Shown piece after piece: positions 1-64,000 of a stretch of DNA of 64,000 bases. Below the pieces are notes generated by a model. It was not told where the DNA came from. It did not search any database and saw only the letters and a program-made list of their open reading frames with translations. The DNA is from Patescibacteria group bacterium. Lineage in GTDB: Bacteria > Patescibacteriota > Patescibacteriia > UM-FILTER-42-10. The stretch spans positions 71,168-135,167 of the forward strand of contig JBAYKW010000001.1 in assembly GCA_041664365.1 (NCBI GenBank), written 5' to 3'. Numbering within the stretch: position 1 is the first letter of the stretch; the number at the start of each line of letters is the position of its first letter. A program made the position numbers and the translations under genes.

Positions 1-50
1 ATTTTCCATTCTTATCATACCAAAAATACAATATTATCGGAAGAGTGCCG

Positions 51-3000
51 TTATTCTGACACTTCAACCGCTCCATCGCCTACGATAGCCTCAATTTCTG
101 CCACTATTCTGCCACTTAAACTGATTGCCGTTTTGGTTGAGATAGTTTTCGGACTCCCGCCATTTTTCCATACCAGAAAAACTTTATATTCTCCCTGATT
201 CTTTTCAAAAATTACTTTCAGCTTGTCCAGGGTTTCTTTTTCTAAATTGGCAATTTTGATTGTGATTTTCTTCTCTATAGATTCGGGTTTATTGGAATCA
301 GATTGTCCGGAAAATTCTTTTACTTTTTCACAAATCAATTTCGGGATTCCTTCTTTCGTATTTACTTTCCCGGTAACCAGCAGCATTTTATCTTCTGCCC
401 AGATTTCATGATTGTCCTTCAGTGTGGATGGAAAAACTATTATTTCCACCGCTCCGGTCAGATCTTCCAAAGTGACAAAGAGCATCTGCTCGTTGGTCTT
501 GGTAATTATTTTTTTAATTGAAGTGATAATTCCACCGACAGTTATATTTCTTTTCAGTCCCTTACTAAGTGTGTTGATCGGGCTGGTAATTTTCTCCAGC
601 TGCTCACGATAATCATCGAGCGGGTGTTCGGAGATATACATCCCGAGCAGTTGTTTTTCCCATCCCAGTCTTGTCTTCTTATCAACCGGTTCTGATTCGG
701 TCAGGCGTAACTTTGGGCTGTGCTCGGCGGGAAGCATACCGAAAAGGTTGGTCTGGCCGTTAAGTCTTTCTTTCTGACTGTTTTTCGCGTAAATCAGGAT
801 TGACTCCAGATTATCGAGAAGGGTTTGGCGATTGCCAAAATCATCCATTGCTCCGCATTTGATGAGGCTCTCCAGTGATTTCTTATTCAAATCCCTAGTT
901 TGTACGCGTCTGAGGAAATCCTCCAGGTTTTTATATTTACCGTCTTTCTTTCTTTCATCAATTATGGTACGGACAATATTAGTTCCGATATTTTTGATGG
1001 CCATCAAGCCAAAACGGATGCGTGGCTGCTCGGTACCGAGACTCTCCTTAACCACGGTAAAAGTTGAAAAACTTTCATTAACGTCCGGCGGAACAACCTC
1101 AATGCCGTGCTTTTTTGTTTCCGCAACTTCTACGGCGATCCGGTCAGTATTGCCGTAATCAGCGGTTAGAAGGGCGGCCAGAAACTGCGCCGGCCAATTG
1201 GCTTTCAAATAGGCTGTCTGATAGGCAATCAAAGCGTAACAGGCTGCGTGTGACCGGTTGAAACCGTACTCAGCAAATGGTTCTACGAAATCGAACAGTT
1301 TTTCAGCAATCCTTTTTTGAATGCCGTTTGTTATCGCCCCTTGGACAAATTTCTCTCTTTGCTCCATGAGCAGTTTACGGATTTTTTTACCGATAGCTTT
1401 ACGCAGAATATCAGCCTCGCCAAGGGTGAATCCGCACAAATCACGGGCGATCTGCAGAATCTGTTCCTGATAAACGGCAATCCCGTATGTTTTTTTCAAA
1501 ATGGGTTCCAGTTTCGGGTGGAGATAGGTAATTTTTTTCTTACCGCGCTTGCCCGCGATGTAATCTGGGATCAGCTCCATCGGACCCGGGCGGTACAGGG
1601 AAACCATTGCAATGATATCTTCTAAATCCGTCGGTTTCAGTTCTTTCAGATAACGGGTCATGCCGGAGCTTTCTAATTGGAACACCCCGATCGTATCGCC
1701 CTTTTGAAACAGTTTGAAAGCATTTTTATCATCCAGCGGAATTTTATCTATATCAACTTCTTCGCCGGTTGTCTTAAAGATTATATCTAAAGCGTTTTCC
1801 AAAATTGTTAGATTCTTGAGTCCGAGAAAATCCATTTTCAAAAGTCCCAGATCTTCAATCGGATTCAGCGAATACTGAGTGATGATTGTTTTATCATCTT
1901 GACTGGCATATTGCGTCGGCACGTGCTGTTCTAGCGGATCCGGAGCGATGACTATTCCACAGGCATGGGTAGAAGTATGACGTGCTACACCTTCCAGTTT
2001 TTTTGCAGTATCAACCAGTTTTTTCGCTTCAGAATCTGTATTGTATAGATCTTTCAGTTCGGGGACGGATTTTAGCGCTTCATCCAACGTCATAAACATC
2101 GGGATCATCTTTGCCACCTGGTCGCAGAAATTATACGGCAGTCCCTGCACCCGGCCGACATCCCGGATAGCGGCTCTTGCTGCCATCGTACCAAATGTGA
2201 TTATTTGGGCGACATGGTCTTTGCCATATTTTTCTTCAACATATGTTATGACTTCATTCCGGCGGGAGTCAGCGAAATCGATATCAATATCCGGCATCGA
2301 AATTCTCTCGGGATTCAAAAATCTTTCAAACATTAGTTCATAGTGCAGGGGATCCAGGTTGGTAATATTTAAAACAAAGGAAACAAGACTGCCGGCGGCA
2401 GAACCTCTACCCGGGCCGACCACAATTTTATTATTTTTTGCCCAGTTAACAAAATCCTGGACGATTAAAAAGTAGGAGGAAAATCCGGTTTTATGAATTA
2501 CACTCAATTCATATTCCAGCCGGTCAATGATTGTTTTTGTTTTTTCATCCGTAATATTTTGTTTTTCCGGGTCAGACGGAATGTCGATTCCAAATCTTTT
2601 TTTAATTCCCTGAAAGCACAACTCCCGCAGATATTCATCGGTTGTTTTTTTCTCCGGTGTTTCGTAATGGGGGAGCATGATTTTACCGAATTCTATTTCA
2701 ACATTGCATTTTTCGGCAATTTTTACGGTGTTTTCGAGCGCTTCCGGGACATGACTGAAATCTCTGGCCATTTGTTCCGGAGTTTTCAGGGAAAAATCCT
2801 CCCCGACATAGGAAATACGGTCCGTTTCTTCCTGCTTTCTTTTCATCTGGATGCATAAAAGCACGTCCTGCGGATACGCGTCCGCCGGTTCCAAGTAATG
2901 AACATCATTGGTCGCAACCAGCGGGATACTCAATTTTTTACCCAGCTCGATTAAACTTTCGTTGACTTTATGCTGTTGTTCGATACTCGGGTGATTCTGG

Positions 3001-3521
3001 AGTTCCAAATAAAAATTACCCTCGCCAAAAAGGTTGGCATAGTTTTTAATCAGTTCTTCCGCATGACCAAGGTCATTATTTCTGATCGCTGATGGGATTT
3101 CTCCCTGCAGGCAGGCGGTCATGGCAATCAATCCCTTGGAATGTTTTTGCAATAATTCCCAGTCAATACGCGGTTTATAATAGAAACCTTCCAGGTGCGC
3201 TTTTGTAATCAGTGTAAGCAGATTCTGGTATCCGGTCTGATTCTTTGCCAGCAGAATTAAATGATACGGTCGGTCATCAACCCTGGATCTTTTATTATGC
3301 ATTCCGTTTTTTGCGACATATGTTTCCACGCCGATAATCGGTTTGATTCCCGCTTCCGTTGCTTTTTGAAAAAATTCAATCGCACCATATAAAACACCAT
3401 GGTCAGTTAAGGCCAGGGCATCCATATTCAGTTTTTTTGCTTTGCTGACTAAATCACCAATTTTGGGCAGGCCGTCGAGCAGGCTATAGTGGCTGTGAGT
3501 GTGGAGGTGAACAAAACTCAT
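51..3521 (-). CDS. dnaE: DNA polymerase III alpha subunit
   Basis: 1156 aa. N-terminal PHP domain motif MSFVHLHTHSHYSLLDG. Pol III alpha core motifs and a C-terminal OB-fold region are present throughout. Confidence 0.93.
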   Translation of the reverse strand: MSFVHLHTHSHYSLLDGLPKIGDLVSKAKKLNMDALALTDHGVLYGAIEFFQKATEAGIKPIIGVETYVAKNGMHNKRSRVDDRPYHLILLAKNQTGYQNLLTLITKAHLEGFYYKPRIDWELLQKHSKGLIAMTACLQGEIPSAIRNNDLGHAEELIKNYANLFGEGNFYLELQNHPSIEQQHKVNESLIELGKKLSIPLVATNDVHYLEPADAYPQDVLLCIQMKRKQEETDRISYVGEDFSLKTPEQMARDFSHVPEALENTVKIAEKCNVEIEFGKIMLPHYETPEKKTTDEYLRELCFQGIKKRFGIDIPSDPEKQNITDEKTKTIIDRLEYELSVIHKTGFSSYFLIVQDFVNWAKNNKIVVGPGRGSAAGSLVSFVLNITNLDPLHYELMFERFLNPERISMPDIDIDFADSRRNEVITYVEEKYGKDHVAQIITFGTMAARAAIRDVGRVQGLPYNFCDQVAKMIPMFMTLDEALKSVPELKDLYNTDSEAKKLVDTAKKLEGVARHTSTHACGIVIAPDPLEQHVPTQYASQDDKTIITQYSLNPIEDLGLLKMDFLGLKNLTILENALDIIFKTTGEEVDIDKIPLDDKNAFKLFQKGDTIGVFQLESSGMTRYLKELKPTDLEDIIAMVSLYRPGPMELIPDYIAGKRGKKKITYLHPKLEPILKKTYGIAVYQEQILQIARDLCGFTLGEADILRKAIGKKIRKLLMEQREKFVQGAITNGIQKRIAEKLFDFVEPFAEYGFNRSHAACYALIAYQTAYLKANWPAQFLAALLTADYGNTDRIAVEVAETKKHGIEVVPPDVNESFSTFTVVKESLGTEQPRIRFGLMAIKNIGTNIVRTIIDERKKDGKYKNLEDFLRRVQTRDLNKKSLESLIKCGAMDDFGNRQTLLDNLESILIYAKNSQKERLNGQTNLFGMLPAEHSPKLRLTESEPVDKKTRLGWEKQLLGMYISEHPLDDYREQLEKITSPINTLSKGLKRNITVGGIITSIKKIITKTNEQMLFVTLEDLTGAVEIIVFPSTLKDNHEIWAEDKMLLVTGKVNTKEGIPKLICEKVKEFSGQSDSNKPESIEKKITIKIANLEKETLDKLKVIFEKNQGEYKVFLVWKNGGSPKTISTKTAISLSGRIVAEIEAIVGDGAVEVSE

Positions 3522-3585
3522 GCTTGTTTTGGGTTGTTAATTCAGTTGTCAATTATAACACTTTTTCACTCACCCGATCAATGCG

Positions 3586-3613
3586 ATCAAAAAGCCCCCA
3601 AGATCGAGGGGGC
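3586..3613 (-). terminator. Intrinsic terminator for the small minus-strand gene (GCCCCC-N8-GGGGGC followed by a U-run on the minus strand)
   Basis: Stem GCCCCC (3594-3599) pairs with GGGGGC (3608-3613). Plus-strand CAAAAA at 3586-3591 reads as TTTTTG on the minus strand directly after the stem. Confidence 0.5.
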
Positions 3614-3633
3614 TCGAAACAAAGAGGTCTGAA

Positions 3634-4026
3634 TTATTTTTTTCTACGTCTTGCTTTATTGTTTACTTCTTCTTCAAATTCATCTTCATATTCATCATCC
3701 TTTCTGGACTTTCTGCCTTTAAACATATTCAATAAATCAGTTACGCCTTTTACCACTGTGGTAAGCATTGTTGTAGAATGTGTAATTTTTTCCCTAATCA
3801 AATTCAATACATTACCGAACTCCTCTACCTTACTCTTCACCTCTTCAACCATTTCTTTTGAAGATTTCAAAATCTGGGCGATGTAGTAAAGAATCCAAAC
3901 TGAAAATATTGTAACAATAAAAACACAAAGGGCGATCACAAGGAATAGAACGTCTTTGCTAGTTTCAAACATATGTTTATTTAATAAGAATAAATTTAAC
4001 AAGATTAAGTATATCATATATTTCAA
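3634..4026 (-). CDS. Small membrane protein, hypothetical (N-terminal TM helix plus charged coiled-coil tail)
   Basis: 130-aa ORF. The track start is TTG; the first in-frame ATG would be at 4017. It has one predicted hydrophobic helix and a KR/DE-rich C-terminus. No recognisable catalytic motif. Confidence 0.45.
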   Translation of the reverse strand: MKYMIYLILLNLFLLNKHMFETSKDVLFLVIALCVFIVTIFSVWILYYIAQILKSSKEMVEEVKSKVEEFGNVLNLIREKITHSTTMLTTVVKGVTDLLNMFKGRKSRKDDEYEDEFEEEVNNKARRRKK

Positions 4027-4073
4027 ATTTCAAGTATTATACTTCATTTTTTTGCCTATTTGTGGTATTTTAT

Positions 4074-4946
4074 ATGCAGGAACAAACCATGGCAGAATAC
4101 AGCGATAAACAACTTAAGATAAGTATTTGGTGGGTAACGCACCGATATCAGCTTAAAAAATGGTGGGTCATTTTGATTGCCGTGGCTGATTTGATGGTTT
4201 TTTTGTATATTCTGTTCAATGTCATTATTTTGCTTGTCACATGGACCAAGTTCACTACTATACCTAGTCAGATCGGTGTATCATACATCGACTTTGGGGC
4301 GTATCAACAGACGAATTCCCCGCAAGCTATCCAGGTGATAAACACCAGTCTGATACCAATTCCTGGACAGGTTCAAAAATATAATTTAATTGCAGAAATA
4401 AAAAATCCGAACGCAAAATGGGTTGCTAATTCCTTAGTTTTTCATTTTGTTTTAGACGGGGTTGACTTAGATCAGGAAACTACATTTCTTCTGCCTCAGG
4501 AACAGCGCTATGTTTTTAAATATGCCGTAAAAAGTACAGCGGAAAAGCCAATTGCCAAATTAGTGGTTGACGCTCCGGGATGGGTGAGGGTAGATTTTCC
4601 TGAAAAAAAACCCGCTATCAATTTTGAAGTTACGGACATAAAAACTGATCTGATTCCTATCCTAGGTGAAAGAGGAACGCAATCTTCATATTCGACTAGG
4701 GTTACAGCAATGATAAAGAACAATACTGTTTACAATTTCTGGAATGTTAAATTTCTGGTTGTTTTGTATAGCGGTAATTTGCCGGTTGCTGTCAACGAAG
4801 CAAAATTTGATCGATTTGCTGCATTGGAATCAAGGGAGTTGGGACTTTCCTGGGGTGAAGAATACGGATCTGTTACAAGTGTGAAAGTTGTCCCGGAAGT
4901 GAATGCATATGATCCCACTATGCTGTATTCACCGGATGAATTCTAG
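4074..4946 (+). CDS. Hypothetical membrane-anchored protein (single N-terminal TM), immediately upstream of the SEDS gene
   Basis: The track start is GTG at 4062; the first ATG is at 4074 (MQEQTMAEY...). One TM helix (ILIAVADLMVFLYILFNVIILLV) is followed by a ~230-aa soluble domain. No known motif recognised. Confidence 0.55.
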   Translation: MQEQTMAEYSDKQLKISIWWVTHRYQLKKWWVILIAVADLMVFLYILFNVIILLVTWTKFTTIPSQIGVSYIDFGAYQQTNSPQAIQVINTSLIPIPGQVQKYNLIAEIKNPNAKWVANSLVFHFVLDGVDLDQETTFLLPQEQRYVFKYAVKSTAEKPIAKLVVDAPGWVRVDFPEKKPAINFEVTDIKTDLIPILGERGTQSSYSTRVTAMIKNNTVYNFWNVKFLVVLYSGNLPVAVNEAKFDRFAALESRELGLSWGEEYGSVTSVKVVPEVNAYDPTMLYSPDEF

Positions 4947-4962
4947 AATTTGATTTTTTCCT

Positions 4963-6081
4963 TTGATCGGTATGATATTTGATAAATATTTCTCACAATT
5001 TAAAAGGTTTGACTGGATACTTTTCACGATCGCCGTTATTCTGGTGATATTCGGGTTATTGGCGATTTATAGTATTTCGGTCAATCAGGAAAATGGATCA
5101 TTCAGCCTGCTGGTTACTCAGCTGGTTGCTTTTGGTTTGGGAACAATTTTTCTGTTAACGCTGGCATTCTTTGACTATCGGATATTGCGGGGGTATGCCA
5201 ATATAATATATTGGATAGGAGTTTCATTGTTATTAGGTGTTTTAATTTTTGGTATCACGGTGAGAGGAACAAAAGGATGGTATTCTTTCTTCGGCCAGGT
5301 ATTCCAGCCGGTAGAGGTTGTTAAAGTATTAATGATTATTTTCCTGGCCCGCTATTTGGCGCACAAAGCATCGGAACCTTTTACATTTAAAAATGTATTG
5401 ATCAGCGCCCTCTTTATCGGTCTGCCGGTTGTACTGGTGTTAATGCAGCCGGATTTAGGGTCGGCAATAATATTTATTTCCATCTGGGCGGGGATGACCT
5501 GGTTAACCAGAATTAAAAAGTCACATATCCTGATAATCATAGGCACTATGTTTTTTGTTATGTTCATCAGCTGGTTTTTTCTGGCGGATTACCAAAAAGA
5601 GCGGGTTTTAAATTTTGCCCAACCGACCCGCGATCCATTAAAACAGGGATATAATGTCACACAGTCGATAATATCTATCGGATCAGGGCAATTTTGGGGC
5701 AGAGGTCTTTCGCTCGGTCCGCAAAGCCGTTTAAACTTCCTGCCGGCAAAAGAAACAGATTTTGTTTTTGCTGTGATTGCGGAGGAGCTTGGTTTTATCG
5801 GCGCGTTTTTTGTAATTTCCATATTTGGTTTATTGTTTTGGCGGATTATTAAAATAATCCGCTCGGCTCAAGATGACTTCGGAATATACGTTGCCTGGGG
5901 AATTTTGGTCATGATTGTTGTTCAAATGTTTATTAATATCGGTATGAATTTAGGACTAGCCCCGGTCGCGGGATTGCCGTTGCCATTCATCAGCGCGGGA
6001 GGCAGTTCACTGATGATGAGCTTGCTTTCCATTGGTATCGTTGAAAGTATATATATCCGCAGAAAATCCTTAAAACTGTAA
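4963..6081 (+). CDS. SEDS family peptidoglycan glycosyltransferase (FtsW/RodA)
   Basis: 372 aa with about 10 TM helices. Conserved SEDS motifs GQFWGRGLSLGPQ, LPAKETDFVFAVIAEELGFIGA and PFISAGGSS are present. Confidence 0.9.
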   Translation: MIGMIFDKYFSQFKRFDWILFTIAVILVIFGLLAIYSISVNQENGSFSLLVTQLVAFGLGTIFLLTLAFFDYRILRGYANIIYWIGVSLLLGVLIFGITVRGTKGWYSFFGQVFQPVEVVKVLMIIFLARYLAHKASEPFTFKNVLISALFIGLPVVLVLMQPDLGSAIIFISIWAGMTWLTRIKKSHILIIIGTMFFVMFISWFFLADYQKERVLNFAQPTRDPLKQGYNVTQSIISIGSGQFWGRGLSLGPQSRLNFLPAKETDFVFAVIAEELGFIGAFFVISIFGLLFWRIIKIIRSAQDDFGIYVAWGILVMIVVQMFINIGMNLGLAPVAGLPLPFISAGGSSLMMSLLSIGIVESIYIRRKSLKL

Positions 6082-6083
6082 AT

Positions 6084-6701
6084 ATGAAAATCCGACTGAA
6101 TTCATGGATTATGCAGCCATTATATTTATTTGTTACCCTACTTACAAAAAAGCCAGAGGGTTGTGAAAATATTCCAAAAAAAGGGCCGTTAATAATTGCC
6201 GCAAATCACATCAGTTATTTTGATATGTATATATTAATCGCACCGATAGTACGTGCAACTTCACGGCATATGAATTTTATCGCAAAAACAGGTAACTATC
6301 GCATATTTGATGCTGTCGCGATTGATCCGGCTGATCCTGCGCGCAGTTTGGAAAAAATGAGTGAGGTATTGAAAAATGGAGAACTTGTTGCTATATTTCC
6401 TGAAGGCAAAGCTAATCCGAACAAAGAATTGGCAAAAGGTAAAACGGGTGTAGCAAGACTCGCCCTGTATAACAGGGTTCCTGTTTTACCGGTTGGAATT
6501 GACGGCCCTCACGGTTCAACAGTCAAAGAATCCTTCAGAAATTTTTTTAAAGGGATTGGCAGAGCAAAGATCAAGATCGGCAAGCCGATTTACTTTGACC
6601 GATATTACGAAAAGGAAATAACTAAAGATTTGCTGGTAGAAGTGACGGGAGAAATAATGAAGGAAATTTCAAATTTGTCCGGTAAACCATATCCATTTTA
6701 A
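6084..6701 (+). CDS. plsC: 1-acyl-sn-glycerol-3-phosphate acyltransferase family protein
   Basis: HX4D acyltransferase motif (NHISYFD) and the FPEGK motif are present. 205 aa. Confidence 0.8.
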   Translation: MKIRLNSWIMQPLYLFVTLLTKKPEGCENIPKKGPLIIAANHISYFDMYILIAPIVRATSRHMNFIAKTGNYRIFDAVAIDPADPARSLEKMSEVLKNGELVAIFPEGKANPNKELAKGKTGVARLALYNRVPVLPVGIDGPHGSTVKESFRNFFKGIGRAKIKIGKPIYFDRYYEKEITKDLLVEVTGEIMKEISNLSGKPYPF

Positions 6702-6704
6702 TTT

Positions 6705-7970
6705 ATGACCAGAAGAAAAAAAATATTATTTTTACCGCACTCCGACGGGTTAGCGCACATAACCCGGTGTTTGACGATTGCTGATTTGTTGCCGAAATCA
6801 AAATATCACATAAGATTTGCGGTGAGTCGTGATAAACGTGACTTTGTCCGAAAAGCGGGGTATGGAACGTATACATTATCACCGTCAACCAGTTTTGATG
6901 TGGCGGAGGAGTATAAATTCGCGCAGAAAAATGAATATCTGGATTTGCTTTCCAATAACGTAGAAGAGGACTTGGATATTTTAAATAAATATAAACCGGA
7001 TGTGGTTATTTCTGATAAACGGACAACCGCCTGTATCTCAACCAGAATCAAAAAAATTCCGTGGATTACAATCGCGAATTCTATTTACCTGAAAGAGTTC
7101 TGGAAGGGGAACGGTTTGGATCTTTCAGAAAAAAAGCTTTTGAACCAATTTTACTATTTTGTCGGGTGGTTTTTTGTAAATTTTATTTCCAGGCAGGCAA
7201 TGAAAGTGCCTTTTCATAAAGTATCAAATCAATTCGCCAAGGCCTCGGTTTATGCCCAGTATGATGCGGATTTGAAACTGGTTGCGGACGTGCCGGAATA
7301 CGCCTCTCTCTCACCGCTACCCAGCGATGCATATTTTGTTGGTCCGTTATTGTGGCGTGGATTTGAAAAAAAAGAGCCGTCCTGGTTTAAAGATTTGGAT
7401 AAAACAAAGCCGATTATCTACTTATCACTCGGCGGAACTATTTATAACCAGGAAATGCTGAACAGTACTGTTGAAGCAGTTACTAATTCTGATTATCAGT
7501 TAATTGTAAGTCTAGGGCCGAATTTTAAACGAAATAAAATCGGTAAACTGCCGGATAACGTTTGGCTGGAAACTTATCTGCCCGGGCAAAGAGCCTGTGA
7601 GATCAGCGATATTGTAATTCATCATGGCGGTCATGGTACGGTTATGCAGGCATTGAAATACGGCAAGCCATGCATTGTAATTCCGCATAATTACGGTCAA
7701 TGGTACAATGCAAAAAGAATTGAACGGTTAAAGTGCGGGATAAACTTGAATCCGATTAAGGCATCATGGGTCAATCCAAATTCGTTATTAAAGGACGCAT
7801 TGGATGTTAAACCCTCTGAAATCAGATTTGCGATTGAAAAAATATTAAAACACGATAAGTACAGAAGAAATTCCGAAAAATTCAGAAAAACAATCCGTTC
7901 TTACCGTGAAGGTCATCGCGCGATAGACATTATTGAGCGTTTTATTAATACCCACCAAAAGCGGAAATAA
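6705..7970 (+). CDS. GT1 (MGT/UDP-glycosyltransferase-like) glycosyltransferase
   Basis: N-terminal Gly-rich acceptor domain. C-terminal donor-binding signature HHGGHGTVMQALKYGKPCIVIPH. Confidence 0.75.
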   Translation: MTRRKKILFLPHSDGLAHITRCLTIADLLPKSKYHIRFAVSRDKRDFVRKAGYGTYTLSPSTSFDVAEEYKFAQKNEYLDLLSNNVEEDLDILNKYKPDVVISDKRTTACISTRIKKIPWITIANSIYLKEFWKGNGLDLSEKKLLNQFYYFVGWFFVNFISRQAMKVPFHKVSNQFAKASVYAQYDADLKLVADVPEYASLSPLPSDAYFVGPLLWRGFEKKEPSWFKDLDKTKPIIYLSLGGTIYNQEMLNSTVEAVTNSDYQLIVSLGPNFKRNKIGKLPDNVWLETYLPGQRACEISDIVIHHGGHGTVMQALKYGKPCIVIPHNYGQWYNAKRIERLKCGINLNPIKASWVNPNSLLKDALDVKPSEIRFAIEKILKHDKYRRNSEKFRKTIRSYREGHRAIDIIERFINTHQKRK

Positions 7971-7982
7971 TAGGAATATTTA

Positions 7983-8016
7983 AAACAGCTTATGTCGATA
8001 TTTTAGCTGTTTTTTG
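7983..8016 (+). terminator. Intrinsic terminator after the glycosyltransferase gene
   Basis: AAACAGCT-N14-AGCTGTTT stem followed by TTTTTTGTT. Confidence 0.55.
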
Positions 8017-8021
8017 TTCCC

Positions 8022-8049
8022 TTGACGGATATTATAGGGGATATATAAT
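8022..8049 (+). promoter_or_regulatory. Sigma70-type promoter for the abrB-ABC operon
   Basis: TTGACG (8022-8027), 16-nt spacer, TATAAT (8044-8049). Confidence 0.45.
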
Positions 8050-8094
8050 TAAGTACGATTAATCATACATTTCATACATTACAAAAAATACATT

Positions 8095-8355
8095 ATGCAT
8101 AAAGAACATTGCGAAAAAGATCATAAGGTATGCGGTACAACAACAATCGGTGAGCGAGGGCAGGTAGTCATCCCGGCAGAAGTTAGAAAGCGCATGAATC
8201 TGAAAACCGGTGACCGGCTTTTAGTATTCTGCAAATTTGATAAATTTGTCGGATTAGTAAAATCGGACGATATTGATACATTTTTGGATAAAATGACCGA
8301 AAAAATGGTAAGTAGGGTGGAAAAAATTAGAAAAGAAATAAAAGGAGTAAAATAA
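8095..8355 (+). CDS. AbrB/MazE/SpoVT-family DNA-binding protein
   Basis: Swapped-hairpin motif TTIGERGQVVIPAEVRKRMNLKTGDRLLV. 86 aa. Starts 4 nt upstream of the ABC ATPase gene. Confidence 0.7.
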   Translation: MHKEHCEKDHKVCGTTTIGERGQVVIPAEVRKRMNLKTGDRLLVFCKFDKFVGLVKSDDIDTFLDKMTEKMVSRVEKIRKEIKGVK

Positions 8356-8358
8356 ATT

Positions 8359-9333
8359 ATGAATATAATTGAAGTAAAAAACTTAACCAGGAAATTTAAA
8401 GACTTTACAGCAGTTAAAGATGTCAGCTTTAACGTGGAAGAAGGGGAAGTCTTCGGTTTTCTCGGACCCAATGGCGCCGGTAAAACTACCACGATTAATA
8501 TGCTTTCAACATTGTTAAAACCGACATCCGGTGAAGCGATAATCAACGGGCATTCCGTAACGACAGACCGGGTGGCGGTCAGAAAATCAATCGGTTTGGT
8601 TTTTCAAGAATCAACTCTGGATGAGGAACTGACTGCACTGGAAAATCTGCGGTTTCACGCGGAGTTTTACGGCGTTCCCAAAGAAATATACCGAAAAAGG
8701 TCCGAAGAACTGCTTAAGATTGTTGATTTGTCGGACCGTGCCAAAACAGCCGTCAGGAATTTTTCCGGCGGCATGAAAAGGCGTCTGGAAATTGTCCGCG
8801 GAATGCTGCACTACCCGAAAGTTCTTTTTCTGGATGAGCCGACGATCGGTCTGGATCCGCAAACCCGCGCAACTATGTGGCAATATATTTTAAAAGTGGC
8901 AAAGCAGGAAAAAATTACGATCTTCCTGACTACGCACTATTTGAATGAGGCGGAAAACTGTAATCGTATTGCGATTATCGACCACGGCACGATTGTTGCG
9001 CTTGATACACCTGATAAGCTGAAGGAAAAGGTGGGCGGAGACATAATTACACTTGAAACGGATAATAATTCGGCAGCAATAGAATCCATCAAGAAATCAT
9101 TTTCGGAAAATGTGCGCGAAGAAGATGGCAAGATTGTTGTGATTGTTAAAGACGGAGATCAGGTATTGCCGAAAATGGTTCGTGAATTGCCGCAGATGGT
9201 TAAAAGTATTGAACTCAAAAGACCTTCGCTGGATGATGTATTCCTGAAACTGACCGGATCAAAAATCCGTGAAGAAGAACCGAATAACGCTGAGAAAACT
9301 AAAAGATTCTTAAGATCTAGGGGGAGAAGATAA
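8359..9333 (+). CDS. ABC transporter ATP-binding protein (ABC-2 exporter type)
   Basis: Walker A GPNGAGKTT. ABC signature LSGGMKRRL. Walker B LFLDEPT. Confidence 0.9.
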   Translation: MNIIEVKNLTRKFKDFTAVKDVSFNVEEGEVFGFLGPNGAGKTTTINMLSTLLKPTSGEAIINGHSVTTDRVAVRKSIGLVFQESTLDEELTALENLRFHAEFYGVPKEIYRKRSEELLKIVDLSDRAKTAVRNFSGGMKRRLEIVRGMLHYPKVLFLDEPTIGLDPQTRATMWQYILKVAKQEKITIFLTTHYLNEAENCNRIAIIDHGTIVALDTPDKLKEKVGGDIITLETDNNSAAIESIKKSFSENVREEDGKIVVIVKDGDQVLPKMVRELPQMVKSIELKRPSLDDVFLKLTGSKIREEEPNNAEKTKRFLRSRGRR

Positions 9334-9414
9334 TGAATCCCGTTAGAAATTAACGAAAATAACGGGATACAATTATCAAATTTTATAAACATTAATCACA
9401 GGATTTCTAACGGG

Positions 9415-10215
9415 ATGAAAAATGACATCAAACTGGAATTTAGATCAATGCGAAATATCTTTATGCGGGATATTTTGAGATTCTTCCGCGACAAGGCCAG
9501 AATTATCGGTTCAATTATGCAGCCTCTGATTTTTTTGGGCATCTTCGGGGTCGGATTGGAATCAACAATGAACATGGGTGGAGAGGGTTTAGGATTTAAT
9601 TTTGTACAATTCATGTTTCCTGGAATTATTGCCACGACTACGCTCGGGGTTGCGCTGAACACTTCCATCTCAATTGTGACTGATCGGGAATTCGGATTTC
9701 TGAAGGAAATCCTTGTCGCACCGGTTTCCCGGGCATCGATCATACTGGGGAAAATATTGTCCGGAGTTGTGATCGGATTATTTCAGGCAGTTTTATTGAT
9801 TGCTATATCACCGGTTTTCGGACTTTCGATTGACTGGGGCACGGTACCAGGGTTGCTGTTTGTTTCTCTTTTACTGTCTTTTGCTGTTACTTCGCTGGGT
9901 CTCTTTATCGCTACCAGGATGCGTAATGCCGAGGGGTTCCAGTTTGTGTTTCAGTTCTTATTCTTTCCGATGATGTTTCTTTCCGGCGCCTTCTTTTCAC
10001 TGACGAATGTTCCAAAATGGATGGAGATTGTCTCATCTATTAATCCGTTGACATATGCCGTAGATGGTCTGCGGAATATCGTATTCAGTAATGCGCCACA
10101 GCAGGTGATCGATTCCATTGTCATCCATTCATTATCTTTTGACGCACTAGTTATTGTTGCATTCGGGTTGGTAATGTTCGGATTGTCTTTCTGGAGCTTT
10201 AATCGCGCGGAATAG
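9415..10215 (+). CDS. ABC-2 family transporter permease
   Basis: 266 aa with six hydrophobic segments. Follows the ATPase, typical of ABC-2 exporters. Confidence 0.8.
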   Translation: MKNDIKLEFRSMRNIFMRDILRFFRDKARIIGSIMQPLIFLGIFGVGLESTMNMGGEGLGFNFVQFMFPGIIATTTLGVALNTSISIVTDREFGFLKEILVAPVSRASIILGKILSGVVIGLFQAVLLIAISPVFGLSIDWGTVPGLLFVSLLLSFAVTSLGLFIATRMRNAEGFQFVFQFLFFPMMFLSGAFFSLTNVPKWMEIVSSINPLTYAVDGLRNIVFSNAPQQVIDSIVIHSLSFDALVIVAFGLVMFGLSFWSFNRAE

Positions 10216-10251
10216 CTTATATTAATAAAAGGGGCGGATCTCCTGTTTGTC

Positions 10252-10273
10252 AGGGGACTTGACCCCTTTTTTT
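10252..10273 (+). terminator. Weak intrinsic terminator after the ABC permease
   Basis: AGGGG-ACTTGA-CCCCT followed by TTTTTT. The stem is short. Confidence 0.35.
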
Positions 10274-10286
10274 GATATGTTATACT
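10259..10286 (+). promoter_or_regulatory. Sigma70-type promoter of the hrcA operon
   Basis: TTGACC (10259-10264), 16-nt spacer, TATACT (10281-10286). CIRCE begins 4 nt downstream, the classical arrangement. Confidence 0.5.
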
Positions 10287-10289
10287 AAA

Positions 10290-10316
10290 TTAGCACTCTA
10301 CCATTAGGAGTGCTAA
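10290..10316 (+). promoter_or_regulatory. CIRCE operator (HrcA binding site)
   Basis: Perfect TTAGCACTC-N9-GAGTGCTAA inverted repeat, 12 nt upstream of the hrcA start. Confidence 0.9.
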
Positions 10317-10328
10317 CAGGTACCAAAT

Positions 10329-11030
10329 ATGGAACTAAATGACCGAAAAAAAGCCCTCCTTGCGGCTATAATCAAACAGCATATTAAAACTGCTATTCCG
10401 GTTGGATCCAACCTTTTGGTTGGCAAAGGCGGGTTTGATCTGTCCACGGCCACAATCCGCAATGAAATGATGGATCTGGAAAAGGAAGGATATCTCACTC
10501 ATCCGCACACTTCAGCCGGACGCATTCCAACCGAAAAGGGTTACCGTTTTTTTATTGATAATTATCTGGATGAAAGAGATTTAAGTGATAAGCACAAAAT
10601 ACAGCTTCAACAGATGTTAAAAGCAGATAACGAAGATTCATTTGCGGTAAAACAGGTGGCGAAAGAAGTAGCAGTTCTTTCCAACGGTGCGGTAGTCGTA
10701 GGATTTTCGCCAAGAGATATCTATTATACCGGACTGACCAATGTTTTCCGTCAGCCGGAGTTTGCGGAACTGGATGTTATTTATAATTTAAGTGAAGTTG
10801 TTGACCATCTGGATGAAGCTGTAGCGGGAATTTTTGATGATATCAGCAAAGACGTTCACATCCTACTTGGGAAAGAAAATCCTTTTGGTAAACAGTGCAG
10901 TACTATTTTAACCAAGTATCAAAGAGGAAGTGTTGAGGGTTTGATCGCAATCCTCGGACCGATGCGGATGAATTATTCCCATAACCGCGCGCTGATCAAA
11001 TACACTCAGGAACTTATAACTAATTTGTAA
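10329..11030 (+). CDS. hrcA: Heat-inducible transcription repressor HrcA (compact form)
   Basis: N-terminal winged helix (LLAAIIKQHIKTAIPVGSNLL). C-terminal ILGPMRMNYSHNRALIKY region. CIRCE upstream, grpE downstream. Confidence 0.85.
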   Translation: MELNDRKKALLAAIIKQHIKTAIPVGSNLLVGKGGFDLSTATIRNEMMDLEKEGYLTHPHTSAGRIPTEKGYRFFIDNYLDERDLSDKHKIQLQQMLKADNEDSFAVKQVAKEVAVLSNGAVVVGFSPRDIYYTGLTNVFRQPEFAELDVIYNLSEVVDHLDEAVAGIFDDISKDVHILLGKENPFGKQCSTILTKYQRGSVEGLIAILGPMRMNYSHNRALIKYTQELITNL

Positions 11031-11039
11031 TTAATATTT

Positions 11040-11540
11040 ATGACTCACCACGACAAGCACGAAAAACAGGATCAGGAGGCGGATAAGAACATTCAAAAAG
11101 AATTGGAAACTGCGAAAAATCAGGCGGAAGAATACCTGAACGGATGGAAAAGGGCCAAGGCCGATTACATCAATTTCAAAAGAGAACAGGAGCAAAGGCA
11201 GGCGGAATTGATGGAATTTGCCACCGCGGGAATGCTACTCGATATATTTCCGCTTGTTGATCAGTTTAAACAGGCAATGAAGCATGTGCCTAAAGAGATT
11301 GAGAGTTCGGACTGGATTGTAGGAGTCAAACACATCCAAAGCAATTTAAATAATGTATTAAAAGGTATGGGGATAGAAGAAATAAAAACAGTGGGTGAAA
11401 AGTTTAATCCGGAAATGCATGAAGCAATTGAAGAAGTGGAATCGGAAATGGAAAAAGGAATGGTAACGGAAGAACTAACAACTGGCTTTCGACTGAACGG
11501 CCGGGTAATCCAGCCGGCGAAAGTCAAAGTAGCTAAATAA
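11040..11540 (+). CDS. grpE: Nucleotide exchange factor GrpE
   Basis: 166 aa. Coiled-coil N-terminus plus a GrpE C-terminal beta domain (GFRLNGRVIQPAKVKV). Confidence 0.9.
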   Translation: MTHHDKHEKQDQEADKNIQKELETAKNQAEEYLNGWKRAKADYINFKREQEQRQAELMEFATAGMLLDIFPLVDQFKQAMKHVPKEIESSDWIVGVKHIQSNLNNVLKGMGIEEIKTVGEKFNPEMHEAIEEVESEMEKGMVTEELTTGFRLNGRVIQPAKVKVAK

Positions 11541-11564
11541 TTATTAACAAAAGGAGATAAATAT

Positions 11565-11996
11565 ATGCATATTATGAAATATCGACCAATGATCCAGCCT
11601 TGGGAGGACATGGACAAATTCATGGAAGAATACATGTCGGGCATGGCCAGCGGTTTCGTACCGGCGATTGACGTTTATCAGACCAAGGATTCGGTAATTG
11701 TTGAAACACCTCTGGCTGGCGTTGATCCGGAAAAGGTAAATATTTCCATCGAAAACGACGTACTGACCATAGAAGGTTCCATGGAAAAGAAGTCGGAAGT
11801 AGATGAAAAGGAATATTACCGCAAAGAGGTCAGAACCGGCAGTTTCCACCGCGCAGTCGCATTGCCGATTGCTGTAGATGGTGACAAGGCCAATGCCGAC
11901 TTTGAAAATGGAATTTTGAAAATTACCATTCCCAAAGCGGAACAGGTAATGCCAAAAACAATCAAAGTTAACGTATTAAAAAAAGGTTCCAAATAG
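11565..11996 (+). CDS. Hsp20/alpha-crystallin small heat shock protein
   Basis: Alpha-crystallin domain (ETPLAGVDPEKVNISIENDVLTIEG...FHRAVALP...ENGILKITIPK). Strong RBS AAAAGGAG. Confidence 0.9.
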   Translation: MHIMKYRPMIQPWEDMDKFMEEYMSGMASGFVPAIDVYQTKDSVIVETPLAGVDPEKVNISIENDVLTIEGSMEKKSEVDEKEYYRKEVRTGSFHRAVALPIAVDGDKANADFENGILKITIPKAEQVMPKTIKVNVLKKGSK

Positions 11997-12004
11997 GAAT
12001 CACT

Positions 12005-12095
12005 CGGAGCTTCTGGCTCCGGGCAGCGAAATGTCATTCTGAGCGAGACGAGAACTCGTCAAGCCGAAGAATCTATTTACATTTCGCTTCCCGGG
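12005..12095 (+). promoter_or_regulatory. Structured intergenic element between hsp20 and dnaK (nested inverted repeats, no U-tract)
   Basis: Hairpin CGGAGC-TTCTG-GCTCCG (12005-12021). A 16-nt imperfect inverted repeat CCGGGCAGCGAAATGT / ACATTTCGCTTCCCGG (12019-12034 and 12079-12094) encloses an inner GACGAG-AA-CTCGTC hairpin (12047-12060). Confidence 0.35.
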
Positions 12096-12149
12096 TTCAT
12101 AAGAAATTATTTATCAAATATCAATCATTAAAGAAAGGAATTAAGTAAA

Positions 12150-14066
12150 ATGGCAAAGATATTAGGTATCGATCTCGGTACCACCAACTCAGCAATGGCG
12201 ATCGTCGAGGGAGGCGAGCCGAAAGTGCTGGAAAATAAAGAAGGCAACCGCACCACTCCTTCCGTGGTTGCAATTTCCAAAAGCGGTGAACGTCTGGTCG
12301 GCCAGCTGGCCAAAAGACAGGCGGTAACTAATCCGGAAAATACAGTATTTTCAGTGAAACGTCTGATCGGACGCAGATGGGAGGAAGAAGAAGTCCAGAA
12401 CGACGCGAAAACATTGCCTTACAAAATTGAAAAAAATAATGACGGTGTTACGGTAAAAATGGGCGATAAACAACACACCCCACAGGAAGTTTCCGCGATG
12501 ATCCTACAGAAATTGAAGGCGGATGCCGAAGACAAACTGGGTGAAAAGATAACCGAAGCGGTAATTACCGTGCCGGCATATTTTGACGACTCACAGAGGC
12601 AGGCGACCAAGGATGCCGGTAAGATCGCCGGGTTTGACGTGAAACGCATTATCAACGAACCAACCGCGGCGGCACTTGCCTACGGGTTCAATAAGAAGAA
12701 AGATGAAAAGATCGCAGTCTATGATCTGGGCGGTGGAACATTTGATATTTCCATTTTGGAAATCGGTGATGACACCGTGGAAGTGAAAGCAACCAACGGC
12801 GATACACATCTTGGCGGAGATGATTTTGACCAGAAGATAATGCACTGGATCCTGGATGAATTTCAGAAAGACCAGGGAATTGATCTCTCCAAAGACAATC
12901 TGGCACTACAGAGAATCAAAGAAGCCGCGGAAAAAGCCAAGATTGAATTATCATCCACACAGGAGACAGAAATCAACCAGCCGTTTATTACAACCAATGA
13001 ATCAGGCCCGAAGCATTTGGTATTGAAATTGACCCGCGCCAAACTGGAAGATATCGTCGGTGATTTCGTGGAAAAAACACTGGAGCCTTGTAAGAAAGCG
13101 CTGAAAGATGCCGGTTTGGAAGCCAAAGATATGAATGAAATAGTGCTAGTCGGCGGACAAACCAGAATGCCGTTAGTACAGAAGAAAGTAGAAGAATTCT
13201 TCGGCAAAAAACCGAACTCATCTGTAAACCCGGACGAAGTAGTAGCAATCGGTGCAGCGGTACAAGCCGGTGTATTGCAGGGAGAAGTAAAAGACGTTCT
13301 GCTATTGGATGTTACCCCGCTAACACTTGGTATTGAAACTCTAGGCGGAGTACGCACACCATTAATTGAAAAGAATACAACCATTCCTGCATCAAAGAGT
13401 CAGGTGTTTTCTACCGCAGCAGATAACCAGACATCCGTAGAAATTCACGTCTTGCAGGGCGAAAGAGAAATGGCAGCCGACAACAAATCACTGGGCAGAT
13501 TTATCTTAGACGGCATCCCTCCGTCACCGCGCGGAATCCCGCAGGTGGAAGTAGGGTTTGACATTGATGCAAACGGAATCCTGAGCGTGAAAGCAAAAGA
13601 CAAAGCAACTAATAAAGAACAAAGCATCCGCATTGAAGCTTCTTCCGGACTGTCCGACGAGGAAGTTGAAAAGATGAAGAAAGACGCGGAGATTCACGCG
13701 GAAGAAGATAAGAAAAAGAAAAATTTGATCGAAGCCCGTAACATGGCAGAAACCATGGTGATCACTTCTGAAAAAGCGATCAAAGAGGGTGGCGATAAGA
13801 TTAAAGAAGAAGACAAGAAAGCCGTGGAAGAAAAGGTTAAAGCGGTTAATGATGTAAAAGACAAAGACGACGTGGAAGCGATCAAAAAAGCCACCGAAGA
13901 GCTATCAACAGCTGCTCAGAAGATTGGACAGGCGATGTATGAAGCACAGCAGAAGGAAGAAGCGGCAAAGAAAGCAGATGCATCAAAGGCCGGTGAGAAA
14001 AAAGAGGGAGACAAAGAACCAGTTGAAGGTGAATTCACGGAAGAGAAGAAGGAAGAGAAGAAATAA
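12150..14066 (+). CDS. dnaK: Molecular chaperone DnaK (Hsp70)
   Basis: 638 aa. Motifs IDLGTTNS and DLGGGTFD, and a C-terminal EEVD-like acidic tail. Confidence 0.97.
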
Positions 14067-14080
14067 TAAGTAATTAATTC

Positions 14081-14110
14081 GGTAGGCGAGAATACGTATT
14101 CTCGCCTACC
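14081..14110 (+). terminator. 30-bp perfect palindrome after dnaK (probable transcription stop / processing hairpin)
   Basis: GGTAGGCGAGAATAC|GTATTCTCGCCTACC, 15 nt after the dnaK stop. No strong U-run follows. Confidence 0.45.
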
Positions 14111-14154
14111 GGTGCAAGTAAAATAATTAATCCTGCAAGTTGCGGGATACATGT

Positions 14155-14922
14155 ATGAGATTAAAAAACAAATTCACTTTACCCTATATAGTCGGATCAG
14201 CTTTAATAGTACTTTTTTATGTAATGTTTATTATTAGTAGTATCGCTGGTAAGGTAACTATGGATGGTATGACTTTTTGGACTGCCACAAGTTCAATTGG
14301 ATCAATATTCATTATTATTATCGCAATTCAACCAATATTGAGAGAAAAGAAACTTCGAGAATTACAATATTCTGGTGGTCTTCAAATAGCTATGACTAAA
14401 GATGCAACAATAGTATTAGTGAATAAAACCGATGAACCGCTTGAAACAATTAAAATTAATCAAAAAATTTACTCTGGTGAATGTTTAAAAGAACAACCTA
14501 AGGGATATGTAAAAATTATTATTGAGGGTGGTACTCCTGAACCAACAGGGGACAATGTGACAAGAATTTTAATTAATCAAGCATACAAAAAAGTTTCAGA
14601 ACTGAAAAAACAAATACAAAAAGAATATAATGAAAAAATGCGGAACACTATTGATTCAATCGTGTCCGAAAAGGATCAAGAAATTTGGGATAATGAACAG
14701 GAAGATTGCTTTAAGCTTATGATTTCTCCTGGCGAAACTATTGGTTGGCCGGTGTCGCTAGGGCATGATTTAAAATATGGAAAAAGTGGAGTACCTTATT
14801 GTTTATTTAGAGTTGAAGTGTATTTTAGAACTCTAAATGGATCGGACAAAAGAAGTATAAAAGCGTTTTTTAGATTTTCTCTATATACCCCTCCAGAGGG
14901 ATGGGTAAAAGTTTCGTCATAA
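14155..14922 (+). CDS. Hypothetical membrane protein (very low-GC gene inserted between dnaK and dnaJ)
   Basis: The track start is TTG at 14140; the first ATG is 14155 (MRLKNKFTLPY...). Two N-terminal TM helices are followed by a soluble domain. About 30% GC with AT-rich codon usage, unlike the neighbouring genes. Confidence 0.5.
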   Translation: MRLKNKFTLPYIVGSALIVLFYVMFIISSIAGKVTMDGMTFWTATSSIGSIFIIIIAIQPILREKKLRELQYSGGLQIAMTKDATIVLVNKTDEPLETIKINQKIYSGECLKEQPKGYVKIIIEGGTPEPTGDNVTRILINQAYKKVSELKKQIQKEYNEKMRNTIDSIVSEKDQEIWDNEQEDCFKLMISPGETIGWPVSLGHDLKYGKSGVPYCLFRVEVYFRTLNGSDKRSIKAFFRFSLYTPPEGWVKVSS

Positions 14923-14963
14923 TTATTCATAAAGAACATTAATACGTAATAAATAAAACCACC

Positions 14964-15284
14964 ATGCCAAACCAACCAAACCAACAGCCCCCACAAGGGC
15001 AACAGCGACAAATGCAGATTAAGATCCCGGATAGCGTTTTAGCCGGACCAAATTATGCGAACAGTATGCGAGTCATGCATACCAAAGACGAGTTTACGAT
15101 TGATTTTATCAATATCCACCAGGCGGAAGGCGTGGGCGTGGTTACCAATCGGGTAAAAACCTCACCAGGTCACATGAAACGGGTTTTATCCGCTCTCGCG
15201 GACAATATCAAGCGCTATGAGACAAATTTTGGTACAATAGATGTTACGGATGCGCCGGCGGACGAAGTCGGATTCAAAGCATAA
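14964..15284 (+). CDS. DUF3467-like small protein
   Basis: 106 aa. Pattern YANSMRVMHTKDEFTIDF ... RVKTSPGHMKRVLSALADNIKRYETNFG matches, from memory, the conserved core of DUF3467 proteins. Confidence 0.55.
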   Translation: MPNQPNQQPPQGQQRQMQIKIPDSVLAGPNYANSMRVMHTKDEFTIDFINIHQAEGVGVVTNRVKTSPGHMKRVLSALADNIKRYETNFGTIDVTDAPADEVGFKA

Positions 15285-15301
15285 TCAATAAAGCAAAAAC
15301 C

Positions 15302-16444
15302 ATGACCAAGAATTCCAAATCAGCTGTTTTAGGAGTGCTGACTGTACTGGCCAGCGTGCTGGCTTGGTTTTCTTTATCTACGGTTTTCAATATGGAGTGG
15401 TCCGGAGATAATATTCCGATTGTACAGATTTTACTCAGATTGATTTTTCCGGTTGTTTCCTTTTGTTTCTATTTGGCTTTAGTAAGTATAACAACAATCT
15501 TAATTCAAAAAGAAAAAATTCAATTGCCGATCTGGACTTTATCCAGTTTACCGATGCTTTTATTCTTTCCCTTTTCTCCGTGGCTTCTGATTATTTCTTT
15601 GCTTCAGATACTGATGTTTGTGTATTACGCCTATCGGGTGCATAGTGAGAAAAAATCCAGAATAAAATTCAATTTGTATAAAATAATGCATTGGGGTATC
15701 GGCGGAGTAGTGGTGGCAATGGCATTGTCTATTTCATTACTGTACTATATCACTACAACAACAGAGGAGCGTGATTCGGGCAAAGAAGCGATTGACTCGC
15801 TGATTCTCAGTACCACAAACATTGCCAACGAGGTTATTCCTACACAAATAGAGGGTTATGATCCCGATAAAACTCTGGACCAGTTTATTTTGGAAACCAG
15901 CGCCGGTGTGGTGGAGGATATCAGCGGTCAGCTGAATAAAGAGCTGGAAGATACACTGGATGATCCAAAAGTAAAAGAGGGTCAGGCACTGATTGACGAT
16001 CTGCGAAGCAAGGTACAAAGCGGGGAAGTGGATATTAAAGCATTACCTCCCGAAATAAGGGATAATCTGTATAGCGACAAATTATCCGCGGATACCTTAG
16101 TTTCATCCTCATTCGTCCAAAGTATTTTTCAGGAACAGATCAATGACGCCCGAGATGAATTTATGAAAAGCGTCGGTATTGAGGCGCAAGGTTCGGATAA
16201 ACTGTCGGTAGTGATGGCCAAGATCATCCGCAAATACGCTTTTCAGTTCCTGGGACCTTACGAGGATTTCATCACCCCGCTGCTGGCATTGAGTTTGTTT
16301 TTTGCCCTGAATCTGTTTGGTTTTGTATTTTTAACATTAATCAATTCATTTACATCTCTGATTTTTAGAATATTATCCGCCACAAAATTCGTCAGGATTA
16401 TACAGGAAAAGAAAGACGTGGATGTTGTAATATTGGGAGAATAG
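15302..16444 (+). CDS. Hypothetical integral membrane protein
   Basis: 380 aa. Four or more N-terminal TM helices, an acidic central coiled region, and C-terminal TM helices. No catalytic motif. Confidence 0.55.
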   Translation: MTKNSKSAVLGVLTVLASVLAWFSLSTVFNMEWSGDNIPIVQILLRLIFPVVSFCFYLALVSITTILIQKEKIQLPIWTLSSLPMLLFFPFSPWLLIISLLQILMFVYYAYRVHSEKKSRIKFNLYKIMHWGIGGVVVAMALSISLLYYITTTTEERDSGKEAIDSLILSTTNIANEVIPTQIEGYDPDKTLDQFILETSAGVVEDISGQLNKELEDTLDDPKVKEGQALIDDLRSKVQSGEVDIKALPPEIRDNLYSDKLSADTLVSSSFVQSIFQEQINDARDEFMKSVGIEAQGSDKLSVVMAKIIRKYAFQFLGPYEDFITPLLALSLFFALNLFGFVFLTLINSFTSLIFRILSATKFVRIIQEKKDVDVVILGE

Positions 16445-16456
16445 AAAGAAAGAATT

Positions 16457-17542
16457 ATGGCAACAGATTACTATGAAATTCTGGGCGTCGCGAAAGATGC
16501 CTCGCAGGAAGAAATAAAAAAAGCTTTTCGTAAGAAAGCGCACCAATACCACCCGGATAAAAATACCGGTGATGAAGCTAAATTTAAGGAATTAAACCAG
16601 GCTTACCAGGTGCTTTCCAAAGAAGACAAGCGCAAACAGTACGACCAGTTTGGGTCCGCTTTTGACCAGCAGGGTGGTTTTTCCGGTGGTGCCGGATTTG
16701 ATCCACGGCAAGCTGGTTTCGGCGGAGCGGACGGAATTAATTTTGATTTTGGCGATCTGGGTGATATCTTCGGTGATTTCTTCGGTGGAGGAAGAGGAAG
16801 GGCAAGTGCGCGCCAGCAGAAAGGCGCGGATATTGAAACAGAAATGCAGGTTACCTTTTTCGATGCGGCGTTCGGCGTGGAAAAAACCGTGGAACTTTAT
16901 AAAACAGTAGCTTGTGAAAAATGCAGTGGTTCCGGCGCAGAAAGTTCCAGCGGGATTGTGGAATGCCCGATGTGCAAAGGTTCCGGACAGGTTGATCAAC
17001 TGCAACGAACTATTTTAGGCCAGATCCGAACCCGCGGTGTGTGTCCGGAGTGCAAAGGTGAAGGAAAAACTATTAAAGATAAGTGTACAAACTGCCGTGG
17101 CACCGGTGTGGATCGCGCGAGTAAGCGGATCAAAATAAAAATTCCTGCCGGGATTAATAACGGGCAGTCTATCCGTCTTTCCGGTGAAGGCGAAGCCGGC
17201 CAGCGTGGAAGTGTAGCGGGGGATTTGTATGTTGCTATTCGAGTAATGCCACACCATGAATTTCAGCGGGACGGCGACAATGTTTTTTCCGTTTCGGAAG
17301 TCAGTTTTGCGCAGGCAGCACTTGGAGATAAGATTTCCATCAACACTCTGGATGGTGAAGGTCAGCTTCGAATTCCGGCCGGTACTCAATCGGGCAAAGT
17401 ATTTAAAATTAAAGGTAAGGGAGTTATGCACTTAAATGCCCGAGGCAGAGGTGACCAGTTAGTTGAAATTATTGTAAAAACACCGGAAAAATTATCCCGG
17501 AAACAACGCGAATTATTGGAAAATCTGCAAAAACTGGATTAA
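16457..17542 (+). CDS. dnaJ: Molecular chaperone DnaJ
   Basis: J domain with HPD (YHPDKN). G/F-rich linker. Four CxxCxGxG zinc-finger repeats. C-terminal substrate-binding domains. Confidence 0.95.
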
Positions 17543-17562
17543 ATCAGTTTATCCACAGTAGT

Positions 17563-17597
17563 ATAGGCATAGCAATTGCCTATTTATTGTTTTTGTG
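17563..17597 (+). terminator. Intrinsic terminator after dnaJ
   Basis: ATAGGCA-TAGCAAT-TGCCTAT stem-loop followed by a T-rich tract (TTATTGTTTTTGTG). Confidence 0.55.
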
Positions 17598-17648
17598 TTA
17601 TACTTACAAAGTAATCAGATAAAATAAAACAAAAGGGGGAGAAATACA

Positions 17649-18218
17649 ATGTTTTTCGCAACAGTTGTAGCAGACACCGGTTCGTGGGTAGCTAATTTCG
17701 ACTGGTCAGAACCAACCTGGGACCTCTTTATTATCCTGTTTTTTGTCATCGCTGCCCTGCTCTACGGTATGTCACTGGGTCGCGATCGGATTATCGTAAT
17801 TCTGATCAGCATCTATATGGCGATGGCTGTAATCAATACTGCGCCGTTTTTGGGAGACACTACCGGCGAGATCGGCATAAACCAGTTTTTCGTAGTGAAG
17901 ATAACAGCTTTTGTAGCTGTTTTTGTTGCGTTATTTTTCATGCTTTCCCGATCCGCTTTAATCTCTACTGTCGCCAGTTCTGATGATCGTGGAAAATGGT
18001 GGCAGGTGATAGTTTTCAGCATCTTGCACGTCGGGTTATTAATCAGTATTACTTTATCATTTCTGCCAAAGTCAGCAGTTGAAGGACTTGCTCCGCTGAC
18101 TAAGACATTATTTACCTTGGAAATCAGCCAGTTCATCTGGGTGCTCGCTCCGATTCTTTTAATGATCCTGATCAAAGGCGGAGCGGCTGCAAAGAAAAGA
18201 TATAAATACGATATTTAG
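17649..18218 (+). CDS. Hypothetical integral membrane protein
   Basis: 189 aa with five or six TM helices. RBS AAAGGGGGAG upstream. Confidence 0.55.
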   Translation: MFFATVVADTGSWVANFDWSEPTWDLFIILFFVIAALLYGMSLGRDRIIVILISIYMAMAVINTAPFLGDTTGEIGINQFFVVKITAFVAVFVALFFMLSRSALISTVASSDDRGKWWQVIVFSILHVGLLISITLSFLPKSAVEGLAPLTKTLFTLEISQFIWVLAPILLMILIKGGAAAKKRYKYDI

Positions 18219-18225
18219 AATATAA

Positions 18226-18260
18226 AAAAATCCGGCAAGTTAAACGCGGGATTTTTTGTT
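18226..18260. terminator. Bidirectional terminator between convergent genes
   Basis: A7-TCCGGCAAGTTAAACGCGGGA-T6: the stem AATCCG/CGGGATT has one bulge and is flanked by an A-run and a T-run. Confidence 0.5.
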
Positions 18261-18267
18261 TGCCGAA

Positions 18268-18828
18268 TTATATCTGTTTGTGGAACAGTGCTTTATAAAA
18301 CCGCGGAAGGTAAGTCGAAGATAGCCAACCGAGCAGGGCGCCGATTATCCCGCCGGTAATTACATCACCGGGGAAATGCACTCCCAAATAGATTCGGGAA
18401 AGGCAAATCAGTACTGCCAGAACAATTAGCAATTTATGCAGTAGCTTTGATTTTGTGTTTAAGATAATCACCATGGTAAAACTGAATGCAACCAGGGCGT
18501 GGCTGGAAGGGAAGGAAAATCCTTCCGCAGTATGGTCAATTGTGGTTACCCAATCGTAAAATTCAAAAGGTCGCAGGCGCGCAAAAATATTTTTAACCAT
18601 GTATTCGTTTATAACAACACCGATACCGATGGCGATGGCGGATTCAAAAAACATCCATCCTTTATGCTGTTTATAAAAGATTAAGAACAGGATGATTAAA
18701 GGAAACCAAATTATTTTCGGATGGGCGATTGTAGTAAGTAACAGAAAAAACCAATCAAAAAACAGGTTATGAGGAATAACCTGATAAATCTTTTCAAAAA
18801 TTAGCTGATCCAGATTTAATAGTAGCAT
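18268..18828 (-). CDS. PAP2-family phosphatase (undecaprenyl-diphosphatase / phosphatidic acid phosphatase-like)
   Basis: PAP2 motifs KX6RP-like (FARLRPF), PSGH (PSSHAL) and SRX5HX3D (SRIYLGVHFPGD). The start overlaps the cysS stop. Confidence 0.8.
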   Translation of the reverse strand: MLLLNLDQLIFEKIYQVIPHNLFFDWFFLLLTTIAHPKIIWFPLIILFLIFYKQHKGWMFFESAIAIGIGVVINEYMVKNIFARLRPFEFYDWVTTIDHTAEGFSFPSSHALVAFSFTMVIILNTKSKLLHKLLIVLAVLICLSRIYLGVHFPGDVITGGIIGALLGWLSSTYLPRFYKALFHKQI

Positions 18829-20216
18829 TATTTATTTTTATGAATTTTTGGCCCCGAAGATGTATCAGTAACAATATACCCCAATGATTCAATTTCCGCT
18901 CTTATTTTGTCCGCTTCGCTAAAATCTTTGGCTAAACGCGCGTGCTCCCTTTTTGTCGCCAGTGTTTTAACGTGCTTTGGTGCTTCTTCTGTTTGCTCAA
19001 GTTTATCCAATCCGAGTCCCAGTACTTTGTCATATTCCAGTACTGTTCCTTTTTTTGCACCTGCCGGTAAGTTGGATTTAAAAATTTTCCAGACCAGTGC
19101 CAGTGCTTTAGGCATGTTCAGATCATCATTAATTGCATCCTCAAATTGCTGTTTAAAATCCTCATTAACGACCGGGTTGGTGTCTTTATAACTTTCCATC
19201 TGCCGATAAATAGAATCAAGCGCGGTGTTGGCTCCTTCCAGGTTTGTCCAATTGAAAGTCAGTTTCGAACGGTAATGGGTGGTAAGCAGTAAATAGCGAT
19301 AGGCGAGGGGATTAATCCCTTTCTCTTTCAGTGTTTCCAGAGTTATAAAATTCCCTTTTGATTTTGCCATTTTTTCGTCCTTCAGAATCAGAAACTCCCC
19401 GTGCAGCCAGTAGTTGGCCAGTTTTCTGTCGTTTGCCGCTTCACTCTGCGCTATTTCGTTCGTATGGTGGACGGGAATATGATCAACTCCGCCACAGTGA
19501 ATATCAAAAGGCTGACCCAGATATTTTACGGCCATTGCCGAACATTCTATTGCCCAACCGGGAAATCCGATGCCCCACGGCGATTCCCATTCCATCTGGC
19601 GCTTCGGCTCGCCTTTCAAAGGGTCTGGTGAAAATTTCCACAAAGCAAAATCATTCGGGCTTTTTTTGCCTTCCACGACCGCCACTCTGGCACCGGCCTT
19701 TTGCGCTTTGATATCTAGCCTGGCCATCTGTCCGTAACTTTCAAATTTACCGGTGTCAAAATATACGCCATCCGCAATGGTATAGGTGTAACCCTTTTCC
19801 TCTAACTTTTTAACCAGCTCAATCTGTTCTTTGATGTGGTCAGTGGCTTTGCACCAGATCACGGGTTCCGTAATGTTGAGGTCCGACATGTCGTTTTTAA
19901 ATGCAGAAGTGTAATACTCAGCAATTTCCCATACCGTTTTCTTTTCCTGCTTGGCCCGTTTTTCCATTTTATCTTCACCGGTGTCCGCATCTGATACCAG
20001 ATGCCCGACATCAGTAATATTCATCACATGTTTTACTTTGTAGCTATTGTATTGCAATACCCGTCGTAATATATCCTCAAAAACATAAGTCCGGAGGTTT
20101 CCGATGTGCGCAAAATTATAAACAGTCGGACCGCAAGTATATAAACCAACCTCTGAATCTTTCAGAGGTTTAAAGGTTTCTTTTTTTCTTGAAAGGGTAT
20201 TAAACAGCGTAAGCAT
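18828..20216 (-). CDS. cysS: Cysteine--tRNA ligase
   Basis: HIGH motif (HIGNLRTY). KMSKS motif (KMAKSKGN). The zinc-binding Cys ligand is conserved. Confidence 0.95.
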
Positions 20217-21193
20217 TATTTTTGCTGATTTGAATTACTAATAACTTTTGACTTATAGTCGATTAATTCGTTTGTCCACTCATTGATTACTTCTTCTACA
20301 TCTTTGGCAGTTACTTCCGGAAGTGTTTCACCTTCTTTTGGATTCGTAATAGCTGACAAACGGACTTTTGCCGATGCTTCATCCATAATATCGATTGCCT
20401 TATCTGGAAAGTAGCGGTCTTTTAAGTATTTATCCGCCAGATCCACTGCCGCTTCCACTGCGCCATCAGTGATTTTAACCATATGATGTGTTTCATAATT
20501 GCCCCGGACGCCTTTAAGAATCATCAGAGTGTCATTGATACTTGGTTCTTTGACCATGACCGGCTGAAATCTTCTTTCCAACGTCGGATCGGTTTTGATA
20601 TATTTGATGTATTCTTCTTCTGTGGTAGCTCCGATAGCCTGTAGTTCTCCTCGTGCCAGTGCCGGTTTCAGAATATCTGACGCGTCAATTGCCCCGGATG
20701 CCTCGCCGGCTTCCGCTAAAGTTTGTAGTTCATCGATAAAAAGAATAATATTTCTTTCGGCATTCCTTATTTCATCTACAATTCCTTTTAATCTCTGCTC
20801 GAATTCACCGCGATATTTCGTACCGGCAACCAGTCCAGAAAGGTCCAAGGCCAAAACGCGTTTGTTTTTCAACGAGCTTGGGACATTATTGTTTCTTATT
20901 TCATTGGCCAATTCTTCCACAATCGCGGTTTTACCGACGCCGGATGGTCCGATTAAAACCGGATTATTTTTTGTCCGTCTGGAAAGAATCTGAATGACAC
21001 GTTTCAATTCGTGATAACGGCCGACTACCGGATCCAGTTTACCTTTTTCCGCTAATGCCGTAAGATCGCGTGAGTATTTGTCCAATACTGACCCTTTTTT
21101 TTCGTGGTTTTTTTGCTGACCATACCACAGTGAAAGACCGATAGAAACAAATATAATAATTGCAATGAAAAAATATACTGGGTCAGATGCCAT
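20216..21193 (-). CDS. Membrane-anchored single-domain AAA+ ATPase, ClpA/ClpB D1-like
   Basis: One N-terminal TM helix. The sequence [59 protein letters not shown] is near-identical in pattern to the ClpB D1 start. Walker [10 protein letters not shown] and sensor residues are present. The protein ends after D1 with no M-domain or D2. Confidence 0.8.
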
Positions 21194-21402
21194 AATAGAG
21201 AATTTAAATAATTACTTAGCTAGATTGTATGAAGTTAAAATGATTGCTGCAGCAAAGAAAGATGCGGCAATAGCAGTAAATGTAAGCAAAGTAATTACCT
21301 GGTCAACTCTCATCGCAAGTTGTGTTGACGTTTTTTGCTTTGTCATTGTCTGCGCGCGGTTTAAATTTACCATTTTGTTTATATAAAATTATTATACTAA
21401 AA

Positions 21403-22332
21403 TTAAATCCAGCGCCTCCTCTTAAAGTAGATTGCCACTGTTCCCATTACGACGATGTTGATTGCAACCATTATCCAGAATCCATATGGATTCTGCGCAA
21501 AAGGAATGTTTTTCATATTCATACCGAAAAAACCGGCGATAATACCAACAGGAAAAATAGTCAAAGATATTACAGTGAGAGTCTTCATAATGTCATTTAT
21601 TCTGTGAGAAATCAGGGATTCATTTGTATCCTGGAGTGTCTCCACCGCTTCTTTATATCCGCTTAAGGCGTCCCAGAATTCTTTCGTGTGATCGATTAGA
21701 TTACTGTAATGCATGTCGTCGTTTTTTGTTATGGCATAGCTATCATTTGCCTGTAGCCATGTTGTCAATTTCTGCAGAGTGTTTTTATGAACCTGCATTA
21801 TTTTCCTGAAATCAGTGATACTCCTACGAATAATCAGTATCTCCTCCACCATCTTTTTTTCATTTCCGGAAAATATCTCCTTTTCACTGATATCTATTTC
21901 AAGGCTCATATGATCAAGCATGGGATAAACTGAAAGCAATAGTTTCTCCAATATGAAATAAAGCAGCATTTCCACTGACTGGTCAAAGTGCTTTTTCCGG
22001 ATTTCTTGGTTATTTTGACACATCCTGAACGAATCGACTAAGGGTGGGAGATCATTATTGTGGATGGTAACGATATAGTCATTACTGATAAAAAAGTGCA
22101 CTTCCGATGGTCGTACTTGGCGTGTTTTTTTATCGTATAAAGGAAAAAGAAGTACCATGAAGTAGTACTTCCCATAATCGTCTATTTTAGATCTGTGAGT
22201 TGGAGTTATGCAATCTTCCAGTGCAAGGGGATGGAAATCGAATTCATTCCGCAGGTATTCAATCTCTTCCTGAGCAGGATTCACAATATTTATCCAGCGC
22301 AGTTTTTGTGTTTTTATTTCGTGGACATTCAT
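21403..22332 (-). CDS. corA: Magnesium/cobalt transporter CorA
   Basis: Two C-terminal TM helices with the GMN motif (GFFGMNMKN). Confidence 0.9.
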   Translation of the reverse strand: MNVHEIKTQKLRWINIVNPAQEEIEYLRNEFDFHPLALEDCITPTHRSKIDDYGKYYFMVLLFPLYDKKTRQVRPSEVHFFISNDYIVTIHNNDLPPLVDSFRMCQNNQEIRKKHFDQSVEMLLYFILEKLLLSVYPMLDHMSLEIDISEKEIFSGNEKKMVEEILIIRRSITDFRKIMQVHKNTLQKLTTWLQANDSYAITKNDDMHYSNLIDHTKEFWDALSGYKEAVETLQDTNESLISHRINDIMKTLTVISLTIFPVGIIAGFFGMNMKNIPFAQNPYGFWIMVAINIVVMGTVAIYFKRRRWI

Positions 22333-22445
22333 CCTGTTATAAATTTAATTTTTGTTTTAATCTGATTATATTGTAGCACACTTTTCTAATTTTGGCAAGA
22401 TAAAAAAAGGATGAAACCAGTGGGTCCATCCGAGCAATGCTGGTG

Positions 22446-22601
22446 CTATAATGTGCTGTTGTTGGATATATTGGATGCCTCGCGAAGGAATTCATCCTGT
22501 TCTGTCGGCGTCATGCCCTTGAAGTTCTGCCAGATGATTCGGGTGACAATGCCGACTAGAAACAATACTACGATAATCGCTCCAACTGTTAAGATGTTCA
22601 T
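22446..22601 (-). CDS. Small membrane protein (51 aa), not in the supplied ORF track
   Basis: Translation is MNILTVGAIIVVLFLVGIVTRIIWQNFKGMTPTEQDEFLREASNISNNSTL. Strong RBS AAGAGGAGG lies 5 nt upstream of the ATG (plus-strand complement at 22599-22601). Confidence 0.4.
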   Translation of the reverse strand: MNILTVGAIIVVLFLVGIVTRIIWQNFKGMTPTEQDEFLREASNISNNSTL

Positions 22602-22681
22602 CACAACCTCCTCTTAAGTCCGGAGGATAGAACACTATTCTAATGCTGATTCATCTTTTGTATTTTGTCAAACTGAGATAC

Positions 22682-22708
22682 AAAAAAACTGACATATATT
22701 TAGGTCAG
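22682..22708 (-). terminator. Intrinsic terminator on the minus strand between the lipoprotein gene and the small ORF
   Basis: On the minus strand: CTGAC-CTAAATATAT-GTCAG followed by TTTTTTTG. Confidence 0.4.
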
Positions 22709-22794
22709 AGTTATTAAGGGATTGGGTGGAGGGAGTTCGTAACGGCGTGTTGCAAACTCCCTCCTCGAAAAAATAGATTGTGCGAAGGTGCGAA

Positions 22795-23373
22795 TTACCG
22801 GATTATGTACCAGGGATCGAATTCTAGCAGGCCATAGACGGTCTGCTTAGAGTCCTCGATCAACGGCCCCCTGTAATGCGGGCCGTACGTCTGCCCCCAA
22901 GTTACCTCCACGGTAACCAGGTGCATACCCGGTGCGAGGTTAGTGAACCGCGCGTTGTCCAGGCCGACTAACCATGGGTTGTCGGTCCGTATCCGGAAGT
23001 AGAAGTAGCCGTCGCGACCCTGCTCGGCAACGATGGGGCCGAAATCGTCGACCCAGACCTCGACGAGCATCACCTTGGAAAGAAACTCGTCGTGCTTCCC
23101 GACCTGAACCCTCATCAAGCTCTCGGTGTACCGCAGCTTGAAAGGTTTCTTCGGCTTTTCCGGCTTGGAGTAGCCGATCTCGCTGAACATCACGTGCCCG
23201 TTCTCGTCGGTGTAGCGCAACGCCATCAACTTGAGCTCCTTGGAGCCGAAGTTGGTTTCAGTGTGGATGTTGTACACGCCTTCGAAGTTTCTCCACATAT
23301 GAGTGGAACAACCCGAGAGCGCGAACGTGGCCGCAAGGACCACCAGAGTGGAAATGAACGTGCGCTTCTTCAT
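22795..23373 (-). CDS. Putative lipoprotein (high-GC gene, unknown function)
   Basis: The real start is taken as MKKRTFISTLVVLAATFALSGC (lipobox LSGC), with RBS AAAGGAG 7 nt upstream. The track ORF extends to 23484 through the leader. GC is about 57% against a window average near 40%. Confidence 0.6.
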   Translation of the reverse strand: MKKRTFISTLVVLAATFALSGCSTHMWRNFEGVYNIHTETNFGSKELKLMALRYTDENGHVMFSEIGYSKPEKPKKPFKLRYTESLMRVQVGKHDEFLSKVMLVEVWVDDFGPIVAEQGRDGYFYFRIRTDNPWLVGLDNARFTNLAPGMHLVTVEVTWGQTYGPHYRGPLIEDSKQTVYGLLEFDPWYIIR

Positions 23374-23392
23374 GGCGCTCTCCTTTGGGTTG

Positions 23393-23412
23393 ATCATCCG
23401 CTTTCGGATGAT
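23393..23412. promoter_or_regulatory. Palindromic repeat copy 1 in the lipoprotein 5' leader (ATCATCCG-CTTT-CGGATGAT)
   Basis: An 8-bp perfect inverted repeat with a 4-nt spacer, lying between the predicted -10 and the RBS. Confidence 0.4.
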
Positions 23413-23451
23413 GTGTGATCGCCGAATCTCGAGAATCCTGAGAGTCTGGAT

Positions 23452-23469
23452 ATCCGCTTTCGGATGATT
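23452..23469. promoter_or_regulatory. Palindromic repeat copy 2 (ATCCG-CTTT-CGGATGATT), 57 bp from copy 1
   Basis: Shares the 17-nt direct-repeat core ATCCGCTTTCGGATGAT with copy 1. Confidence 0.4.
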
Positions 23470-23501
23470 GAGTTGCTGATTCACCCATTGTGAAACATTA
23501 G

Positions 23502-23530
23502 AGTATATACCTAAAATTGGTTTTTGTCAA
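23502..23530 (-). promoter_or_regulatory. Sigma70-type promoter for the lipoprotein gene
   Basis: On the minus strand: TTGACA (complement of 23525-23530), 17-nt spacer, TATACT (complement of 23502-23507). Confidence 0.45.
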
Positions 23531-23580
23531 GGCCATTAGAGAAAATCCTCTAACGGGATCAAGCCAGAATGGATGAATTG

Positions 23581-23609
23581 TTGCAAAAATAGCTAAAATG
23601 TGATATACT
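23581..23609 (+). promoter_or_regulatory. Sigma70-type promoter for the coiled-coil/ATPase operon
   Basis: TTGCAA (23581-23586), 17-nt spacer, TATACT (23604-23609). Confidence 0.45.
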
Positions 23610-23648
23610 ATATTCATTATTATTAAGAAATATTATTAATCAAATTAT

Positions 23649-24134
23649 ATGCCGGAACCGTTTGAGAAACCGATTACACCTGAAACTGCCCCTCAACAGA
23701 TGCCAGACAAAGATAGGCAGGAGGGTGGTGCTGAGGTTGAGAAGGAGTTAGAAAAACTGGAAAGTGAAATAAATAGGCAGGAAAAATCAATTCACTCAGT
23801 TACCGCGTCACTGCCGATTAAGCAGATGACTCCGACAAAACCGCAGGTTGTAAAATCGGCCACACGAAAACAAATTGAAGGAATTTTATCAGAGGATCTT
23901 AAGGAATTGTTTCAGGGGATGGATGCAGCACACAAAGCAGAATTTAAAAGGCAAGCCTCGGAAACAGCTTCCGCACTGGAAATATTAATAGCTTCGGCAA
24001 AAGCTACGGCCAGGAAAGTAGTAAAACTGATCAGCACCTGGTTGAAGCTGATACCCGGTATTAATGAATTTTTTCTGGAGCAGGAGGCAAAAATAAAAAC
24101 GGATAAGTTAATGGAGCTGGTTAAGAAAAAATAG
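23649..24134 (+). CDS. Hypothetical coiled-coil protein
   Basis: 161 aa, Glu/Lys-rich heptad-like sequence. The stop lies 3 nt before the start of the large ATPase gene. Confidence 0.55.
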   Translation: MPEPFEKPITPETAPQQMPDKDRQEGGAEVEKELEKLESEINRQEKSIHSVTASLPIKQMTPTKPQVVKSATRKQIEGILSEDLKELFQGMDAAHKAEFKRQASETASALEILIASAKATARKVVKLISTWLKLIPGINEFFLEQEAKIKTDKLMELVKKK

Positions 24135-24137
24135 GAT

Positions 24138-26918
24138 ATGGATTTTGATATTCAGACAATTTTTTCCAATCCAATAATACTTGGCGCGATCATATTTATA
24201 TCCGCCATCTTTATTATTGTTATTCTGCTCAAGATTGTCCGATTATGGTTGAAGAGAGGTCATTATCTCCCCGCAGGATTCCACAATGACACGTTACTGG
24301 TAATGGTTCCTAAAGAATTTGCCAGGGAAGATGATGAACGAAGAACAATTCCGGAATTAATTCTGCAGTTGGAACCGCTCTATACCAACCTTGGCGGATT
24401 GAAACCGCAACGTGGTTTGAATGCTTTTCTGTTCGGTCGGCATGACAATATTGCTTTTGAAATAATAAAAGATAAAGAGGAACGCATATCGTTTTACGTA
24501 ACTGTGCCACACTATTTAAAAAATTTCACAGAACAGCAAATCCATTCGGCATATCCTTCGGCAACTGTTGAAAAAGTGGAGGATTATAATATATTCATGG
24601 CACAGGGTGAAACTGTTGGCGCGTATTTGGTTCTGAAAAAACCATATATTTTCCCGATTAATACTTACAAAAAATTAGAAGTAGACCCGCTAAACGCAAT
24701 TACAAATTCATTATCAAAGTTGAACGAAGGAGAAGGAGCAGCGATACAAATATTGGCGCGCTCAGCTAATGCAGCCTGGCATGCCTGGCCGGCGAAGGTT
24801 GCATCGGAAATGCAACAGGGAAAAAAGCTGAAGGAAGCAATGAATTCATCGGCAGGCAGTTCCAAAGGTTTTGTCGGCAGTATTTTTAAATCAATATTTA
24901 CATCTTCAAAAGCTAAGGAAGATGATTTGCTTGATAAACCAAAACCGCATCAACTATCTCCAATGGACGAGGAAATAATTAAATCACTGGGGGAAAAGAC
25001 CTCCAAAGCCGGTTTTGACGTAAATATCAGGATTGCGGTTTCCTGTAAAGAAAAAGAGAACGCGGAAAGGCAATTAAGAAATATTGTGAATTCATTTTCT
25101 CAGTTTTCCGGATACGAGTATGGAAACGGATTTTCAACTATTTTGGTAGGTGGCAAACGTCGCATTTTTCATGATTTATTTTTCCGTAATTTTAACGAAC
25201 GCAGGTCGGTTCTGCTCACCAAAAACAGGTTCTTCCAGGATTTCATATTCCGTAATTTCAGCGATCGGAATTCTTATGTACTGAATACTGAGGAAATGAA
25301 CAGCATCTATCATTTTCCAATCAAGCTGTCGGAGACACCAAATATCCGCTGGCTCATGGCCAAAAAAGCGGCTCCGCCAAGTAATCTGCCAGATGAAGGA
25401 ATTATTTTGGGTGAGACTGATTATCGCGGACAAAAATCATTGATCCGAATAAAAGACCAGGATCGGCAAAGACATGTCTACATCATAGGACAAACCGGAT
25501 CGGGTAAGTCATATACCATGGCCAATATGGCGGTCCAGGATATCCAAAGAGGAGAGGGCTGTTGTTTGATTGACCCGCACGGCGGATTGATCGATGAATA
25601 CGTATTGCCGAACATACCGAAAGAGCGCGCGGAGGACGTGATTTATTTTGATCCATCAGATATGGAGAGGCCGATGGGTCTGAATCTTTTGGAATACGAT
25701 AAAAAATACCCTGAACAGAAGACTTTTGTAATCAATGAAATGATCAATATCTTTGATAAGCTGTACAACCTTTCCCAGACTGGCGGTCCGATGTTTGAAC
25801 AGTATATGCGTAATGCAATGCTCCTGGTGATGGATGATCCGAACGATACGGCTACACTCCTCGAAATTCCAAAAGTAATGGCGGATAAACAGTACCGCAC
25901 GGAAAAACTTGCCAAGGCGACTAACATTGTTGTTAAAAGATTTTGGGAGGAAGAAGCGGAAAAAGCCGGCGGTGAAGCGTCGCTTGCCAATATGGTTCCC
26001 TACATCACCAGTAAATTGAGCACTTTCATTTCAAACGACTATATGCGTCCGATTATCGCTCAGAAAGAAAGCGGATTCAATTTTCGGAAAGTAATGGATG
26101 AGCGAAAAATATTGCTGATCAATCTTTCTAAAGGAAGAATCGGCGATCTGAACGCGAAGCTACTGGGTTTGGTGATGGTGGGAAAAATACTGATGGCATC
26201 ATTAAGCCGTGTTGATATTCCGGAAGAGGAAAGAAAACCGTTTTACCTGTATATTGATGAGTTTCAAAATTATGTTACGGACAGTATTGCTGTCATATTA
26301 TCAGAAGCCAGAAAATACAAATTGTGTCTGACTATGGCTCACCAATATTTAGGACAATTAGTAGAAAATAACGACACTACAATCAAGGATGCGGTATTTG
26401 GAAACGTCGGCACGATTGCCGCATACCGGGTGGGTGTGGAGGATGCGGAACTCTTTGCCAAGCAGTTTGAGCCGGTATTTAACGAATATGATGTAATGAA
26501 TGTAGATAAATATGGGTTTAATCTTAAGCTATTAATCGACAATACACATGCCCGACCTTTTAATGTTAAAGGAAGAACCCTGCCTAAAGGCAATCCGCAA
26601 ATGGTGCAGGCCATCAAAGAGCTATCCAGGCTGAAATACGGAAAGGACCGCAATATTATTGAATCGGAAATTGCACTGCGCACGGCAATTAAAAAACCTC
26701 TGCCTCTAAATCCTGCTTTCTCCAGACGCGCATCAATCAGCGCTTTCCCAGTAAAACCGCTGGCAACTGACCCAGTGTCCGGAAACAAACAACCAGAGGC
26801 TACGGTTCAAACTGCACCTCTGCAGAATCCAATACAGAATACTGTTGTGTCCAATCCTGTTTCAAAACCGCCATCATCTGTGCCGTCTCCTGATATAAAT
26901 ACAAACATTAAGCCATAG
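24138..26918 (+). CDS. Membrane-anchored P-loop ATPase of the VirD4/TraG/TrwB-FtsK-HerA superfamily (type IV coupling protein-like) with a ~440-aa N-terminal domain of unknown function
   Basis: N-terminal TM helix (residues about 13-33). Walker A GQTGSGKS followed by the CLIDPHGGL motif, as in TrwB/VirD4. Walker B YLYIDEFQNY. Motif EARKYKLCLTMAHQYLGQL resembles the EGRKxG...ATQ motif of FtsK/HerA/T4CP. Low-complexity Pro/Ser/Asn C-terminal tail. Confidence 0.7.
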   Translation: MDFDIQTIFSNPIILGAIIFISAIFIIVILLKIVRLWLKRGHYLPAGFHNDTLLVMVPKEFAREDDERRTIPELILQLEPLYTNLGGLKPQRGLNAFLFGRHDNIAFEIIKDKEERISFYVTVPHYLKNFTEQQIHSAYPSATVEKVEDYNIFMAQGETVGAYLVLKKPYIFPINTYKKLEVDPLNAITNSLSKLNEGEGAAIQILARSANAAWHAWPAKVASEMQQGKKLKEAMNSSAGSSKGFVGSIFKSIFTSSKAKEDDLLDKPKPHQLSPMDEEIIKSLGEKTSKAGFDVNIRIAVSCKEKENAERQLRNIVNSFSQFSGYEYGNGFSTILVGGKRRIFHDLFFRNFNERRSVLLTKNRFFQDFIFRNFSDRNSYVLNTEEMNSIYHFPIKLSETPNIRWLMAKKAAPPSNLPDEGIILGETDYRGQKSLIRIKDQDRQRHVYIIGQTGSGKSYTMANMAVQDIQRGEGCCLIDPHGGLIDEYVLPNIPKERAEDVIYFDPSDMERPMGLNLLEYDKKYPEQKTFVINEMINIFDKLYNLSQTGGPMFEQYMRNAMLLVMDDPNDTATLLEIPKVMADKQYRTEKLAKATNIVVKRFWEEEAEKAGGEASLANMVPYITSKLSTFISNDYMRPIIAQKESGFNFRKVMDERKILLINLSKGRIGDLNAKLLGLVMVGKILMASLSRVDIPEEERKPFYLYIDEFQNYVTDSIAVILSEARKYKLCLTMAHQYLGQLVENNDTTIKDAVFGNVGTIAAYRVGVEDAELFAKQFEPVFNEYDVMNVDKYGFNLKLLIDNTHARPFNVKGRTLPKGNPQMVQAIKELSRLKYGKDRNIIESEIALRTAIKKPLPLNPAFSRRASISAFPVKPLATDPVSGNKQPEATVQTAPLQNPIQNTVVSNPVSKPPSSVPSPDINTNIKP

Positions 26919-26951
26919 TGTACTCAGTTTTGAATGCAAAAATAGAAATAT

Positions 26952-27500
26952 ATGTTTGATTCTTTTTTTTATTTTATCTTAATAATCGCAGTACTGTTAC
27001 TATTTGGGACAATGGCGTATGCCGGTTATCGGGGTGCTCCCTGGGTACCGACAAAAAAGAAAGATTTAAATCGCCTGATCGAACTTTCGGGAATAAAAGA
27101 CGGTGATATAGTTTTTGAATTGGGTTCCGGTGACGGGCGCATTCTTTTTGAAATTGCAAAGCGTTTCAAGGTGTCCGCAATCGGAGTGGAAATCTCATTA
27201 CCGCCGTATTTGGTTTCGAAAATCAAGGCCTGGCTAATGAATAAAATATTTGTTCATAAAATGAGGGGTACTGTCAGTATAAAATATCGTGATCTGTTTC
27301 AACAAAGTCTTACTTCAGCTGATCTGGTTGTTTGTTTTCTCATGCCGAAATCAATAACTGAATTGGAAGAAAAATTTGCCAAGGAATTGAAAAAAGGCGC
27401 TAAAGTTATTTCGTACGTGTTTCCGCTGAAATCATATGAGCCAAGAGCAGTAAGTAAGCCGGAAAAATCAAGTATTGCTATATATTTATATCAGTTTTAG
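26952..27500 (+). CDS. Class I SAM-dependent methyltransferase-like protein with an N-terminal TM helix
   Basis: Motif I VFELGSGDGRIL. Acidic beta2 end GVEIS. Motif II ADLVVCF. Confidence 0.55.
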   Translation: MFDSFFYFILIIAVLLLFGTMAYAGYRGAPWVPTKKKDLNRLIELSGIKDGDIVFELGSGDGRILFEIAKRFKVSAIGVEISLPPYLVSKIKAWLMNKIFVHKMRGTVSIKYRDLFQQSLTSADLVVCFLMPKSITELEEKFAKELKKGAKVISYVFPLKSYEPRAVSKPEKSSIAIYLYQF

Positions 27501-27678
27501 TATTTCGATTAATAGAATGTACGCGGGGATTCAACCCGTTTTTTTGCTGAATAAGTTGAATTGCACTTTACATTTGAAAACTCAATATGATACAATGTTA
27601 ATAACAAAAAACAAACATAAATTTACATAAAATAAAAAATAAATATAAAGAAGAATAAAAAGGGGAGGCAAAAATAAA

Positions 27679-28329
27679 ATGGTAGACGAAAATAAACTGG
27701 CACAAATAAAACAACTCATTGCTTCAGCGGAAGAAGCTATTCGTGTTGCTAAAGGCATGTTGGAAGGGGAATCGGAAGAATCGGATGCTGATTCAATTTC
27801 AAACGAAATCAGTCATTTACAAAAAGCCCGTTCGGTCGGTTCTGTGGACCACAACGGACGTGTCGTTGAAGGAGTTTTTGACGGTTTGAATATGGTTGGG
27901 CCGGATGGAAAGCAGTATAATGTGCCGGCGAACTATGCTTCCAAATCAAAACTGGTTGAGGGTGATGTATTAAAACTGACCATTTCTAATGATGGTTCTT
28001 TTGTTTTTAAGCAGATTGGCCCAGTTGAGAGAAAAAGATTGATCGGTATGCTCACTCAAGAAGAGTCAACGGGCGAATATCAGGTTTTAGCAAACGGTAA
28101 AAACTATAAGGTTCTTTTGGCAAGTATTACGTATTTTAAAGGAGAAGTCGGGGATGAAGTAGTTATACTGGTTCCAACAAACAAGCAAACGGAATGGGCG
28201 GCCGTGGAAAATATTGTTAAAGGCGGTGAAAGCCAACTGATTATTGATAACGGCGTAAGTACGGTAGCAATTCATGATGAGGAAGTAATTCCTGAAAAGG
28301 AGAAGGTTATAGACGATTTAGAAATATAG
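27679..28329 (+). CDS. Hypothetical protein with two internal tandem repeats
   Basis: 216 aa. Repeated pattern G..DGK.Y.VPANYASKSKLVEGD / G..NGKNYKVLLASITYFKGEVGDE. Very strong RBS AAAAGGGGAGG. Acidic termini. Confidence 0.55.
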   Translation: MVDENKLAQIKQLIASAEEAIRVAKGMLEGESEESDADSISNEISHLQKARSVGSVDHNGRVVEGVFDGLNMVGPDGKQYNVPANYASKSKLVEGDVLKLTISNDGSFVFKQIGPVERKRLIGMLTQEESTGEYQVLANGKNYKVLLASITYFKGEVGDEVVILVPTNKQTEWAAVENIVKGGESQLIIDNGVSTVAIHDEEVIPEKEKVIDDLEI

Positions 28330-28395
28330 AAGTTGATAATTTCTTAATAGGAAGACTATACCGCTGGGCTGGCCAGTACATTTTCTTCGAAAATT

Positions 28396-28421
28396 CCCTG
28401 GCTGGTGCAGGGTCTTTTTTG
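28396..28421 (+). terminator. Intrinsic terminator
   Basis: CCCTG-GCTGGTG-CAGGG followed by TCTTTTTTG. Confidence 0.5.
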
Positions 28422-28494
28422 TAATAGTTATGCAGATTGCAAATCTTTAAAATTCGCGCTAGTATAGTAGGTACCAAGAATAATGGATTGAATT

Positions 28495-30144
28495 ATGTCC
28501 CAAACAATATATCGAAAATATCGGCCGCAGTCTTTTAAAGATCTGGTTGATCAAAACCACATACGCATCACACTGATTAACGAATTAGAAAGCGGGAGAA
28601 TCGCGCATGCTTATTTATTTACCGGACCGCGCGGTGTGGGTAAAACAACGATCGCGAGGCTTTTCGCGAAATCCCTGAACTGTAAAAAACGCAAAAAAGA
28701 TTCTGCCGAACCGTGTAACGAATGCTCATCCTGCAAAGACATTATGAAAGGACGGCTACTTGATCTGATTGAAATTGACGCCGCATCTCATACCGGCGTA
28801 GATAATGTCAGACAAAATATAATTGACAATGCCCGCGTTGCAACTGTCTCAAGCACTTACAAAGTATTCATCATAGATGAAGTACACATGCTTTCAATTT
28901 CAGCATTTAATGCTCTATTGAAGACATTGGAGGAACCGCCGGAAAATGTTGTGTTTATCCTAGCGACGACGGAGGTACACAAAGTGCCACAAACCATTAT
29001 TTCCCGTTGTCAGCGTTTTGATTTTCAGAAGGTTGGTGTAAAAGATCTGGTTCTACGGTTGAACACTATTATTAGTCAGGAAAAAGTGCAGATTGATGAT
29101 GCGGTTTTGAAGGCGATTGCCCTGGCATCTGACGGTAGCGTGCGTGATGCGGAAAGTATGCTGGGACAGGTACTGTCACTTGGTGAAAAGAAAATTACCA
29201 TGGACCACATTGATCTGATCGTTCCTCATTCAGACGATACTTTGGTAATCCAATTTTTGAGTTTGGTTGCGATGGGCAACACGCCTGCATCAATAGAACT
29301 GGTAAACAGACTGGTAGATGAAGGCGGTAATGTCAGGAATTTTGTTAAAAATATAATAGAGGTTCTGCGGAGAATTATGTTACTGAATATTTCCAGTTCG
29401 CTGGAGAAATTTGTTGTGTATGAAATGGATGATGAACTCCAGAAAGAAATGACAAATATATCAAATCGTTATGATTCTAAAGAATTGATCCGATGGATTA
29501 ATATTTTCCTAGAAGTTGAACCCATGATTAAAACACAGACTGATATTATACAGCTGCCACTTGAAATAGCTGTTCTTGAGATTATTGAAGGAGATAAAGA
29601 TATATCATTACCGGGTGAAAAAAATCGACCGTCATTTACACCTAGTTTTCAATCTCCGGTTAAAAAGAGTAAAGCCGAAATAAAACCATTACCAACGGTA
29701 CAAAGGATTGTTAAAGAAGAAATTGAACCGATATTTGCTGAAAAGAAGAAGGATGCGAAAACAGATGAAATAAAAAAAGAGGTGCCGATTATTAAACTGT
29801 CAGAAATTGAGAAAAAGTGGAGAACGTTTTTAAAAAAATTAAAAGCGCATAATCATTCTCTGTCGCTTACTTTAAGTGTAGGGGAAGTTGTAGAAATCAG
29901 CGGTAAAATCATTACCATCGCTTTTGGTTTTCAATTCTATATGGACCGGGTGTGGGAGGCAAAAAATAAGCAGATTATTGAAAATGTACTGGATGAGGTT
30001 TATGAAACCCCACTTACTTTCACTTGTGTAATTGATAATGCTCTGAGGGATAAAAAGATACCGGAACACAATAAAAGTGAAGAAGAAAGCAGTGAATTGA
30101 AGGATGCGCTTGACACCTTCGGTGGTAAAGTGGTAGAAGGTTAA
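28495..30144 (+). CDS. dnaX: DNA polymerase III subunit gamma/tau
   Basis: Clamp-loader AAA+ motifs GPRGVGKTT. Zinc module CNECSSC. Walker B IIDEVHML. SRC-containing sensor (SRCQRF). Confidence 0.93.
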   Translation: MSQTIYRKYRPQSFKDLVDQNHIRITLINELESGRIAHAYLFTGPRGVGKTTIARLFAKSLNCKKRKKDSAEPCNECSSCKDIMKGRLLDLIEIDAASHTGVDNVRQNIIDNARVATVSSTYKVFIIDEVHMLSISAFNALLKTLEEPPENVVFILATTEVHKVPQTIISRCQRFDFQKVGVKDLVLRLNTIISQEKVQIDDAVLKAIALASDGSVRDAESMLGQVLSLGEKKITMDHIDLIVPHSDDTLVIQFLSLVAMGNTPASIELVNRLVDEGGNVRNFVKNIIEVLRRIMLLNISSSLEKFVVYEMDDELQKEMTNISNRYDSKELIRWINIFLEVEPMIKTQTDIIQLPLEIAVLEIIEGDKDISLPGEKNRPSFTPSFQSPVKKSKAEIKPLPTVQRIVKEEIEPIFAEKKKDAKTDEIKKEVPIIKLSEIEKKWRTFLKKLKAHNHSLSLTLSVGEVVEISGKIITIAFGFQFYMDRVWEAKNKQIIENVLDEVYETPLTFTCVIDNALRDKKIPEHNKSEEESSELKDALDTFGGKVVEG

Positions 30145-30286
30145 ATAAGAATATTACTGTCACGCGGTAATTGGGGGATTATTTTTTTGAAAAAATCATT
30201 GGGGAGTAGCTCCGTTCATTCCACAAACGGAATGCACGGACGAGCAAGCGGTAATTATTTACATACTTGCTTTAACAATACATCAT

Positions 30287-30340
30287 TGGGGAGTAGCCAA
30301 GTGGTAAGGCAACGGGTTCTGGTCCCGTCACCGGGGGTTC
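30287..30340 (+). pseudogene. tRNA-Gln 5' fragment (positions 1-54, lacking the 3' half)
   Basis: 53/54 nt identical to 30667-30720. It is followed by unrelated GC-rich hairpins, not by the T-loop 3' half or the acceptor 3' strand. Confidence 0.6.
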
Positions 30341-30392
30341 TGCGCCCGAGGCGCACTCGCCTCCGGCGAGGAATCCTAAAATCTAAAACACA

Positions 30393-30662
30393 ATGTATTC
30401 AACCTATGTAATAAAAAGTATACATTTCCAAAGTAGGTACGTTGGCAGTACAGATAATGTTGAAAAAAGAGTAGAAGAACATAATAACGGCAAGTGTAGA
30501 TATACTAAGGGACGATCACCGTGGGTATTGATTTATAAAGAAGATTTTAATAGCAGATCTGAGGCAATGAAAAGAGAAAAGTTTTTGAAATCCGGTAAAG
30601 GTAGAAAATTGCTTGATGAAAAACTGAAAAAAATAGCAGATATCGAAAACAAAAATATTTAA
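30393..30662 (+). CDS. GIY-YIG (URI-domain) nuclease family small protein
   Basis: 89 aa. YVIKS (GIY), YVGST (YIG), RVEEHNNG and W/E/N motifs, as in COG2827/UPF0213 proteins. Confidence 0.8.
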   Translation: MYSTYVIKSIHFQSRYVGSTDNVEKRVEEHNNGKCRYTKGRSPWVLIYKEDFNSRSEAMKREKFLKSGKGRKLLDEKLKKIADIENKNI

Positions 30663-30666
30663 ACGA

Positions 30667-30740
30667 TGGGGAGTAGCCAAGCGGTAAGGCAACGGGTTCT
30701 GGTCCCGTCACCGGGGGTTCGAATCCCTCCTCCCCAGCCA
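30667..30740 (+). tRNA. tRNA-Gln (anticodon CTG)
   Basis: Manual cloverleaf fold. Acceptor TGGGGAG/CTCCCCA. D-arm GCC-AAGCGGTAA-GGC. Anticodon stem ACGGG/CCCGT with loop TTCTGGT. T-arm GGGGG-TTCGAAT-CCCTC. Discriminator G and encoded CCA. Confidence 0.85.
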
Positions 30741-30759
30741 AAAGGATTTTAGAAAGAAT

Positions 30760-30790
30760 CAACGTGAATAGAGCACGTTGTTTTTTTATT
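30760..30790 (+). terminator. Intrinsic terminator downstream of tRNA-Gln
   Basis: CAACGTG-AATAGAG-CACGTTG followed by TTTTTTTATT. Confidence 0.6.
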
Positions 30791-30897
30791 AGTGTGGATT
30801 CGAACGGGCAGAAGCGAAACAATCCGGAGCGAAGTGAAGGAGCAGTAGAGCGTCGACAAATGCGAGCCTGCGTAGCATTTGGCGCTGCCCAGGACGA

Positions 30898-30917
30898 GAA
30901 TCCCTCCTCCCCAACCA
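30898..30917 (+). repeat. Direct repeat of the tRNA-Gln 3' end (att-like)
   Basis: GAATCCCTCCTCCCCAACCA matches tRNA 30721-30740 (GAATCCCTCCTCCCCAGCCA) at 19/20 positions. It lies inside the high-GC island. Confidence 0.5.
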
Positions 30918-30990
30918 CGGGTCATCAGACCCTTCACCTGTCACAACCAAGCAAGCTTGGTTGTTTTAGGTTGCGGGTCTGTGCCCCTTT

Positions 30991-31040
30991 CCCCAACCCG
31001 CCAAGGGCGGGTCGGGGGCCCCATTTTTTGGTTTTATTTT
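30991..31040 (+). terminator. GC-rich intrinsic terminator inside the island
   Basis: CCCGCC-AAG-GGCGGG plus a GGGGGCCCC palindrome, followed by ATTTTTTGGTTTTATTTT. Confidence 0.45.
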
Positions 31041-31183
31041 CTGTCTCGGCGAAGATGAGCTCGGCTAGTCAAGCCAATGCCTTGCGCGCTCCTGTTGCGC
31101 TCAGGATAAATAATGAATAAAGATGTTTGTTTATAAATGGGATTTGAACGGATGTGCTAAGCAAGGACGTTCTGGCTATTATT

Positions 31184-31212
31184 GACATGCCAACCTACAT
31201 AATGTAAGTTGC
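31184..31212 (+). promoter_or_regulatory. Sigma70-type promoter of the Cys-rich gene
   Basis: TTGACA, 17-nt spacer, TAAGTT. Followed by RBS AAAGGGAGG 8 nt before the ATG. Confidence 0.45.
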
Positions 31213-31253
31213 ACACTGCGTAGCTCATCTTCAGTCTGAAAGGGAGGAAAAGC

Positions 31254-31763
31254 ATGAGCTTCAGTGACTTGATATTGCGGATGTACTGTCTTAGTCCATT
31301 CCGCTTCACGGCAACCAAGTGCGGTCATCGCACAAAGCGTACCGGAAAGTTGTCCGCGTTCGGACTCACTGTGATCTGCAGGAGCCCCATGAACACTGAC
31401 GGTTCGGTGGATTACTGTCATGACTGCCTTGGCAGTATGACCATCCAATGCGTGTGGTGCGGTGAACCGATTCTTGTCGGTGATCCGATTACGCTGTACA
31501 CGCCTGCGATTGCACTGTTTGCGCCGGTAGATGAATGGTGTATTCCCAAACATGCGGTCATCTACCGCAAAGAGCATCCTGTTCAACTCGTCGGTTGCCT
31601 CAGAATGAGTTGCGCCGATTCCAGCGCGGATCGAGCAGGGTTCTGGCTTCCGGGTGAAGACGGTAAAGGCCGTGTCCTGCGGGTACAAACTGCACTTGAA
31701 GCCATCCTTAACGCACCTGTATCGTCAATCATGCTGGTGCGCGACACGCACGACTTCGCTTGA
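31254..31763 (+). CDS. Cysteine-rich hypothetical protein (high-GC island cargo)
   Basis: 169 aa with 11 Cys, including CHDC...CVWC. Strong SD. About 56% GC. The antisense ORF 31179-31688 is judged spurious. Confidence 0.5.
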   Translation: MSFSDLILRMYCLSPFRFTATKCGHRTKRTGKLSAFGLTVICRSPMNTDGSVDYCHDCLGSMTIQCVWCGEPILVGDPITLYTPAIALFAPVDEWCIPKHAVIYRKEHPVQLVGCLRMSCADSSADRAGFWLPGEDGKGRVLRVQTALEAILNAPVSSIMLVRDTHDFA

Positions 31764-31923
31764 AGCGATGAATTTGACGTTCATTCCTCTCGATAACCAT
31801 CCGGCTAGGTAGCCACCAAATTCCGGTAGGTATGGCGGGCTGACATTTCATGATGTTAGCTCTTTTTATTGGAAAAATGACTGCATAATTAAACCCCTAT
31901 ACTTAGTTTTATATTTTTTTAAA

Positions 31924-31951
31924 TTGATAATCCGTGCAAATCTGCTATAAT
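31924..31951 (+). promoter_or_regulatory. Sigma70 consensus promoter of rubrerythrin
   Basis: TTGATA, 16-nt spacer, TATAAT. Confidence 0.5.
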
Positions 31952-31958
31952 TAAATCC

Positions 31959-31977
31959 GATATAAATAATCATTAAC
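31959..31977 (+). promoter_or_regulatory. Fur/PerR-box-like site between the -10 element and the rubrerythrin start
   Basis: GATATAAATAATCATTAAC matches the 19-bp Fur box GATAATGATAATCATTATC at 15/19 positions. Confidence 0.3.
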
Positions 31978-31987
31978 ATCAATTGAT

Positions 31988-32563
31988 ATGGGAAATTTAG
32001 CAGGTTCTCAAACAGAAGAAAATTTGCTCAAAGCATTTGCCGGGGAATCACAGGCCAGAATGCGTTATGATTATTTTTCCAAGCAGGCAAAAAAAGAAGG
32101 ACTGGAACAGATCTTCGGGTTTTTTGAGGAGACGGCGATGAACGAACGCGAGCATGCCAAAGTGTTTTTTAAATTCCTGGAAGGCAATATGGTGGAAATT
32201 ACCGCGACCTATCCGGCGGGAAAAATCGGAACTACATTGGAAAACCTGAAAGCGGCGGCGGATGGGGAGAACGAAGAATGGACGAAGCTCTATCCGGAAT
32301 TTGCAAAAGTTGCTGACGAGGAAGGATTTAAGGAAATTGCCAATGCCTTTCGGAATATCGCTAAAGTAGAGGAACAACACGAAAAAAGATACAGAAAACT
32401 GTATCAAAATCTGGACGAAGGAAAAGTATTTGTCAGTGGAGATAAAATAGTCTGGAAATGTCGGAATTGCGGCTATTTGCATGAGGGCACAAAGGCTCCG
32501 AATATCTGCCCGGCTTGCCAGCATCCGCAGGCTCACTTTGAAATATTTAAACAAAATTATTAA
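31988..32563 (+). CDS. rbr: Rubrerythrin
   Basis: Ferritin-like diiron domain (two EXXH motifs). C-terminal rubredoxin-like CxxC...CxxC (CRNCGY...CPACQHP). Confidence 0.9.
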
Positions 32564-32584
32564 TAACTAGAAAGGATTAAACCC

Positions 32585-32836
32585 ATGAAAATTACCAAGA
32601 AAAGAGTTCCAACTTCATCGTCAACCGGCGAACACGTTAAGTTCGATAAACTGATTGAACATACCAATAAGATAAAAGGTAAGTACAGCTCGATGGATGA
32701 TGAAACAAAAAAGAAAGTAATGTTGGGTTTGGCGGGTGCATTTGCTATATTGACCAGCATTGCGACGGTAAAAAGAGTGAATAAAACACGAAAAAAGATA
32801 AAGGCTAGAAAGGATTCCAAGCGAGAAGGATTATGA
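32585..32836 (+). CDS. Small hypothetical protein with one TM helix
   Basis: 83 aa, basic, one hydrophobic segment (VMLGLAGAFAILTSIATV). Overlaps the next gene start by 4 nt. Confidence 0.4.
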   Translation: MKITKKRVPTSSSTGEHVKFDKLIEHTNKIKGKYSSMDDETKKKVMLGLAGAFAILTSIATVKRVNKTRKKIKARKDSKREGL

Positions 32837-33879
32837 CCAAAAAAAACCGAAAAGTAAGCGTTGCTTTTTTTGAGGTTGAGCAGTGGGAAAAAGAATATTT
32901 AGAAAAAAGATTAAAAGGATTTGAACTAATTTTTTTTGGTAAAACAGCGGACAAGGAAAGTCTGAACAGTATTCAGAATGTCAGCATCTTGTCTCCTTTT
33001 ATCTATTCTAAAATAAGCAAGGATATTCTATTAGCCCTACCTAACCTGAAATTAGTGGCGACCCGCTCTACCGGATTTGATCACATTGATCTGGTGTCGG
33101 CGCGCAAATTAAATATCAAAGTGGCGAATGTCCCGACGTACGGAGCGAATACGGTTGCGGAGCATACCTTCGCCTTAATCCTTTCGTTGAGCAGGAAAAT
33201 CCATCAGGCTTATGAGCGGACATCACGGGGAAATTTCAGCCTGGAGGGATTGCGCGGTTTTGACCTTAGAGATAAAACGATCGGTGTGGTCGGCGGGGGA
33301 AATATCGGACAGCATGTTGTGCGGATCGCGCAGGGGTTCAACATGAAAGTAATCGTATATGATGTTCACCGCGACCGGAAATTAGCAAAGAAAATGGGTT
33401 TTGAGTATGTGACGCTTAACCGGCTGATCAGTACATCAAATATTATTACCCTCCACGCGCCATATAACAAAAAAACCCATCACATGATCAATAGGCAGAA
33501 TATTAAGCTGGTAAAAGACGGGGCAATGATTATCAATACTGCCCGTGGAGGCCTGATTGATACTACGGCATTAATAGACGGGTTGCGCGACGGCAAGCTA
33601 GCCGGTATTGGATTAGATGTTTTGGAAGAAGAAAAATACATTCTGAAAGAAGAAGCGGAACTATTATCCCCGCACTTCATCAGTAAAAATCAGCAGAATA
33701 TAAAAGAAAATCTGGAGACAGTCGTGGAAGGACATATGCTACTCATGTCGGATAAAGTTGTAGTAACTCCGCACAATGCATTTAACAGCAAGGAGGCACT
33801 GGAAAGAATATTGGATACGACCATTGAAAATATTACTTCCTTCAGTAAGAAAATAAGGATGAAAAACTTAGTTAAATAG
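32833..33879 (+). CDS. D-isomer-specific 2-hydroxyacid dehydrogenase (NAD-binding)
   Basis: GVVGGGNIGQHV Rossmann motif. Catalytic R/E/H positions of the D-2-HDH family. Confidence 0.85.
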   Translation: MTKKNRKVSVAFFEVEQWEKEYLEKRLKGFELIFFGKTADKESLNSIQNVSILSPFIYSKISKDILLALPNLKLVATRSTGFDHIDLVSARKLNIKVANVPTYGANTVAEHTFALILSLSRKIHQAYERTSRGNFSLEGLRGFDLRDKTIGVVGGGNIGQHVVRIAQGFNMKVIVYDVHRDRKLAKKMGFEYVTLNRLISTSNIITLHAPYNKKTHHMINRQNIKLVKDGAMIINTARGGLIDTTALIDGLRDGKLAGIGLDVLEEEKYILKEEAELLSPHFISKNQQNIKENLETVVEGHMLLMSDKVVVTPHNAFNSKEALERILDTTIENITSFSKKIRMKNLVK

Positions 33880-33892
33880 CTTGAGCCAGTTC

Positions 33893-33923
33893 AAAAAAAC
33901 CGTCTGATTTAGACGGTTTTTTG
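33893..33923 (+). terminator. Intrinsic terminator
   Basis: A7-CCGTCT-GATTT-AGACGG-T6. Confidence 0.6.
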
Positions 33924-33954
33924 TTATTGATATTCTTGATATACTTATTATGTA

Positions 33955-34752
33955 ATGAAAAGAAAAGCACTAATTCTTGGCGCTACGGGATATTTAGGGT
34001 CGGAAGTTGTAAATAACGCTCCCGAAAATCTTGTTTTGTATTTTGGAAGTAGAGATGTGAGAATCGCAGGACATAATCAAGTAATGGTCGACCTGCTTGA
34101 TTATGATACCGTAAAAAAGGCGATTGCTGATATTGCTCCTGACATTATTATTCATTCGGCAAGATTAGGCGAATTTGATGATGATCCAGTAAAGGCCAAA
34201 GAGGTAACCGCGAACTTAGTCTCATCCATTAAATCAGTTAGCGCGAGATTGATTTATATGTCTTCAGACGCGGTGTTTGACGGAACAAAGGGAGAATATA
34301 AAGAAGACAGCAGGGGTAACCCCGTGACCGATTATGGCAGGGCAAAATTAGCAGCAGAAAATGTAATCAAATCTGAGATGGATAATTATACAATCATTCG
34401 TGCCGGGTATATTTATGGCGTTGGGGCGAAGGGGATGGACCGAAGATGTGAAAAAATACTCGCAGAAACGAAGGATGGAAAAAAAGTAAAAAGATTTAAC
34501 GACGTGTTTAGAACCCCGATCCATGTTACAAAATTGGCTAAGTTTATTTGGAAACTGGTGGGGTCGGATTTTAAAGGGATTATTCATGTTGGTGAAGAGA
34601 AGCAGAGCGTCTACCAGTTTAGCCAAAAGATTTTAAAAGATGCTGGTGCAGACAGTAGCCTGGTTGAATCTGATTCTGCAAGAGATAAGGGATTAAATAT
34701 CGCAATAGACACGTCTCTAAACACAAAGCTTTATCATACTTTAATAAAATAA
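33955..34752 (+). CDS. RmlD-like NAD(P)-dependent reductase (dTDP-4-dehydrorhamnose reductase family)
   Basis: GATGYLGS Rossmann motif. RmlD substrate-domain pattern SSDAVFDG...Y.E.D...P...YG..K..AE. Confidence 0.7.
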   Translation: MKRKALILGATGYLGSEVVNNAPENLVLYFGSRDVRIAGHNQVMVDLLDYDTVKKAIADIAPDIIIHSARLGEFDDDPVKAKEVTANLVSSIKSVSARLIYMSSDAVFDGTKGEYKEDSRGNPVTDYGRAKLAAENVIKSEMDNYTIIRAGYIYGVGAKGMDRRCEKILAETKDGKKVKRFNDVFRTPIHVTKLAKFIWKLVGSDFKGIIHVGEEKQSVYQFSQKILKDAGADSSLVESDSARDKGLNIAIDTSLNTKLYHTLIK

Positions 34753-34786
34753 AAACAGTCCCAGAGAGCGAAGGAACTGTTTTTTA
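34753..34786 (+). terminator. Intrinsic terminator
   Basis: AAACAGT-N16-ACTGTTT followed by TTTAG. Confidence 0.55.
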
Positions 34787-34863
34787 GTATTTATCTGTCA
34801 GTGGCGTGTTCTATGAGTATGTATAATTTGTTACATAACAATTTATATTGTGTTGTTTTGGTT

Positions 34864-34942
34864 AAATAAAAAAATGGACCGTTGAACTGAAGGCAGTTCT
34901 CGGGTCCCTTATCAGGAATGTGCGATAGCCGTATTAGACGGC
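34864..34942 (-). repeat. 3' module copy A: Rho-independent terminator plus stop-proximal hairpin, repeated after both island genes
   Basis: On the minus strand: GCCGTCTAATACGGC hairpin, then GGACC-CGA-GAACTG-CCTTC-CAGTTC-AAC-GGTCC, then ATTTTTTTATTT. Confidence 0.6.
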
Positions 34943-34946
34943 GCAG

Positions 34947-35270
34947 TTAGGGGTTATCTGGTGGGACGAGGATCATGTTGAGCGACATACCGAGCTTGCC
35001 GAGTTTCTCGATGAGATCGATCAATGTCCTTCTACCAAAGTTCCGGACCGACATGAGGTCTTCTTCGGTCGTGAGGACAAGATCGAGGATGGTGCGTATG
35101 TGGAGATCACGGCAGGCGTGCTTCATCCGTACAGAGGCATCTAATTCTGCCACTTTCATGCACACCACTTGGATGGGGATAACGACTGTGTTGCCATCCT
35201 GTGCGCGGAGTGGAATACACAGTTCACCCGATTGTCTCACGATCATGCCAACGGCTAGTAGCTTACTCAT
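34947..35270 (-). CDS. Free-standing RNA polymerase alpha-subunit C-terminal domain (alphaCTD) protein
   Basis: Start taken at MSKLLAVGM, with SD AGGAGGAGGTGA 4 nt upstream. The track start MEHRL lacks an RBS. The C-terminal 65 aa align in pattern with E. coli RpoA 250-315 (ELDASVRMKHACRDLHIRTILDLVLTTEEDLMSVRNFGRRTLIDLIEKLGKLGMSL vs [55 protein letters not shown]). About 60% GC. Confidence 0.65.
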   Translation of the reverse strand: MSKLLAVGMIVRQSGELCIPLRAQDGNTVVIPIQVVCMKVAELDASVRMKHACRDLHIRTILDLVLTTEEDLMSVRNFGRRTLIDLIEKLGKLGMSLNMILVPPDNP

Positions 35271-35361
35271 CTGTTCACCTCCTCCTATGGAGCAGTCTAA
35301 AGAGACACAAAGGCGATGCTCCATCGTAATTTAATGTTTCTAAATTGTCAAGCCCCGTTTG

Positions 35362-35440
35362 AAATAAAAAAATGGACCTTTGAACAGAAGCTGTTCGCAG
35401 GTCCTTCACGGGAATGAGCGGGTGGCCGTACTAGACGGCC
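35362..35440 (-). repeat. 3' module copy B (after pepT)
   Basis: About 80% identical to copy A. The inner stem is GAACAG/CTGTTC where A has GAACTG/CAGTTC, a compensatory double substitution preserving pairing. The pepT stop codon sits in the GGCCGTACTAGACGGCC hairpin. Confidence 0.6.
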
Positions 35441-36696
35441 TGGTACTCGGTGTACAGAGCGATGATGTGCTTCAGGATCAAGGCAGTACACTCGAGCTCA
35501 TCGACCACCAGGAATTCCTCCTTGCCATGGAGGTTGCGGGAGCCGTAGCCGATGTTGGGTGTGGCACAGGTGGGGTAGATCATGTTGAAGCCGGCGCCGT
35601 CCGTCCCGCCGCGGACGTTGTGATCGGAGGTGGTGACACCGTGGATAGCGTGTGCCGCGTAGATCGGCTGGAGCAGGTCGCGGTTGGCTTCGTTGATCGA
35701 GCGGTTGTTGATGCACACCGTCTCGTCCGACACGATCTTGAAGGTACAACCTTCGGCCCTGGCGCACTGCTGTGCGACCTGGACTGCGCGTCGCATCATC
35801 ACGTCCGTTTCCTTCTCGTCGAAGGAGCGGGGGACGATGAGCAGGCTGGCCTTGCCGGCGTCCATCTTAGCGTCCACGATGTAGAAGAACGGTGCCCTGC
35901 GGTCAGCGATGCCGGCGTACGGGTTGAGGAAGAGCTGTTCCATCTGCATGGCGAATGCCATCGCCGCGTAATGAGCGCGGTGGAGCTTGTGCGGGTAGAC
36001 GCCGGGGTGGGCGTCAGCGCCGTAGAACTCCATCTTCACCATCCGGCAGGCGAAACAGCCCAGGTCGATCTCGCCGACCGGACCTCCGTCCACGGTGAGC
36101 AGAACATCCCACGCACCGGCGATCTCCGGCGGGATGTTCTTCCCCTTGATGCGACCGATCTCCTCGTCGGTGCAGATCCACAAGTCGAGCGGTCCGTGCG
36201 AAAGTTGCTTGAGGAGCATGTTGCCAACTGCGTCAACGATGACGGCTAGACCACCCTTGTCGTCTGCACCGAGCAGACTGTCGCCGGAGCCGGTGATGAT
36301 GGTCTTGCCCTCCAGTCCCGTGAGGTCTTCGGCGGGGATCACGACATCACCCTTCGGCAGCACGATGCTCCCGCCCCGATAAGGGGGATGGATGATCGGA
36401 GTGACGGCGCCGGAAACGCCGGGGTAGGTGTCGACGTGTGCGGAAAGGCACAGGTACGGCTTGTCTTCGAGTCCTTTGGTCGCCGGGAAGCGAACGATGA
36501 GTTCACCTTCCGGCAGGTCCACGAACTGGCCATCGGCAGTGCCCAGCTCGAGCAGGCCGTCTTTCAAGAGGTGCATGACTTCAAGCTGTCCGGGGCTTGT
36601 CGGGAACTCCGTTGACTCGGCGTTCGAAGCTGAGTCCACGCCGACATAGCGCAGGAACAGTTCCGTGACCGGAGCGAGTGCGGTCGGTTGGTTCAT
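35431..36696 (-). CDS. pepT: Peptidase T (tripeptide aminopeptidase, M20B)
   Basis: Start at MNQPTAL with SD GGGAGG; the track start is TTG at 36711. Motif ELFLRYVGVDS as in PepT N-termini. HxD, GADDKGG and EEIG metal ligands. About 62% GC. Confidence 0.85.
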   Translation of the reverse strand: MNQPTALAPVTELFLRYVGVDSASNAESTEFPTSPGQLEVMHLLKDGLLELGTADGQFVDLPEGELIVRFPATKGLEDKPYLCLSAHVDTYPGVSGAVTPIIHPPYRGGSIVLPKGDVVIPAEDLTGLEGKTIITGSGDSLLGADDKGGLAVIVDAVGNMLLKQLSHGPLDLWICTDEEIGRIKGKNIPPEIAGAWDVLLTVDGGPVGEIDLGCFACRMVKMEFYGADAHPGVYPHKLHRAHYAAMAFAMQMEQLFLNPYAGIADRRAPFFYIVDAKMDAGKASLLIVPRSFDEKETDVMMRRAVQVAQQCARAEGCTFKIVSDETVCINNRSINEANRDLLQPIYAAHAIHGVTTSDHNVRGGTDGAGFNMIYPTCATPNIGYGSRNLHGKEEFLVVDELECTALILKHIIALYTEYQAV

Positions 36697-36858
36697 GCCG
36701 AAACCTCCCAAGAATCGGGTAATTGTCTACTGTACCCGGAAATTGGGCACAGTTTTGGTTTTTACCATATTATTTTGACTCTGGCAAGCTAGGGTAGTCA
36801 CATAGTGACTGCACTGACAAGTCGCCAGAAGCAGCAATATTTGATACAATAATCCGGT

Positions 36859-37641
36859 ATGAATAAGGAAACAAAGATAATAATCAAAGCAGTAGAAGCC
36901 GGCGGGGAAGTATTAAGGAAATATTTTGGCCAGGAGCTTAAAGTTGTTCAAAAGACACTTCCGGCTGATGTATACACAAAAGCGGATATTGAGTCGGAAG
37001 CAGCGATTTTAAGTATTGTTACCAAAGAATTACCAGGCTATAATATCTTTTCCGAAGAAACGGGAGAGATCAGGAGAAATTCCGAATATACATTAATTAT
37101 TGATCCCTTGGACGGGTCAAATAACTTTGTTCTGGGGATTCCCAATTTTTCTGCATCAATAGCCCTTTTAAAAAATGATGAAATAATAGCGTCTGCAATT
37201 TATGATCCGATTCAGAAAAAAACCTATCACGCGGAAAAGGGAAACGGCGCATTCTGCAATAAGAAAAAAATTGAAGTAAATAAAATTTCTGAATGGGAAA
37301 AATCAACTGTTGTTTATATAACCCATTATACTGTGAACCGCAGACCGCATAAGCTAATTATTGACCGGATTGAGAATAAGAAAGTAAAAAGAGTTTTGCG
37401 CAACTGGTCACCCTCACTGGATTTTTGCATGCTCGCTTCAGGAAAAATTGAAATTCTGATTAATAATTACAGCGAGATTTATGATCATATTGCCGGTAAA
37501 CTGATTGCCAGGGAAGCCGGGGCACGCATTACAGATTTTTCCGGAAAAGCTGAAAAAAATGACATGAATAGCATATTCATGGCCACTAACGGCACCAAAC
37601 TCCATGGCGAAACTGTAAAATTATCACTGACAAATAAATAA
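36859..37641 (+). CDS. Inositol monophosphatase / FBPase family protein
   Basis: IMPase motifs FSEETGE and IIDPLDGSNNF, and WSPSLD. Confidence 0.8.
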   Translation: MNKETKIIIKAVEAGGEVLRKYFGQELKVVQKTLPADVYTKADIESEAAILSIVTKELPGYNIFSEETGEIRRNSEYTLIIDPLDGSNNFVLGIPNFSASIALLKNDEIIASAIYDPIQKKTYHAEKGNGAFCNKKKIEVNKISEWEKSTVVYITHYTVNRRPHKLIIDRIENKKVKRVLRNWSPSLDFCMLASGKIEILINNYSEIYDHIAGKLIAREAGARITDFSGKAEKNDMNSIFMATNGTKLHGETVKLSLTNK

Positions 37642-37645
37642 AATT

Positions 37646-37870
37646 ATGAGTGAAGGATTATCAAAATTTAATGAAGGTGGAATATCTAATGAGGATGAGC
37701 AAAAAAAAGCGCGCATTGATGTTATTCGTTATGAAATTATGCAAATTGAAAGAAAAATCATGAAATTGAATATTCACCGCAAACCAGATTCTGAAGCTGA
37801 AATTAGTAGCCTACACGAAAGACAAGCAGAACTTTTAACCGAATTACAACAACTTGAAAATGAAAATTAA
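37646..37870 (+). CDS. Small coiled-coil protein (DUF465/YdcH-like?)
   Basis: 74 aa. Pattern IRYEIMQIERKIMKL...LHERQAELLTELQQLE resembles YdcH-family proteins. Weak call. Confidence 0.35.
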   Translation: MSEGLSKFNEGGISNEDEQKKARIDVIRYEIMQIERKIMKLNIHRKPDSEAEISSLHERQAELLTELQQLENEN

Positions 37871-38876
37871 AAAAGAAAAAATAGCCTCTATTTCTAGTGG
37901 TCATGATCCATTGCATATCGGTTTAATGGGAGCACTCGCTATAATGCTCGCTGCTTTTTTATGGGCATTTGACGGAGTGGTGCTGACACCCTGGGTGGTT
38001 GATCTGGGACTTTCTGATATACCGACATTTGTTTTTATGCTGCATGCGGTGTCATCGGTTTTCCTGAGCTATTATTTATTTAGAAAGTTTAAAGAATTGA
38101 AAAATCTGGACAAAAAAGACTGGTTGGCATTCGGTCTGACCGGATTCTTTGGCGGAGCGGTCGGTACCATGGCGATTATTGCGGCGATAGTTCAGGTTTA
38201 CAGCGAGGGTTTAAACATTTCTGTTGTACTATTACTGCAAAAACTTCAGCCGATCTTTGCTATTTTACTGGCCTTTATTTGGCTGAAGGAGAGGCCGAGA
38301 AAAATATTTTATGTCTGGGCCGCGGTTGCTTTAATCGGTAGCTATCTTTTGACATTCGGCCTGCATAGTCCGGATTTTAAAGCAACTGGCATGTTCATTC
38401 CGGCAATGCTGGCTATTTTAGCGGCGTTTTCGTTCGGATCCTCCACGGTATTTTCTAAAAAAGCGGTTGCTAAAATTAATCATGGATTGAGCACGGCACT
38501 GCGGTTTTTTATCACAACCGCAATTATGCTGGTAATAATTTCGGTTATAGAACTGCTAAAATCAGCTGGAATTGAAACGAGCTATGCCGGGTTTAGCGGA
38601 TTTAGCGCAATTAACTGGAACCTGATCGGCGCGTTTGTTGTTATCGCTTTGAGCACCGGCGGAATGGCGATATTTATATATTACTGGGGGCTGAAAAAAG
38701 TTTTAGCATCACGTTCGACTGTTTATGAAATGGTATTTCCGGTAAGTGCAATAATTCTGGAATACTTTATTCATAAACAGACTCTGACAGCCGGACAATG
38801 GCTGGGTGCTGTAATTGTATTTGGCGCAATCTGGTCAATTCTGCGACTGAAAAAGATTGATGCGCAGGTTGAATAA
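37854..38876 (+). CDS. EamA/DMT-family transporter
   Basis: 340 aa, 10 TM helices in two EamA-like halves. Confidence 0.8.
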   Translation: MKMKIKKEKIASISSGHDPLHIGLMGALAIMLAAFLWAFDGVVLTPWVVDLGLSDIPTFVFMLHAVSSVFLSYYLFRKFKELKNLDKKDWLAFGLTGFFGGAVGTMAIIAAIVQVYSEGLNISVVLLLQKLQPIFAILLAFIWLKERPRKIFYVWAAVALIGSYLLTFGLHSPDFKATGMFIPAMLAILAAFSFGSSTVFSKKAVAKINHGLSTALRFFITTAIMLVIISVIELLKSAGIETSYAGFSGFSAINWNLIGAFVVIALSTGGMAIFIYYWGLKKVLASRSTVYEMVFPVSAIILEYFIHKQTLTAGQWLGAVIVFGAIWSILRLKKIDAQVE

Positions 38877-38897
38877 TAATGATATAATAAAAAAAAT

Positions 38898-39647
38898 ATG
38901 ACAGAAATTTGGCTTTATACAATTGGTAGTGTTTTTATAGTCAGCTTGGTTTCCTTTATTGGAATCCTGGCGATTTCGATTAATCTGGAAAAGTTGAAGA
39001 AAGGTCTTTTATTCCTGGTCAGTTTTGCCGCCGGCTCACTTCTGGGCGATGCATTTATCCATTTGATTCCGGAGGTATTTGAGGAATCAGAAAATACAGA
39101 GATCGTACCCTTTATGATATTAGCGGGATTTATCATCTTCTTTATTTTGGAAAAGATTCTCTGCTGGCGTCATTGCCATGTACCGACATCCGAAGAACAC
39201 CCGCATCCGGTGGCAGTGAACAATTTGGTTGGGGATGGATTTCACAACTTGATAGACGGTATGATTATTGCCGGCAGTTTTTTAGTGAGTATACCCTTAG
39301 GTATCGCAACCAGTATTGCTGTTTTACTGCATGAAATACCGCAGGAAATAGGTGATTTCGGCATATTACTGCACGCCGGGTTCAATAAGCGGAAAGCATT
39401 AATATTCAATTACCTGTCGGCATTGACGGCATTGGTCGGTGCAGCTCTTACTCTGATTATCGGAACAGCGCTGGAAAACAAGCAGGTTTTTGTGATTGCA
39501 TTTACCATCGGAGGTTTTATCTATATTGCGGCGGCGGATTTAATACCGGAAATGAAGAAGGAAACAAACTTTAAAAAATCCTGGTTCCAGCTTTTGTCTC
39601 TGATGCTCGGAATTGGCGTGATGGCACTTTTACTGTTGCTAGAATAA
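38898..39647 (+). CDS. ZIP-family metal (zinc) transporter
   Basis: ZIP signature HEIPQEIGDFGILL plus a His-rich loop (HCHVPTSEEHPHP). Confidence 0.85.
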   Translation: MTEIWLYTIGSVFIVSLVSFIGILAISINLEKLKKGLLFLVSFAAGSLLGDAFIHLIPEVFEESENTEIVPFMILAGFIIFFILEKILCWRHCHVPTSEEHPHPVAVNNLVGDGFHNLIDGMIIAGSFLVSIPLGIATSIAVLLHEIPQEIGDFGILLHAGFNKRKALIFNYLSALTALVGAALTLIIGTALENKQVFVIAFTIGGFIYIAAADLIPEMKKETNFKKSWFQLLSLMLGIGVMALLLLLE

Positions 39648-39665
39648 ATATCTTTTGATAAATCT

Positions 39666-40466
39666 GTGGAAAATAATTATTTATTGGCTTTTGCATTAAC
39701 TTTATTTGCAGGACTTTCGACAGGGATCGGAAGCGCTGTGGTTTTTTTTACAAAAAAACCGTCAGGAAAATTCCTATCTGTTTCACTGGGTTTTTCAGCA
39801 GGCGTGATGATTTATGTGTCGTTCATGGAATTACTGCCGAATGGTATTTCTAAACTCGGAGAGAAAATGAATGGATCGGGCGAATGGGTTGGTCTGCTGG
39901 CTTTTTTTGTTGGAATATTTACGGTTGCATTAATTGATAAACTGATTCCAAGTCATGATAACCCACATGAAGTGCATACTATGGAAGATATTGAAAATGA
40001 TACCTTGGGTCATCATCACAAGATGTATAGAATTGGGTTGTTGTCCGCGCTGGTTATTGCAATCCACAACTTTCCTGAAGGTCTGGTTACTTTTGCCGGA
40101 ACGATCGCTGAGCCCTCACTTGGCATAACGCTTGCGATCGCCGTTGCCATCCACAATATACCCGAAGGGATAGCAGTCGCAGTTCCGGTATTGTATGCTA
40201 CAAAAAGCAAAAAGAAAGCGTTTTGGTTTTCTATTTTTTCCGGTATCGCAGAACCGGTCGGCGCAGTTGCAGGATATTTTGTTTTATCATGGATATTCAC
40301 CGATATACTTATTGGAATACTTTTATCATATGTCTCGGGTATAATGGTATTCATATCTCTTGATCAATTGCTTCCAACCGCCAAAGCATACGGTGAGCAT
40401 CATCTTGCGATTTATGGATTAGTCGCTGGCATGGCTTTAATGGGAGCTAGTCTACTATTATTCTAA
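39666..40466 (+). CDS. ZIP-family metal transporter, ZupT-like (GTG start)
   Basis: Motifs HNFPEGL and HNIPEGIAVAVP. His-rich loop HDNPHEVH...GHHH. Confidence 0.85.
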   Translation: MENNYLLAFALTLFAGLSTGIGSAVVFFTKKPSGKFLSVSLGFSAGVMIYVSFMELLPNGISKLGEKMNGSGEWVGLLAFFVGIFTVALIDKLIPSHDNPHEVHTMEDIENDTLGHHHKMYRIGLLSALVIAIHNFPEGLVTFAGTIAEPSLGITLAIAVAIHNIPEGIAVAVPVLYATKSKKKAFWFSIFSGIAEPVGAVAGYFVLSWIFTDILIGILLSYVSGIMVFISLDQLLPTAKAYGEHHLAIYGLVAGMALMGASLLLF

Positions 40467-40487
40467 ATATTTTGCTAAAATAATTGT

Positions 40488-41159
40488 ATGCATTTACCGG
40501 ACGGGTTTATTGATACAAAAATTGCAGCTTCTTTTCTGGGAGCGGCTTTGACTTTCGGCGCATTCTCAATTGCAAAAATCAAAAAAAACATTTTAGTTAA
40601 GAATAAAAAATTTGCTTTAGTTACACCGGAAGGAATTAATTTCGGGTCTGGTGAGACTATGGGAATTTCAAAGTACGGAAGGAAACTGCTGATCAACATG
40701 GTTTTGGTTGGGTCATATATTTTTGTAATGCAGATGGTGGATTTTGAACTCGTAGGTGGTCAAATTGGCCATTTTCTTGGCGGAGCGCTGGCCGGCATTT
40801 TGCTCGGACCTTTTGCCGGTATGATAGTTATTTCCATAGTTCTCGCGATCCAGGCATTTTTTATGGCGGATGGGGGAATGATTGCACTTGGCTTGAATAT
40901 AGTTAACATGGCGGTAATCGGCGCGGCGGGCGGGTATTATATTTTCACGTTTATCAGAAAAAGTGTTAGACACAGAACTATTGCAGTTTTACTTGCTGTG
41001 TTCTTAAGCGTTGTACTTGCAGCCTTTGCTTACGAATTAGAATCAATGATGACTGGTGCTATTTTTAATCCGGCATTTATTCAAACTCACATGATTGTCG
41101 GTTTGGCTGAAGGATTCATTACATTACTGATGCTTAGGGCATTTAATTTTAAAGAATAG
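40488..41159 (+). CDS. NikM/CbiM-family metal-transporter substrate component-like membrane protein
   Basis: N-terminus MHLPDGF, as in the M-H-[IL]-P-D-G metal-binding N-terminus of NikM/CbiM. 223 aa with six or seven TM helices. No CbiQ/CbiO partner is adjacent. Confidence 0.5.
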   Translation: MHLPDGFIDTKIAASFLGAALTFGAFSIAKIKKNILVKNKKFALVTPEGINFGSGETMGISKYGRKLLINMVLVGSYIFVMQMVDFELVGGQIGHFLGGALAGILLGPFAGMIVISIVLAIQAFFMADGGMIALGLNIVNMAVIGAAGGYYIFTFIRKSVRHRTIAVLLAVFLSVVLAAFAYELESMMTGAIFNPAFIQTHMIVGLAEGFITLLMLRAFNFKE

Positions 41160-41213
41160 ATAATCCCAAAAAGCTGATTGGACGTGAATCAGTTTTTTTA
41201 ATACAATGGATCT

Positions 41214-42197
41214 ATGCAATCCACAGACAAAATTTACGGAGACATCGAAATAACGGAGCCGGTGGTTTTGGCATTGATTGAAACCCCGCAAATGCAGCGG
41301 CTGAAAAAAATCCACCAATACGGCATTTATCATTATTTCTATCCGGAAGCAGGTACTACCCGCTTTGAACATTCGCTGGGTGTTTACTGGATATTGAATC
41401 AGTTCGGAGCAAGCCTTGAGGAGCAGATTGCGGGGCTGTTGCATGATATTTCCCATGGTACTTTTTCACACGTCATGGATCATTTGTACAATCGCTACGA
41501 AAAAGAAGACTACCAGGAAAGTGTGAACGAGAAATATTTTCAGACTGATATCAGTACGGTTTTGCGCAGGTTTAATATTGACCCTGCCGTTGTGGAAGAT
41601 ATTAAAAGATGGCCGCTCGCGGAGAACAATCTGCCGGATATCTGCGCGGATCGTCTGCAATATACGCTGGCTGATGCTGTTACTGCGAATAAAACTGACC
41701 AAAAGAAGGCAATGACAATAATCAGCGATCTGACAGTGAAGAATAATATGATTGTTTTCCGGGATGCAAATATTGCGAAAGAATTTGCCGAATTGTCATT
41801 ATGGATGTGCGGGAATTTTTGGCACTCGAACTGGGGTGTTTATTCCTATGATATGCTGAAAAATATTCTGGTGATGGCAATGGACGCAGGTATACTGAAT
41901 AAAGAAGATCTGGATACTGATGATGACGCGGTAATCATGAAATTAGAAAATTGCAAAAACAAAGATATTGTTTATGCGACCATGAGACTGAAAAATCTTG
42001 ACCGCAGCAAAGTTATTGAAGATGTGGACAACTATGACTATATTCACAAAAAATCCAAAATGCGCGTGATTGATCCACTGATAATTATTGGTGATAATAT
42101 GACTAGGGTTTCTGAAATCTATCCCGAATTTAAGATGGGATTTGAACAAGAAAAGATTAGGGTGAATAGCCCCCGGTATTTAAAACTTATTGATTAG
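41214..42197 (+). CDS. HD-domain phosphohydrolase
   Basis: H...HD motif (FEHSLGVY ... LLHDISHGTFSH). Confidence 0.75.
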   Translation: MQSTDKIYGDIEITEPVVLALIETPQMQRLKKIHQYGIYHYFYPEAGTTRFEHSLGVYWILNQFGASLEEQIAGLLHDISHGTFSHVMDHLYNRYEKEDYQESVNEKYFQTDISTVLRRFNIDPAVVEDIKRWPLAENNLPDICADRLQYTLADAVTANKTDQKKAMTIISDLTVKNNMIVFRDANIAKEFAELSLWMCGNFWHSNWGVYSYDMLKNILVMAMDAGILNKEDLDTDDDAVIMKLENCKNKDIVYATMRLKNLDRSKVIEDVDNYDYIHKKSKMRVIDPLIIIGDNMTRVSEIYPEFKMGFEQEKIRVNSPRYLKLID

Positions 42198-42622
42198 TCT
42201 TTGTTTGGCCGAGCATTGTAGCTTTCAAATGCTGGTTTTAGGTTATCAATAAGTTTGAATTTCATGTATTCTTTCGGATTAATCCATTCATATTTATCAT
42301 GATCATCACTTAAGTTAACTTGGTCGGTGTCGGCCTGACATTCGAAAAAGATCCCGACAATTTGCCACAGCTCACCGTTTTTTTCCGGTCGCCATTCGTT
42401 CACAAAAAACGGATCTCCGATTGCGATATTTAACCCGGTTTCTTCTTTAATCTCTCTGCGCAGACTTTCATCAAACCTTTGTCCCGGTTTAACCCGCCCG
42501 CCGGGAATATCATAATATCCCTCATTAGTGCCGTCCTTATATTTTCCTGATTCCCGAAGAATCAGTATTTTACCGTTATATTTGATAAATGCTTTAGTGG
42601 CAGTGAATTGTTTTATATCCAT
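42194..42622 (-). CDS. NUDIX hydrolase
   Basis: Nudix box GGRVKPGQRFDESLRREIKEETGL. Confidence 0.85.
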   Translation of the reverse strand: MDIKQFTATKAFIKYNGKILILRESGKYKDGTNEGYYDIPGGRVKPGQRFDESLRREIKEETGLNIAIGDPFFVNEWRPEKNGELWQIVGIFFECQADTDQVNLSDDHDKYEWINPKEYMKFKLIDNLKPAFESYNARPNKD

Positions 42623-42627
42623 AGAAA

Positions 42628-43017
42628 TTATATTTTAAGGATAAAATCAAATAATATTCCCAGTATCAATGCGATCCCGGAAAGTATAAAAATCGCATAG
42701 TTATTCCATTTTTCTTTGGAGGATACCAGCGTGCCGAGAATATAACGCAGTGCTTTTTTATCATCGTCGGTCAAATGGTCTAAGCTGTCCATTTTCTCGC
42801 GTAGTTTATGTTCTACAATTAATTTTGATCGTTTTTTTGAGATGTCGAATCGATGAATAAAATAAATAATGAATCCGATAGTACCGATGTACCAGAATAT
42901 TTTTACTACAGTCGCGTCATTAATAACAATTATAGCGCGGTAAGCAAATGTAGCGATTATGCCGGACCAAAAATAAAACAACCGTAGCGGTTTTGGACTT
43001 GTTTTCGGTTCTTCCAT
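42628..43017 (-). CDS. Hypothetical membrane protein
   Basis: 129 aa with three TM helices. Four nt downstream of the permease gene. Confidence 0.5.
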   Translation of the reverse strand: MEEPKTSPKPLRLFYFWSGIIATFAYRAIIVINDATVVKIFWYIGTIGFIIYFIHRFDISKKRSKLIVEHKLREKMDSLDHLTDDDKKALRYILGTLVSSKEKWNNYAIFILSGIALILGILFDFILKI

Positions 43018-43051
43018 GTTTTTTAAATATCCCTTCTAGTTCTATTTATAA

Positions 43052-44251
43052 TTATTTACCCCAGATAGCGTTTAACAATTTTATCCTAGTGATCATAAAA
43101 GAGGGAATTAGGCTGACCAGAATTGAAACAATGATAATTGATTCCATCCGGAAAATGAAATCCGCAGGCTCAATTGCTAATGTGGCGTCAACAATCGGCA
43201 ATACAAAAGGGTGAGCGATAAAATACGGCATAATTGCACCGAAAAACAATGCAGCGCCTAGAGCAACGCCGATCACGGAATATATAGAAGAGATTATTAC
43301 GTACGCGGAACGGATGATATAAGGTTTCACGCCGATCGCCCTTAGAATTCCAATTTGCTGTTTTTTATTTGAGATATCTATGTAAACGACAATAAATATT
43401 GTAACTGCGGCAATCAGCGTGGCGACCAGACTTAAAATGAAATCAATTGACAGAAAACTAGTCGTTACCGAGTTCATCATACCGGCCGCGTCCTCCCAGG
43501 TATAGTATGTTCCATGAATTCCACTTTCTTTTATTTGTTCTATCACTGCCTGCTCATCACGGGGTTCATTAAGCCGGACTAAAGCGGTATTTGCCTGATC
43601 AGCTAATGATGGAAAAACCGAATCCAATCCTGCGTATGTGATGAATGCGGTATTGTCCACGGACATATATTTTGAATTAAATATTCCCCTTACGACAAAC
43701 TCTTTTTCAATGCCGTTAAGATTTGCTTTTATGACATCACCGATTTCCGCGTGCAGGGAGAAAGCGTCTAGTTCCGCGACATCTCCGCCGGCAATCTGTT
43801 TGCCGAGAATAATTCCACTCTGATCGCCGGACTTTAAGTATTCTCCGGAAATCATATTGTCAAAAATCTTTGTTACTTTTATTTCTTGTTCGGGATTAAT
43901 TGCATTAACAATCCAGTTACCGTTTTTTTCACCCAATGCAAGATTTCCACCGATTTCAAACTGCGTGGTTACCGATTCAATACCGGGGATTTGTACAATT
44001 TTTTCAATAACATTGTTTCGGTTTTCAAAAACATCTTTTCCGCTGTTCGGTTTAATCAAAATGTGACCGGAATACATATTAATTACCTGTTCGTTTGATC
44101 CCTTAATAACACCTTTAAAAAGCGAGGAAACAAAAACTAGGTTGATAAATGCAGCCGCCATTAAGAATATTATCAAAAAGAAAGTCCACTTACTGCCACG
44201 GGTAATCTGTCGGAATGCAAGGAAAAATGGAATTTTGAATTCATATTTCAT
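43052..44251 (-). CDS. ABC transporter permease, FtsX/MacB/LolC-like
   Basis: One N-terminal TM helix, a large periplasmic domain, and three C-terminal TM helices (FtsX fold). The start overlaps the ATPase stop. Confidence 0.8.
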   Translation of the reverse strand: MKYEFKIPFFLAFRQITRGSKWTFFLIIFLMAAAFINLVFVSSLFKGVIKGSNEQVINMYSGHILIKPNSGKDVFENRNNVIEKIVQIPGIESVTTQFEIGGNLALGEKNGNWIVNAINPEQEIKVTKIFDNMISGEYLKSGDQSGIILGKQIAGGDVAELDAFSLHAEIGDVIKANLNGIEKEFVVRGIFNSKYMSVDNTAFITYAGLDSVFPSLADQANTALVRLNEPRDEQAVIEQIKESGIHGTYYTWEDAAGMMNSVTTSFLSIDFILSLVATLIAAVTIFIVVYIDISNKKQQIGILRAIGVKPYIIRSAYVIISSIYSVIGVALGAALFFGAIMPYFIAHPFVLPIVDATLAIEPADFIFRMESIIIVSILVSLIPSFMITRIKLLNAIWGK

Positions 44252-44961
44252 AATAAAATCCCATCTCTTAATTCAATAATTCTGCTGGCATAACTTTTTT
44301 CGTCCTGTTCGTGGGAAATCATCACAATTGTATGACCTTCAGCGTGCAGTCTCTCAAAAATTTCCAGAATTCCTGCGGCTGCGACTGAATCCAGGTTGGC
44401 GGTCGGTTCATCAGCAAAAAGTATTTTTGGGTTGTTGATCAGAGCGCGGGCAATCGCTACCTTCTGCTGTTCTCCTCCGGACATTTGTTTCGGCTGGTGT
44501 TTGAGCCGGTTTTCCAAACCGACTTTTTTCAGTAAATCAATTGCTCTTGGTCTGCATATTTTTGTCGGTTCAGTCAGCATGGCTGGGAGCATTACGTTTT
44601 CAATGGCGTTTAATTCCGGTATTAATGCGTATTCCTGAAAAATATAGCCGATTTTATTGTGGCGGATTCCGCGTCGGTGCTTCTCATTCAGATGAGTTAC
44701 TTCATCACCGTCCAGATATATTTCACCGCGGTTCGGCCAGTCCAAAAGTCCGATCTGGCGGAGTAGGGTGGATTTTCCTGATCCGTTTCTGCCGGTAATA
44801 ATCAAAAATTCTCCTTCTTGAATATCTAAGGAGATTTTTCGGAGTGCCTTAACCTTGATTTCGCCAAGGTTATATGTTTTCTCAATATTTTTAATTGAGA
44901 TGATTGCTTGCTGTTCCATAAACGTCTTGTATTTTGACTGGATTATAGCATAAATCCCCAA
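44248..44961 (-). CDS. ABC transporter ATP-binding protein (LolD/MacB-type)
   Basis: Walker A GRNGSGKST. Signature LSGGEQQKVAIARAL. Walker B LFADEPT. Confidence 0.9.
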   Translation of the reverse strand: MGIYAIIQSKYKTFMEQQAIISIKNIEKTYNLGEIKVKALRKISLDIQEGEFLIITGRNGSGKSTLLRQIGLLDWPNRGEIYLDGDEVTHLNEKHRRGIRHNKIGYIFQEYALIPELNAIENVMLPAMLTEPTKICRPRAIDLLKKVGLENRLKHQPKQMSGGEQQKVAIARALINNPKILFADEPTANLDSVAAAGILEIFERLHAEGHTIVMISHEQDEKSYASRIIELRDGILL

Positions 44962-45035
44962 AATTGTTAATAAAACTTGCTATTTACGGCTTAAACAGTT
45001 AAACTTAACGCGCATTAATTATTACTAAAAATTCC

Positions 45036-45671
45036 ATGAAAAATTTTAACAGAAACGGAAAATCATTTGACCGGAAAAACGGTCCCAGTTTTGACCGCAG
45101 AGAATCAATGAGCGGCGGATACAACAGAGGGGGTGATTCGGATCATCACGTAATGCATCAAGCGGTTTGCTCGGAATGCGGTCAGAGCTGCGAAGTACCG
45201 TTTAAACCGACCGGTAATAAGCCGGTTTACTGCAGTAACTGCTTTAAAGGCAAGGACAAATCAAGTTCTAGCCGATCTTTTGGCAGGGATTTTGGCAAAC
45301 CGAATTTTTATGAAAAGAAAATGTTTAAAGCCACCTGTTCCCAGTGCGGACAGAGTTGCGAAGTACCATTCAGACCTACAGGGGAGAAGCCGGTTCTATG
45401 TTCCAGCTGTTTTGGCAAAGATCCGAGAAGCACAGATCGAAAGCCAAGTGATGTGAATAGTGGAAAGTTCGATGGTCAGTTGAAGACTATTAACGAGAAG
45501 CTGGATAAAATATTAAGACAATTAGCACAAACTGAAACAAATGTTTCCCCAGTAAAAGAAAAAACTGTTATCAAACCAGAAGTGAAGAAGAAGGAAACAG
45601 CAAAAGCTGCGGTAAAAAAGAAGGTGGTTAAGACGGTTAAAGTAAAGCCAAAAGCAAAGAAGAAAAAATAA
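45036..45671 (+). CDS. Tandem zinc-ribbon protein with a lysine-rich C-terminal tail
   Basis: Two copies of C..CGQSCEVPF.PTG.KPV.CS.CF (CxxC-N17-CxxC). Arg/Gly-rich N-terminus. KKKVVKTVKVKPKAKKKK tail. Confidence 0.6.
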   Translation: MKNFNRNGKSFDRKNGPSFDRRESMSGGYNRGGDSDHHVMHQAVCSECGQSCEVPFKPTGNKPVYCSNCFKGKDKSSSSRSFGRDFGKPNFYEKKMFKATCSQCGQSCEVPFRPTGEKPVLCSSCFGKDPRSTDRKPSDVNSGKFDGQLKTINEKLDKILRQLAQTETNVSPVKEKTVIKPEVKKKETAKAAVKKKVVKTVKVKPKAKKKK

Positions 45672-45724
45672 GCACACAACTATTTTTGGCTTGTATATTT
45701 AGAATATATTTGTTATTGTGATAA

Positions 45725-45830
45725 TACCTTGAGTGCTGGGGAGTGAAAAAGCAAAAAGTCCTTCCAAGGAAGGTGCTTTGGAACTATGAACTAGCATTAA
45801 TTATAACCGGTCAACAGCCGGTTTTTTGTG
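45725..45830 (+). ncRNA. Candidate yybP-ykoY (Mn2+) riboswitch leader with terminator expression platform
   Basis: GGGGAGTG (45738-45745) resembles the conserved GGGGAGUAG L1 of the motif. Internal hairpin CCTTCC-AA-GGAAGG. Terminator AACCGG-TCAACAG-CCGGTT-TTTTT (45805-45827) lies 33 nt before the TerC start. TerC is the classic regulated gene. Confidence 0.35.
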
Positions 45831-45859
45831 AATTAATTTGGTTATGTCATAATTACTAT

Positions 45860-46780
45860 ATGGATATTCAGACAAAATTGTTTATTCTGTTCGGAGTAGT
45901 TGTTACTCTGTTTTTAATTATTGATCTCGGTTTTTTTAACCGGAAAAGCCATAAAATTGAATTCAGACCGGCATTATATCAGTCAATATTCTGGATAGTG
46001 ATTTCTGTGCTCTTTGGTCTGCTGATATATATTTACATGGACAGGGAATTGGCAGCTCAGTTTATGAGTGCCTATGTAACGGAAAAAATGTTGTCTGTCG
46101 ACAATCTGTTTGTGATTATGCTTATCTTCAGCTATTTTAAGCTAGAGGAAAAATATCATCACAGAGTGCTGTTCTGGGGTATTATGGGGGCAATTGTATT
46201 CAGAGGAGTATTTATCGGTGTTGGTGCATATATTATTCATCAATTTCACTGGGTACTTTATGTTTTTGGTGCAGTACTGCTTTATACTGGAATTAAGCTT
46301 TTACGTGATAAAAAAGAAGAGCATATTCATTTTAATGATAATAAGATTATCAAGCTCGCGCGTAAATATTTACCATTCACGGTAAATCATCATAATGGCA
46401 AATTCTTCACCCGAGAGCACGGTAAGTTTATGTTTACTTCACTATTTATGATCATGATATTGATTGAAGCGACAGATATTCTTTTTGCTGTAGATTCTAT
46501 TCCAGCAGTTTTCGCAATATCTCAAAATTTCTTTATCGTTTTCACCTCAAACATCTTTGCAATCCTGGGGTTAAGGGCACTGTTTTTCCTGATTGAAAGT
46601 GTTCTGCATCGATTTCATCATTTACAAAAAGGACTAGCATTTATCCTTCTGTTTATTGGAATAAAAATGCTTTCTGGAATTCTTGGCGTTCACATATCAT
46701 CCTTAGTTTCATTTGGCATAATTATGTTTGCGCTTTTCTCATCAATTATTTTATCAATTCTGTTTCCGAAGAAAATATAA
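45860..46780 (+). CDS. TerC-family integral membrane protein (Mn efflux-associated)
   Basis: Start taken at MDIQTKLFILFGVVV. The track start 45743 would read through the leader. Motifs DLGFFNRKSHKIEF and EKMLSVDNLFVI are typical of TerC/Alx. Confidence 0.85.
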   Translation: MDIQTKLFILFGVVVTLFLIIDLGFFNRKSHKIEFRPALYQSIFWIVISVLFGLLIYIYMDRELAAQFMSAYVTEKMLSVDNLFVIMLIFSYFKLEEKYHHRVLFWGIMGAIVFRGVFIGVGAYIIHQFHWVLYVFGAVLLYTGIKLLRDKKEEHIHFNDNKIIKLARKYLPFTVNHHNGKFFTREHGKFMFTSLFMIMILIEATDILFAVDSIPAVFAISQNFFIVFTSNIFAILGLRALFFLIESVLHRFHHLQKGLAFILLFIGIKMLSGILGVHISSLVSFGIIMFALFSSIILSILFPKKI

Positions 46781-46821
46781 GTCAGTGAATGACGGCATAT
46801 TTTATATTACATAAGTTACTT

Positions 46822-47943
46822 TTATTTTGCGATAAAAAGCGAAATCCATTGGGAAAGTGACGAAGTAAACATTTCCGGTTTTTCGATTAGCAGTTTTTTC
46901 AGCTCGGATTGCTTGAACCATCTTACTTCAGCTACTTCCTCTGTTTGTAGCATGAATTCCTCAGCATTCTTGTTAATTGCCAAAGTAAACCATTGGATAA
47001 AAAAGTTGCTAGAATTCCGGACTCTTGTTTTTTCATATGACATGAACTTCAAACCAAAGATGCCAATTTCCTCCTTAGCTTCTTTTATTATGTTTTGTTC
47101 GTAGGTTTCTCCTGTTTCAACAGTCCCTGCGACAGCCGCGCTCCACTTCCCCGGATTAATACTTTTAGTTAACGCTCTTTTAGCTAATAATACATTGCCC
47201 TTTGAGTTAGTGATCCACAGTCCGGTCGCACGAAAAATATCACTTTTATTAATCTGATCTCTGTATTTAAATCCGATTTCCTCGTCATTTTCGTTTACAA
47301 CAGTGATTTTTTGTTTGGAATGTGATTGATAATTACCATTAATCATGATTTCAAACTTCCTAAGATCTCCCAGTAGTTTATCTGGATTCTGATACAAAAT
47401 TGTCTGCATGCCGAAGTGCTCTGCCGCTTCAACTACAACCGGTAGATCATCAATATATAAAACTTCTTTTGGCAGTACCTTTAATTTCTTTAAAGCATCG
47501 TCAAATAATTTCGTATCCGGTTTTTTTGATCCAAGTTGGTAGGTCAATGTAATGGAATCAAAAATATTCATATCAATTATAGGTTTAAACCCATATTCAA
47601 AATCCCACTCGCTGGTGCTGGATAAGAGTCCCAGCTTGTAATTTGGTTTTAGCTGATGAATCAGCTCGATTGTCTCCGGGATGGGAGTGAAGATTTTGGT
47701 ATAGGCTTCTCTAAACTGTTTCGGAGTTATTATTAAATCACATAATTCTATAACTTGATTGTAAAATTCATCGGAATTAATTTTGCCCTGCTCGTAATAA
47801 CTTGGTAGTTTTGATTTTTCATAAATTAATTTGCTCAACTCAAAAACAGATTTGCCGGTATGTTTGGCAATTTTATTCAAAAACAAGCCATTGTCAAAAC
47901 TGGCTATGACATTCCCGAAATCAAATATGATTGCTTTAATCAT
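46822..47943 (-). CDS. HAD-like hydrolase fused to a C-terminal NUDIX domain
   Basis: HAD motifs I (IIFDFGNV; the second Asp is replaced by Gly), II (LLSSTS), III (K in SKKPD) and IV (YIDDLP). C-terminal Nudix box GTVETGETYEQNIIKEAKEEIG. Confidence 0.75.
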   Translation of the reverse strand: MIKAIIFDFGNVIASFDNGLFLNKIAKHTGKSVFELSKLIYEKSKLPSYYEQGKINSDEFYNQVIELCDLIITPKQFREAYTKIFTPIPETIELIHQLKPNYKLGLLSSTSEWDFEYGFKPIIDMNIFDSITLTYQLGSKKPDTKLFDDALKKLKVLPKEVLYIDDLPVVVEAAEHFGMQTILYQNPDKLLGDLRKFEIMINGNYQSHSKQKITVVNENDEEIGFKYRDQINKSDIFRATGLWITNSKGNVLLAKRALTKSINPGKWSAAVAGTVETGETYEQNIIKEAKEEIGIFGLKFMSYEKTRVRNSSNFFIQWFTLAINKNAEEFMLQTEEVAEVRWFKQSELKKLLIEKPEMFTSSLSQWISLFIAK

Positions 47944-48047
47944 TGTCTATATAAAATAAGTGAAATAACCCAGCTTTAGCCATTATATCGCATATTGATT
48001 AAAAAAAACATCAAGCGGAGGCCTGATGTGATGAACGTTATGAGCTA

Positions 48048-48506
48048 TCATCCGGAAGGTCCGGACAGGGATATTGTGTACAGTCTCTGGCCGTACTCGA
48101 CCGGTTGACCGGTTTCGGCATGAATCTGCCTGATTGTACCCTCAAATTGGGAAACGACCGGGTTTTTCAGCCCGTGTATTTCAATATAACCCACGGTTTC
48201 GCCCTGCGAAACAAAACTGCCCTCGATGAGTGGCGGATTTTCCTCCAGATCGGCCGCGGCCAAAAACCATCCCACAGACGGCGATTCGATAGTACACAGC
48301 TGTTCCTGGACCGCCAACTTTTCCGCAGTCTGCGGCTGGCTGGCGGAACTGTCCGAAGGTGACATTCGAACACGGATCTTGGAAAATCCCCTCATGTTCC
48401 TTACTTCCAGCTCGGCAATAGTTGGATGCTCTTGGAGCAGGCTGACTATTTGCCGGACTTTTTTCAAGTCCATATCTGCTCCTTTCTGGTGTTGAGCCGG
48501 TGGCAA
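48048..48506 (-). CDS. BCCP-like biotinyl/lipoyl-domain protein lacking the canonical AMKM biotinylation motif
   Basis: N-terminus DLKKVRQIVSLLQEHPTIAELEV resembles the AccB N-terminus. The C-terminal hybrid-barrel pattern ...GETVGYIEIHGLKNP..EGTI...GQPVEYGQRLYTI aligns with the BCCP ...CIVEAMKMMN..SGTV...GQPVEFDEPL pattern, but with IHGL in place of AMKM. The GC is elevated (about 52%). Confidence 0.5.
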   Translation of the reverse strand: MPPAQHQKGADMDLKKVRQIVSLLQEHPTIAELEVRNMRGFSKIRVRMSPSDSSASQPQTAEKLAVQEQLCTIESPSVGWFLAAADLEENPPLIEGSFVSQGETVGYIEIHGLKNPVVSQFEGTIRQIHAETGQPVEYGQRLYTISLSGPSG

Positions 48507-48599
48507 TGATCAAACGGGCTTTTTAGGCCATATAGAGTTTAGGCGTAAATTTTGGACATGTCAATAAAGTGTATTGATTGTAAAATAAAAGAAGTTATT

Positions 48600-50117
48600 C
48601 TATTTGTCAGTATAAAAAAGATGCGCCGATGCCTCATGGGCGATTAGGGAATCAATAAGCTCGCCGGCTTGTGATAAATAATTCAGGAAGAATGCGCGGT
48701 ACTCAAAGAATCCCGGGTTTTCCCACGAGGTTTTATGTGTTGTTATAATCCATATTCTCTCATTATTTTCTGATAATTGTTCCAGTTCTTTTAAATATTG
48801 TTCCCGATTTCTTCCCGCAAAGTTTGAAACATAGTAGTTTGATTCGGGGATTTGCATCCTGAGCTGGTAATATTCATATAGGGAAGCAACATCAAAAGGA
48901 ATATAAATAATGTCATCTTGTTTTCTATTATTTTCAACATATTCAAATACAACATCAATTTCACATTTCTCTACTGGGAAAATTGCGGAAGATATACCAT
49001 AAACAGATTGAGATAGGAGTATGATTAGAAGTGTAAAAATTACTATTGATTTTCTAATATGTGATTTGCTATAGATTGAAGCAAGGCCTTTTATTACCCC
49101 CAGAATTATTAATGGCAGTAAAAATAGAACAAGTCTTCCATAAATCGGATAGTAATGAAGAATTGATGCGATAGTCAAAAATACGACAGGTGAAACTAAT
49201 ATATAAAAACTGAATTTGGATTGTTTGAAGAGTTTAATTAACCCAAAAATAAAAATGATGCCTATTGGAATAGAAAGAAGATTATACATACCTGGATAAT
49301 CAAATATTCTGATAAAAGTTACTTCCCATTGTCCCAGTCCTTCCATACTGAAAGGAGAACTCAGAAATCCGTCGTGCCAAAAAAATGATAGGTAGCTGCT
49401 TGAAATAAAATACTTAAGAAAAGAAAAATAGTAGAGAATAATATTTATTATCCATAAAATTATGGACAGAGACACGGCTTTTAGCTGCCCCCATTGCTTA
49501 TTCACTATGTAATATATAAAAAAGCTTGTTCCGGTTCCGGCCAAAAAAAATGATGCCGGAAATGAAAAATAAATTAAAAATGACCCGAGTATTCCAAATA
49601 ATATTCCATATCTGATTGTGTATCTTCTATTTTTCATAAACAGTGCGGTGTTTAGTATGAGTATCACAATCAGTACGTCAACAATGTATGGTTTGATTTC
49701 AGTTGAAAAATCAATAAGTGGAAATGATACAGAAAAAATAAAAACTGACAAAGGTAAAAATAATTTGGAAATTATTTGTTTTGCTAATTTGTAAAACGCT
49801 ATAATAGAAAGAATCCCGCAGATGAGCGGAAAAAGCCTAAAAGCATATTCACTTATGCCAAAAAAGGTAATAAATATTTTTTCAATCCATAGAAAACCGA
49901 GCGGGGCCACTTGAAGATAATCCAGCGAGTGTGCAATCCTGTCCAGAGGCAAATTAATGATGCTAATAGCAATTGATGCTTCATCTGTCCACAACGAGTT
50001 ATTCTGGATAAATCTTAGGATTCTAAGCAGAGCACCAAAGAAAATAATGACCCAAACACACGTCTGTGAAAAATAGAATAATTGTATACTTTTAAATGTC
50101 TTCCTAAAAACACTCAT
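48600..50117 (-). CDS. GT39/GT83-like (ArnT/PMT-type) membrane glycosyltransferase
   Basis: 505 aa with 11 or more TM helices. First periplasmic loop carries the LWTDEA motif (DE catalytic pair). Soluble C-terminal domain. Confidence 0.7.
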   Translation of the reverse strand: MSVFRKTFKSIQLFYFSQTCVWVIIFFGALLRILRFIQNNSLWTDEASIAISIINLPLDRIAHSLDYLQVAPLGFLWIEKIFITFFGISEYAFRLFPLICGILSIIAFYKLAKQIISKLFLPLSVFIFSVSFPLIDFSTEIKPYIVDVLIVILILNTALFMKNRRYTIRYGILFGILGSFLIYFSFPASFFLAGTGTSFFIYYIVNKQWGQLKAVSLSIILWIINIILYYFSFLKYFISSSYLSFFWHDGFLSSPFSMEGLGQWEVTFIRIFDYPGMYNLLSIPIGIIFIFGLIKLFKQSKFSFYILVSPVVFLTIASILHYYPIYGRLVLFLLPLIILGVIKGLASIYSKSHIRKSIVIFTLLIILLSQSVYGISSAIFPVEKCEIDVVFEYVENNRKQDDIIYIPFDVASLYEYYQLRMQIPESNYYVSNFAGRNREQYLKELEQLSENNERIWIITTHKTSWENPGFFEYRAFFLNYLSQAGELIDSLIAHEASAHLFYTDK

Positions 50118-50162
50118 CTTTTTAGGCTAAATTTATACTGAAAACTATGATAGAATTGTATC

Positions 50163-51197
50163 ATGCTAAATGCAAAACAGATAATCTTGGAGGGAAATTC
50201 ACTTGGTTTTGATTTACTTGGTGTAATGCCAGTGCAACCCAGTAAATATAAACATCAACTTGACCAGTGGCTGAGAAACGGAATGGCGGGAGAGATGGAA
50301 TGGATTCGCCGAGGTCAGGAAAAGCGTGATAATCCGAAAAGAGTATTCCCAGAGGCAAAAACCGTGATCATGGTCGGCATGAATTATTTTAATCAAGATA
50401 TATCAGCAGATTTACTTAATGATCCATCCAGAGGAATTATTGCGCGGTATGCCTGGTTTGATGATTATCATGAAATCGTAAAACTTCGTCTGGAAAAACT
50501 TGTCGGATCGATTTCAGTAATATTAAAAAAGAATATCAACGCCAAGGTTTATGTAGACACGGGTCCTTTCCTGGAGCGGGAATACGCTAGCCGGTCCGGA
50601 CTGGGTTTCATCGGTAATAATACCAGTCTGATAAATTACCGGATGGGTTCATATCTTTTTCTCGGTGAGATTTTGATCGATGCGGAATTAGAAAGCTTTC
50701 TAATGAAGCGGATCGGATCCTGCGGAACATGCCAGCGCTGCCGAAATAGCTGCCCAACCGACGCGCTGGTGCAGAACCGGGTTTTGGACGCCAGACGATG
50801 TATATCGTATTTGACCATAGAGCTGAAAGGCAGTATTCCAGAGGAAATGCGCCCGTTAATGAAAAACAGAATCTACGGATGCGATATTTGCCAGGAAGTG
50901 TGTCCTTGGAACAGCAAATCGAAGGAGGCATCAATAAATGAATTCAAAGCTAAAAATGATTTGATTGCCCCTAAACTGAATGATCTTGCCAAAATGTCGC
51001 AGACTGAATTTAACTCTCGCTTCAAAAACAGTCCGATTAAAAGAACAAAATACAGGGGATTTATGAGAAACGTGGCGGTGGCTCTGGGAAACTGGGGGAG
51101 CAAGGAAGCACTGTGTGCTATAGAGCTATTAATTAAAAATGAAGATGAACTGGTGCGAACCCACGCAATTTGGGCAAAAAAGCAAATACTGCTATAA
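50163..51197 (+). CDS. queG: Epoxyqueuosine reductase
   Basis: Two 4Fe-4S motifs (CGTCQRCRNSCP, CDICQEVCPWN). C-terminal HEAT-like repeat. N-terminal DUF1730-like region. Confidence 0.85.
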   Translation: MLNAKQIILEGNSLGFDLLGVMPVQPSKYKHQLDQWLRNGMAGEMEWIRRGQEKRDNPKRVFPEAKTVIMVGMNYFNQDISADLLNDPSRGIIARYAWFDDYHEIVKLRLEKLVGSISVILKKNINAKVYVDTGPFLEREYASRSGLGFIGNNTSLINYRMGSYLFLGEILIDAELESFLMKRIGSCGTCQRCRNSCPTDALVQNRVLDARRCISYLTIELKGSIPEEMRPLMKNRIYGCDICQEVCPWNSKSKEASINEFKAKNDLIAPKLNDLAKMSQTEFNSRFKNSPIKRTKYRGFMRNVAVALGNWGSKEALCAIELLIKNEDELVRTHAIWAKKQILL

Positions 51198-51207
51198 TGC
51201 CTGACAA

Positions 51208-52644
51208 ATGAGCAACGAATTCTCCGAACTTAAAAATGGGCTTGAATATCGGCAGAAAGATATTACATTTTCCACGGGTCGAAACAGTAAGAGCCGTTAT
51301 ACTATGTTGCGCGAAGGGAATCCCAGAAAAGTACTGATTCACGGAATCCCTTTTTTGATTACGATTAATCAGAATGATAAATTGGAGGTACTGTCCGGCC
51401 GGTCTATCCTAATCGAGGACGGCGTGATAGTTAAAATACTAAAAGCAACCGAACTTTCCTTTGTTGATCTGACCGAGATAGATCTGATCTATGACGCGGA
51501 ACAGGGCGGAGGAATCGTAGTTACACCGGGGTTGGTCAACGCGCACGCGCACCCGCCCATGTATCTGCTCCGGTCCACGCTCACATTTTCCGAGGCGAAT
51601 TTAGAAAAAACCCTGCGTGGCATGGCAAGACTAGAAGGGAAGATGAATGAAGATGATTTTTTCCTGGGAGCAGTGGGGGATTTTACCGAACAGCAGAAAT
51701 TTGGAATTTCCACGACACTGAGTCACTACGGTGTTTTTAATCCGATTGATGACGCGGCAAAACTGACCGGTCAGGTAGTAATCAACGCGATCAGCGCGGT
51801 AAGTAATTCACACCCGGAAAATACGCCGGCGATGGTTGAAAAATATTTGAAAAATAAAGCAAAGTATCATACAGAACCGGCTATTGCGATTCATGAGCCG
51901 TCCAAAGCTTCCGAAGCAATTTTCAAAAAAGTGAGGATTCTGCAGAAGAAATATAACGCTCTTTTTACTATCCATGTTGCGGAAACTAAAGAGTCGCTGG
52001 AGAAATCGGTAAAGAAGTTTGGTGAGCATCCGGTAAAAACACTGGACCGGTTTGGCCTCTTGAATCCACGGACAATGATGTCGCACGTTGTGCACGTCGG
52101 CCGGGAGGAAGTAGCATTGATTTTAAAGAGAAAGGCGGGAGTGGTTCATTTGCCGACGTCTAATCTATTGCACCGAAGTGGGCAGTTTGATTATCCGCTG
52201 TTTCATAAACTGAAAGCAACCGGACAGATCGCGCTTGGTACGGACAGTGTTGTCAGTAAAAATAGACTGGATCTACTTACGGAAGCTCTGCAAACAAAAA
52301 CCATGCATCAAAACAGGAAGATTGTTCCGTACAGTGATTTATTCAATATGATAACTGCACAGGGTGCCAGGTTACTCGGTCTCAAAAAGGTAGGAAAATT
52401 ATTGCCCGGATACAGGGCGGATATTGCATTTTGGAAACTGCAGGACCGCGGGTTTTTGCCGTACAATTCCAAGGATCCTAAAACCCTGGTCAGTAATATG
52501 ATTACATATGGCGGAAGAAATATCAGGGACCTGATGATCAACGGAAGTTTTGTGATTTCCAACCGCAAGCATAATTTTATCAACGAAACTAACCTGTTGA
52601 TGCAACTTCAGCTGGCGCATATGCAGTTGAGGAAAAAAATATAG
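51208..52644 (+). CDS. Amidohydrolase-family deaminase/chlorohydrolase (MtaD/SsnA-like)
   Basis: Metal-binding HxH (NAHAHP), later His/Asp ligands (HVAE, HVVHV, GTDS), and the TIM-barrel amidohydrolase layout. Confidence 0.75.
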   Translation: MSNEFSELKNGLEYRQKDITFSTGRNSKSRYTMLREGNPRKVLIHGIPFLITINQNDKLEVLSGRSILIEDGVIVKILKATELSFVDLTEIDLIYDAEQGGGIVVTPGLVNAHAHPPMYLLRSTLTFSEANLEKTLRGMARLEGKMNEDDFFLGAVGDFTEQQKFGISTTLSHYGVFNPIDDAAKLTGQVVINAISAVSNSHPENTPAMVEKYLKNKAKYHTEPAIAIHEPSKASEAIFKKVRILQKKYNALFTIHVAETKESLEKSVKKFGEHPVKTLDRFGLLNPRTMMSHVVHVGREEVALILKRKAGVVHLPTSNLLHRSGQFDYPLFHKLKATGQIALGTDSVVSKNRLDLLTEALQTKTMHQNRKIVPYSDLFNMITAQGARLLGLKKVGKLLPGYRADIAFWKLQDRGFLPYNSKDPKTLVSNMITYGGRNIRDLMINGSFVISNRKHNFINETNLLMQLQLAHMQLRKKI

Positions 52645-52687
52645 CAGACTAAAAAGACGGGGATTGATCACCCGTCTTTTTGAATAA

Positions 52688-54163
52688 TTATTTTTCCAAA
52701 TGATAATTCGGCGGCTGTTTGGTTATTGTAACATCATGCGGATGACTTTCTCGTAGTCCCGCCGGGCTGATCTTGATAAACCTCGCTTTTTTATGCAGTT
52801 CCGGAATGGTTTTTGCGCCAATATAACCCATGCCGGATTTAATTCCGCCAACCAGCTGGTAAATATGTCGTGATACCAGACCTTTATAGATCACTCTGGC
52901 TGAAACTCCCTCCGGAACCAGTTTTTCGCTGTCTTTTTGCGATCCCTGTCCGTAACGGTCTTTTGATCCGTGTATCATTGCTTCTTTAGATCCCATTCCG
53001 CGGTAGGATTTGTACATTTTACCCCCTTCATATTCGATCTCTCCCGGCGTTTCTTCACAACCGGCAAACATACTTCCGATCATGACTGAATCTGCCTTAG
53101 CGCCGAGTGCCTTAACAATATCGCCGGAATACCGGATTCCTCCGTCGGCAATGATCGGAATATTGGATTTCCCTCTGCCCTTTACCGCCGCCATAATTGC
53201 ACTGATTTGGGGTACGCCAATTCCGGCGACAACCCTGGTGGTGCAAATTGATCCGGGTCCGACACCGACTTTGACGGCATCCGCGCCGGCGCGGATCAGA
53301 TCTCTGGTGCCTTCCTCTGTGGCGACATTGCCGGCAATAATATCCACATTGGAAAATAGCCTGTTCTTTTTTAAAGCTTTAACTGTATCGAGTACACCTT
53401 TCGTATGGCCGTGGGCAGTGTCCACTACTAAAACGTCCGCGCCGGCGGCAACCAGATACTTGGCGCGCTCCAGCGCTTCTAAACCAACGGAAATCGCCGC
53501 ACCAACGCGCAGTTGTTTCTTATCGTCTTTACACGCATTGGGATGCTGTTCGTTTTTTTCCAGATCCTTTCTGGTCACCATACTCATCAGTTTTCCCTGC
53601 TTATTAACTATAGGCAATGCGGTAAGTCTTTTTTCACGTATAATTTTGTTGGCCTGTTGCAGAGTCATGCCGTGTTTACCCACCACAATTTCATTAATCC
53701 GCTTCATTTTGAATTTAATCGGTAATTTCAAATCATCCGGCACGAAGTAGTCCTGTTCTGTAATCATTCCGACGAGCTTGTTGTTTCTGTCGACAATCGG
53801 GATTTTCTTGTATCCTTTTTTGTCGCGGATTTCCGCCGCATCTTCAATCGGATCTTCCGGTTGTAGGGTAACGGGATTTTCAATAAATCCGTTCTCAAAC
53901 CTTTTTACAAAACTGACTTCCTGTGCCTGCTGGTCTGCCGGCATATTTTTGTGAATGATTCCTATTCCGCCGTGCAGTGCGAGAGCGATCGCCAGGCGAT
54001 GCTCAGTCACTGTATCCATCGGTGAGGAGATCAGCGGAATATTCAGGCTGATTCTTCTGGTCAACCGCGTTTTCAAATCTGTATCATTCGGAAGAATCGC
54101 TGATTTTTGGGGCACTAGCAATACATCGTCATAGGTTAAAGTCTCTTCAAACTGAGTGAACAT
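52688..54163 (-). CDS. guaB: IMP dehydrogenase
   Basis: Catalytic Cys loop [14 protein letters not shown] pair. GGIR motif. Confidence 0.95.
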
Positions 54164-54248
54164 AATGATTAGGGTTAAGGGGTAAGGTTTTAGGGTAAAT
54201 GTTAAAATGTTGTTTTAATTGTAAGGATATTTTACAATAAAGACAAGT

Positions 54249-56072
54249 ATGAAACAAAAACAGATTGCAATATTAGATTTTGGTTCCCAATACACCCACT
54301 TAATTGCGCGGAGAATTCGCCAGCTGGGTGTTTTAGCTAATATCTATCCGCCGGAAACACCACTTATCAGACTGGAATCGTCCTGGGGAATCATCCTTTC
54401 GGGAGGACCAAACAGCGTTTATAATGATAAAATAAAATTTGACCGTAAAATTCTGAAAAGCGGTCTGCCGATTTTGGGCGTCTGTTACGGCCATCAGCTG
54501 ATCAGCCATCTGCTGGGCGGAAAAGTTGTTAGGGGTGATGTTAGAGAATACGGTGTGGCAGAGTTAAAAGTCGAGTCATTCAATGGCATCTTTAAAAAAT
54601 TCAGGCAAAAAAGCCAAGTCTGGATGAGCCATGGCGATCTGGTTACAAAGGTTCCAAAAGGATTCATAATTCTTGCCGGGACCCAACATTGCCCGGTTGC
54701 CGCGATGGGGAATACTGCAGAAAAAATTTACGGGGTTCAGTTTCACCCCGAAGTTTCGCATACGGAAAACGGACTGGATTTGATCAGAAATTTCGTTTTC
54801 AGCATCTGCGGCGCAAAAAAGGAATGGGATATCAGTCAGTATTTAGGGACAATTGAAGACGAGATAATAAAAAAAGTCGGTGAAAGAAAAGTTTTTTTAC
54901 TGGTTTCTGGCGGTGTGGATTCGGCAGTATGTTTTGCATTGCTTAACCGCGTGCTGGGAAAGGAAAAGGTGTTCGGGTTGCATATTGATCTGGGTTTTAT
55001 GAGGAAGAATGAATCAAGTGAAATTCAAAGTACTTTAGATAAGCTTGGATTCTCCAATTTGGCAATAATGAATGCGTCTGCAATGTTTCTTAGAAGATTA
55101 CGTGGAGTAATTGATCCGGAAAAAAAGCGGAAAATTATCGGTCGGGCTTATCTGGATGCGCAGAGAATTGCAATGAAAAGGTTTAAGCTTAATCCGAAAG
55201 ATTGGATACTAGCACAAGGGACCATTTATCCTGACACCATAGAATCGGGCGGTACAAAACATGCGGACAAAATAAAAACGCATCATAACCGCGTAAAAGA
55301 AGTTTTGGAAATGATAAAAAAAGGATTGGTCATTGAACCTTTGAAGGACCTTTATAAAGATGAAGTCCGGTTATTAGGGAAAAAAATTGGACTGCCCGAT
55401 GAAATAATTAACCGGCACCCGTTTCCCGGGCCTGGATTGGCTATCCGAATGATTTGTTCCGATGGGAGGCAATACGGAGACAATCTAAAAAAGCAGAACA
55501 AAGATCTGGATGAATTAATCACGCAGTTTAATTTTGATAACAAAACGGATATTACCGGATACGTTATGCCGGTCCGAAGTGTTGGTGTTCAGGGGGATGG
55601 GCGTACCTATGCTCATCCGGCGGTTTTTTCCGGCGATATAAGCATTAAGCAAATGCAGATTTTAGGACCGCTGGTTGCAAATCAGATCCCAAGTGTGAAT
55701 CGTGCCTGTCTGATACTTTTCAGCAGAAAAAATGCGGTAGGCATTGGTAAGAATAAAAAACTCCTGCTCAATAAAAAAAATATCAAACTTCTGCAGGAAG
55801 CGGACAATATTGTGCAGTCTGAAATAAAAAAATTCGGTTTGGATAAAAAGATTTGGCAGTTTCCGGTTGTTCTTGTGCCGTATTCGCTCTCGGGCGGCTA
55901 TACAATAATCCTACGGCCGGTGCAGTCCGAAGAGGCAATGACGGTAAAATTTTTTCCTCTGCCCGAAAATTTTGTAAAACAGATTGTTGCAAAGCTACAA
56001 AGCATAAAAATGATTGATCTAATTTTGTATGATTTCACTAACAAGCCGCCGGGCACGATTGAATGGGAATGA
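54249..56072 (+). CDS. guaA: GMP synthase (glutamine-hydrolysing), long form
   Basis: GATase Cys (GVCYGHQL). PP-loop SGGVDSAV. C-terminal dimerisation domain ending ...KPPGTIEWE. 607 aa. Confidence 0.9.
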   Translation: MKQKQIAILDFGSQYTHLIARRIRQLGVLANIYPPETPLIRLESSWGIILSGGPNSVYNDKIKFDRKILKSGLPILGVCYGHQLISHLLGGKVVRGDVREYGVAELKVESFNGIFKKFRQKSQVWMSHGDLVTKVPKGFIILAGTQHCPVAAMGNTAEKIYGVQFHPEVSHTENGLDLIRNFVFSICGAKKEWDISQYLGTIEDEIIKKVGERKVFLLVSGGVDSAVCFALLNRVLGKEKVFGLHIDLGFMRKNESSEIQSTLDKLGFSNLAIMNASAMFLRRLRGVIDPEKKRKIIGRAYLDAQRIAMKRFKLNPKDWILAQGTIYPDTIESGGTKHADKIKTHHNRVKEVLEMIKKGLVIEPLKDLYKDEVRLLGKKIGLPDEIINRHPFPGPGLAIRMICSDGRQYGDNLKKQNKDLDELITQFNFDNKTDITGYVMPVRSVGVQGDGRTYAHPAVFSGDISIKQMQILGPLVANQIPSVNRACLILFSRKNAVGIGKNKKLLLNKKNIKLLQEADNIVQSEIKKFGLDKKIWQFPVVLVPYSLSGGYTIILRPVQSEEAMTVKFFPLPENFVKQIVAKLQSIKMIDLILYDFTNKPPGTIEWE

Positions 56073-56093
56073 TATAAATGGTATACTGTCCTT

Positions 56094-57044
56094 ATGAACA
56101 GTGCGGTCCAAAAAACGGTAACAAAAATAGCATCTTTAGAAATACAGGGTGCGACACAGATAACCAGAGTAATTTTGGATGCTTTGCAGTCCGAAAGCAA
56201 TCAGTTGCTGAAAAAAACTAAGACTCAATTTCTCTCTGAGATAAGAAAAAGCGGCAAAGCGCTGGCAGAAGCAAGACCAACCGAACCGCTATCACGTAAT
56301 TCAGTCCAATTCGTATTACACTATTTAGAGAACAATAAAGACGGTTTGTCTGTCCCTGAACTGGTGAAACTACTAAAAAAAGCCTGCCATCTCTTTTTAG
56401 TTCTTCTGAAATATCATGATCAGAAAATTGCTGAGGCTGGTGCAAGACTGATTAAGCCGAATATGAAAGTGTTTACGCACTGTCATTCCTCGACTGTGGA
56501 ACATATTATTGCGGAGGCCAGCAAGCACTCTAAGATGCCGCGCGTTTTTTGCACGGAAACACGTCCGCTGTTTCAGGGCAGAACAACAGCTAAAAATCTT
56601 TTGAAACAAAAAATTGATGTTACAATGGTGGCTGATTCCGCAGCCGCGTTTCTGATCAGTAGAACTAGTGGTCGTGAAGTGATGGTGGACATTGCTTTTC
56701 TGGGTGCTGACTCTGTTACATCCGGCGGTTCGGTAATCAATAAAGTTGGCAGCTTTGGTATCGCACTGGTTGCTAATCATGAAAAAATCCCGGTTTATGT
56801 TGCTGCGTCTCTTTTAAAAACCGATCCGGAAACATTTATCAGTAAATATATCGGTATTGAACTGCGCGACCGAAAAGAAATATGGCCGAATGGTCCCAAG
56901 GGATTGAAGATAATCAATTTTGCTTTTGATCGTATCCCGTTCAAATTTATCAAGGGGATAATTTGTGAATTTGGCGTAATTAAGCCGCGCGATGTCGCGT
57001 ATCTGGTGCAAAAACATTACCCATGGATTTTTAAAAACTTTTAA
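56094..57044 (+). CDS. eIF-2B alpha/beta/delta-family isomerase, probable ribose-1,5-bisphosphate isomerase
   Basis: Family motifs VFTHCHSSTV, VFCTETRP and LGADSV. Sits between guaA and RuBisCO. Confidence 0.75.
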   Translation: MNSAVQKTVTKIASLEIQGATQITRVILDALQSESNQLLKKTKTQFLSEIRKSGKALAEARPTEPLSRNSVQFVLHYLENNKDGLSVPELVKLLKKACHLFLVLLKYHDQKIAEAGARLIKPNMKVFTHCHSSTVEHIIAEASKHSKMPRVFCTETRPLFQGRTTAKNLLKQKIDVTMVADSAAAFLISRTSGREVMVDIAFLGADSVTSGGSVINKVGSFGIALVANHEKIPVYVAASLLKTDPETFISKYIGIELRDRKEIWPNGPKGLKIINFAFDRIPFKFIKGIICEFGVIKPRDVAYLVQKHYPWIFKNF

Positions 57045-57045
57045 A

Positions 57046-58278
57046 ATGAATAAATTTTATAAAAAATTTGTTGATCAAGATTATAAACCAAAAAAAACGG
57101 AATTAGTCGCTTCTTTTTATATGGATACAAATATTGATTTTTCAGATGCGGCAGGAGGAGTAGCGGCAGAATCTTCTATCGGAACCTGGACTGATCTTGC
57201 CACATTATCCAAAGCAACATTTACAAAGCTTGGTGCTAAAGCATTTGATATTGATAAAAAAGCGCACACCTTCAAAGTCGCTTATCCAATTGCCTTGTTT
57301 GAAAAGGGAAGCATCCCGCAATTTTTATCCGGTGTTGCCGGAAATGTTTTTAGCATGAAGATAATAAAAAATCTGCGCCTCTCAGATGTTGATTTTCCGG
57401 AAAGTTATGTAAATAGTTTCCAGGGGCCACGCTTCGGTATTAAGGGTATTAGACGCATAACGGGAATTTATGACAGACCAATTCTAGGGTCGATTTTAAA
57501 GCCGAAGTTGGGTCTATCAGCACTGCAGCACGCCACTCTTTCTTATCAAGTATTCATCGGTGGAATTGATTTGGTAAAAGATGATGAAAATCTGACCGAC
57601 CTTTCCTTCAGCCGTTTTGACCAGCGGGTGCGTCTAACATTAAAAATGAGGGATAAAGCAGAAAAGGAAACAGGCAGTAAGAAGCTTTGTGTTTTTAATA
57701 TAACGGCACAGCCGGACGAAATGATCAGGAGAGCACAACTGGTTAAAAGTTTGGGTGGTGAAGTAGTGATGATAGATATGGTATCTGTCGGCCTCGACAA
57801 TGTGCAAATGTTGCGCAAACGGGATCTGGGATTAATAATCCATGGCCATCGCGCGGGACACTCAATGTTTACAAAAAACAGTAAGCACGGAATGAGTATG
57901 CTGGTGTTATCAAAACTGGCGCGTCTTGCCGGAATCGACCAATTGCATACCGGCACGGTAGTCGGAAAAATGGAAGGCGGTAAGGATAATGTGGTGGAAA
58001 TCGATGATTTTCTGCGCAGTAAATGGTTCGCAATCAAGACAGTATTCCCAATCGCATCGGGCGGTCTGTATCCTAATCTGATACCGTCGTTATACAAAAT
58101 ATTCGGCAAGGATGTAATTATGAACTTTGGCGGTGGAATTCATGGACACCCCGACGGAACATTCGCTGGTGCAAAAGCTGTAAAGCAGGCTTTGGACGCA
58201 ACAATTAACGGGGTGTCACTTGAAGAATATGCAAAGGATAACATCGAATTAGCTGTCGCGATTAGGTATTGGAAATAA
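57046..58278 (+). CDS. rbcL: RuBisCO large subunit, form II/III
   Basis: Start at MNKFYKK (57046); the track ORF begins upstream, inside the previous gene. Motifs KPKLGLS, GGIDLVKDDENL (carbamylated Lys), IHGHRAGH and GGGIHGHPDG. Confidence 0.9.
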   Translation: MNKFYKKFVDQDYKPKKTELVASFYMDTNIDFSDAAGGVAAESSIGTWTDLATLSKATFTKLGAKAFDIDKKAHTFKVAYPIALFEKGSIPQFLSGVAGNVFSMKIIKNLRLSDVDFPESYVNSFQGPRFGIKGIRRITGIYDRPILGSILKPKLGLSALQHATLSYQVFIGGIDLVKDDENLTDLSFSRFDQRVRLTLKMRDKAEKETGSKKLCVFNITAQPDEMIRRAQLVKSLGGEVVMIDMVSVGLDNVQMLRKRDLGLIIHGHRAGHSMFTKNSKHGMSMLVLSKLARLAGIDQLHTGTVVGKMEGGKDNVVEIDDFLRSKWFAIKTVFPIASGGLYPNLIPSLYKIFGKDVIMNFGGGIHGHPDGTFAGAKAVKQALDATINGVSLEEYAKDNIELAVAIRYWK

Positions 58279-58351
58279 GTAATTCGTAAATGGTAATTGG
58301 TAATCACGAACTGCAAATTACTAAATTACCAATTACAAATAAAAATAAATC

Positions 58352-59854
58352 ATGGCATTCTATTTGAGGGCAAAAAAGATTGATATTGAAACCGGCGAAA
58401 TGCCGAAGGTTCTTTTGAATGAAAAGGAGGCATTGAATTTTGGTATTCGTGCGGGGGATAGCATCGGTTTATCTTGGCATAATCGCAAAAGAATATTCGC
58501 AACTGTGAATTTAGCAGAAAAGGAGATTAAACCAGGAGAGATAGGGCTGTTTGAGGAAATCTGGGTTAAGTACCCGATGAAGAAAGATGAAATTATTGAA
58601 GTTGCAATAGTGGAACGCCCGGAATCAGTAAAAGCTATAAATAAAAAATTAAAAGGCGGTGTATTAAACTATGAAGAAATCCATTCAATAATCGCCGATA
58701 TTGTAAGCAGAAGACTTGGTCCTGTTGAGACTTCATATTTTGTCGCATCAGGTTTTTCACAACCGTATACATCTCAAGAATTGTACTCTTTGACGAAGTC
58801 AATCGCTGAAACGGGGGAACAGCTGAGTTTCCCTAAAAACAAAATTGTAGTGGACAAACATTCCGTCGGTGGTTTGGCCGGAAACAGAACAACAATGATC
58901 GTAGTACCGATTGTTGCTGCATTCGGTTTGTATATTCCCAAAACATCTTCACGTGCGATAACTTCTCCATCAGGAACAGCAGATACAATGGAGGTATTAG
59001 CACCGGTCAGTTTCACCATGGCAAGGATCAAGCAGATGGTAATGAAAAATAAAGTATGTATGATCTGGGGTGGCGGACTGAATATTGCTCCGGCAGATGA
59101 TTTAATAATCAAGGTTACAAAACCGTTATCCTTAGAACCATTTGATAAAATGGTTGTCAGTATTTTAGCAAAAAAAGTTGCAATGGGAATTAAATATCTG
59201 ATAATTGATATGCCGGTCGGTATTACATCGAAAATTCCGGATATGAAAACCGCAAATGATATTGAAAAGAAGTTCATATATCTGGGCAAGCGTTTCGGAA
59301 TTAAAGTTCATGTGGAAAAAATATTTGCCAATGAACCGGTAGGTAGAGGGGTCGGACCAGCATTAGAATCACGCGATGTCCTGCGTGTATTGCAACAAAA
59401 AAGCAACAGGCCAAAAGATTTACAGGATAAGGCACTGATTTTGGCTGGAAAACTTCTGGAAATATCCGGTCAGGTGGCGCGCGGTAAGGGAAAGTCAGTT
59501 GCAGAAGAAATTCTAGTTTCCGGTAAGGCATGGAAAAAAATGCAGGTTGTAATCAAGGAGCAAGGGGGTGATTCAACAATTGATTCAGACGCTGTGGTTT
59601 TGGGTGGTGAATATTACCGGGTACTTTCGACAAAGATTGGAAAGATAACTGCAGTTGATAATAAAGCCATAGACGAGATCGCCAGAACTTTAGGAGCTCC
59701 AGCAGAGAAGCTAGCCGGTATTTATTTACATAAAAGGGTTGGACAGGAAGTTAAGAAAGGCAGTAAACTATTCACTTTTTATGCAAACCGCAGGGAAAGA
59801 ATTGAACTCGCAAAAAAAGCTATTGAAAAGATCAATATATTTACAATTTCTTAG
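58352..59854 (+). CDS. AMP phosphorylase (thymidine phosphorylase family, archaeal DeoA-like)
   Basis: N-terminal AMPpase-specific domain (KKIDIETGEMPKVLLNEKEALNFGIRAGDSI). Thymidine-phosphorylase core VDKHSVGGLAGNRTTMIVVPIVAAFG. 500 aa. Confidence 0.85.
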   Translation: MAFYLRAKKIDIETGEMPKVLLNEKEALNFGIRAGDSIGLSWHNRKRIFATVNLAEKEIKPGEIGLFEEIWVKYPMKKDEIIEVAIVERPESVKAINKKLKGGVLNYEEIHSIIADIVSRRLGPVETSYFVASGFSQPYTSQELYSLTKSIAETGEQLSFPKNKIVVDKHSVGGLAGNRTTMIVVPIVAAFGLYIPKTSSRAITSPSGTADTMEVLAPVSFTMARIKQMVMKNKVCMIWGGGLNIAPADDLIIKVTKPLSLEPFDKMVVSILAKKVAMGIKYLIIDMPVGITSKIPDMKTANDIEKKFIYLGKRFGIKVHVEKIFANEPVGRGVGPALESRDVLRVLQQKSNRPKDLQDKALILAGKLLEISGQVARGKGKSVAEEILVSGKAWKKMQVVIKEQGGDSTIDSDAVVLGGEYYRVLSTKIGKITAVDNKAIDEIARTLGAPAEKLAGIYLHKRVGQEVKKGSKLFTFYANRRERIELAKKAIEKINIFTIS

Positions 59855-59967
59855 TAATTCCACTCATTCTGTATTAACCGCTAATTTCAGCGGTTTTATG
59901 TTAACATTGACATGAATGAATGTTTGTGATAGTATCAAACGTTGTTTAAATTAGTAATAATATAGAT

Positions 59968-61614
59968 ATGAATAAAAAAATAATATTTTTGATAGTATTG
60001 ATATTTGGTGCTTTCATACCGATATCAGTAAAAGCTGCTAGTGTAACAAATAACGTAGATGACTTCATTGGAACATTAGCAGAACCAAGGACAATTCAAT
60101 ATAATCGTGCGCCATATTTTGATGGTGACCGATTGTTTAATGGTACAACCTTTCAAAATATTCTTCAGGGAGTAACTGATTTTGACAGCACAAATAGCAT
60201 TACCGCAAAGGATGGCGTTGTCATTAGTGCGCTTGCCTATGATTTAGGATATCCAAAACCTGCGGGATACGGGGATAATCTATTGGCGGTAGACGCGAAT
60301 GGTATTGTTGTGAGTGATCATGGTCCATTTTCACCCCAACTGACACTTGGGTTTGTTACAAAAAATGCACAACGGACCAGTTATGTGTTTTCACAAACAA
60401 AGAAAATTGGCATCCAGGTGACAAACGAATATTCCATAACTGCTTTTGTATATAATAGTGCAGGTGAAAAGATTGAAACAGTACAATTGGCAGGAAGCAC
60501 GTTTTATGGTATTACACTTCAGAATAATGCAAATTTTATTGTGTTACAGTTTGCAATACCTCAGGGTGCTGGAATAACCGGCTTAGTATTTGAACATAAG
60601 GGAATGGAGATTCCGGAGTTTGTACCATTGCCGGTAGTTAGTACTCTACCTGATTCAGATGTTGTAGGACCAAGTGATAAAACCGGAATAATTGTTGCCA
60701 GTAACCAATGGGAAGCGCCGTATGTTAGAGTATTCAGCAATCAAGGTGAGTTCATACGAGAATTCCTGGTTTACGAAAAAGAATATTTAGGTGGAATTAA
60801 TCTGTCGATTGGAGATATTACTCTTGATGGTAAGGCTGATATTGTCGTCAGTCCAGTGCTGGGAAGAATGCCGGAGGTAAAAATATACAGTGTAGAAGGA
60901 AATTTAATAAATTCATTTCTAGCATATGATGAAAGTTTCGGCGGTGGAATCAATATTGCAATTGGTGATGTTGACGGAAATGGAATCAAGGAAATAATCA
61001 CCGGAGCGGGAGTGGGCGGACATCTGGTAAAAGTTTTTACTTATCGTGATGGACAATATCAGTTAATGAAGGAGTTTTCCGCATACAATTATAATTATCT
61101 TTTAGGCGTAAAAGTAGCAGCCGGAGATTTGGACGGAGATGGTAAATCGGAAATAATTACTGGAACCGAATCAGGCGGTGGTCCTCACGTTCGGGTTTTT
61201 GACGGCAACGGCAATCTTAAATTTTCACCGGGGTTCTTTGCTTACCGTGAGGATTTAAGGCATGGAATTAAGGTTGCATGTGGTGATTTAGACGGCGACG
61301 GTAGGGATGAGATTATTACCGGAACAAATATACGAATGGGGCCGCATGTTAGAGTTTTCGATCCCTTCGGAAATATCAAATTTACGCCGGGATTCTTCGC
61401 CTATGATAATGCTTTTAGAGGCGGAGTAAATGTGGCTGTTGCTGATTTAAACCAGGATGGGCGTGACGAAATCATAACAGGTGCTGGCCCGGGTGGCGGT
61501 CCACATATCCGAATATTTAACAGATATGGCGATACAATTGTGAGCTCCGGGTTCTTTGCTTATCCCATGTCATACAGAAGTGGTGTTCAAGTAGGCGGGG
61601 GAATAATAGAATAA
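59968..61614 (+). CDS. Secreted FG-GAP/VCBS repeat protein
   Basis: Signal peptide (MNKKIIFLIVLIFGAFIPISVKA). Seven or more repeats of GD[LV]DGDG[KR][DS]EIITG with intervening F..AY beta strands. Confidence 0.7.
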   Translation: MNKKIIFLIVLIFGAFIPISVKAASVTNNVDDFIGTLAEPRTIQYNRAPYFDGDRLFNGTTFQNILQGVTDFDSTNSITAKDGVVISALAYDLGYPKPAGYGDNLLAVDANGIVVSDHGPFSPQLTLGFVTKNAQRTSYVFSQTKKIGIQVTNEYSITAFVYNSAGEKIETVQLAGSTFYGITLQNNANFIVLQFAIPQGAGITGLVFEHKGMEIPEFVPLPVVSTLPDSDVVGPSDKTGIIVASNQWEAPYVRVFSNQGEFIREFLVYEKEYLGGINLSIGDITLDGKADIVVSPVLGRMPEVKIYSVEGNLINSFLAYDESFGGGINIAIGDVDGNGIKEIITGAGVGGHLVKVFTYRDGQYQLMKEFSAYNYNYLLGVKVAAGDLDGDGKSEIITGTESGGGPHVRVFDGNGNLKFSPGFFAYREDLRHGIKVACGDLDGDGRDEIITGTNIRMGPHVRVFDPFGNIKFTPGFFAYDNAFRGGVNVAVADLNQDGRDEIITGAGPGGGPHIRIFNRYGDTIVSSGFFAYPMSYRSGVQVGGGIIE

Positions 61615-61720
61615 ACCATATAAAAAACTGTTTCGAATAGCGGAACGGTTTTTTATATTAAACACATTGACCCGCAATATAAACGGAACTACAATACACA
61701 TATCAGTAATTTTTAGATGA

Positions 61721-62941
61721 ATGAATATTTTTTTGCGTGAAACAAAACATTATAAGATGCTGCCTGAGAAGTCTCGGATTTTGATATTTTCCTTTGCTTT
61801 GCGCAGTATCGCGCATCCGCTTTTGACTATTTTTATCAATTCATTTATCTGGCGCAGCACCGCATCGCTTCCCAGTGTCGTTATATATAATCTCGGTTTT
61901 TTCATTTTTCTCCCACTTGGTTTTTATGTCAACGGGTTGTTATTAAAGCGGATTAAAATAACAAAGTTGTATTTTACCGGTTTAGTGGTGACTTCGATCG
62001 CGATTGCTGCGACGATTTTGTTTTCAGGCAGTACTGTCTGGCATTTTTTATTTTACGGTGGGATCTATGGTTTCGGTGCCGGAATCTACTGGGCAAACCG
62101 TAATTTTCTTACATTTCAGGAAATTGAATCCAGCCATCGCAATTACTTTTACAGCATTGCATCCATTCTGAATTCCCTTATTTCTTTGCTGGTTACTTTT
62201 TTGGTTGGTTGGCTGATCGTGCTGGGGGAGAATAGCGGGCTGTATACCCCAACAATTGCCTACTGGGTGCTTTCCGTGCTGGCCGTAGTAGTCATGACAT
62301 ATTCCGGAGTAATAATTTTGAAAACAGATTATGTTACACCTAAAATAAATACCATAGCCAAATTCCGGATTTCCACAAAATGGAATATGGTACGGCTGAT
62401 CAGCTTTAGTATGGGAGTTTTGGAAGGAGTAGGGTTCTTCCTTCCGACGCTACTTATTTTATTTTATCTGGGTGACGAGGGAGTATTAGGAACGATCAGT
62501 ACAATTGTCACATTAATAATTGCCACTGCGACATATCTGTACGGTCGGCTTTCTAAAAGTCATCATCGCAAACCGGTATTTTTTGTATCGCTTTCCCTGA
62601 ATATATTATTTTCAATATTTTTATTGCTATTAGATCACCCATTCAATATTTATGTTTATGTATTATTTGCCGGCATTGCCTCCATCTTTCAGTGGCTGAC
62701 AATCGAGCCGATTCTTCTGGACGTTATGGATGACGAGACCAACGAGGAGATGGATAACCAGTACATGTTTGTTTTTGACAAGGAGTTGTTTCTGAATATT
62801 GGCAGGTTTTTCAGTGTTTCTGTTTTGTTATTGATAATAAAATTTACATCACAAAAGACAGGGTTAATGGTTTCGCCGCTCATATTGGGCGTAAGTCAGT
62901 TAATACTAATGTCATATATCCTGCGGAAAAGTAAATTTTAG
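61721..62941 (+). CDS. MFS-like multi-pass membrane transporter
   Basis: 406 aa with about 12 TM helices in two halves. No specific substrate motif recognised. Confidence 0.55.
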   Translation: MNIFLRETKHYKMLPEKSRILIFSFALRSIAHPLLTIFINSFIWRSTASLPSVVIYNLGFFIFLPLGFYVNGLLLKRIKITKLYFTGLVVTSIAIAATILFSGSTVWHFLFYGGIYGFGAGIYWANRNFLTFQEIESSHRNYFYSIASILNSLISLLVTFLVGWLIVLGENSGLYTPTIAYWVLSVLAVVVMTYSGVIILKTDYVTPKINTIAKFRISTKWNMVRLISFSMGVLEGVGFFLPTLLILFYLGDEGVLGTISTIVTLIIATATYLYGRLSKSHHRKPVFFVSLSLNILFSIFLLLLDHPFNIYVYVLFAGIASIFQWLTIEPILLDVMDDETNEEMDNQYMFVFDKELFLNIGRFFSVSVLLLIIKFTSQKTGLMVSPLILGVSQLILMSYILRKSKF

Positions 62942-62999
62942 ATTTAAATATTTAAGAGAAAATTAAAACAGTATTAATCGATACTGTTTTTGATTATGC

Positions 63000-63482
63000 T
63001 TAAAGTTTTCCCTGCTTAACCAGATCAGCGGATGACGGACCTGTTTGAATTTTGTAATGTGTTTTAGATTGATCCGCAAAATAATCTCTTATCCGTTCTA
63101 CTTGTTTAGGGGAAGTGTTTTTCGGAAATTGTTCCAATCCAAAGTATTTAATTTCATCTGCTTCATCAGTCAGTGTAATTTCACCACAAGTTATTTCACA
63201 GGTAAAAGAAAATACAATTTCATTTTTATCCGGTTTGCTGTATACACCTGAAAGATGAATTATTCTGGTATCGAGACCTGTCTCTTCCTTAATCTCGCGA
63301 ATTACAGCGTCCCAGGGAGATTCATTTGCTTCCACTTTGCCTCCAGGCAGATTCCACAAATCCAAATCCCGGCGGTGACTGAGTAAAACTCGTTCCTTTT
63401 CATCCATGATTATTCCGAATGTTCCGATGGTGAACATATTAAATAAATTTTCGACAGTTTTTCGCTCCGCAGTTGCATTCAA
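63000..63482 (-). CDS. NUDIX hydrolase
   Basis: Nudix box GGKVEANESPWDAVIREIKEETGL. A possible later start (MFTIGTF) would remove the overlap with the SET gene. Confidence 0.8.
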   Translation of the reverse strand: MNATAERKTVENLFNMFTIGTFGIIMDEKERVLLSHRRDLDLWNLPGGKVEANESPWDAVIREIKEETGLDTRIIHLSGVYSKPDKNEIVFSFTCEITCGEITLTDEADEIKYFGLEQFPKNTSPKQVERIRDYFADQSKTHYKIQTGPSSADLVKQGKL

Positions 63483-63816
63483 AATGCATCAGCATCTTTG
63501 ATTTGGAATAATCTGACGTTATTTCTTCACCTTCTTTAATATCTCTGACCGCAATATCGCAATCCTCTCCGGTTTCTGTGTTCGGATCGCAGGAGTGATT
63601 AACGTATCTTTCCGGTTCCTGCTGATGCAGATATTTGCCTCCCGCATAGTTGGCGATGTAATGCCTTTCAGAGGCAGGCAGTTTTTTAACTTCTTCCATG
63701 CTAAGAATGCTGTTCACTTGCCAGGGGAGCACTACCTCGCCTTTTTTAAAGTCTTTCGTCGCAAAAACACCCTTATTGTTGATGCTGGACCCTTTAACTA
63801 TTACGTTATCTGTCAT
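63439..63816 (-). CDS. Minimal SET-domain protein (putative protein-lysine methyltransferase)
   Basis: GVFATKDFKKGEVV, NHSCDPN and EGEEITSDY SET motifs. Post-SET CNCGAKNCR. Confidence 0.7.
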   Translation of the reverse strand: MTDNVIVKGSSINNKGVFATKDFKKGEVVLPWQVNSILSMEEVKKLPASERHYIANYAGGKYLHQQEPERYVNHSCDPNTETGEDCDIAVRDIKEGEEITSDYSKSKMLMHFECNCGAKNCRKFI

Positions 63817-63824
63817 AAATGTTT

Positions 63825-63999
63825 TTATTTAAAATTAGGGTTGCGATTGAAGAAATCGGTTAATGCGCCTTCTTTGTTATCTAAATCTATTTCTTTAAGT
63901 TCGTCAAGCGAAACCCATTTGTATTGTGATGCCTCTCTTTGGTCCAGTGTGGGTTCCATATCAGTGTGCACATGAAAATACATGATTAGTCGGGAAGTT
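63825..63999 (-). CDS. Partial ORF at the window edge (C-terminal ~58 aa; possibly the NUDIX C-terminus)
   Basis: Reads MYFHVHTDMEPTLDQREASQYKWVSLDELKEIDLDNKEGALTDFFNRNPNFK*. There is no stop upstream in frame, so the gene probably continues beyond the window. Confidence 0.3.
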   Translation of the reverse strand, partial: TSRLIMYFHVHTDMEPTLDQREASQYKWVSLDELKEIDLDNKEGALTDFFNRNPNFK

Positions 64000-64000
64000 T

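Follow-up and report, generated by a model that had tools for sequence, protein, structure and literature searches.

The structured elements behind two adjacent minus-strand genes of a Patescibacteria genome are probably related copies of one intrinsic terminator, and one of the genes that they follow, pepT, shows a modest compositional oddity besides. One gene encodes a PepT-like M20 peptidase (pepT) and the other a 107-aa protein consisting of a lone RNA-polymerase alphaCTD. Both lie in a stretch of 64,000 nt (here termed the window) from a Patescibacteria group bacterium, at positions 71,168 to 135,167 of the forward strand of contig JBAYKW010000001.1 in assembly GCA_041664365.1. The host chromosome belongs to a tiny Patescibacteria/CPR genome, and the GC content of the window is about 40%. 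The host DNA searched amounted to about 74 kb (the window and 10 kb more), on a contig that measures 392 kb or more. For comparison, we used 21 kb from the 1.18-Mb contig of a relative (L003), together with four further assemblies of this relative from other samples (L004 to L007).

A first-pass annotation of the sequence had proposed two independently transcribed units, each with its own promoter and Shine-Dalgarno sequence. The arrangement supports both points, as each gene has a separate predicted promoter, a ribosome binding site and a terminator-like 3′ module, with the promoters being putative. The features, in the direction of transcription, are:

36759..36787, minus strand: putative pepT promoter, with a -35 element TTGCCA (36787-36782), a 17-nt spacer ending in TGG (extended -10) and a -10 element TAAAAA (36764-36759)
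36697..36758, minus strand: pepT 5′ leader, with the Shine-Dalgarno sequence GGGAGG at 36709-36704
35431..36696, minus strand: gene for a PepT-like M20 metallopeptidase of 421 aa (GC 0.62, GC3 0.81; Pfam PF01546)
35362..35440, minus strand: 3′ module B, with hairpin 1 (35424-35440), the predicted terminator hairpin (35374-35404) and U7AU3 (35362-35373)
35323..35351, minus strand: putative alphaCTD promoter TTGACA-17-TACGAT, matching the consensus at 10 of 12 positions and beginning 10 nt past the U tract of module B
35271..35322, minus strand: alphaCTD leader, with a hairpin ATGGAGCA...TGCTCCAT and the Shine-Dalgarno sequence AGGAGGAGG
34947..35270, minus strand: free-standing gene for a single-domain alphaCTD protein of 107 aa (GC 0.52, GC3 0.60)
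34864..34942, minus strand: 3′ module A, a paralogue of B, with hairpin 1 (34928-34942), the predicted terminator hairpin (34876-34907) and U7AU3 (34864-34875)

The two modules had been described as elements of about 79 nt that are about 80% identical, and our alignment gives 80-81%. Their paralogy is firmly established: the local alignment score is 47, compared with 7.6 +/- 1.4 for 2000 shuffles and with 15 for the highest-scoring unrelated 100-nt tile of the window. The 17-mer AAATAAAAAAATGGACC, noted earlier as common to both copies, is indeed shared and has no other occurrence in the window. Outside the module, similarity is not significant over either the 68 nt upstream or the 74 nt downstream. 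On the coding strand, module B overlaps the pepT stop codon and module A begins 4 nt past that of the alphaCTD gene, so that both lie within 0-6 nt of a stop. A third copy, module C, is the orthologous module behind pepT in L003 to L007.

The fold proposed in the first-pass annotation was recovered: a hairpin 1 closed by GCCGU/ACGGC comes first, and past a spacer with CAUUC the outer stem GGACC/GGUCC encloses an inner one of 6 bp and leads into a U tract. The fold z-scores are -3.1 and -5.3. The general layout is a small hairpin near the stop codon (4-6 bp), a spacer of about 20 nt, a bulged hairpin of 11-12 bp (5-6 bp in its outer and 6-7 bp in its inner part) and U7AU3. In module B, the hairpin-1 loop contains the pepT stop codon TAG (35431-35433), the spacer with CATTC follows, and the calculated energies are -10.6 kcal/mol for hairpin 1 and -16.5 kcal/mol for the terminator hairpin. 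The corresponding terminator hairpins have energies of -13.8 kcal/mol in module A and -16.3 kcal/mol in module C, which also ends in U7AU3. The reported paired substitution in the inner stem, U-A to A-U, preserves pairing as claimed. In a second paired change, a C.C mismatch has become a U-A pair, giving copy B a longer outer stem. In each case the alternative state is common to A and C, which makes B the derived copy; strictly compensatory pairs number one among these three sequences.

We consider it likely that the modules are Rho-independent terminators, with termination itself predicted from sequence. A stable G+C-rich stem-loop with at least five U residues directly after it is present in A, B and C, and in A and B it lies shortly past the stop codon on the coding strand. 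The earlier reading of the shared structured module as a Rho-independent terminator at minimum is thus supported. A generic terminator scan flagged neither A nor B, because its rule forbids bulged stems. Since pepT and the alphaCTD gene oppose their neighbours, read-through transcripts would run antisense through the convergent genes (rmlD-like and 2-hydroxyacid dehydrogenase). Both module copies may have been retained by selection for efficient termination, of which paired stem changes would be the usual mark.

The modules might also act in the 3′ UTR as RNA elements through which pepT and the alphaCTD gene are co-regulated, for instance as stabilisers or as binding sites for a protein or an sRNA, and termination would then be only part of what they do. 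All three copies keep hairpin 1 (CCGUCUA.NACGG) and the spacer with CAUUC, and the persistence of both in module A, where they are non-coding, hints at a role beyond termination; the position of the pepT stop codon within the hairpin-1 loop also fits such an element. Other GC-rich units of the window likewise carry a hairpin close to the stop codon, ahead of the terminator. However, hairpin 1 has little stability and differs between copies (4-6 bp, -3.5 to -10.6 kcal/mol), and conservation among three sequences may reflect shared ancestry alone, plus coding constraint in pepT. Moreover, the 3′ ends of distant pepT homologues are unrelated, and Rfam offers no matching family: only tRNA-Gln was found in the whole window at gathering thresholds, and nothing relevant in the region at E<=10. 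We therefore regard an additional regulatory element as unlikely and retain the terminator as the preferred reading.

The first of the two transcription units codes for a full-length homologue of peptidase T, whose product aligns along its entire length with the PepT structures 3IFE, 1VIX and 1FNO (E ~1e-45). Against the NCBIfam PepT model NF003976 it scores 217 bits (E = 3e-64), where the curated cut-off is 255 bits. The motifs AHVDT, GADDKGG, DEEIG, DGGP and NLHGKEE align with the same motifs of 3IFE in an HxD, D, EE, D, H pattern, and from general knowledge of M20 enzymes we take these to be metal ligands and catalytic residues. The M20 dimerisation domain PF07687 was not detected in the product by Pfam. 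Upstream of the gene, the presumed promoter block GCTTGCCAGA...TAATATGGTAAAAAC is the most conserved stretch of the intergenic region between the window and L003, and the Shine-Dalgarno block GGGAGGTTT.GGC is also kept there. A distant pepT homologue in another contig (L026) is preceded by TTGACA-N14-TGG-TAAAAA, which has the same layout as TTGCCA-N14-TGG-TAAAAA at the pepT gene of the window. A consensus scan missed this promoter because it demands T at position 6 of the -10 element.

A pepT orthologue whose product is 75% identical occupies the syntenic site in L003. The gene order Inositol_P, pepT, ..., 2-Hacid_dh is common to the window and this relative and recurs in the four more assemblies of the latter, and the promoter, leader, GC-rich coding sequence and terminator of pepT are all matched at that site. 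The complete pepT unit is accordingly an old resident passed on by vertical inheritance.

The alphaCTD unit has a different history. Its protein matches Pfam PF03118 at residues 38-91 (46.3 bits versus a cut-off of 23.8), and residues 35-98 align to RpoA positions 248-310 in RpoA alphaCTD structures. Identification as RpoA itself was rejected, as the protein has only 107 aa and is devoid of the N-terminal dimerisation and assembly domain. The canonical alphaCTD motif SVRSxNCL reads SVRMKHAC. Among 1.84 billion representatives there was no homologue above about 44% identity, and a search of 5.8 billion clusters for an orthologue returned only the protein itself; tblastn against phages gave weak generic alphaCTD matches only. 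The gene is absent from the syntenic site of L003, and is a lineage-specific gene in a variable slot. The sequence upstream of it probably serves as its promoter, given the near-consensus hexamers, and the small leader hairpin was also flagged by a program scan.

The first-pass annotation had likened the two genes with their modules to cassettes, and it is hardly credible that they are integron or CALIN cassettes in which each module is an attC recombination site. The likeness lies in the layout, with an imperfect palindrome behind each of two ORFs of one orientation, and in a heptamer, GTTGAAC/GTTCAAC, that fits GTTRRRY/RYYYAAC. The match to GTTRRRY stands for copy A, where it had been noted, and also for the orthologous copy C, but fails in copy B (TTTGAAC). 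This lone heptamer is self-complementary and is located inside the terminator stem. A pattern search of both strands from 34700 to 36900 found no RYYYAAC...GTTRRRY pair 40-130 nt apart. In place of a single long imperfect palindrome there are two separate short hairpins and a U tract, and no Rfam family matches in the region. Cassettes are promoterless, but each gene here has a promoter-like site. Gene calls and Pfam scans revealed no tyrosine recombinase or Phage_integrase domain in about 74 kb of the contig. Finally, pepT and its module are syntenic and vertically inherited. The cassette layout is not borne out, and we return to two transcription units that end in related terminators.

The question of how the modules arose is addressed by comparison of the three copies, which are roughly equidistant (A-B 80%, A-C 78% and B-C 73% identity). 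Hairpin 1 of module A holds GCCGTCTAA, a non-coding stretch at the place of the final pepT codons and stop, GCC GTC TAG. It looks like a relic of these codons, and such a relic points to a local origin from the pepT 3′ end. We propose that the alphaCTD unit was added in this lineage in the slot immediately behind the pepT terminator. Its own predicted terminator is a paralogous copy of the latter, most likely made by local duplication. One example of a route would be that a terminator-alphaCTD segment was duplicated in tandem and the distal gene copy was then lost. The repeat starts and stops exactly where the functional element does, at the foot of hairpin 1 and the last residue of the U tract, a correspondence that would fit equally a discrete module and an old segmental duplication with decayed neutral flanks. 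As a test of which copy is ancestral, the sequence downstream of module A was compared with that downstream of the L003 module, and the similarity was not significant. Other pepT loci do not share this duplicated-terminator arrangement, as the small GC-rich gene after pepT in one of them (L031) has an unrelated terminator.

Modules that had spread as a dispersed intergenic repeat, either REP/BIME-like or a terminator-carrying MITE, and had landed behind both genes would also have boundaries coincident with the structured element and flanks devoid of similarity, and rough equidistance of A, B and C is possible for a repeat family. We judge this origin improbable. A covariance-model search recovered only its three training copies from the window (filters off), the additional 10 kb of host DNA, the 21 kb of the relative and five other pepT loci; there are thus two copies in 74 kb of host sequence, and the 21 kb of the relative yielded the orthologous one alone. 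Exact matching of the pattern GGACC-N15-35-GGTCCATTTTTTTATTT to the public genome_contigs, metagenome_contigs and viral_contigs collections gave 11, 7 and 0 matches, respectively, all of them unrelated generic terminators as judged by upstream sequence; the collections did not return the contig of the host or the relative, and these scans are silent on copies inside those two genomes. The elements have neither terminal inverted repeats (the ends are GCCGTC... and ...TTTATTT) nor target-site duplications, and the apparent pepT codons in copy A again favour a local origin.

Two further candidates were set aside. A Parcubacteria sequence (L013) scored 25.8 bits with the covariance model, but the DNA around it has no marked GC-richness, and no related gene was apparent among its listed, unannotated ORFs; the score is probably due largely to the shared 22-nt pattern by which the sequence was selected. 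A match behind a BCCP-like gene of the window (47991-48069; 14 bits, E ~1) was not significant.

Both genes had been described as having about 60% GC in a context of about 40%, with the implication of a foreign island. The context is as stated (flanking genes 0.37-0.39), and the figure holds for pepT, which is GC-rich throughout its coding sequence (0.60-0.68 per 120 nt), but not for the less extreme alphaCTD gene. Nor is pepT a foreign island: the syntenic site in L003 to L007, where the alphaCTD gene is missing, also has pepT, and its promoter, terminator and GC content are the same there. Recent import of the whole GC-rich block from a donor of high GC content, or a chimeric assembly, would account for the sharp 20-point jump in GC that is confined to coding sequences, for codon usage typical of GC-rich organisms, and for the orphan status of the alphaCTD gene and of a GC-rich lipoprotein gene (22795-23373), whose orthologue search returned only the lipoprotein itself.

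The divergence of pepT, however, resembles that of its neighbours. Amino acid identity is 75%, compared with 69-92% for most neighbours and 42% for CbiM, and bias-corrected synonymous-codon identity between the window and the relative is 0.175 for pepT and 0.197 for the neighbours. The GC3 values in the two lineages are 0.81 and 0.83 with synonymous sites near saturation, and third-position differences are balanced (38 W->S and 29 S->W), revealing no amelioration toward the host. As for a chimera, the junctions recur, since Logan SRR6484324 is 100% identical over 33693-36773, and the arrangement in the relative is found in five assemblies. The island had no blastn match among plasmids, and PADLOC found no defence system. 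Transfer or chimerism of the block is very improbable, although recent transfer of the alphaCTD gene alone is plausible.

The persistent high GC3 of pepT, about 0.8 in both genomes, is the one real oddity. Its homologues are GC-rich in five other low-GC CPR-like contigs, and GC3 values in the PepT-like clade range from 0.53 to 0.90 over at least six low-GC lineages (at least 0.71 in all except L027). We tentatively raise the possibility that GC-rich islands in this and related Patescibacteria genomes are a maintained class of monocistronic genes, each with its own promoter, a structured 3′ end and a gene-specific GC-rich equilibrium. The force responsible may then be selection at synonymous sites (for mRNA stability or conditional expression) or strong GC-biased gene conversion, and the shared 3′ module may be an expression design part that was co-opted by the alphaCTD gene. 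No relevant report of GC-rich genes that persist in CPR came up in a literature search.

These findings remove a false lead, in that GC-deviant genes with palindromic repeats in a CPR genome resemble integron cassettes and yet appear to be followed by ordinary terminators. They also provide a clean case of a presumed terminator that was duplicated and retained, with the polarity of the compensatory changes resolved. The PepT-like gene runs counter to the common view that genes of outlying composition in small AT-rich genomes were imported recently and will ameliorate. If persistent GC-richness generalises, islands and transfers in Patescibacteria should be called from GC content only with caution, and a force acting on synonymous sites, either selective or recombinational, would call for explanation.

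Among known systems, the modules most resemble Rho-independent terminators, with which they share a G+C-rich stem-loop and U tract after the stop codon, compensatory substitutions and a place where they would insulate convergent neighbours. They differ in their bulged stem, their conserved small hairpin that overlaps the pepT stop and their CAUUC spacer, and it is uncommon among terminators that two copies 498 nt apart are still visibly paralogous. Integron cassettes likewise combine an ORF with a palindromic element in tandem and in one orientation, and a single GTTRRRY heptamer adds to the likeness; the units described here have no R''/R' pair or single long bulged palindrome, and have a U tract, a promoter for each gene, no integrase nearby and, for pepT, vertical descent at a fixed site. 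REP/BIME elements and MITEs are also short structured intergenic repeats at gene 3′ ends, whereas here there are two local copies with no inverted termini, target duplications or detected spread.

The units also bear comparison with phage morons, which are single-gene promoter-gene-terminator units with a sigma70-type promoter and deviant composition, set between and against their neighbours; those studied here lie outside any prophage with housekeeping genes on their flanks, and the pepT unit is ancient and syntenic. The pepT product is homologous to peptidase T (MEROPS M20B) over its full length with metal-binding and catalytic motifs aligned, but falls under the NCBIfam PepT cut-offs, has no Pfam-detected PF07687 and belongs to a divergent clade from CPR-like contigs whose genes are consistently GC-richer than their own genomes. 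Proteins other than RpoA that carry PF03118 are widespread, including those with 2-11 tandem alphaCTD repeats, TPR plus alphaCTD, or sigma region 4 plus alphaCTD. The 107-aa protein shares with them the helix-hairpin-helix fold of alphaCTD uncoupled from the alpha N-terminal domain, and is set apart by its one domain, its unique 33-aa N-terminus and its lack of a close relative.

The host DNA is, by the composition and gene content of the window, a small-genome chromosome of ordinary type with about 40% GC. It encodes dnaE, ftsW and murG, hrcA-grpE-dnaK-dnaJ, cysS and dnaX, together with rubrerythrin, ZIP transporters, guaB and guaA. The nucleotide-salvage module of form III RuBisCO and AMP phosphorylase is typical of CPR bacteria, and the consecutive genes for e2b2/R15P isomerase, a form III-like RuBisCO and AMP phosphorylase (56094-59854, plus strand) therefore support the taxonomic assignment. 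A 926-aa VirD4/TraG-like coupling protein (24138-26918, plus strand; DUF8128, T4SS-DNA_transf, TrwB_AAD_bind) has no other obvious conjugation genes close by, and its position is conserved in a related genome. Within the gene for a 211-aa zf_Tbcl_2 zinc-finger protein lies a 76-nt direct repeat (45152-45395, plus strand; 72% identity, copies 168 nt apart) that is probably an internal domain duplication.

The two genes under study and the modules behind them are arranged as follows:

35431-36696, minus strand, PepT-like peptidase gene (pepT); GC 0.62, GC3 0.81, even from end to end
35362-35440, minus strand, module B, 3′ of pepT
34947-35270, minus strand, alphaCTD gene; GC 0.52, GC3 0.60
34864-34942, minus strand, module A, 3′ of the alphaCTD gene

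These coordinates and sequences agree with the first-pass annotation, which put both genes at about 60% GC; this stands for pepT, whereas the alphaCTD gene is lower. Genes flanking the pair have a GC content of 0.37-0.39. PepT structures can be aligned with the whole of the peptidase (E about 1e-45), which carries the metal-binding and catalytic motifs. Its score is below the NCBIfam PepT cut-offs, and from its sequence it is best called PepT-like.

Modules A and B, each of 79 nt, are 80% identical, as had been estimated, with a local alignment score of 47 (7.6 ± 1.4 for shuffled sequences and 15 for the top-scoring unrelated tile of the window), and the similarity ends at the module borders. 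Both are predicted to fold alike: a hairpin of 5-6 bp stands at the stop codon, next comes a spacer of about 20 nt, and then an outer GGACC/GGUCC stem around an inner stem of 6 bp, with U7AU3 behind it. The hairpins have energies of -13.8 and -16.5 kcal/mol in the two elements. The proposal that each gene has its own promoter also finds support in putative sites ahead of the alphaCTD gene (TTGACA-17-TACGAT, 10 nt past the U tract of module B) and pepT (TTGCCA-N14-TGG-TAAAAA), the latter conserved between host and relative and identical in layout ahead of a 45%-identical homologue. The modules, first described as terminators at minimum, are read as a pair of intrinsic terminators, paralogous to each other, that follow genes transcribed independently. 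Terminator B has a U/T tract (ATTTTTTTATTT; 35346-35373, minus strand) at about -57 to -46 from the alphaCTD promoter, where an UP element would be expected. A/T-rich UP elements are the natural ligand of alphaCTD domains; the placement may be coincidence.

The peptidase has its nearest homologue (75% identity) in a related organism, on a contig of 1.18 Mb, and the same homologue is present in four more assemblies from other samples. Its surroundings are syntenic with the window, having Inositol_P, EamA and ZIP genes on one side and 2-hydroxyacid dehydrogenase, rubrerythrin, dnaX and VirD4-like genes on the other. As in the window, this pepT is GC-rich (0.62 compared with 0.385 in the flanks), and it keeps both the promoter footprint and the 3′ module (copy C). 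Module identities are 80% for A-B, 78% for A-C and 73% for B-C. In the three-way alignment, the paired inner-stem substitution noted earlier is confirmed as A-U in B and U-A in A and C; the base of the outer stem has a U-A pair in B and a C·C mismatch in A and C, and one further pair is G-U in C and A-U in A and B. Because A and C share the other state, both double changes are derived in B, and both keep or improve pairing. They are what selection on the terminator stem would produce, which from three sequences is modest but real evidence.

The layout of gene and structured repeat had also been likened to integron cassettes. The GTTGAAC thought to fit an attC core lacks a partner, as no RYYYAAC...GTTRRRY pair occurs on either strand of 34700-36900; the lone heptamer (GTTCAAC) is self-complementary, lies within the terminator stem and is lost from copy B. 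Given also that both genes have promoters of their own and that no tyrosine recombinase was found in the window or in the 10 kb past its left end, we rejected the cassette reading. Rfam returned nothing on the module. The three copies A, B and C were used to build a covariance model, which picked up no others in the window (filters off), a further 10 kb of host sequence, 21 kb from the relative or five other pepT loci, and exact-pattern scans of genome, metagenome and viral collections returned only unrelated terminators. Within these sequences, which take in a minor part of the host and relative genomes, the module is not a detectable dispersed repeat.

How the second terminator arose can be approached through the slot that separates the pepT terminator from the 2-hydroxyacid dehydrogenase gene. 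This slot (33955-35361 in the window, 11428-13421 in the relative's syntenic locus, L003) holds the alphaCTD gene and an rmlD-like reductase gene in the host, and genes for an ECF sigma factor and a 475-aa protein without a Pfam match in the relative, which lacks the alphaCTD gene. The slot is therefore variable and the alphaCTD gene a lineage-specific occupant; two very large searches for orthologues of its protein returned only the query itself. In both genomes the gene directly after pepT encodes an RNA-polymerase-related protein (alphaCTD or ECF sigma factor). Module A begins with GCCGTCTAA, which corresponds to the pepT end GCC GTC TAG and is non-coding here, since the alphaCTD stop codon is 4 nt upstream. 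On the simplest reading, module A would derive from pepT's own 3′ end by local duplication, possibly through tandem duplication of a terminator-alphaCTD segment and loss of the second gene copy. A and B are about as distant as the orthologous B and C, and the two genomes differ to saturation at neutral sites; the duplication is therefore unlikely to be recent, which would mean that both copies are under constraint. A plausible reason is that both genes oppose their flanking genes, so that transcripts reading through would run antisense into the rmlD-like and dehydrogenase genes that converge on them.

The GC-rich island had implied a foreign origin for pepT, but the gene is syntenic with its promoter and module in the relative and has diverged much as its neighbours have. 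At the amino-acid level pepT is 75% identical to its orthologue (most neighbours, 69-92%; CbiM, 42%). Its NG86 dS of 0.73 is depressed by strong codon bias (neighbours, 1.2 to saturated); once each gene is corrected for its codon usage, conserved residues show an excess of synonymous-codon identity of 0.175 in pepT and 0.197 in the pooled neighbours. As identity and corrected synonymous divergence match, pepT is as old as its surroundings. Third-position differences are balanced (38 W->S, 29 S->W), and a GC3 of about 0.82 across both genomes suggests an equilibrium and not a relic that has still to ameliorate. Five further members of the PepT-like clade (37-46% identity), in other low-GC CPR-like contigs, are all GC-richer than their flanks, the sampled genes (L026, L027, L028, L030, L031/L032) exceeding surrounding DNA by 8-25 GC points.

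GC content of PepT-like genes and flanks at homologue loci
L026: gene 0.606, flank 0.352
L028: gene 0.648, flank 0.444
L027: gene 0.535, flank 0.456
L030: gene 0.582, flank 0.446
L031: gene 0.589, flank 0.446

All five loci have a promoter-like site of their own; an intrinsic terminator, unrelated in sequence, is present at four (L028 is without a clear U tract). The L030 and L031/L032 contigs stop 180-240 nt upstream of the homologue; assemblies may be prone to break at such compositional jumps. Synonymous-site selection and GC-biased gene conversion are candidates for the cause of the GC-richness, and we found no literature on its persistence in such CPR genes. This lasting GC-richness is what stands out in the case.

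More GC-rich single-gene units (22446-23560, minus strand; 31170-31763, plus strand; 48048-48560, minus strand), each having a promoter of the TTGACA type, a strong Shine-Dalgarno sequence and a terminator of its own, contain these genes:

22795-23373, minus strand, orphan lipoprotein gene, GC3 0.78
22446-22601, minus strand, 51-aa membrane protein
31254-31763, plus strand, 169-aa protein, non-homologous to the gene in the corresponding L003 slot
48048-48473, minus strand, BCCP-like biotinyl-domain protein

The lipoprotein leader carries the hairpin ATCCGAAAGCGGAT twice (23452-23465 and 23396-23409). With pepT old and the lipoprotein gene an orphan, the GC-rich genes form a mixed population, in which one or more are ancient residents and several are specific to the lineage.

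Elsewhere in the window, the tRNA-Gln(CTG) locus (30190-30920, plus strand) is rearranged:

30200-30211, 12-nt copy of the tRNA 5′ end
30287-30340, 54-nt copy of the tRNA 5′ part, 98% identity
30393-30662, 89-aa GIY-YIG nuclease ORF in the intervening sequence (PF01541, E = 7e-16)
30667-30740, plus strand, intact tRNA-Gln(CTG)
30897-30916, copy of the last 20 nt, one mismatch

Joined, the 5′ and 3′ fragments give a single complete tRNA, interrupted in the T-loop; in L003 no insertion is present, and 55 nt separate the tRNA from dnaX. The arrangement has the appearance of a mobile GIY-YIG element, or an intron or integration scar, in a tRNA gene.

The 107-aa product of the alphaCTD gene comprises one alphaCTD domain (PF03118, residues about 35-98) and a unique N-terminus, with SVRMKHAC in place of the canonical SVRSxNCL and VRNFGRRTL in place of VRNLGRKSL. 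We speculate that it might act as a decoy or adaptor binding A/T-rich DNA or RNA polymerase partners. Proteins other than RpoA that carry alphaCTD domains are common and take diverse forms, including tandem repeats, TPR fusions and one fusion to sigma region 4, and the free-standing alphaCTD is thus of a known, if uncharacterised, kind.

Follow-up and report, generated by a model that had tools for sequence, protein, structure and literature searches.

A small, intact, self-contained and real gene was found on the minus strand beside pepT in a Patescibacteria genome, and it encodes a single C-terminal domain of the RNA polymerase (RNAP) alpha subunit (αCTD) that is not joined to an N-terminal domain (αNTD). 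Judging from its signals the gene is probably expressed, and its 107-aa product is a singleton of a known, uncharacterized class of proteins, already annotated by NCBI. On the basis of the sequence and of structural models, we lean slightly toward the reading that this is an intact, independently transcribed single-αCTD gene, whose product would compete with the αCTDs of RNAP or act as a DNA-binding accessory. The features described below lie in a stretch of 64 kb, here called the window (Table 1).

Table 1. Positions in the window of the αCTD gene, its signals and its neighboring elements.
Feature	Position	Strand	Remarks
pepT-like M20 peptidase gene, 421 aa (NCBI)	35431..36696	minus	GC 0.62, GC3 0.81; upstream neighbor
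Proximal ~86-nt 3′ module	35359..35444	minus	Terminator at 35404..35366; ends pepT, overlaps the pepT stop codon
Sigma-70-type promoter, TTGACA-17-TACGAT	35351..35323	minus	10/12 consensus matches
Shine-Dalgarno sequence, AGGAGGAGGTGA	35286..35275	minus	4 nt before the ATG of the 107-aa ORF, read from the sequence
αCTD ORF, 107 aa (MSKLLAVG...VPPDNP, TAA stop)	34947..35270	minus	NCBI protein MFA6391225.1
N-terminal extension, residues 1–33	35172..35270	minus	Predicted β-hairpin, strands 17–22 and 28–32
αCTD (helix-hairpin-helix) domain, residues 34–98	34977..35171	minus	Pfam, NCBIfam and PDB matches, Foldseek
C-terminal tail NMILVPPDN-P, residues 99–107	34950..34976	minus	Alignment A2; AlphaFold2 strand ~100–101
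Terminator of the αCTD gene	34907..34868	minus	GGACC..GGTCC hairpin and U7, fold z = −3.05
Distal ~86-nt 3′ module	34862..34947	minus	GCCGT-CTAAT-ACGGC hairpin and GGACC..GGTCC-U7; ends the αCTD gene

Results

Gene Model and Transcription Signals

The ORF and its strong Shine-Dalgarno sequence had been described in an earlier note, made from the DNA letters, and the coordinates hold exactly, with the gene on the minus strand. The ORF starts with an ATG at 35270 and has a GC content of 0.515. The upstream promoter and the own terminator that had been described with it were also found. The promoter begins right behind the T-run of the pepT terminator, and a scan of a 2.5-kb region gave 6 promoter-like sites, compared with 1.4 expected from shuffles. 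The terminator has a long interior, for which reason a consensus terminator scan missed it. No unusual structure was seen in the 5′ UTR (fold z = +1.15), and therefore the Shine-Dalgarno sequence should be accessible.

The NCBI gene call is the 107-aa version, under the name [quoted passage not shown] The JGI call is a 125-aa version, whose ATG at 35324 falls inside the −10 box and lacks a Shine-Dalgarno sequence. An antisense ORF on the plus strand (34975–35334) was without a Pfam match and was regarded as a shadow of the gene on the minus strand.

It had been pointed out that the ORF would be a pseudogene fragment if it were the 3′ remnant of a disrupted rpoA with αNTD sequence upstream. When the window was searched by tblastn with full-length RpoA, the sole match was 35243..34980, corresponding to RpoA residues 217–311, and αNTD sequence was found neither upstream nor elsewhere in these 64 kb. 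The 160 nt upstream of the gene are taken up by the pepT terminator and the promoter, and no frame there is free of stops. Homologs of S11, S4, and L17 were also absent from the window, which holds no rpsK-rpsD-rpoA-rplQ cluster. On this sequence evidence, the αCTD gene is not a simple rpoA remnant in situ.

Identity and Contact Residues of the αCTD

By sequence and by predicted structure, residues ~34–98 are a true αCTD, and the match is far beyond chance. This agrees with the earlier assignment of the C-terminal ~65 residues, for which a Pfam search had been suggested. In that search, PF03118 (RNA_pol_A_CTD) matched residues 38–91 with E = 3.4e-12 and 46.3 bits, above its gathering cut-off of 23.8 bits and covering profile positions 13–66 of 67. 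It was the only Pfam match in the protein, RNA_pol_L and RNA_pol_A_bac being absent. The score is lower than that of other αCTD proteins (46 versus ~65 bits per domain). A sequence search of the PDB matched 41 RpoA chains over residues ~35–98; the best matches were Firmicute αCTDs, with a top E of 2.7e-10 (residues 35–97). The NCBIfam rpoA models all matched by their last ~65 positions only and far under their cut-offs, for instance scoring 47.8 bits where the cut-off is 227.8, over positions 232–297 of 298.

Furthermore, the AlphaFold2 model computed from a 40-sequence alignment (A2) reached a pLDDT of 92 and a pTM of 0.81. When this model was compared with the PDB by Foldseek, the top 50 matches were all RpoA αCTDs (best E = 2e-5, rmsd 0.8–1.2 Å over 64–67 residues), including the Caulobacter crescentus αCTD on AT-rich DNA and the Escherichia coli αCTD-CAP-DNA complex. 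The compact four-helix αCTD fold with its helix-hairpin-helix, whose absence would have spoken against the assignment, is thus predicted with high confidence by AlphaFold2 and Foldseek together.

The residues of the domain were mapped to E. coli through the PDB sequence alignments and alignment A2. In E. coli, R265, N268, N294, G296, K298, S299, and E302 form the minor-groove DNA-binding determinant of the αCTD. R265, N294, and G296 have identical counterparts here (R48, N77, and G79), K298, S299, and E302 are replaced conservatively (R81, T82, and D85), and N268 is changed (H51). Judged by this alignment, most of the αCTD DNA-contact residues are preserved. The near-invariant family positions L43, S46, R48, L72, N77, G79, L90, and G94 are all kept in alignment A2. 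Three normally well-conserved positions are changed: N268 to H, the G of “GDLV” to L62, and “LDLS” to LDAS. The VRxxN/FGxK(R)SL contact surface that had been noticed earlier is therefore recognizable as a region, but its actual letters are VRMKH, with the N268 to H change, and FGRRTL. E. coli D259 and E261, positions of the “261 determinant,” stay acidic in alignment A2 (E42 and D44, respectively).

The N-Terminal Extension and the C-Terminal Tail

Residues 1–33 look like a private structured extension, according to the models, and not convincingly like an RpoA linker. They gave no Pfam match even at E ≤ 10, and the phmmer alignments to 149 relatives begin at residues 34–40. In the AlphaFold2 model computed with the alignment, residues 11–40 have a pLDDT of 92–96; for the N-terminal hairpin, this value derives from an alignment in which hardly any sequences cover the region. 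The single-sequence AlphaFold2 model shows the same strands (~17–22 and ~28–32) but is poor (pLDDT 47).

The proposal that the N-terminal ~40 aa derive from the RpoA inter-domain linker did not hold up. A BLASTP alignment to one Firmicute RpoA (from L009) reaches residue 17, residues 9–34 are collinear with the helix and linker ahead of the CTD in that protein, and when the 50 residues ahead of its CTD were used in a post hoc shuffle test, the result was p = 0.002. With four other RpoAs, the same test gave p = 0.42–0.99, not above chance, so that four of the five RpoAs are at chance level, and a β-hairpin is predicted instead of a linker. Moreover, none of the profile and sequence alignments from the PDB, NCBIfam, Pfam, and phmmer extends over the N-terminal ~40 aa. 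The “G.L.IP” motif in this part resembles the swapped hairpin of AbrB/SpoVT-like proteins; such an origin was rejected, no Pfam match being found at E ≤ 10. At the other end, the tail of the protein resembles the “GM.L..WPP” tail of some αCTDs, for example that of P0092, which has ...SLNMILVGWDHD.

The pepT Locus and Its Counterpart in a Related Genome

The source genome is a Patescibacteria MAG of ~40% GC, and the segment lies inside a contig of 392 kb. The neighbors of the αCTD gene are pepT and a low-GC RmlD-like epimerase gene on the plus strand. The GC3 values of the αCTD gene (0.62) and pepT (0.81) stand apart from the 0.35–0.46 of the host neighbor genes. Across 33693–36773, the Logan assembly of SRR6484324, which was made independently, agrees at 100% identity, and this span includes the border to the low-GC epimerase gene. 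tRNA was the only Rfam match.

A related genome is represented by L002, a 1.18-Mb JGI contig, and by L003–L006 (five contigs, several samples). The gene order is kept there: DnaX ... rubrerythrin, an ORF of 81/83 aa, 2-hydroxyacid dehydrogenase, a variable slot, pepT, inositol monophosphatase, and EamA. Protein identity between the window and L002 is 82–92% for the flanking genes and 75% for pepT. The slot is filled in the window by the RmlD-like epimerase gene (plus) and the αCTD gene (minus); in L002 its place is taken by two other genes, one for an ECF sigma factor and one for a protein of 475 aa. A tblastx comparison with the 21-kb locus of L002 gave no match for the epimerase or for the αCTD gene, and the αCTD neighbor was also absent beside the more distant pepT homologs L007, L008, and L010.

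The pepT gene of L002 has a GC content of 0.62, compared with 0.39 for its flanks, and occupies the same syntenic slot. Since an equally GC-rich pepT is found in the same place, this gene was already there before the two genomes diverged and does not represent an island that is recent and private to one of them. The earlier description of a high-GC, horizontally acquired island next to pepT thus stands as regards the anomalous composition of both genes, but it is too simple as regards the island, pepT being present in L002 as well. The comparison of the two loci makes the αCTD gene a lineage-specific extra beside an old pepT. No phage, integrase, or defense genes were found near the αCTD gene, and searches with PADLOC and PHROGs gave no match.

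A Duplicated Terminator Module Around the Gene

Both pepT and the αCTD gene end in a module of ~86 nt, in which a small hairpin (overlapping the pepT stop codon in the proximal copy) is followed, after a spacer, by an intrinsic terminator that ends in a U7 tract. By nhmmer, the module was detected at just these two sites in the 64 kb of the window and once in L002, directly behind pepT. The unique DNA between the two copies (~410 bp) comprises the promoter, the 5′ UTR, the Shine-Dalgarno sequence, and the ORF. L002 has one module and no αCTD cassette. Identity is 74.7% between the two copies in the window, and 75.6% and 78.6% when each is compared with that of L002; the flanking orthologous genes of the two genomes share 75–83% nucleotide identity. 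A DNA scan of metagenome contigs with the conserved 3′ end of the terminator gave 0 matches, the source metagenome of L002 evidently lying outside that collection.

Judging from these identities, either the module would have been duplicated at around the time when the two genomes diverged, or the cassette came with its own homologous terminator. If the duplication is that old, L002 either lost the cassette or never received it; with the ORF still open and the signals intact, an old duplication would be indirect evidence for selection, not proof of it. An integron attC cassette was also considered and rejected: besides its single L002 copy, the module has just the two occurrences in 64 kb, it takes the fold of an intrinsic terminator ending in U7, the gene has its own promoter, and there is no integrase among the neighbors.

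Relatives of the 107-aa Protein

Searches of ~15 billion proteins, IMG/VR, the GTDB representatives, and the JGI contigs yielded no close homolog. A word-indexed search of 5.8 G clusters with the whole protein retrieved only the protein itself. With HMMER, 1825 domain-level matches were obtained among 1.84 G representatives, and again only the protein itself scored below 1e-30. Pattern and tblastn scans of IMG/VR, the GTDB representative genomes, and the JGI metagenome contigs gave no relatives.

The best domain-level relatives were not RpoAs but proteins with several αCTDs. They comprise proteins of ~440 aa with TPR and two αCTDs (P0007, P0071, and P0086), proteins of 177–178 aa made of two αCTDs only (P0037 and P0048), proteins with two αCTDs and sigma-70 region 4 (P0111, from an Omnitrophota MAG, P0092, and P0125), and repeat proteins with 4 to 10–11 αCTDs (P0006 and P0002). 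Proteins that carry αCTDs without being RpoA are thus common, and they show that the αCTD is a portable module outside RpoA.

Additionally, a search of viral structures retrieved several proteins of 105–135 aa from uncultured tailed phages, annotated as “RNA polymerase, alpha subunit, C-terminal,” as well as mycobacteriophage and Rhodococcus phage proteins. Among the αCTD-only phage proteins (BFVD/UniProt) are A0A6J5NZM6 (111 aa), A0A6J5L490 (131 aa), A0A6J5M7I6 (135 aa), and a 149-aa protein of Mycobacterium phage Mithril. The tblastn matches in phage and plasmid collections were not stand-alone genes but ordinary rpoA genes in S11-S4-rpoA-L17 clusters from misfiled bacterial records. The search for stand-alone homologs in phages and plasmids that had been suggested earlier thus gave small αCTD-only phage proteins by structure, and ordinary rpoA only by tblastn. 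A literature search found no paper on the function of any stand-alone αCTD.

Discussion

Lacking an αNTD, the 107-aa protein would not enter the RNAP core by the known route, as had been supposed earlier. It is predicted to bind A/T-rich, UP-element-like DNA and/or the proteins that normally dock on the αCTD; as most of the minor-groove determinant is kept, binding to such DNA and/or to αCTD partners would be its most likely activity. An untethered αCTD would then compete with RNAP's own αCTDs and dampen UP- or activator-dependent promoters, or its net effect may instead be a small accessory role in DNA binding. Isolated αCTD binds DNA weakly, so a monomer may do little; the N-terminal hairpin and the C-terminal strand may provide self-association or a contact with a partner. 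A more ambitious proposal, which we regard as quite doubtful, is that the free αCTD with its private β-hairpin handle acts in trans as a dedicated regulator, in a Patescibacteria cell that is otherwise poor in regulators. Such a regulator could work in three modes: as a global anti-activator on UP-like A/T tracts or partners, as an extra docked αCTD, or as a decoy for phage factors that target the αCTD.

Other explanations have to be weighed against competition or accessory DNA binding. The gene could be a neutral passenger: the 3′ part of some foreign rpoA, spanning the last NTD helix, the linker, and the CTD, would have been captured, would lie by chance behind promoter-like and Shine-Dalgarno-like sequences, and would be functionless and not yet decayed. 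Its singleton status, with no whole-protein homologs, its absence from the nearest relative L002, its foreign composition (GC3 of 0.62), its below-typical domain score, and the collinearity of residues 9–34 with one Firmicute RpoA are all in keeping with such an origin. A random rpoA fragment would not be expected to carry a near-perfectly spaced Shine-Dalgarno sequence, a promoter of this quality, and an intact terminator; moreover, there is no NTD remnant, the linker similarity fails for the four other RpoAs, and the protein has kept the core of the family along with most DNA-contact residues. In addition, should the cassette be of the same age as the terminator duplication (~25% divergence), an unselected ORF of 324 nt would probably hold stops or frameshifts. 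For these reasons, a passenger origin is considered rather unlikely. An artificial origin, with the high-GC segment as an assembly or binning chimera foreign to the low-GC genome, would account for the abrupt GC shifts at both edges, but it is extremely improbable: an independent assembler reproduced the border to the low-GC epimerase gene exactly, the same high-GC pepT lies between the same low-GC neighbors in L002 (five contigs, several samples), and the segment is internal to its contig.

Two further possibilities assign the protein a more specific task. It might be a decoy for phage or mobile-element factors that target the αCTD (ADP-ribosyltransferases or αCTD-binding regulators), or the leftover of a “moron”-type cassette. 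The promoter-ORF-terminator layout is moron-like, phages carry small αCTD-only proteins, and the gene sits in a variable genome slot; nevertheless, this is very unlikely, given the lack of phage, integrase, and defense genes nearby and of PADLOC and PHROGs matches, the absence of IMG/VR relatives, and the 19–32% identity to the phage proteins, in the domain only. A role as a trans-acting RNAP accessory, in which the hairpin would dock the free αCTD on RNAP or on a sigma factor or regulator, or the protein would complement a CTD-less RpoA (split alpha), is if anything less probable still. It would make use of the predicted structured extension that adjoins the domain and of the acidic “261 determinant” positions, and the fusion of the αCTD to sigma region 4 or TPR in other lineages speaks for a reused portable module. 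The gene is, however, missing from the closest relative and hence encodes no essential RNAP part, and its foreign composition argues against the splitting of a native rpoA.

The αCTD is among the best-studied regulatory surfaces of bacterial transcription, and no experimental characterization was found for its non-RpoA carriers. If the proposal of a dedicated trans-acting regulator is correct, it would be the first functional assignment within this large unstudied class. With one domain, a short handle, and clear expression signals, the 107-aa protein is close to the simplest case and offers a convenient test of an untethered αCTD. PF03118 also serves as a single-copy phylogenomic marker, and stand-alone copies can mimic marker duplications. 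Being a singleton in one MAG and missing from its nearest relative, the gene may carry little biological weight.

Compared with the RpoA αCTDs of known structure (PDB 1LB2, 3K4G, 1Z3E, and 9ZUM), the domain described here has the same fold (~1 Å) and 30–44% identity, and it retains the R265-equivalent Arg, the N-x-G hairpin, most minor-groove contacts, and a “GM.L..PP”-type tail. It differs from them in lacking an αNTD and a flexible linker, being untethered from RNAP, in its gene lying outside an S11-S4-rpoA-L17 cluster, in its private 33-aa β-hairpin extension, in the change of N268 to H, and in the loss of the Spx-contact-type residues (VRMKH versus VRSYN). The small phage αCTD proteins, which are likewise uncharacterized, are similar in size and also have a single αCTD and no NTD, with an rmsd of 1.1–1.6 Å over 60–65 residues. 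In contrast to them, with which it shares 19–32% identity in the domain only, the 107-aa protein has no PHROG match and no IMG/VR relative, and its gene stands among chromosomal genes syntenic with L002. The likeness to a phage “moron” cassette lies in the compact promoter-ORF-terminator arrangement between transcription units and in its absence from a close relative; here, however, there is no prophage, and the flanks are copies of the duplicated ~86-nt terminator module of the host locus and not phage genes. Finally, the multi-αCTD proteins share 35–44% identity per domain with the 107-aa protein and have the “RNFG” hairpin variant in common with it, but they carry at least two αCTDs and usually other domains, whereas here one αCTD is combined with an unrelated N-terminal hairpin.

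Gene content and base composition beside pepT

The region between the 2-hydroxyacid dehydrogenase gene and pepT was found to be a variable slot when the window was compared with L002, a 1.18-Mb JGI contig of a related genome. An RmlD-like epimerase and the alphaCTD gene occupied this slot in the window, and an ECF sigma factor and a 475-aa protein occupied it in L002. The 475-aa protein had no Pfam match and is possibly the anti-sigma factor of this ECF sigma factor. A transcription-related gene was located directly 3' of pepT in both versions of the slot.

Furthermore, a high GC content was observed repeatedly in the pepT-like M20 peptidase within low-GC, Patescibacteria-type genomes (window, L002 and the more distant loci L007 and L010), the only modest case being the homologue at locus L008 (GC of 0.535 versus 0.45-0.46). 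No amelioration toward low GC was detected between the window and L002 orthologs, despite a nucleotide divergence of about 21%. This persistent richness may reflect repeated transfer from high-GC donors or else a gene-specific constraint.

Features of the window and of the related pepT loci
Feature	Sequence	Coordinates	Properties
Second copy of the first 54 nt of tRNA-Gln(CTG)	window	30287-30340	98% identical to 30667-30720
GIY-YIG ORF, stand-alone	window	30393-30662	89 aa; between both tRNA-Gln copies; Pfam E = 6.8e-16
Repeat of the tRNA-Gln 3' end	window	30898-30917	20 nt
Second patch of foreign composition	window	within 30898-31800, after the 3'-end repeat	about 54% GC
Cys-rich ORF	window	31254-31763	169 aa; GC3 0.58
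Variable slot	window	33955-35430	
alphaCTD gene	window	34947-35270 (-)	107 aa
pepT-like M20 peptidase	window	35431-36696	GC 0.62; GC3 0.81
Inositol monophosphatase (SuhB family)	window	36859-37641	flanks pepT on the side away from the alphaCTD gene
pepT ortholog	L002	10001-11257	75% identical (aa), in the same slot; GC 0.62 (flanks 0.39)
Variable slot	L002	11428-13421	
pepT homologue	L007	4001-5287	45% identical, with other neighbouring genes; GC 0.61 (flanks 0.31-0.38)
pepT homologue	L010	6001-7230	39% identity; GC 0.675, flanks 0.43

Putative insertion and foreign patch near tRNA-Gln

The tRNA-Gln region, partially duplicated in the window, was single in L002, and positions 30287-30740 look like a GIY-YIG insertion accompanied by a partial target duplication. 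Downstream, the second foreign patch came after the recurrence of the tRNA-Gln 3' end. Its Cys-rich ORF matched no Pfam family, was missing from L002 and had a base composition similar to that of the alphaCTD gene.

alphaCTD domains outside ordinary RpoA

Additionally, alphaCTD repeats were found to make up a large group of non-RpoA proteins, apparently unstudied (P0007, P0013, P0037, P0048, P0092, P0111, P0125, P0006, P0002 and P0041). The architectures comprised TPR plus two alphaCTDs, two alphaCTDs alone, two alphaCTDs plus sigma-70 region 4 (in Omnitrophota and others), and 4 to 10-11 tandem alphaCTDs preceded by a hydrophobic N-terminus; P0041, with two tandem alphaCTDs, is named RpoA. 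Several matching "phage" or "plasmid" records (MT835508.1, NZ_CP054613.1, NZ_CP154629.1 and others) carried ordinary S11-S4-rpoA-L17 ribosomal clusters, and some of the matching "plasmid" records measured 2.6-5.5 Mb. The records with rpoA clusters look like chromosomal bacterial sequence placed in phage and plasmid collections.

The Pfam family of the domain, PF03118, is contained in single-copy phylogenomic marker sets (PMC3663571), and the stand-alone alphaCTD would score as a second copy in completeness and contamination estimates.

In E. coli, SuhB belongs to the rRNA antitermination complex, and its binding partner NusA-AR2 is also contacted by the alphaCTD (PMC6614801). The proximity of a SuhB-family gene to the alphaCTD gene is probably coincidental, since the adjacency of inositol monophosphatase and pepT was kept in L002, where the alphaCTD gene is absent.
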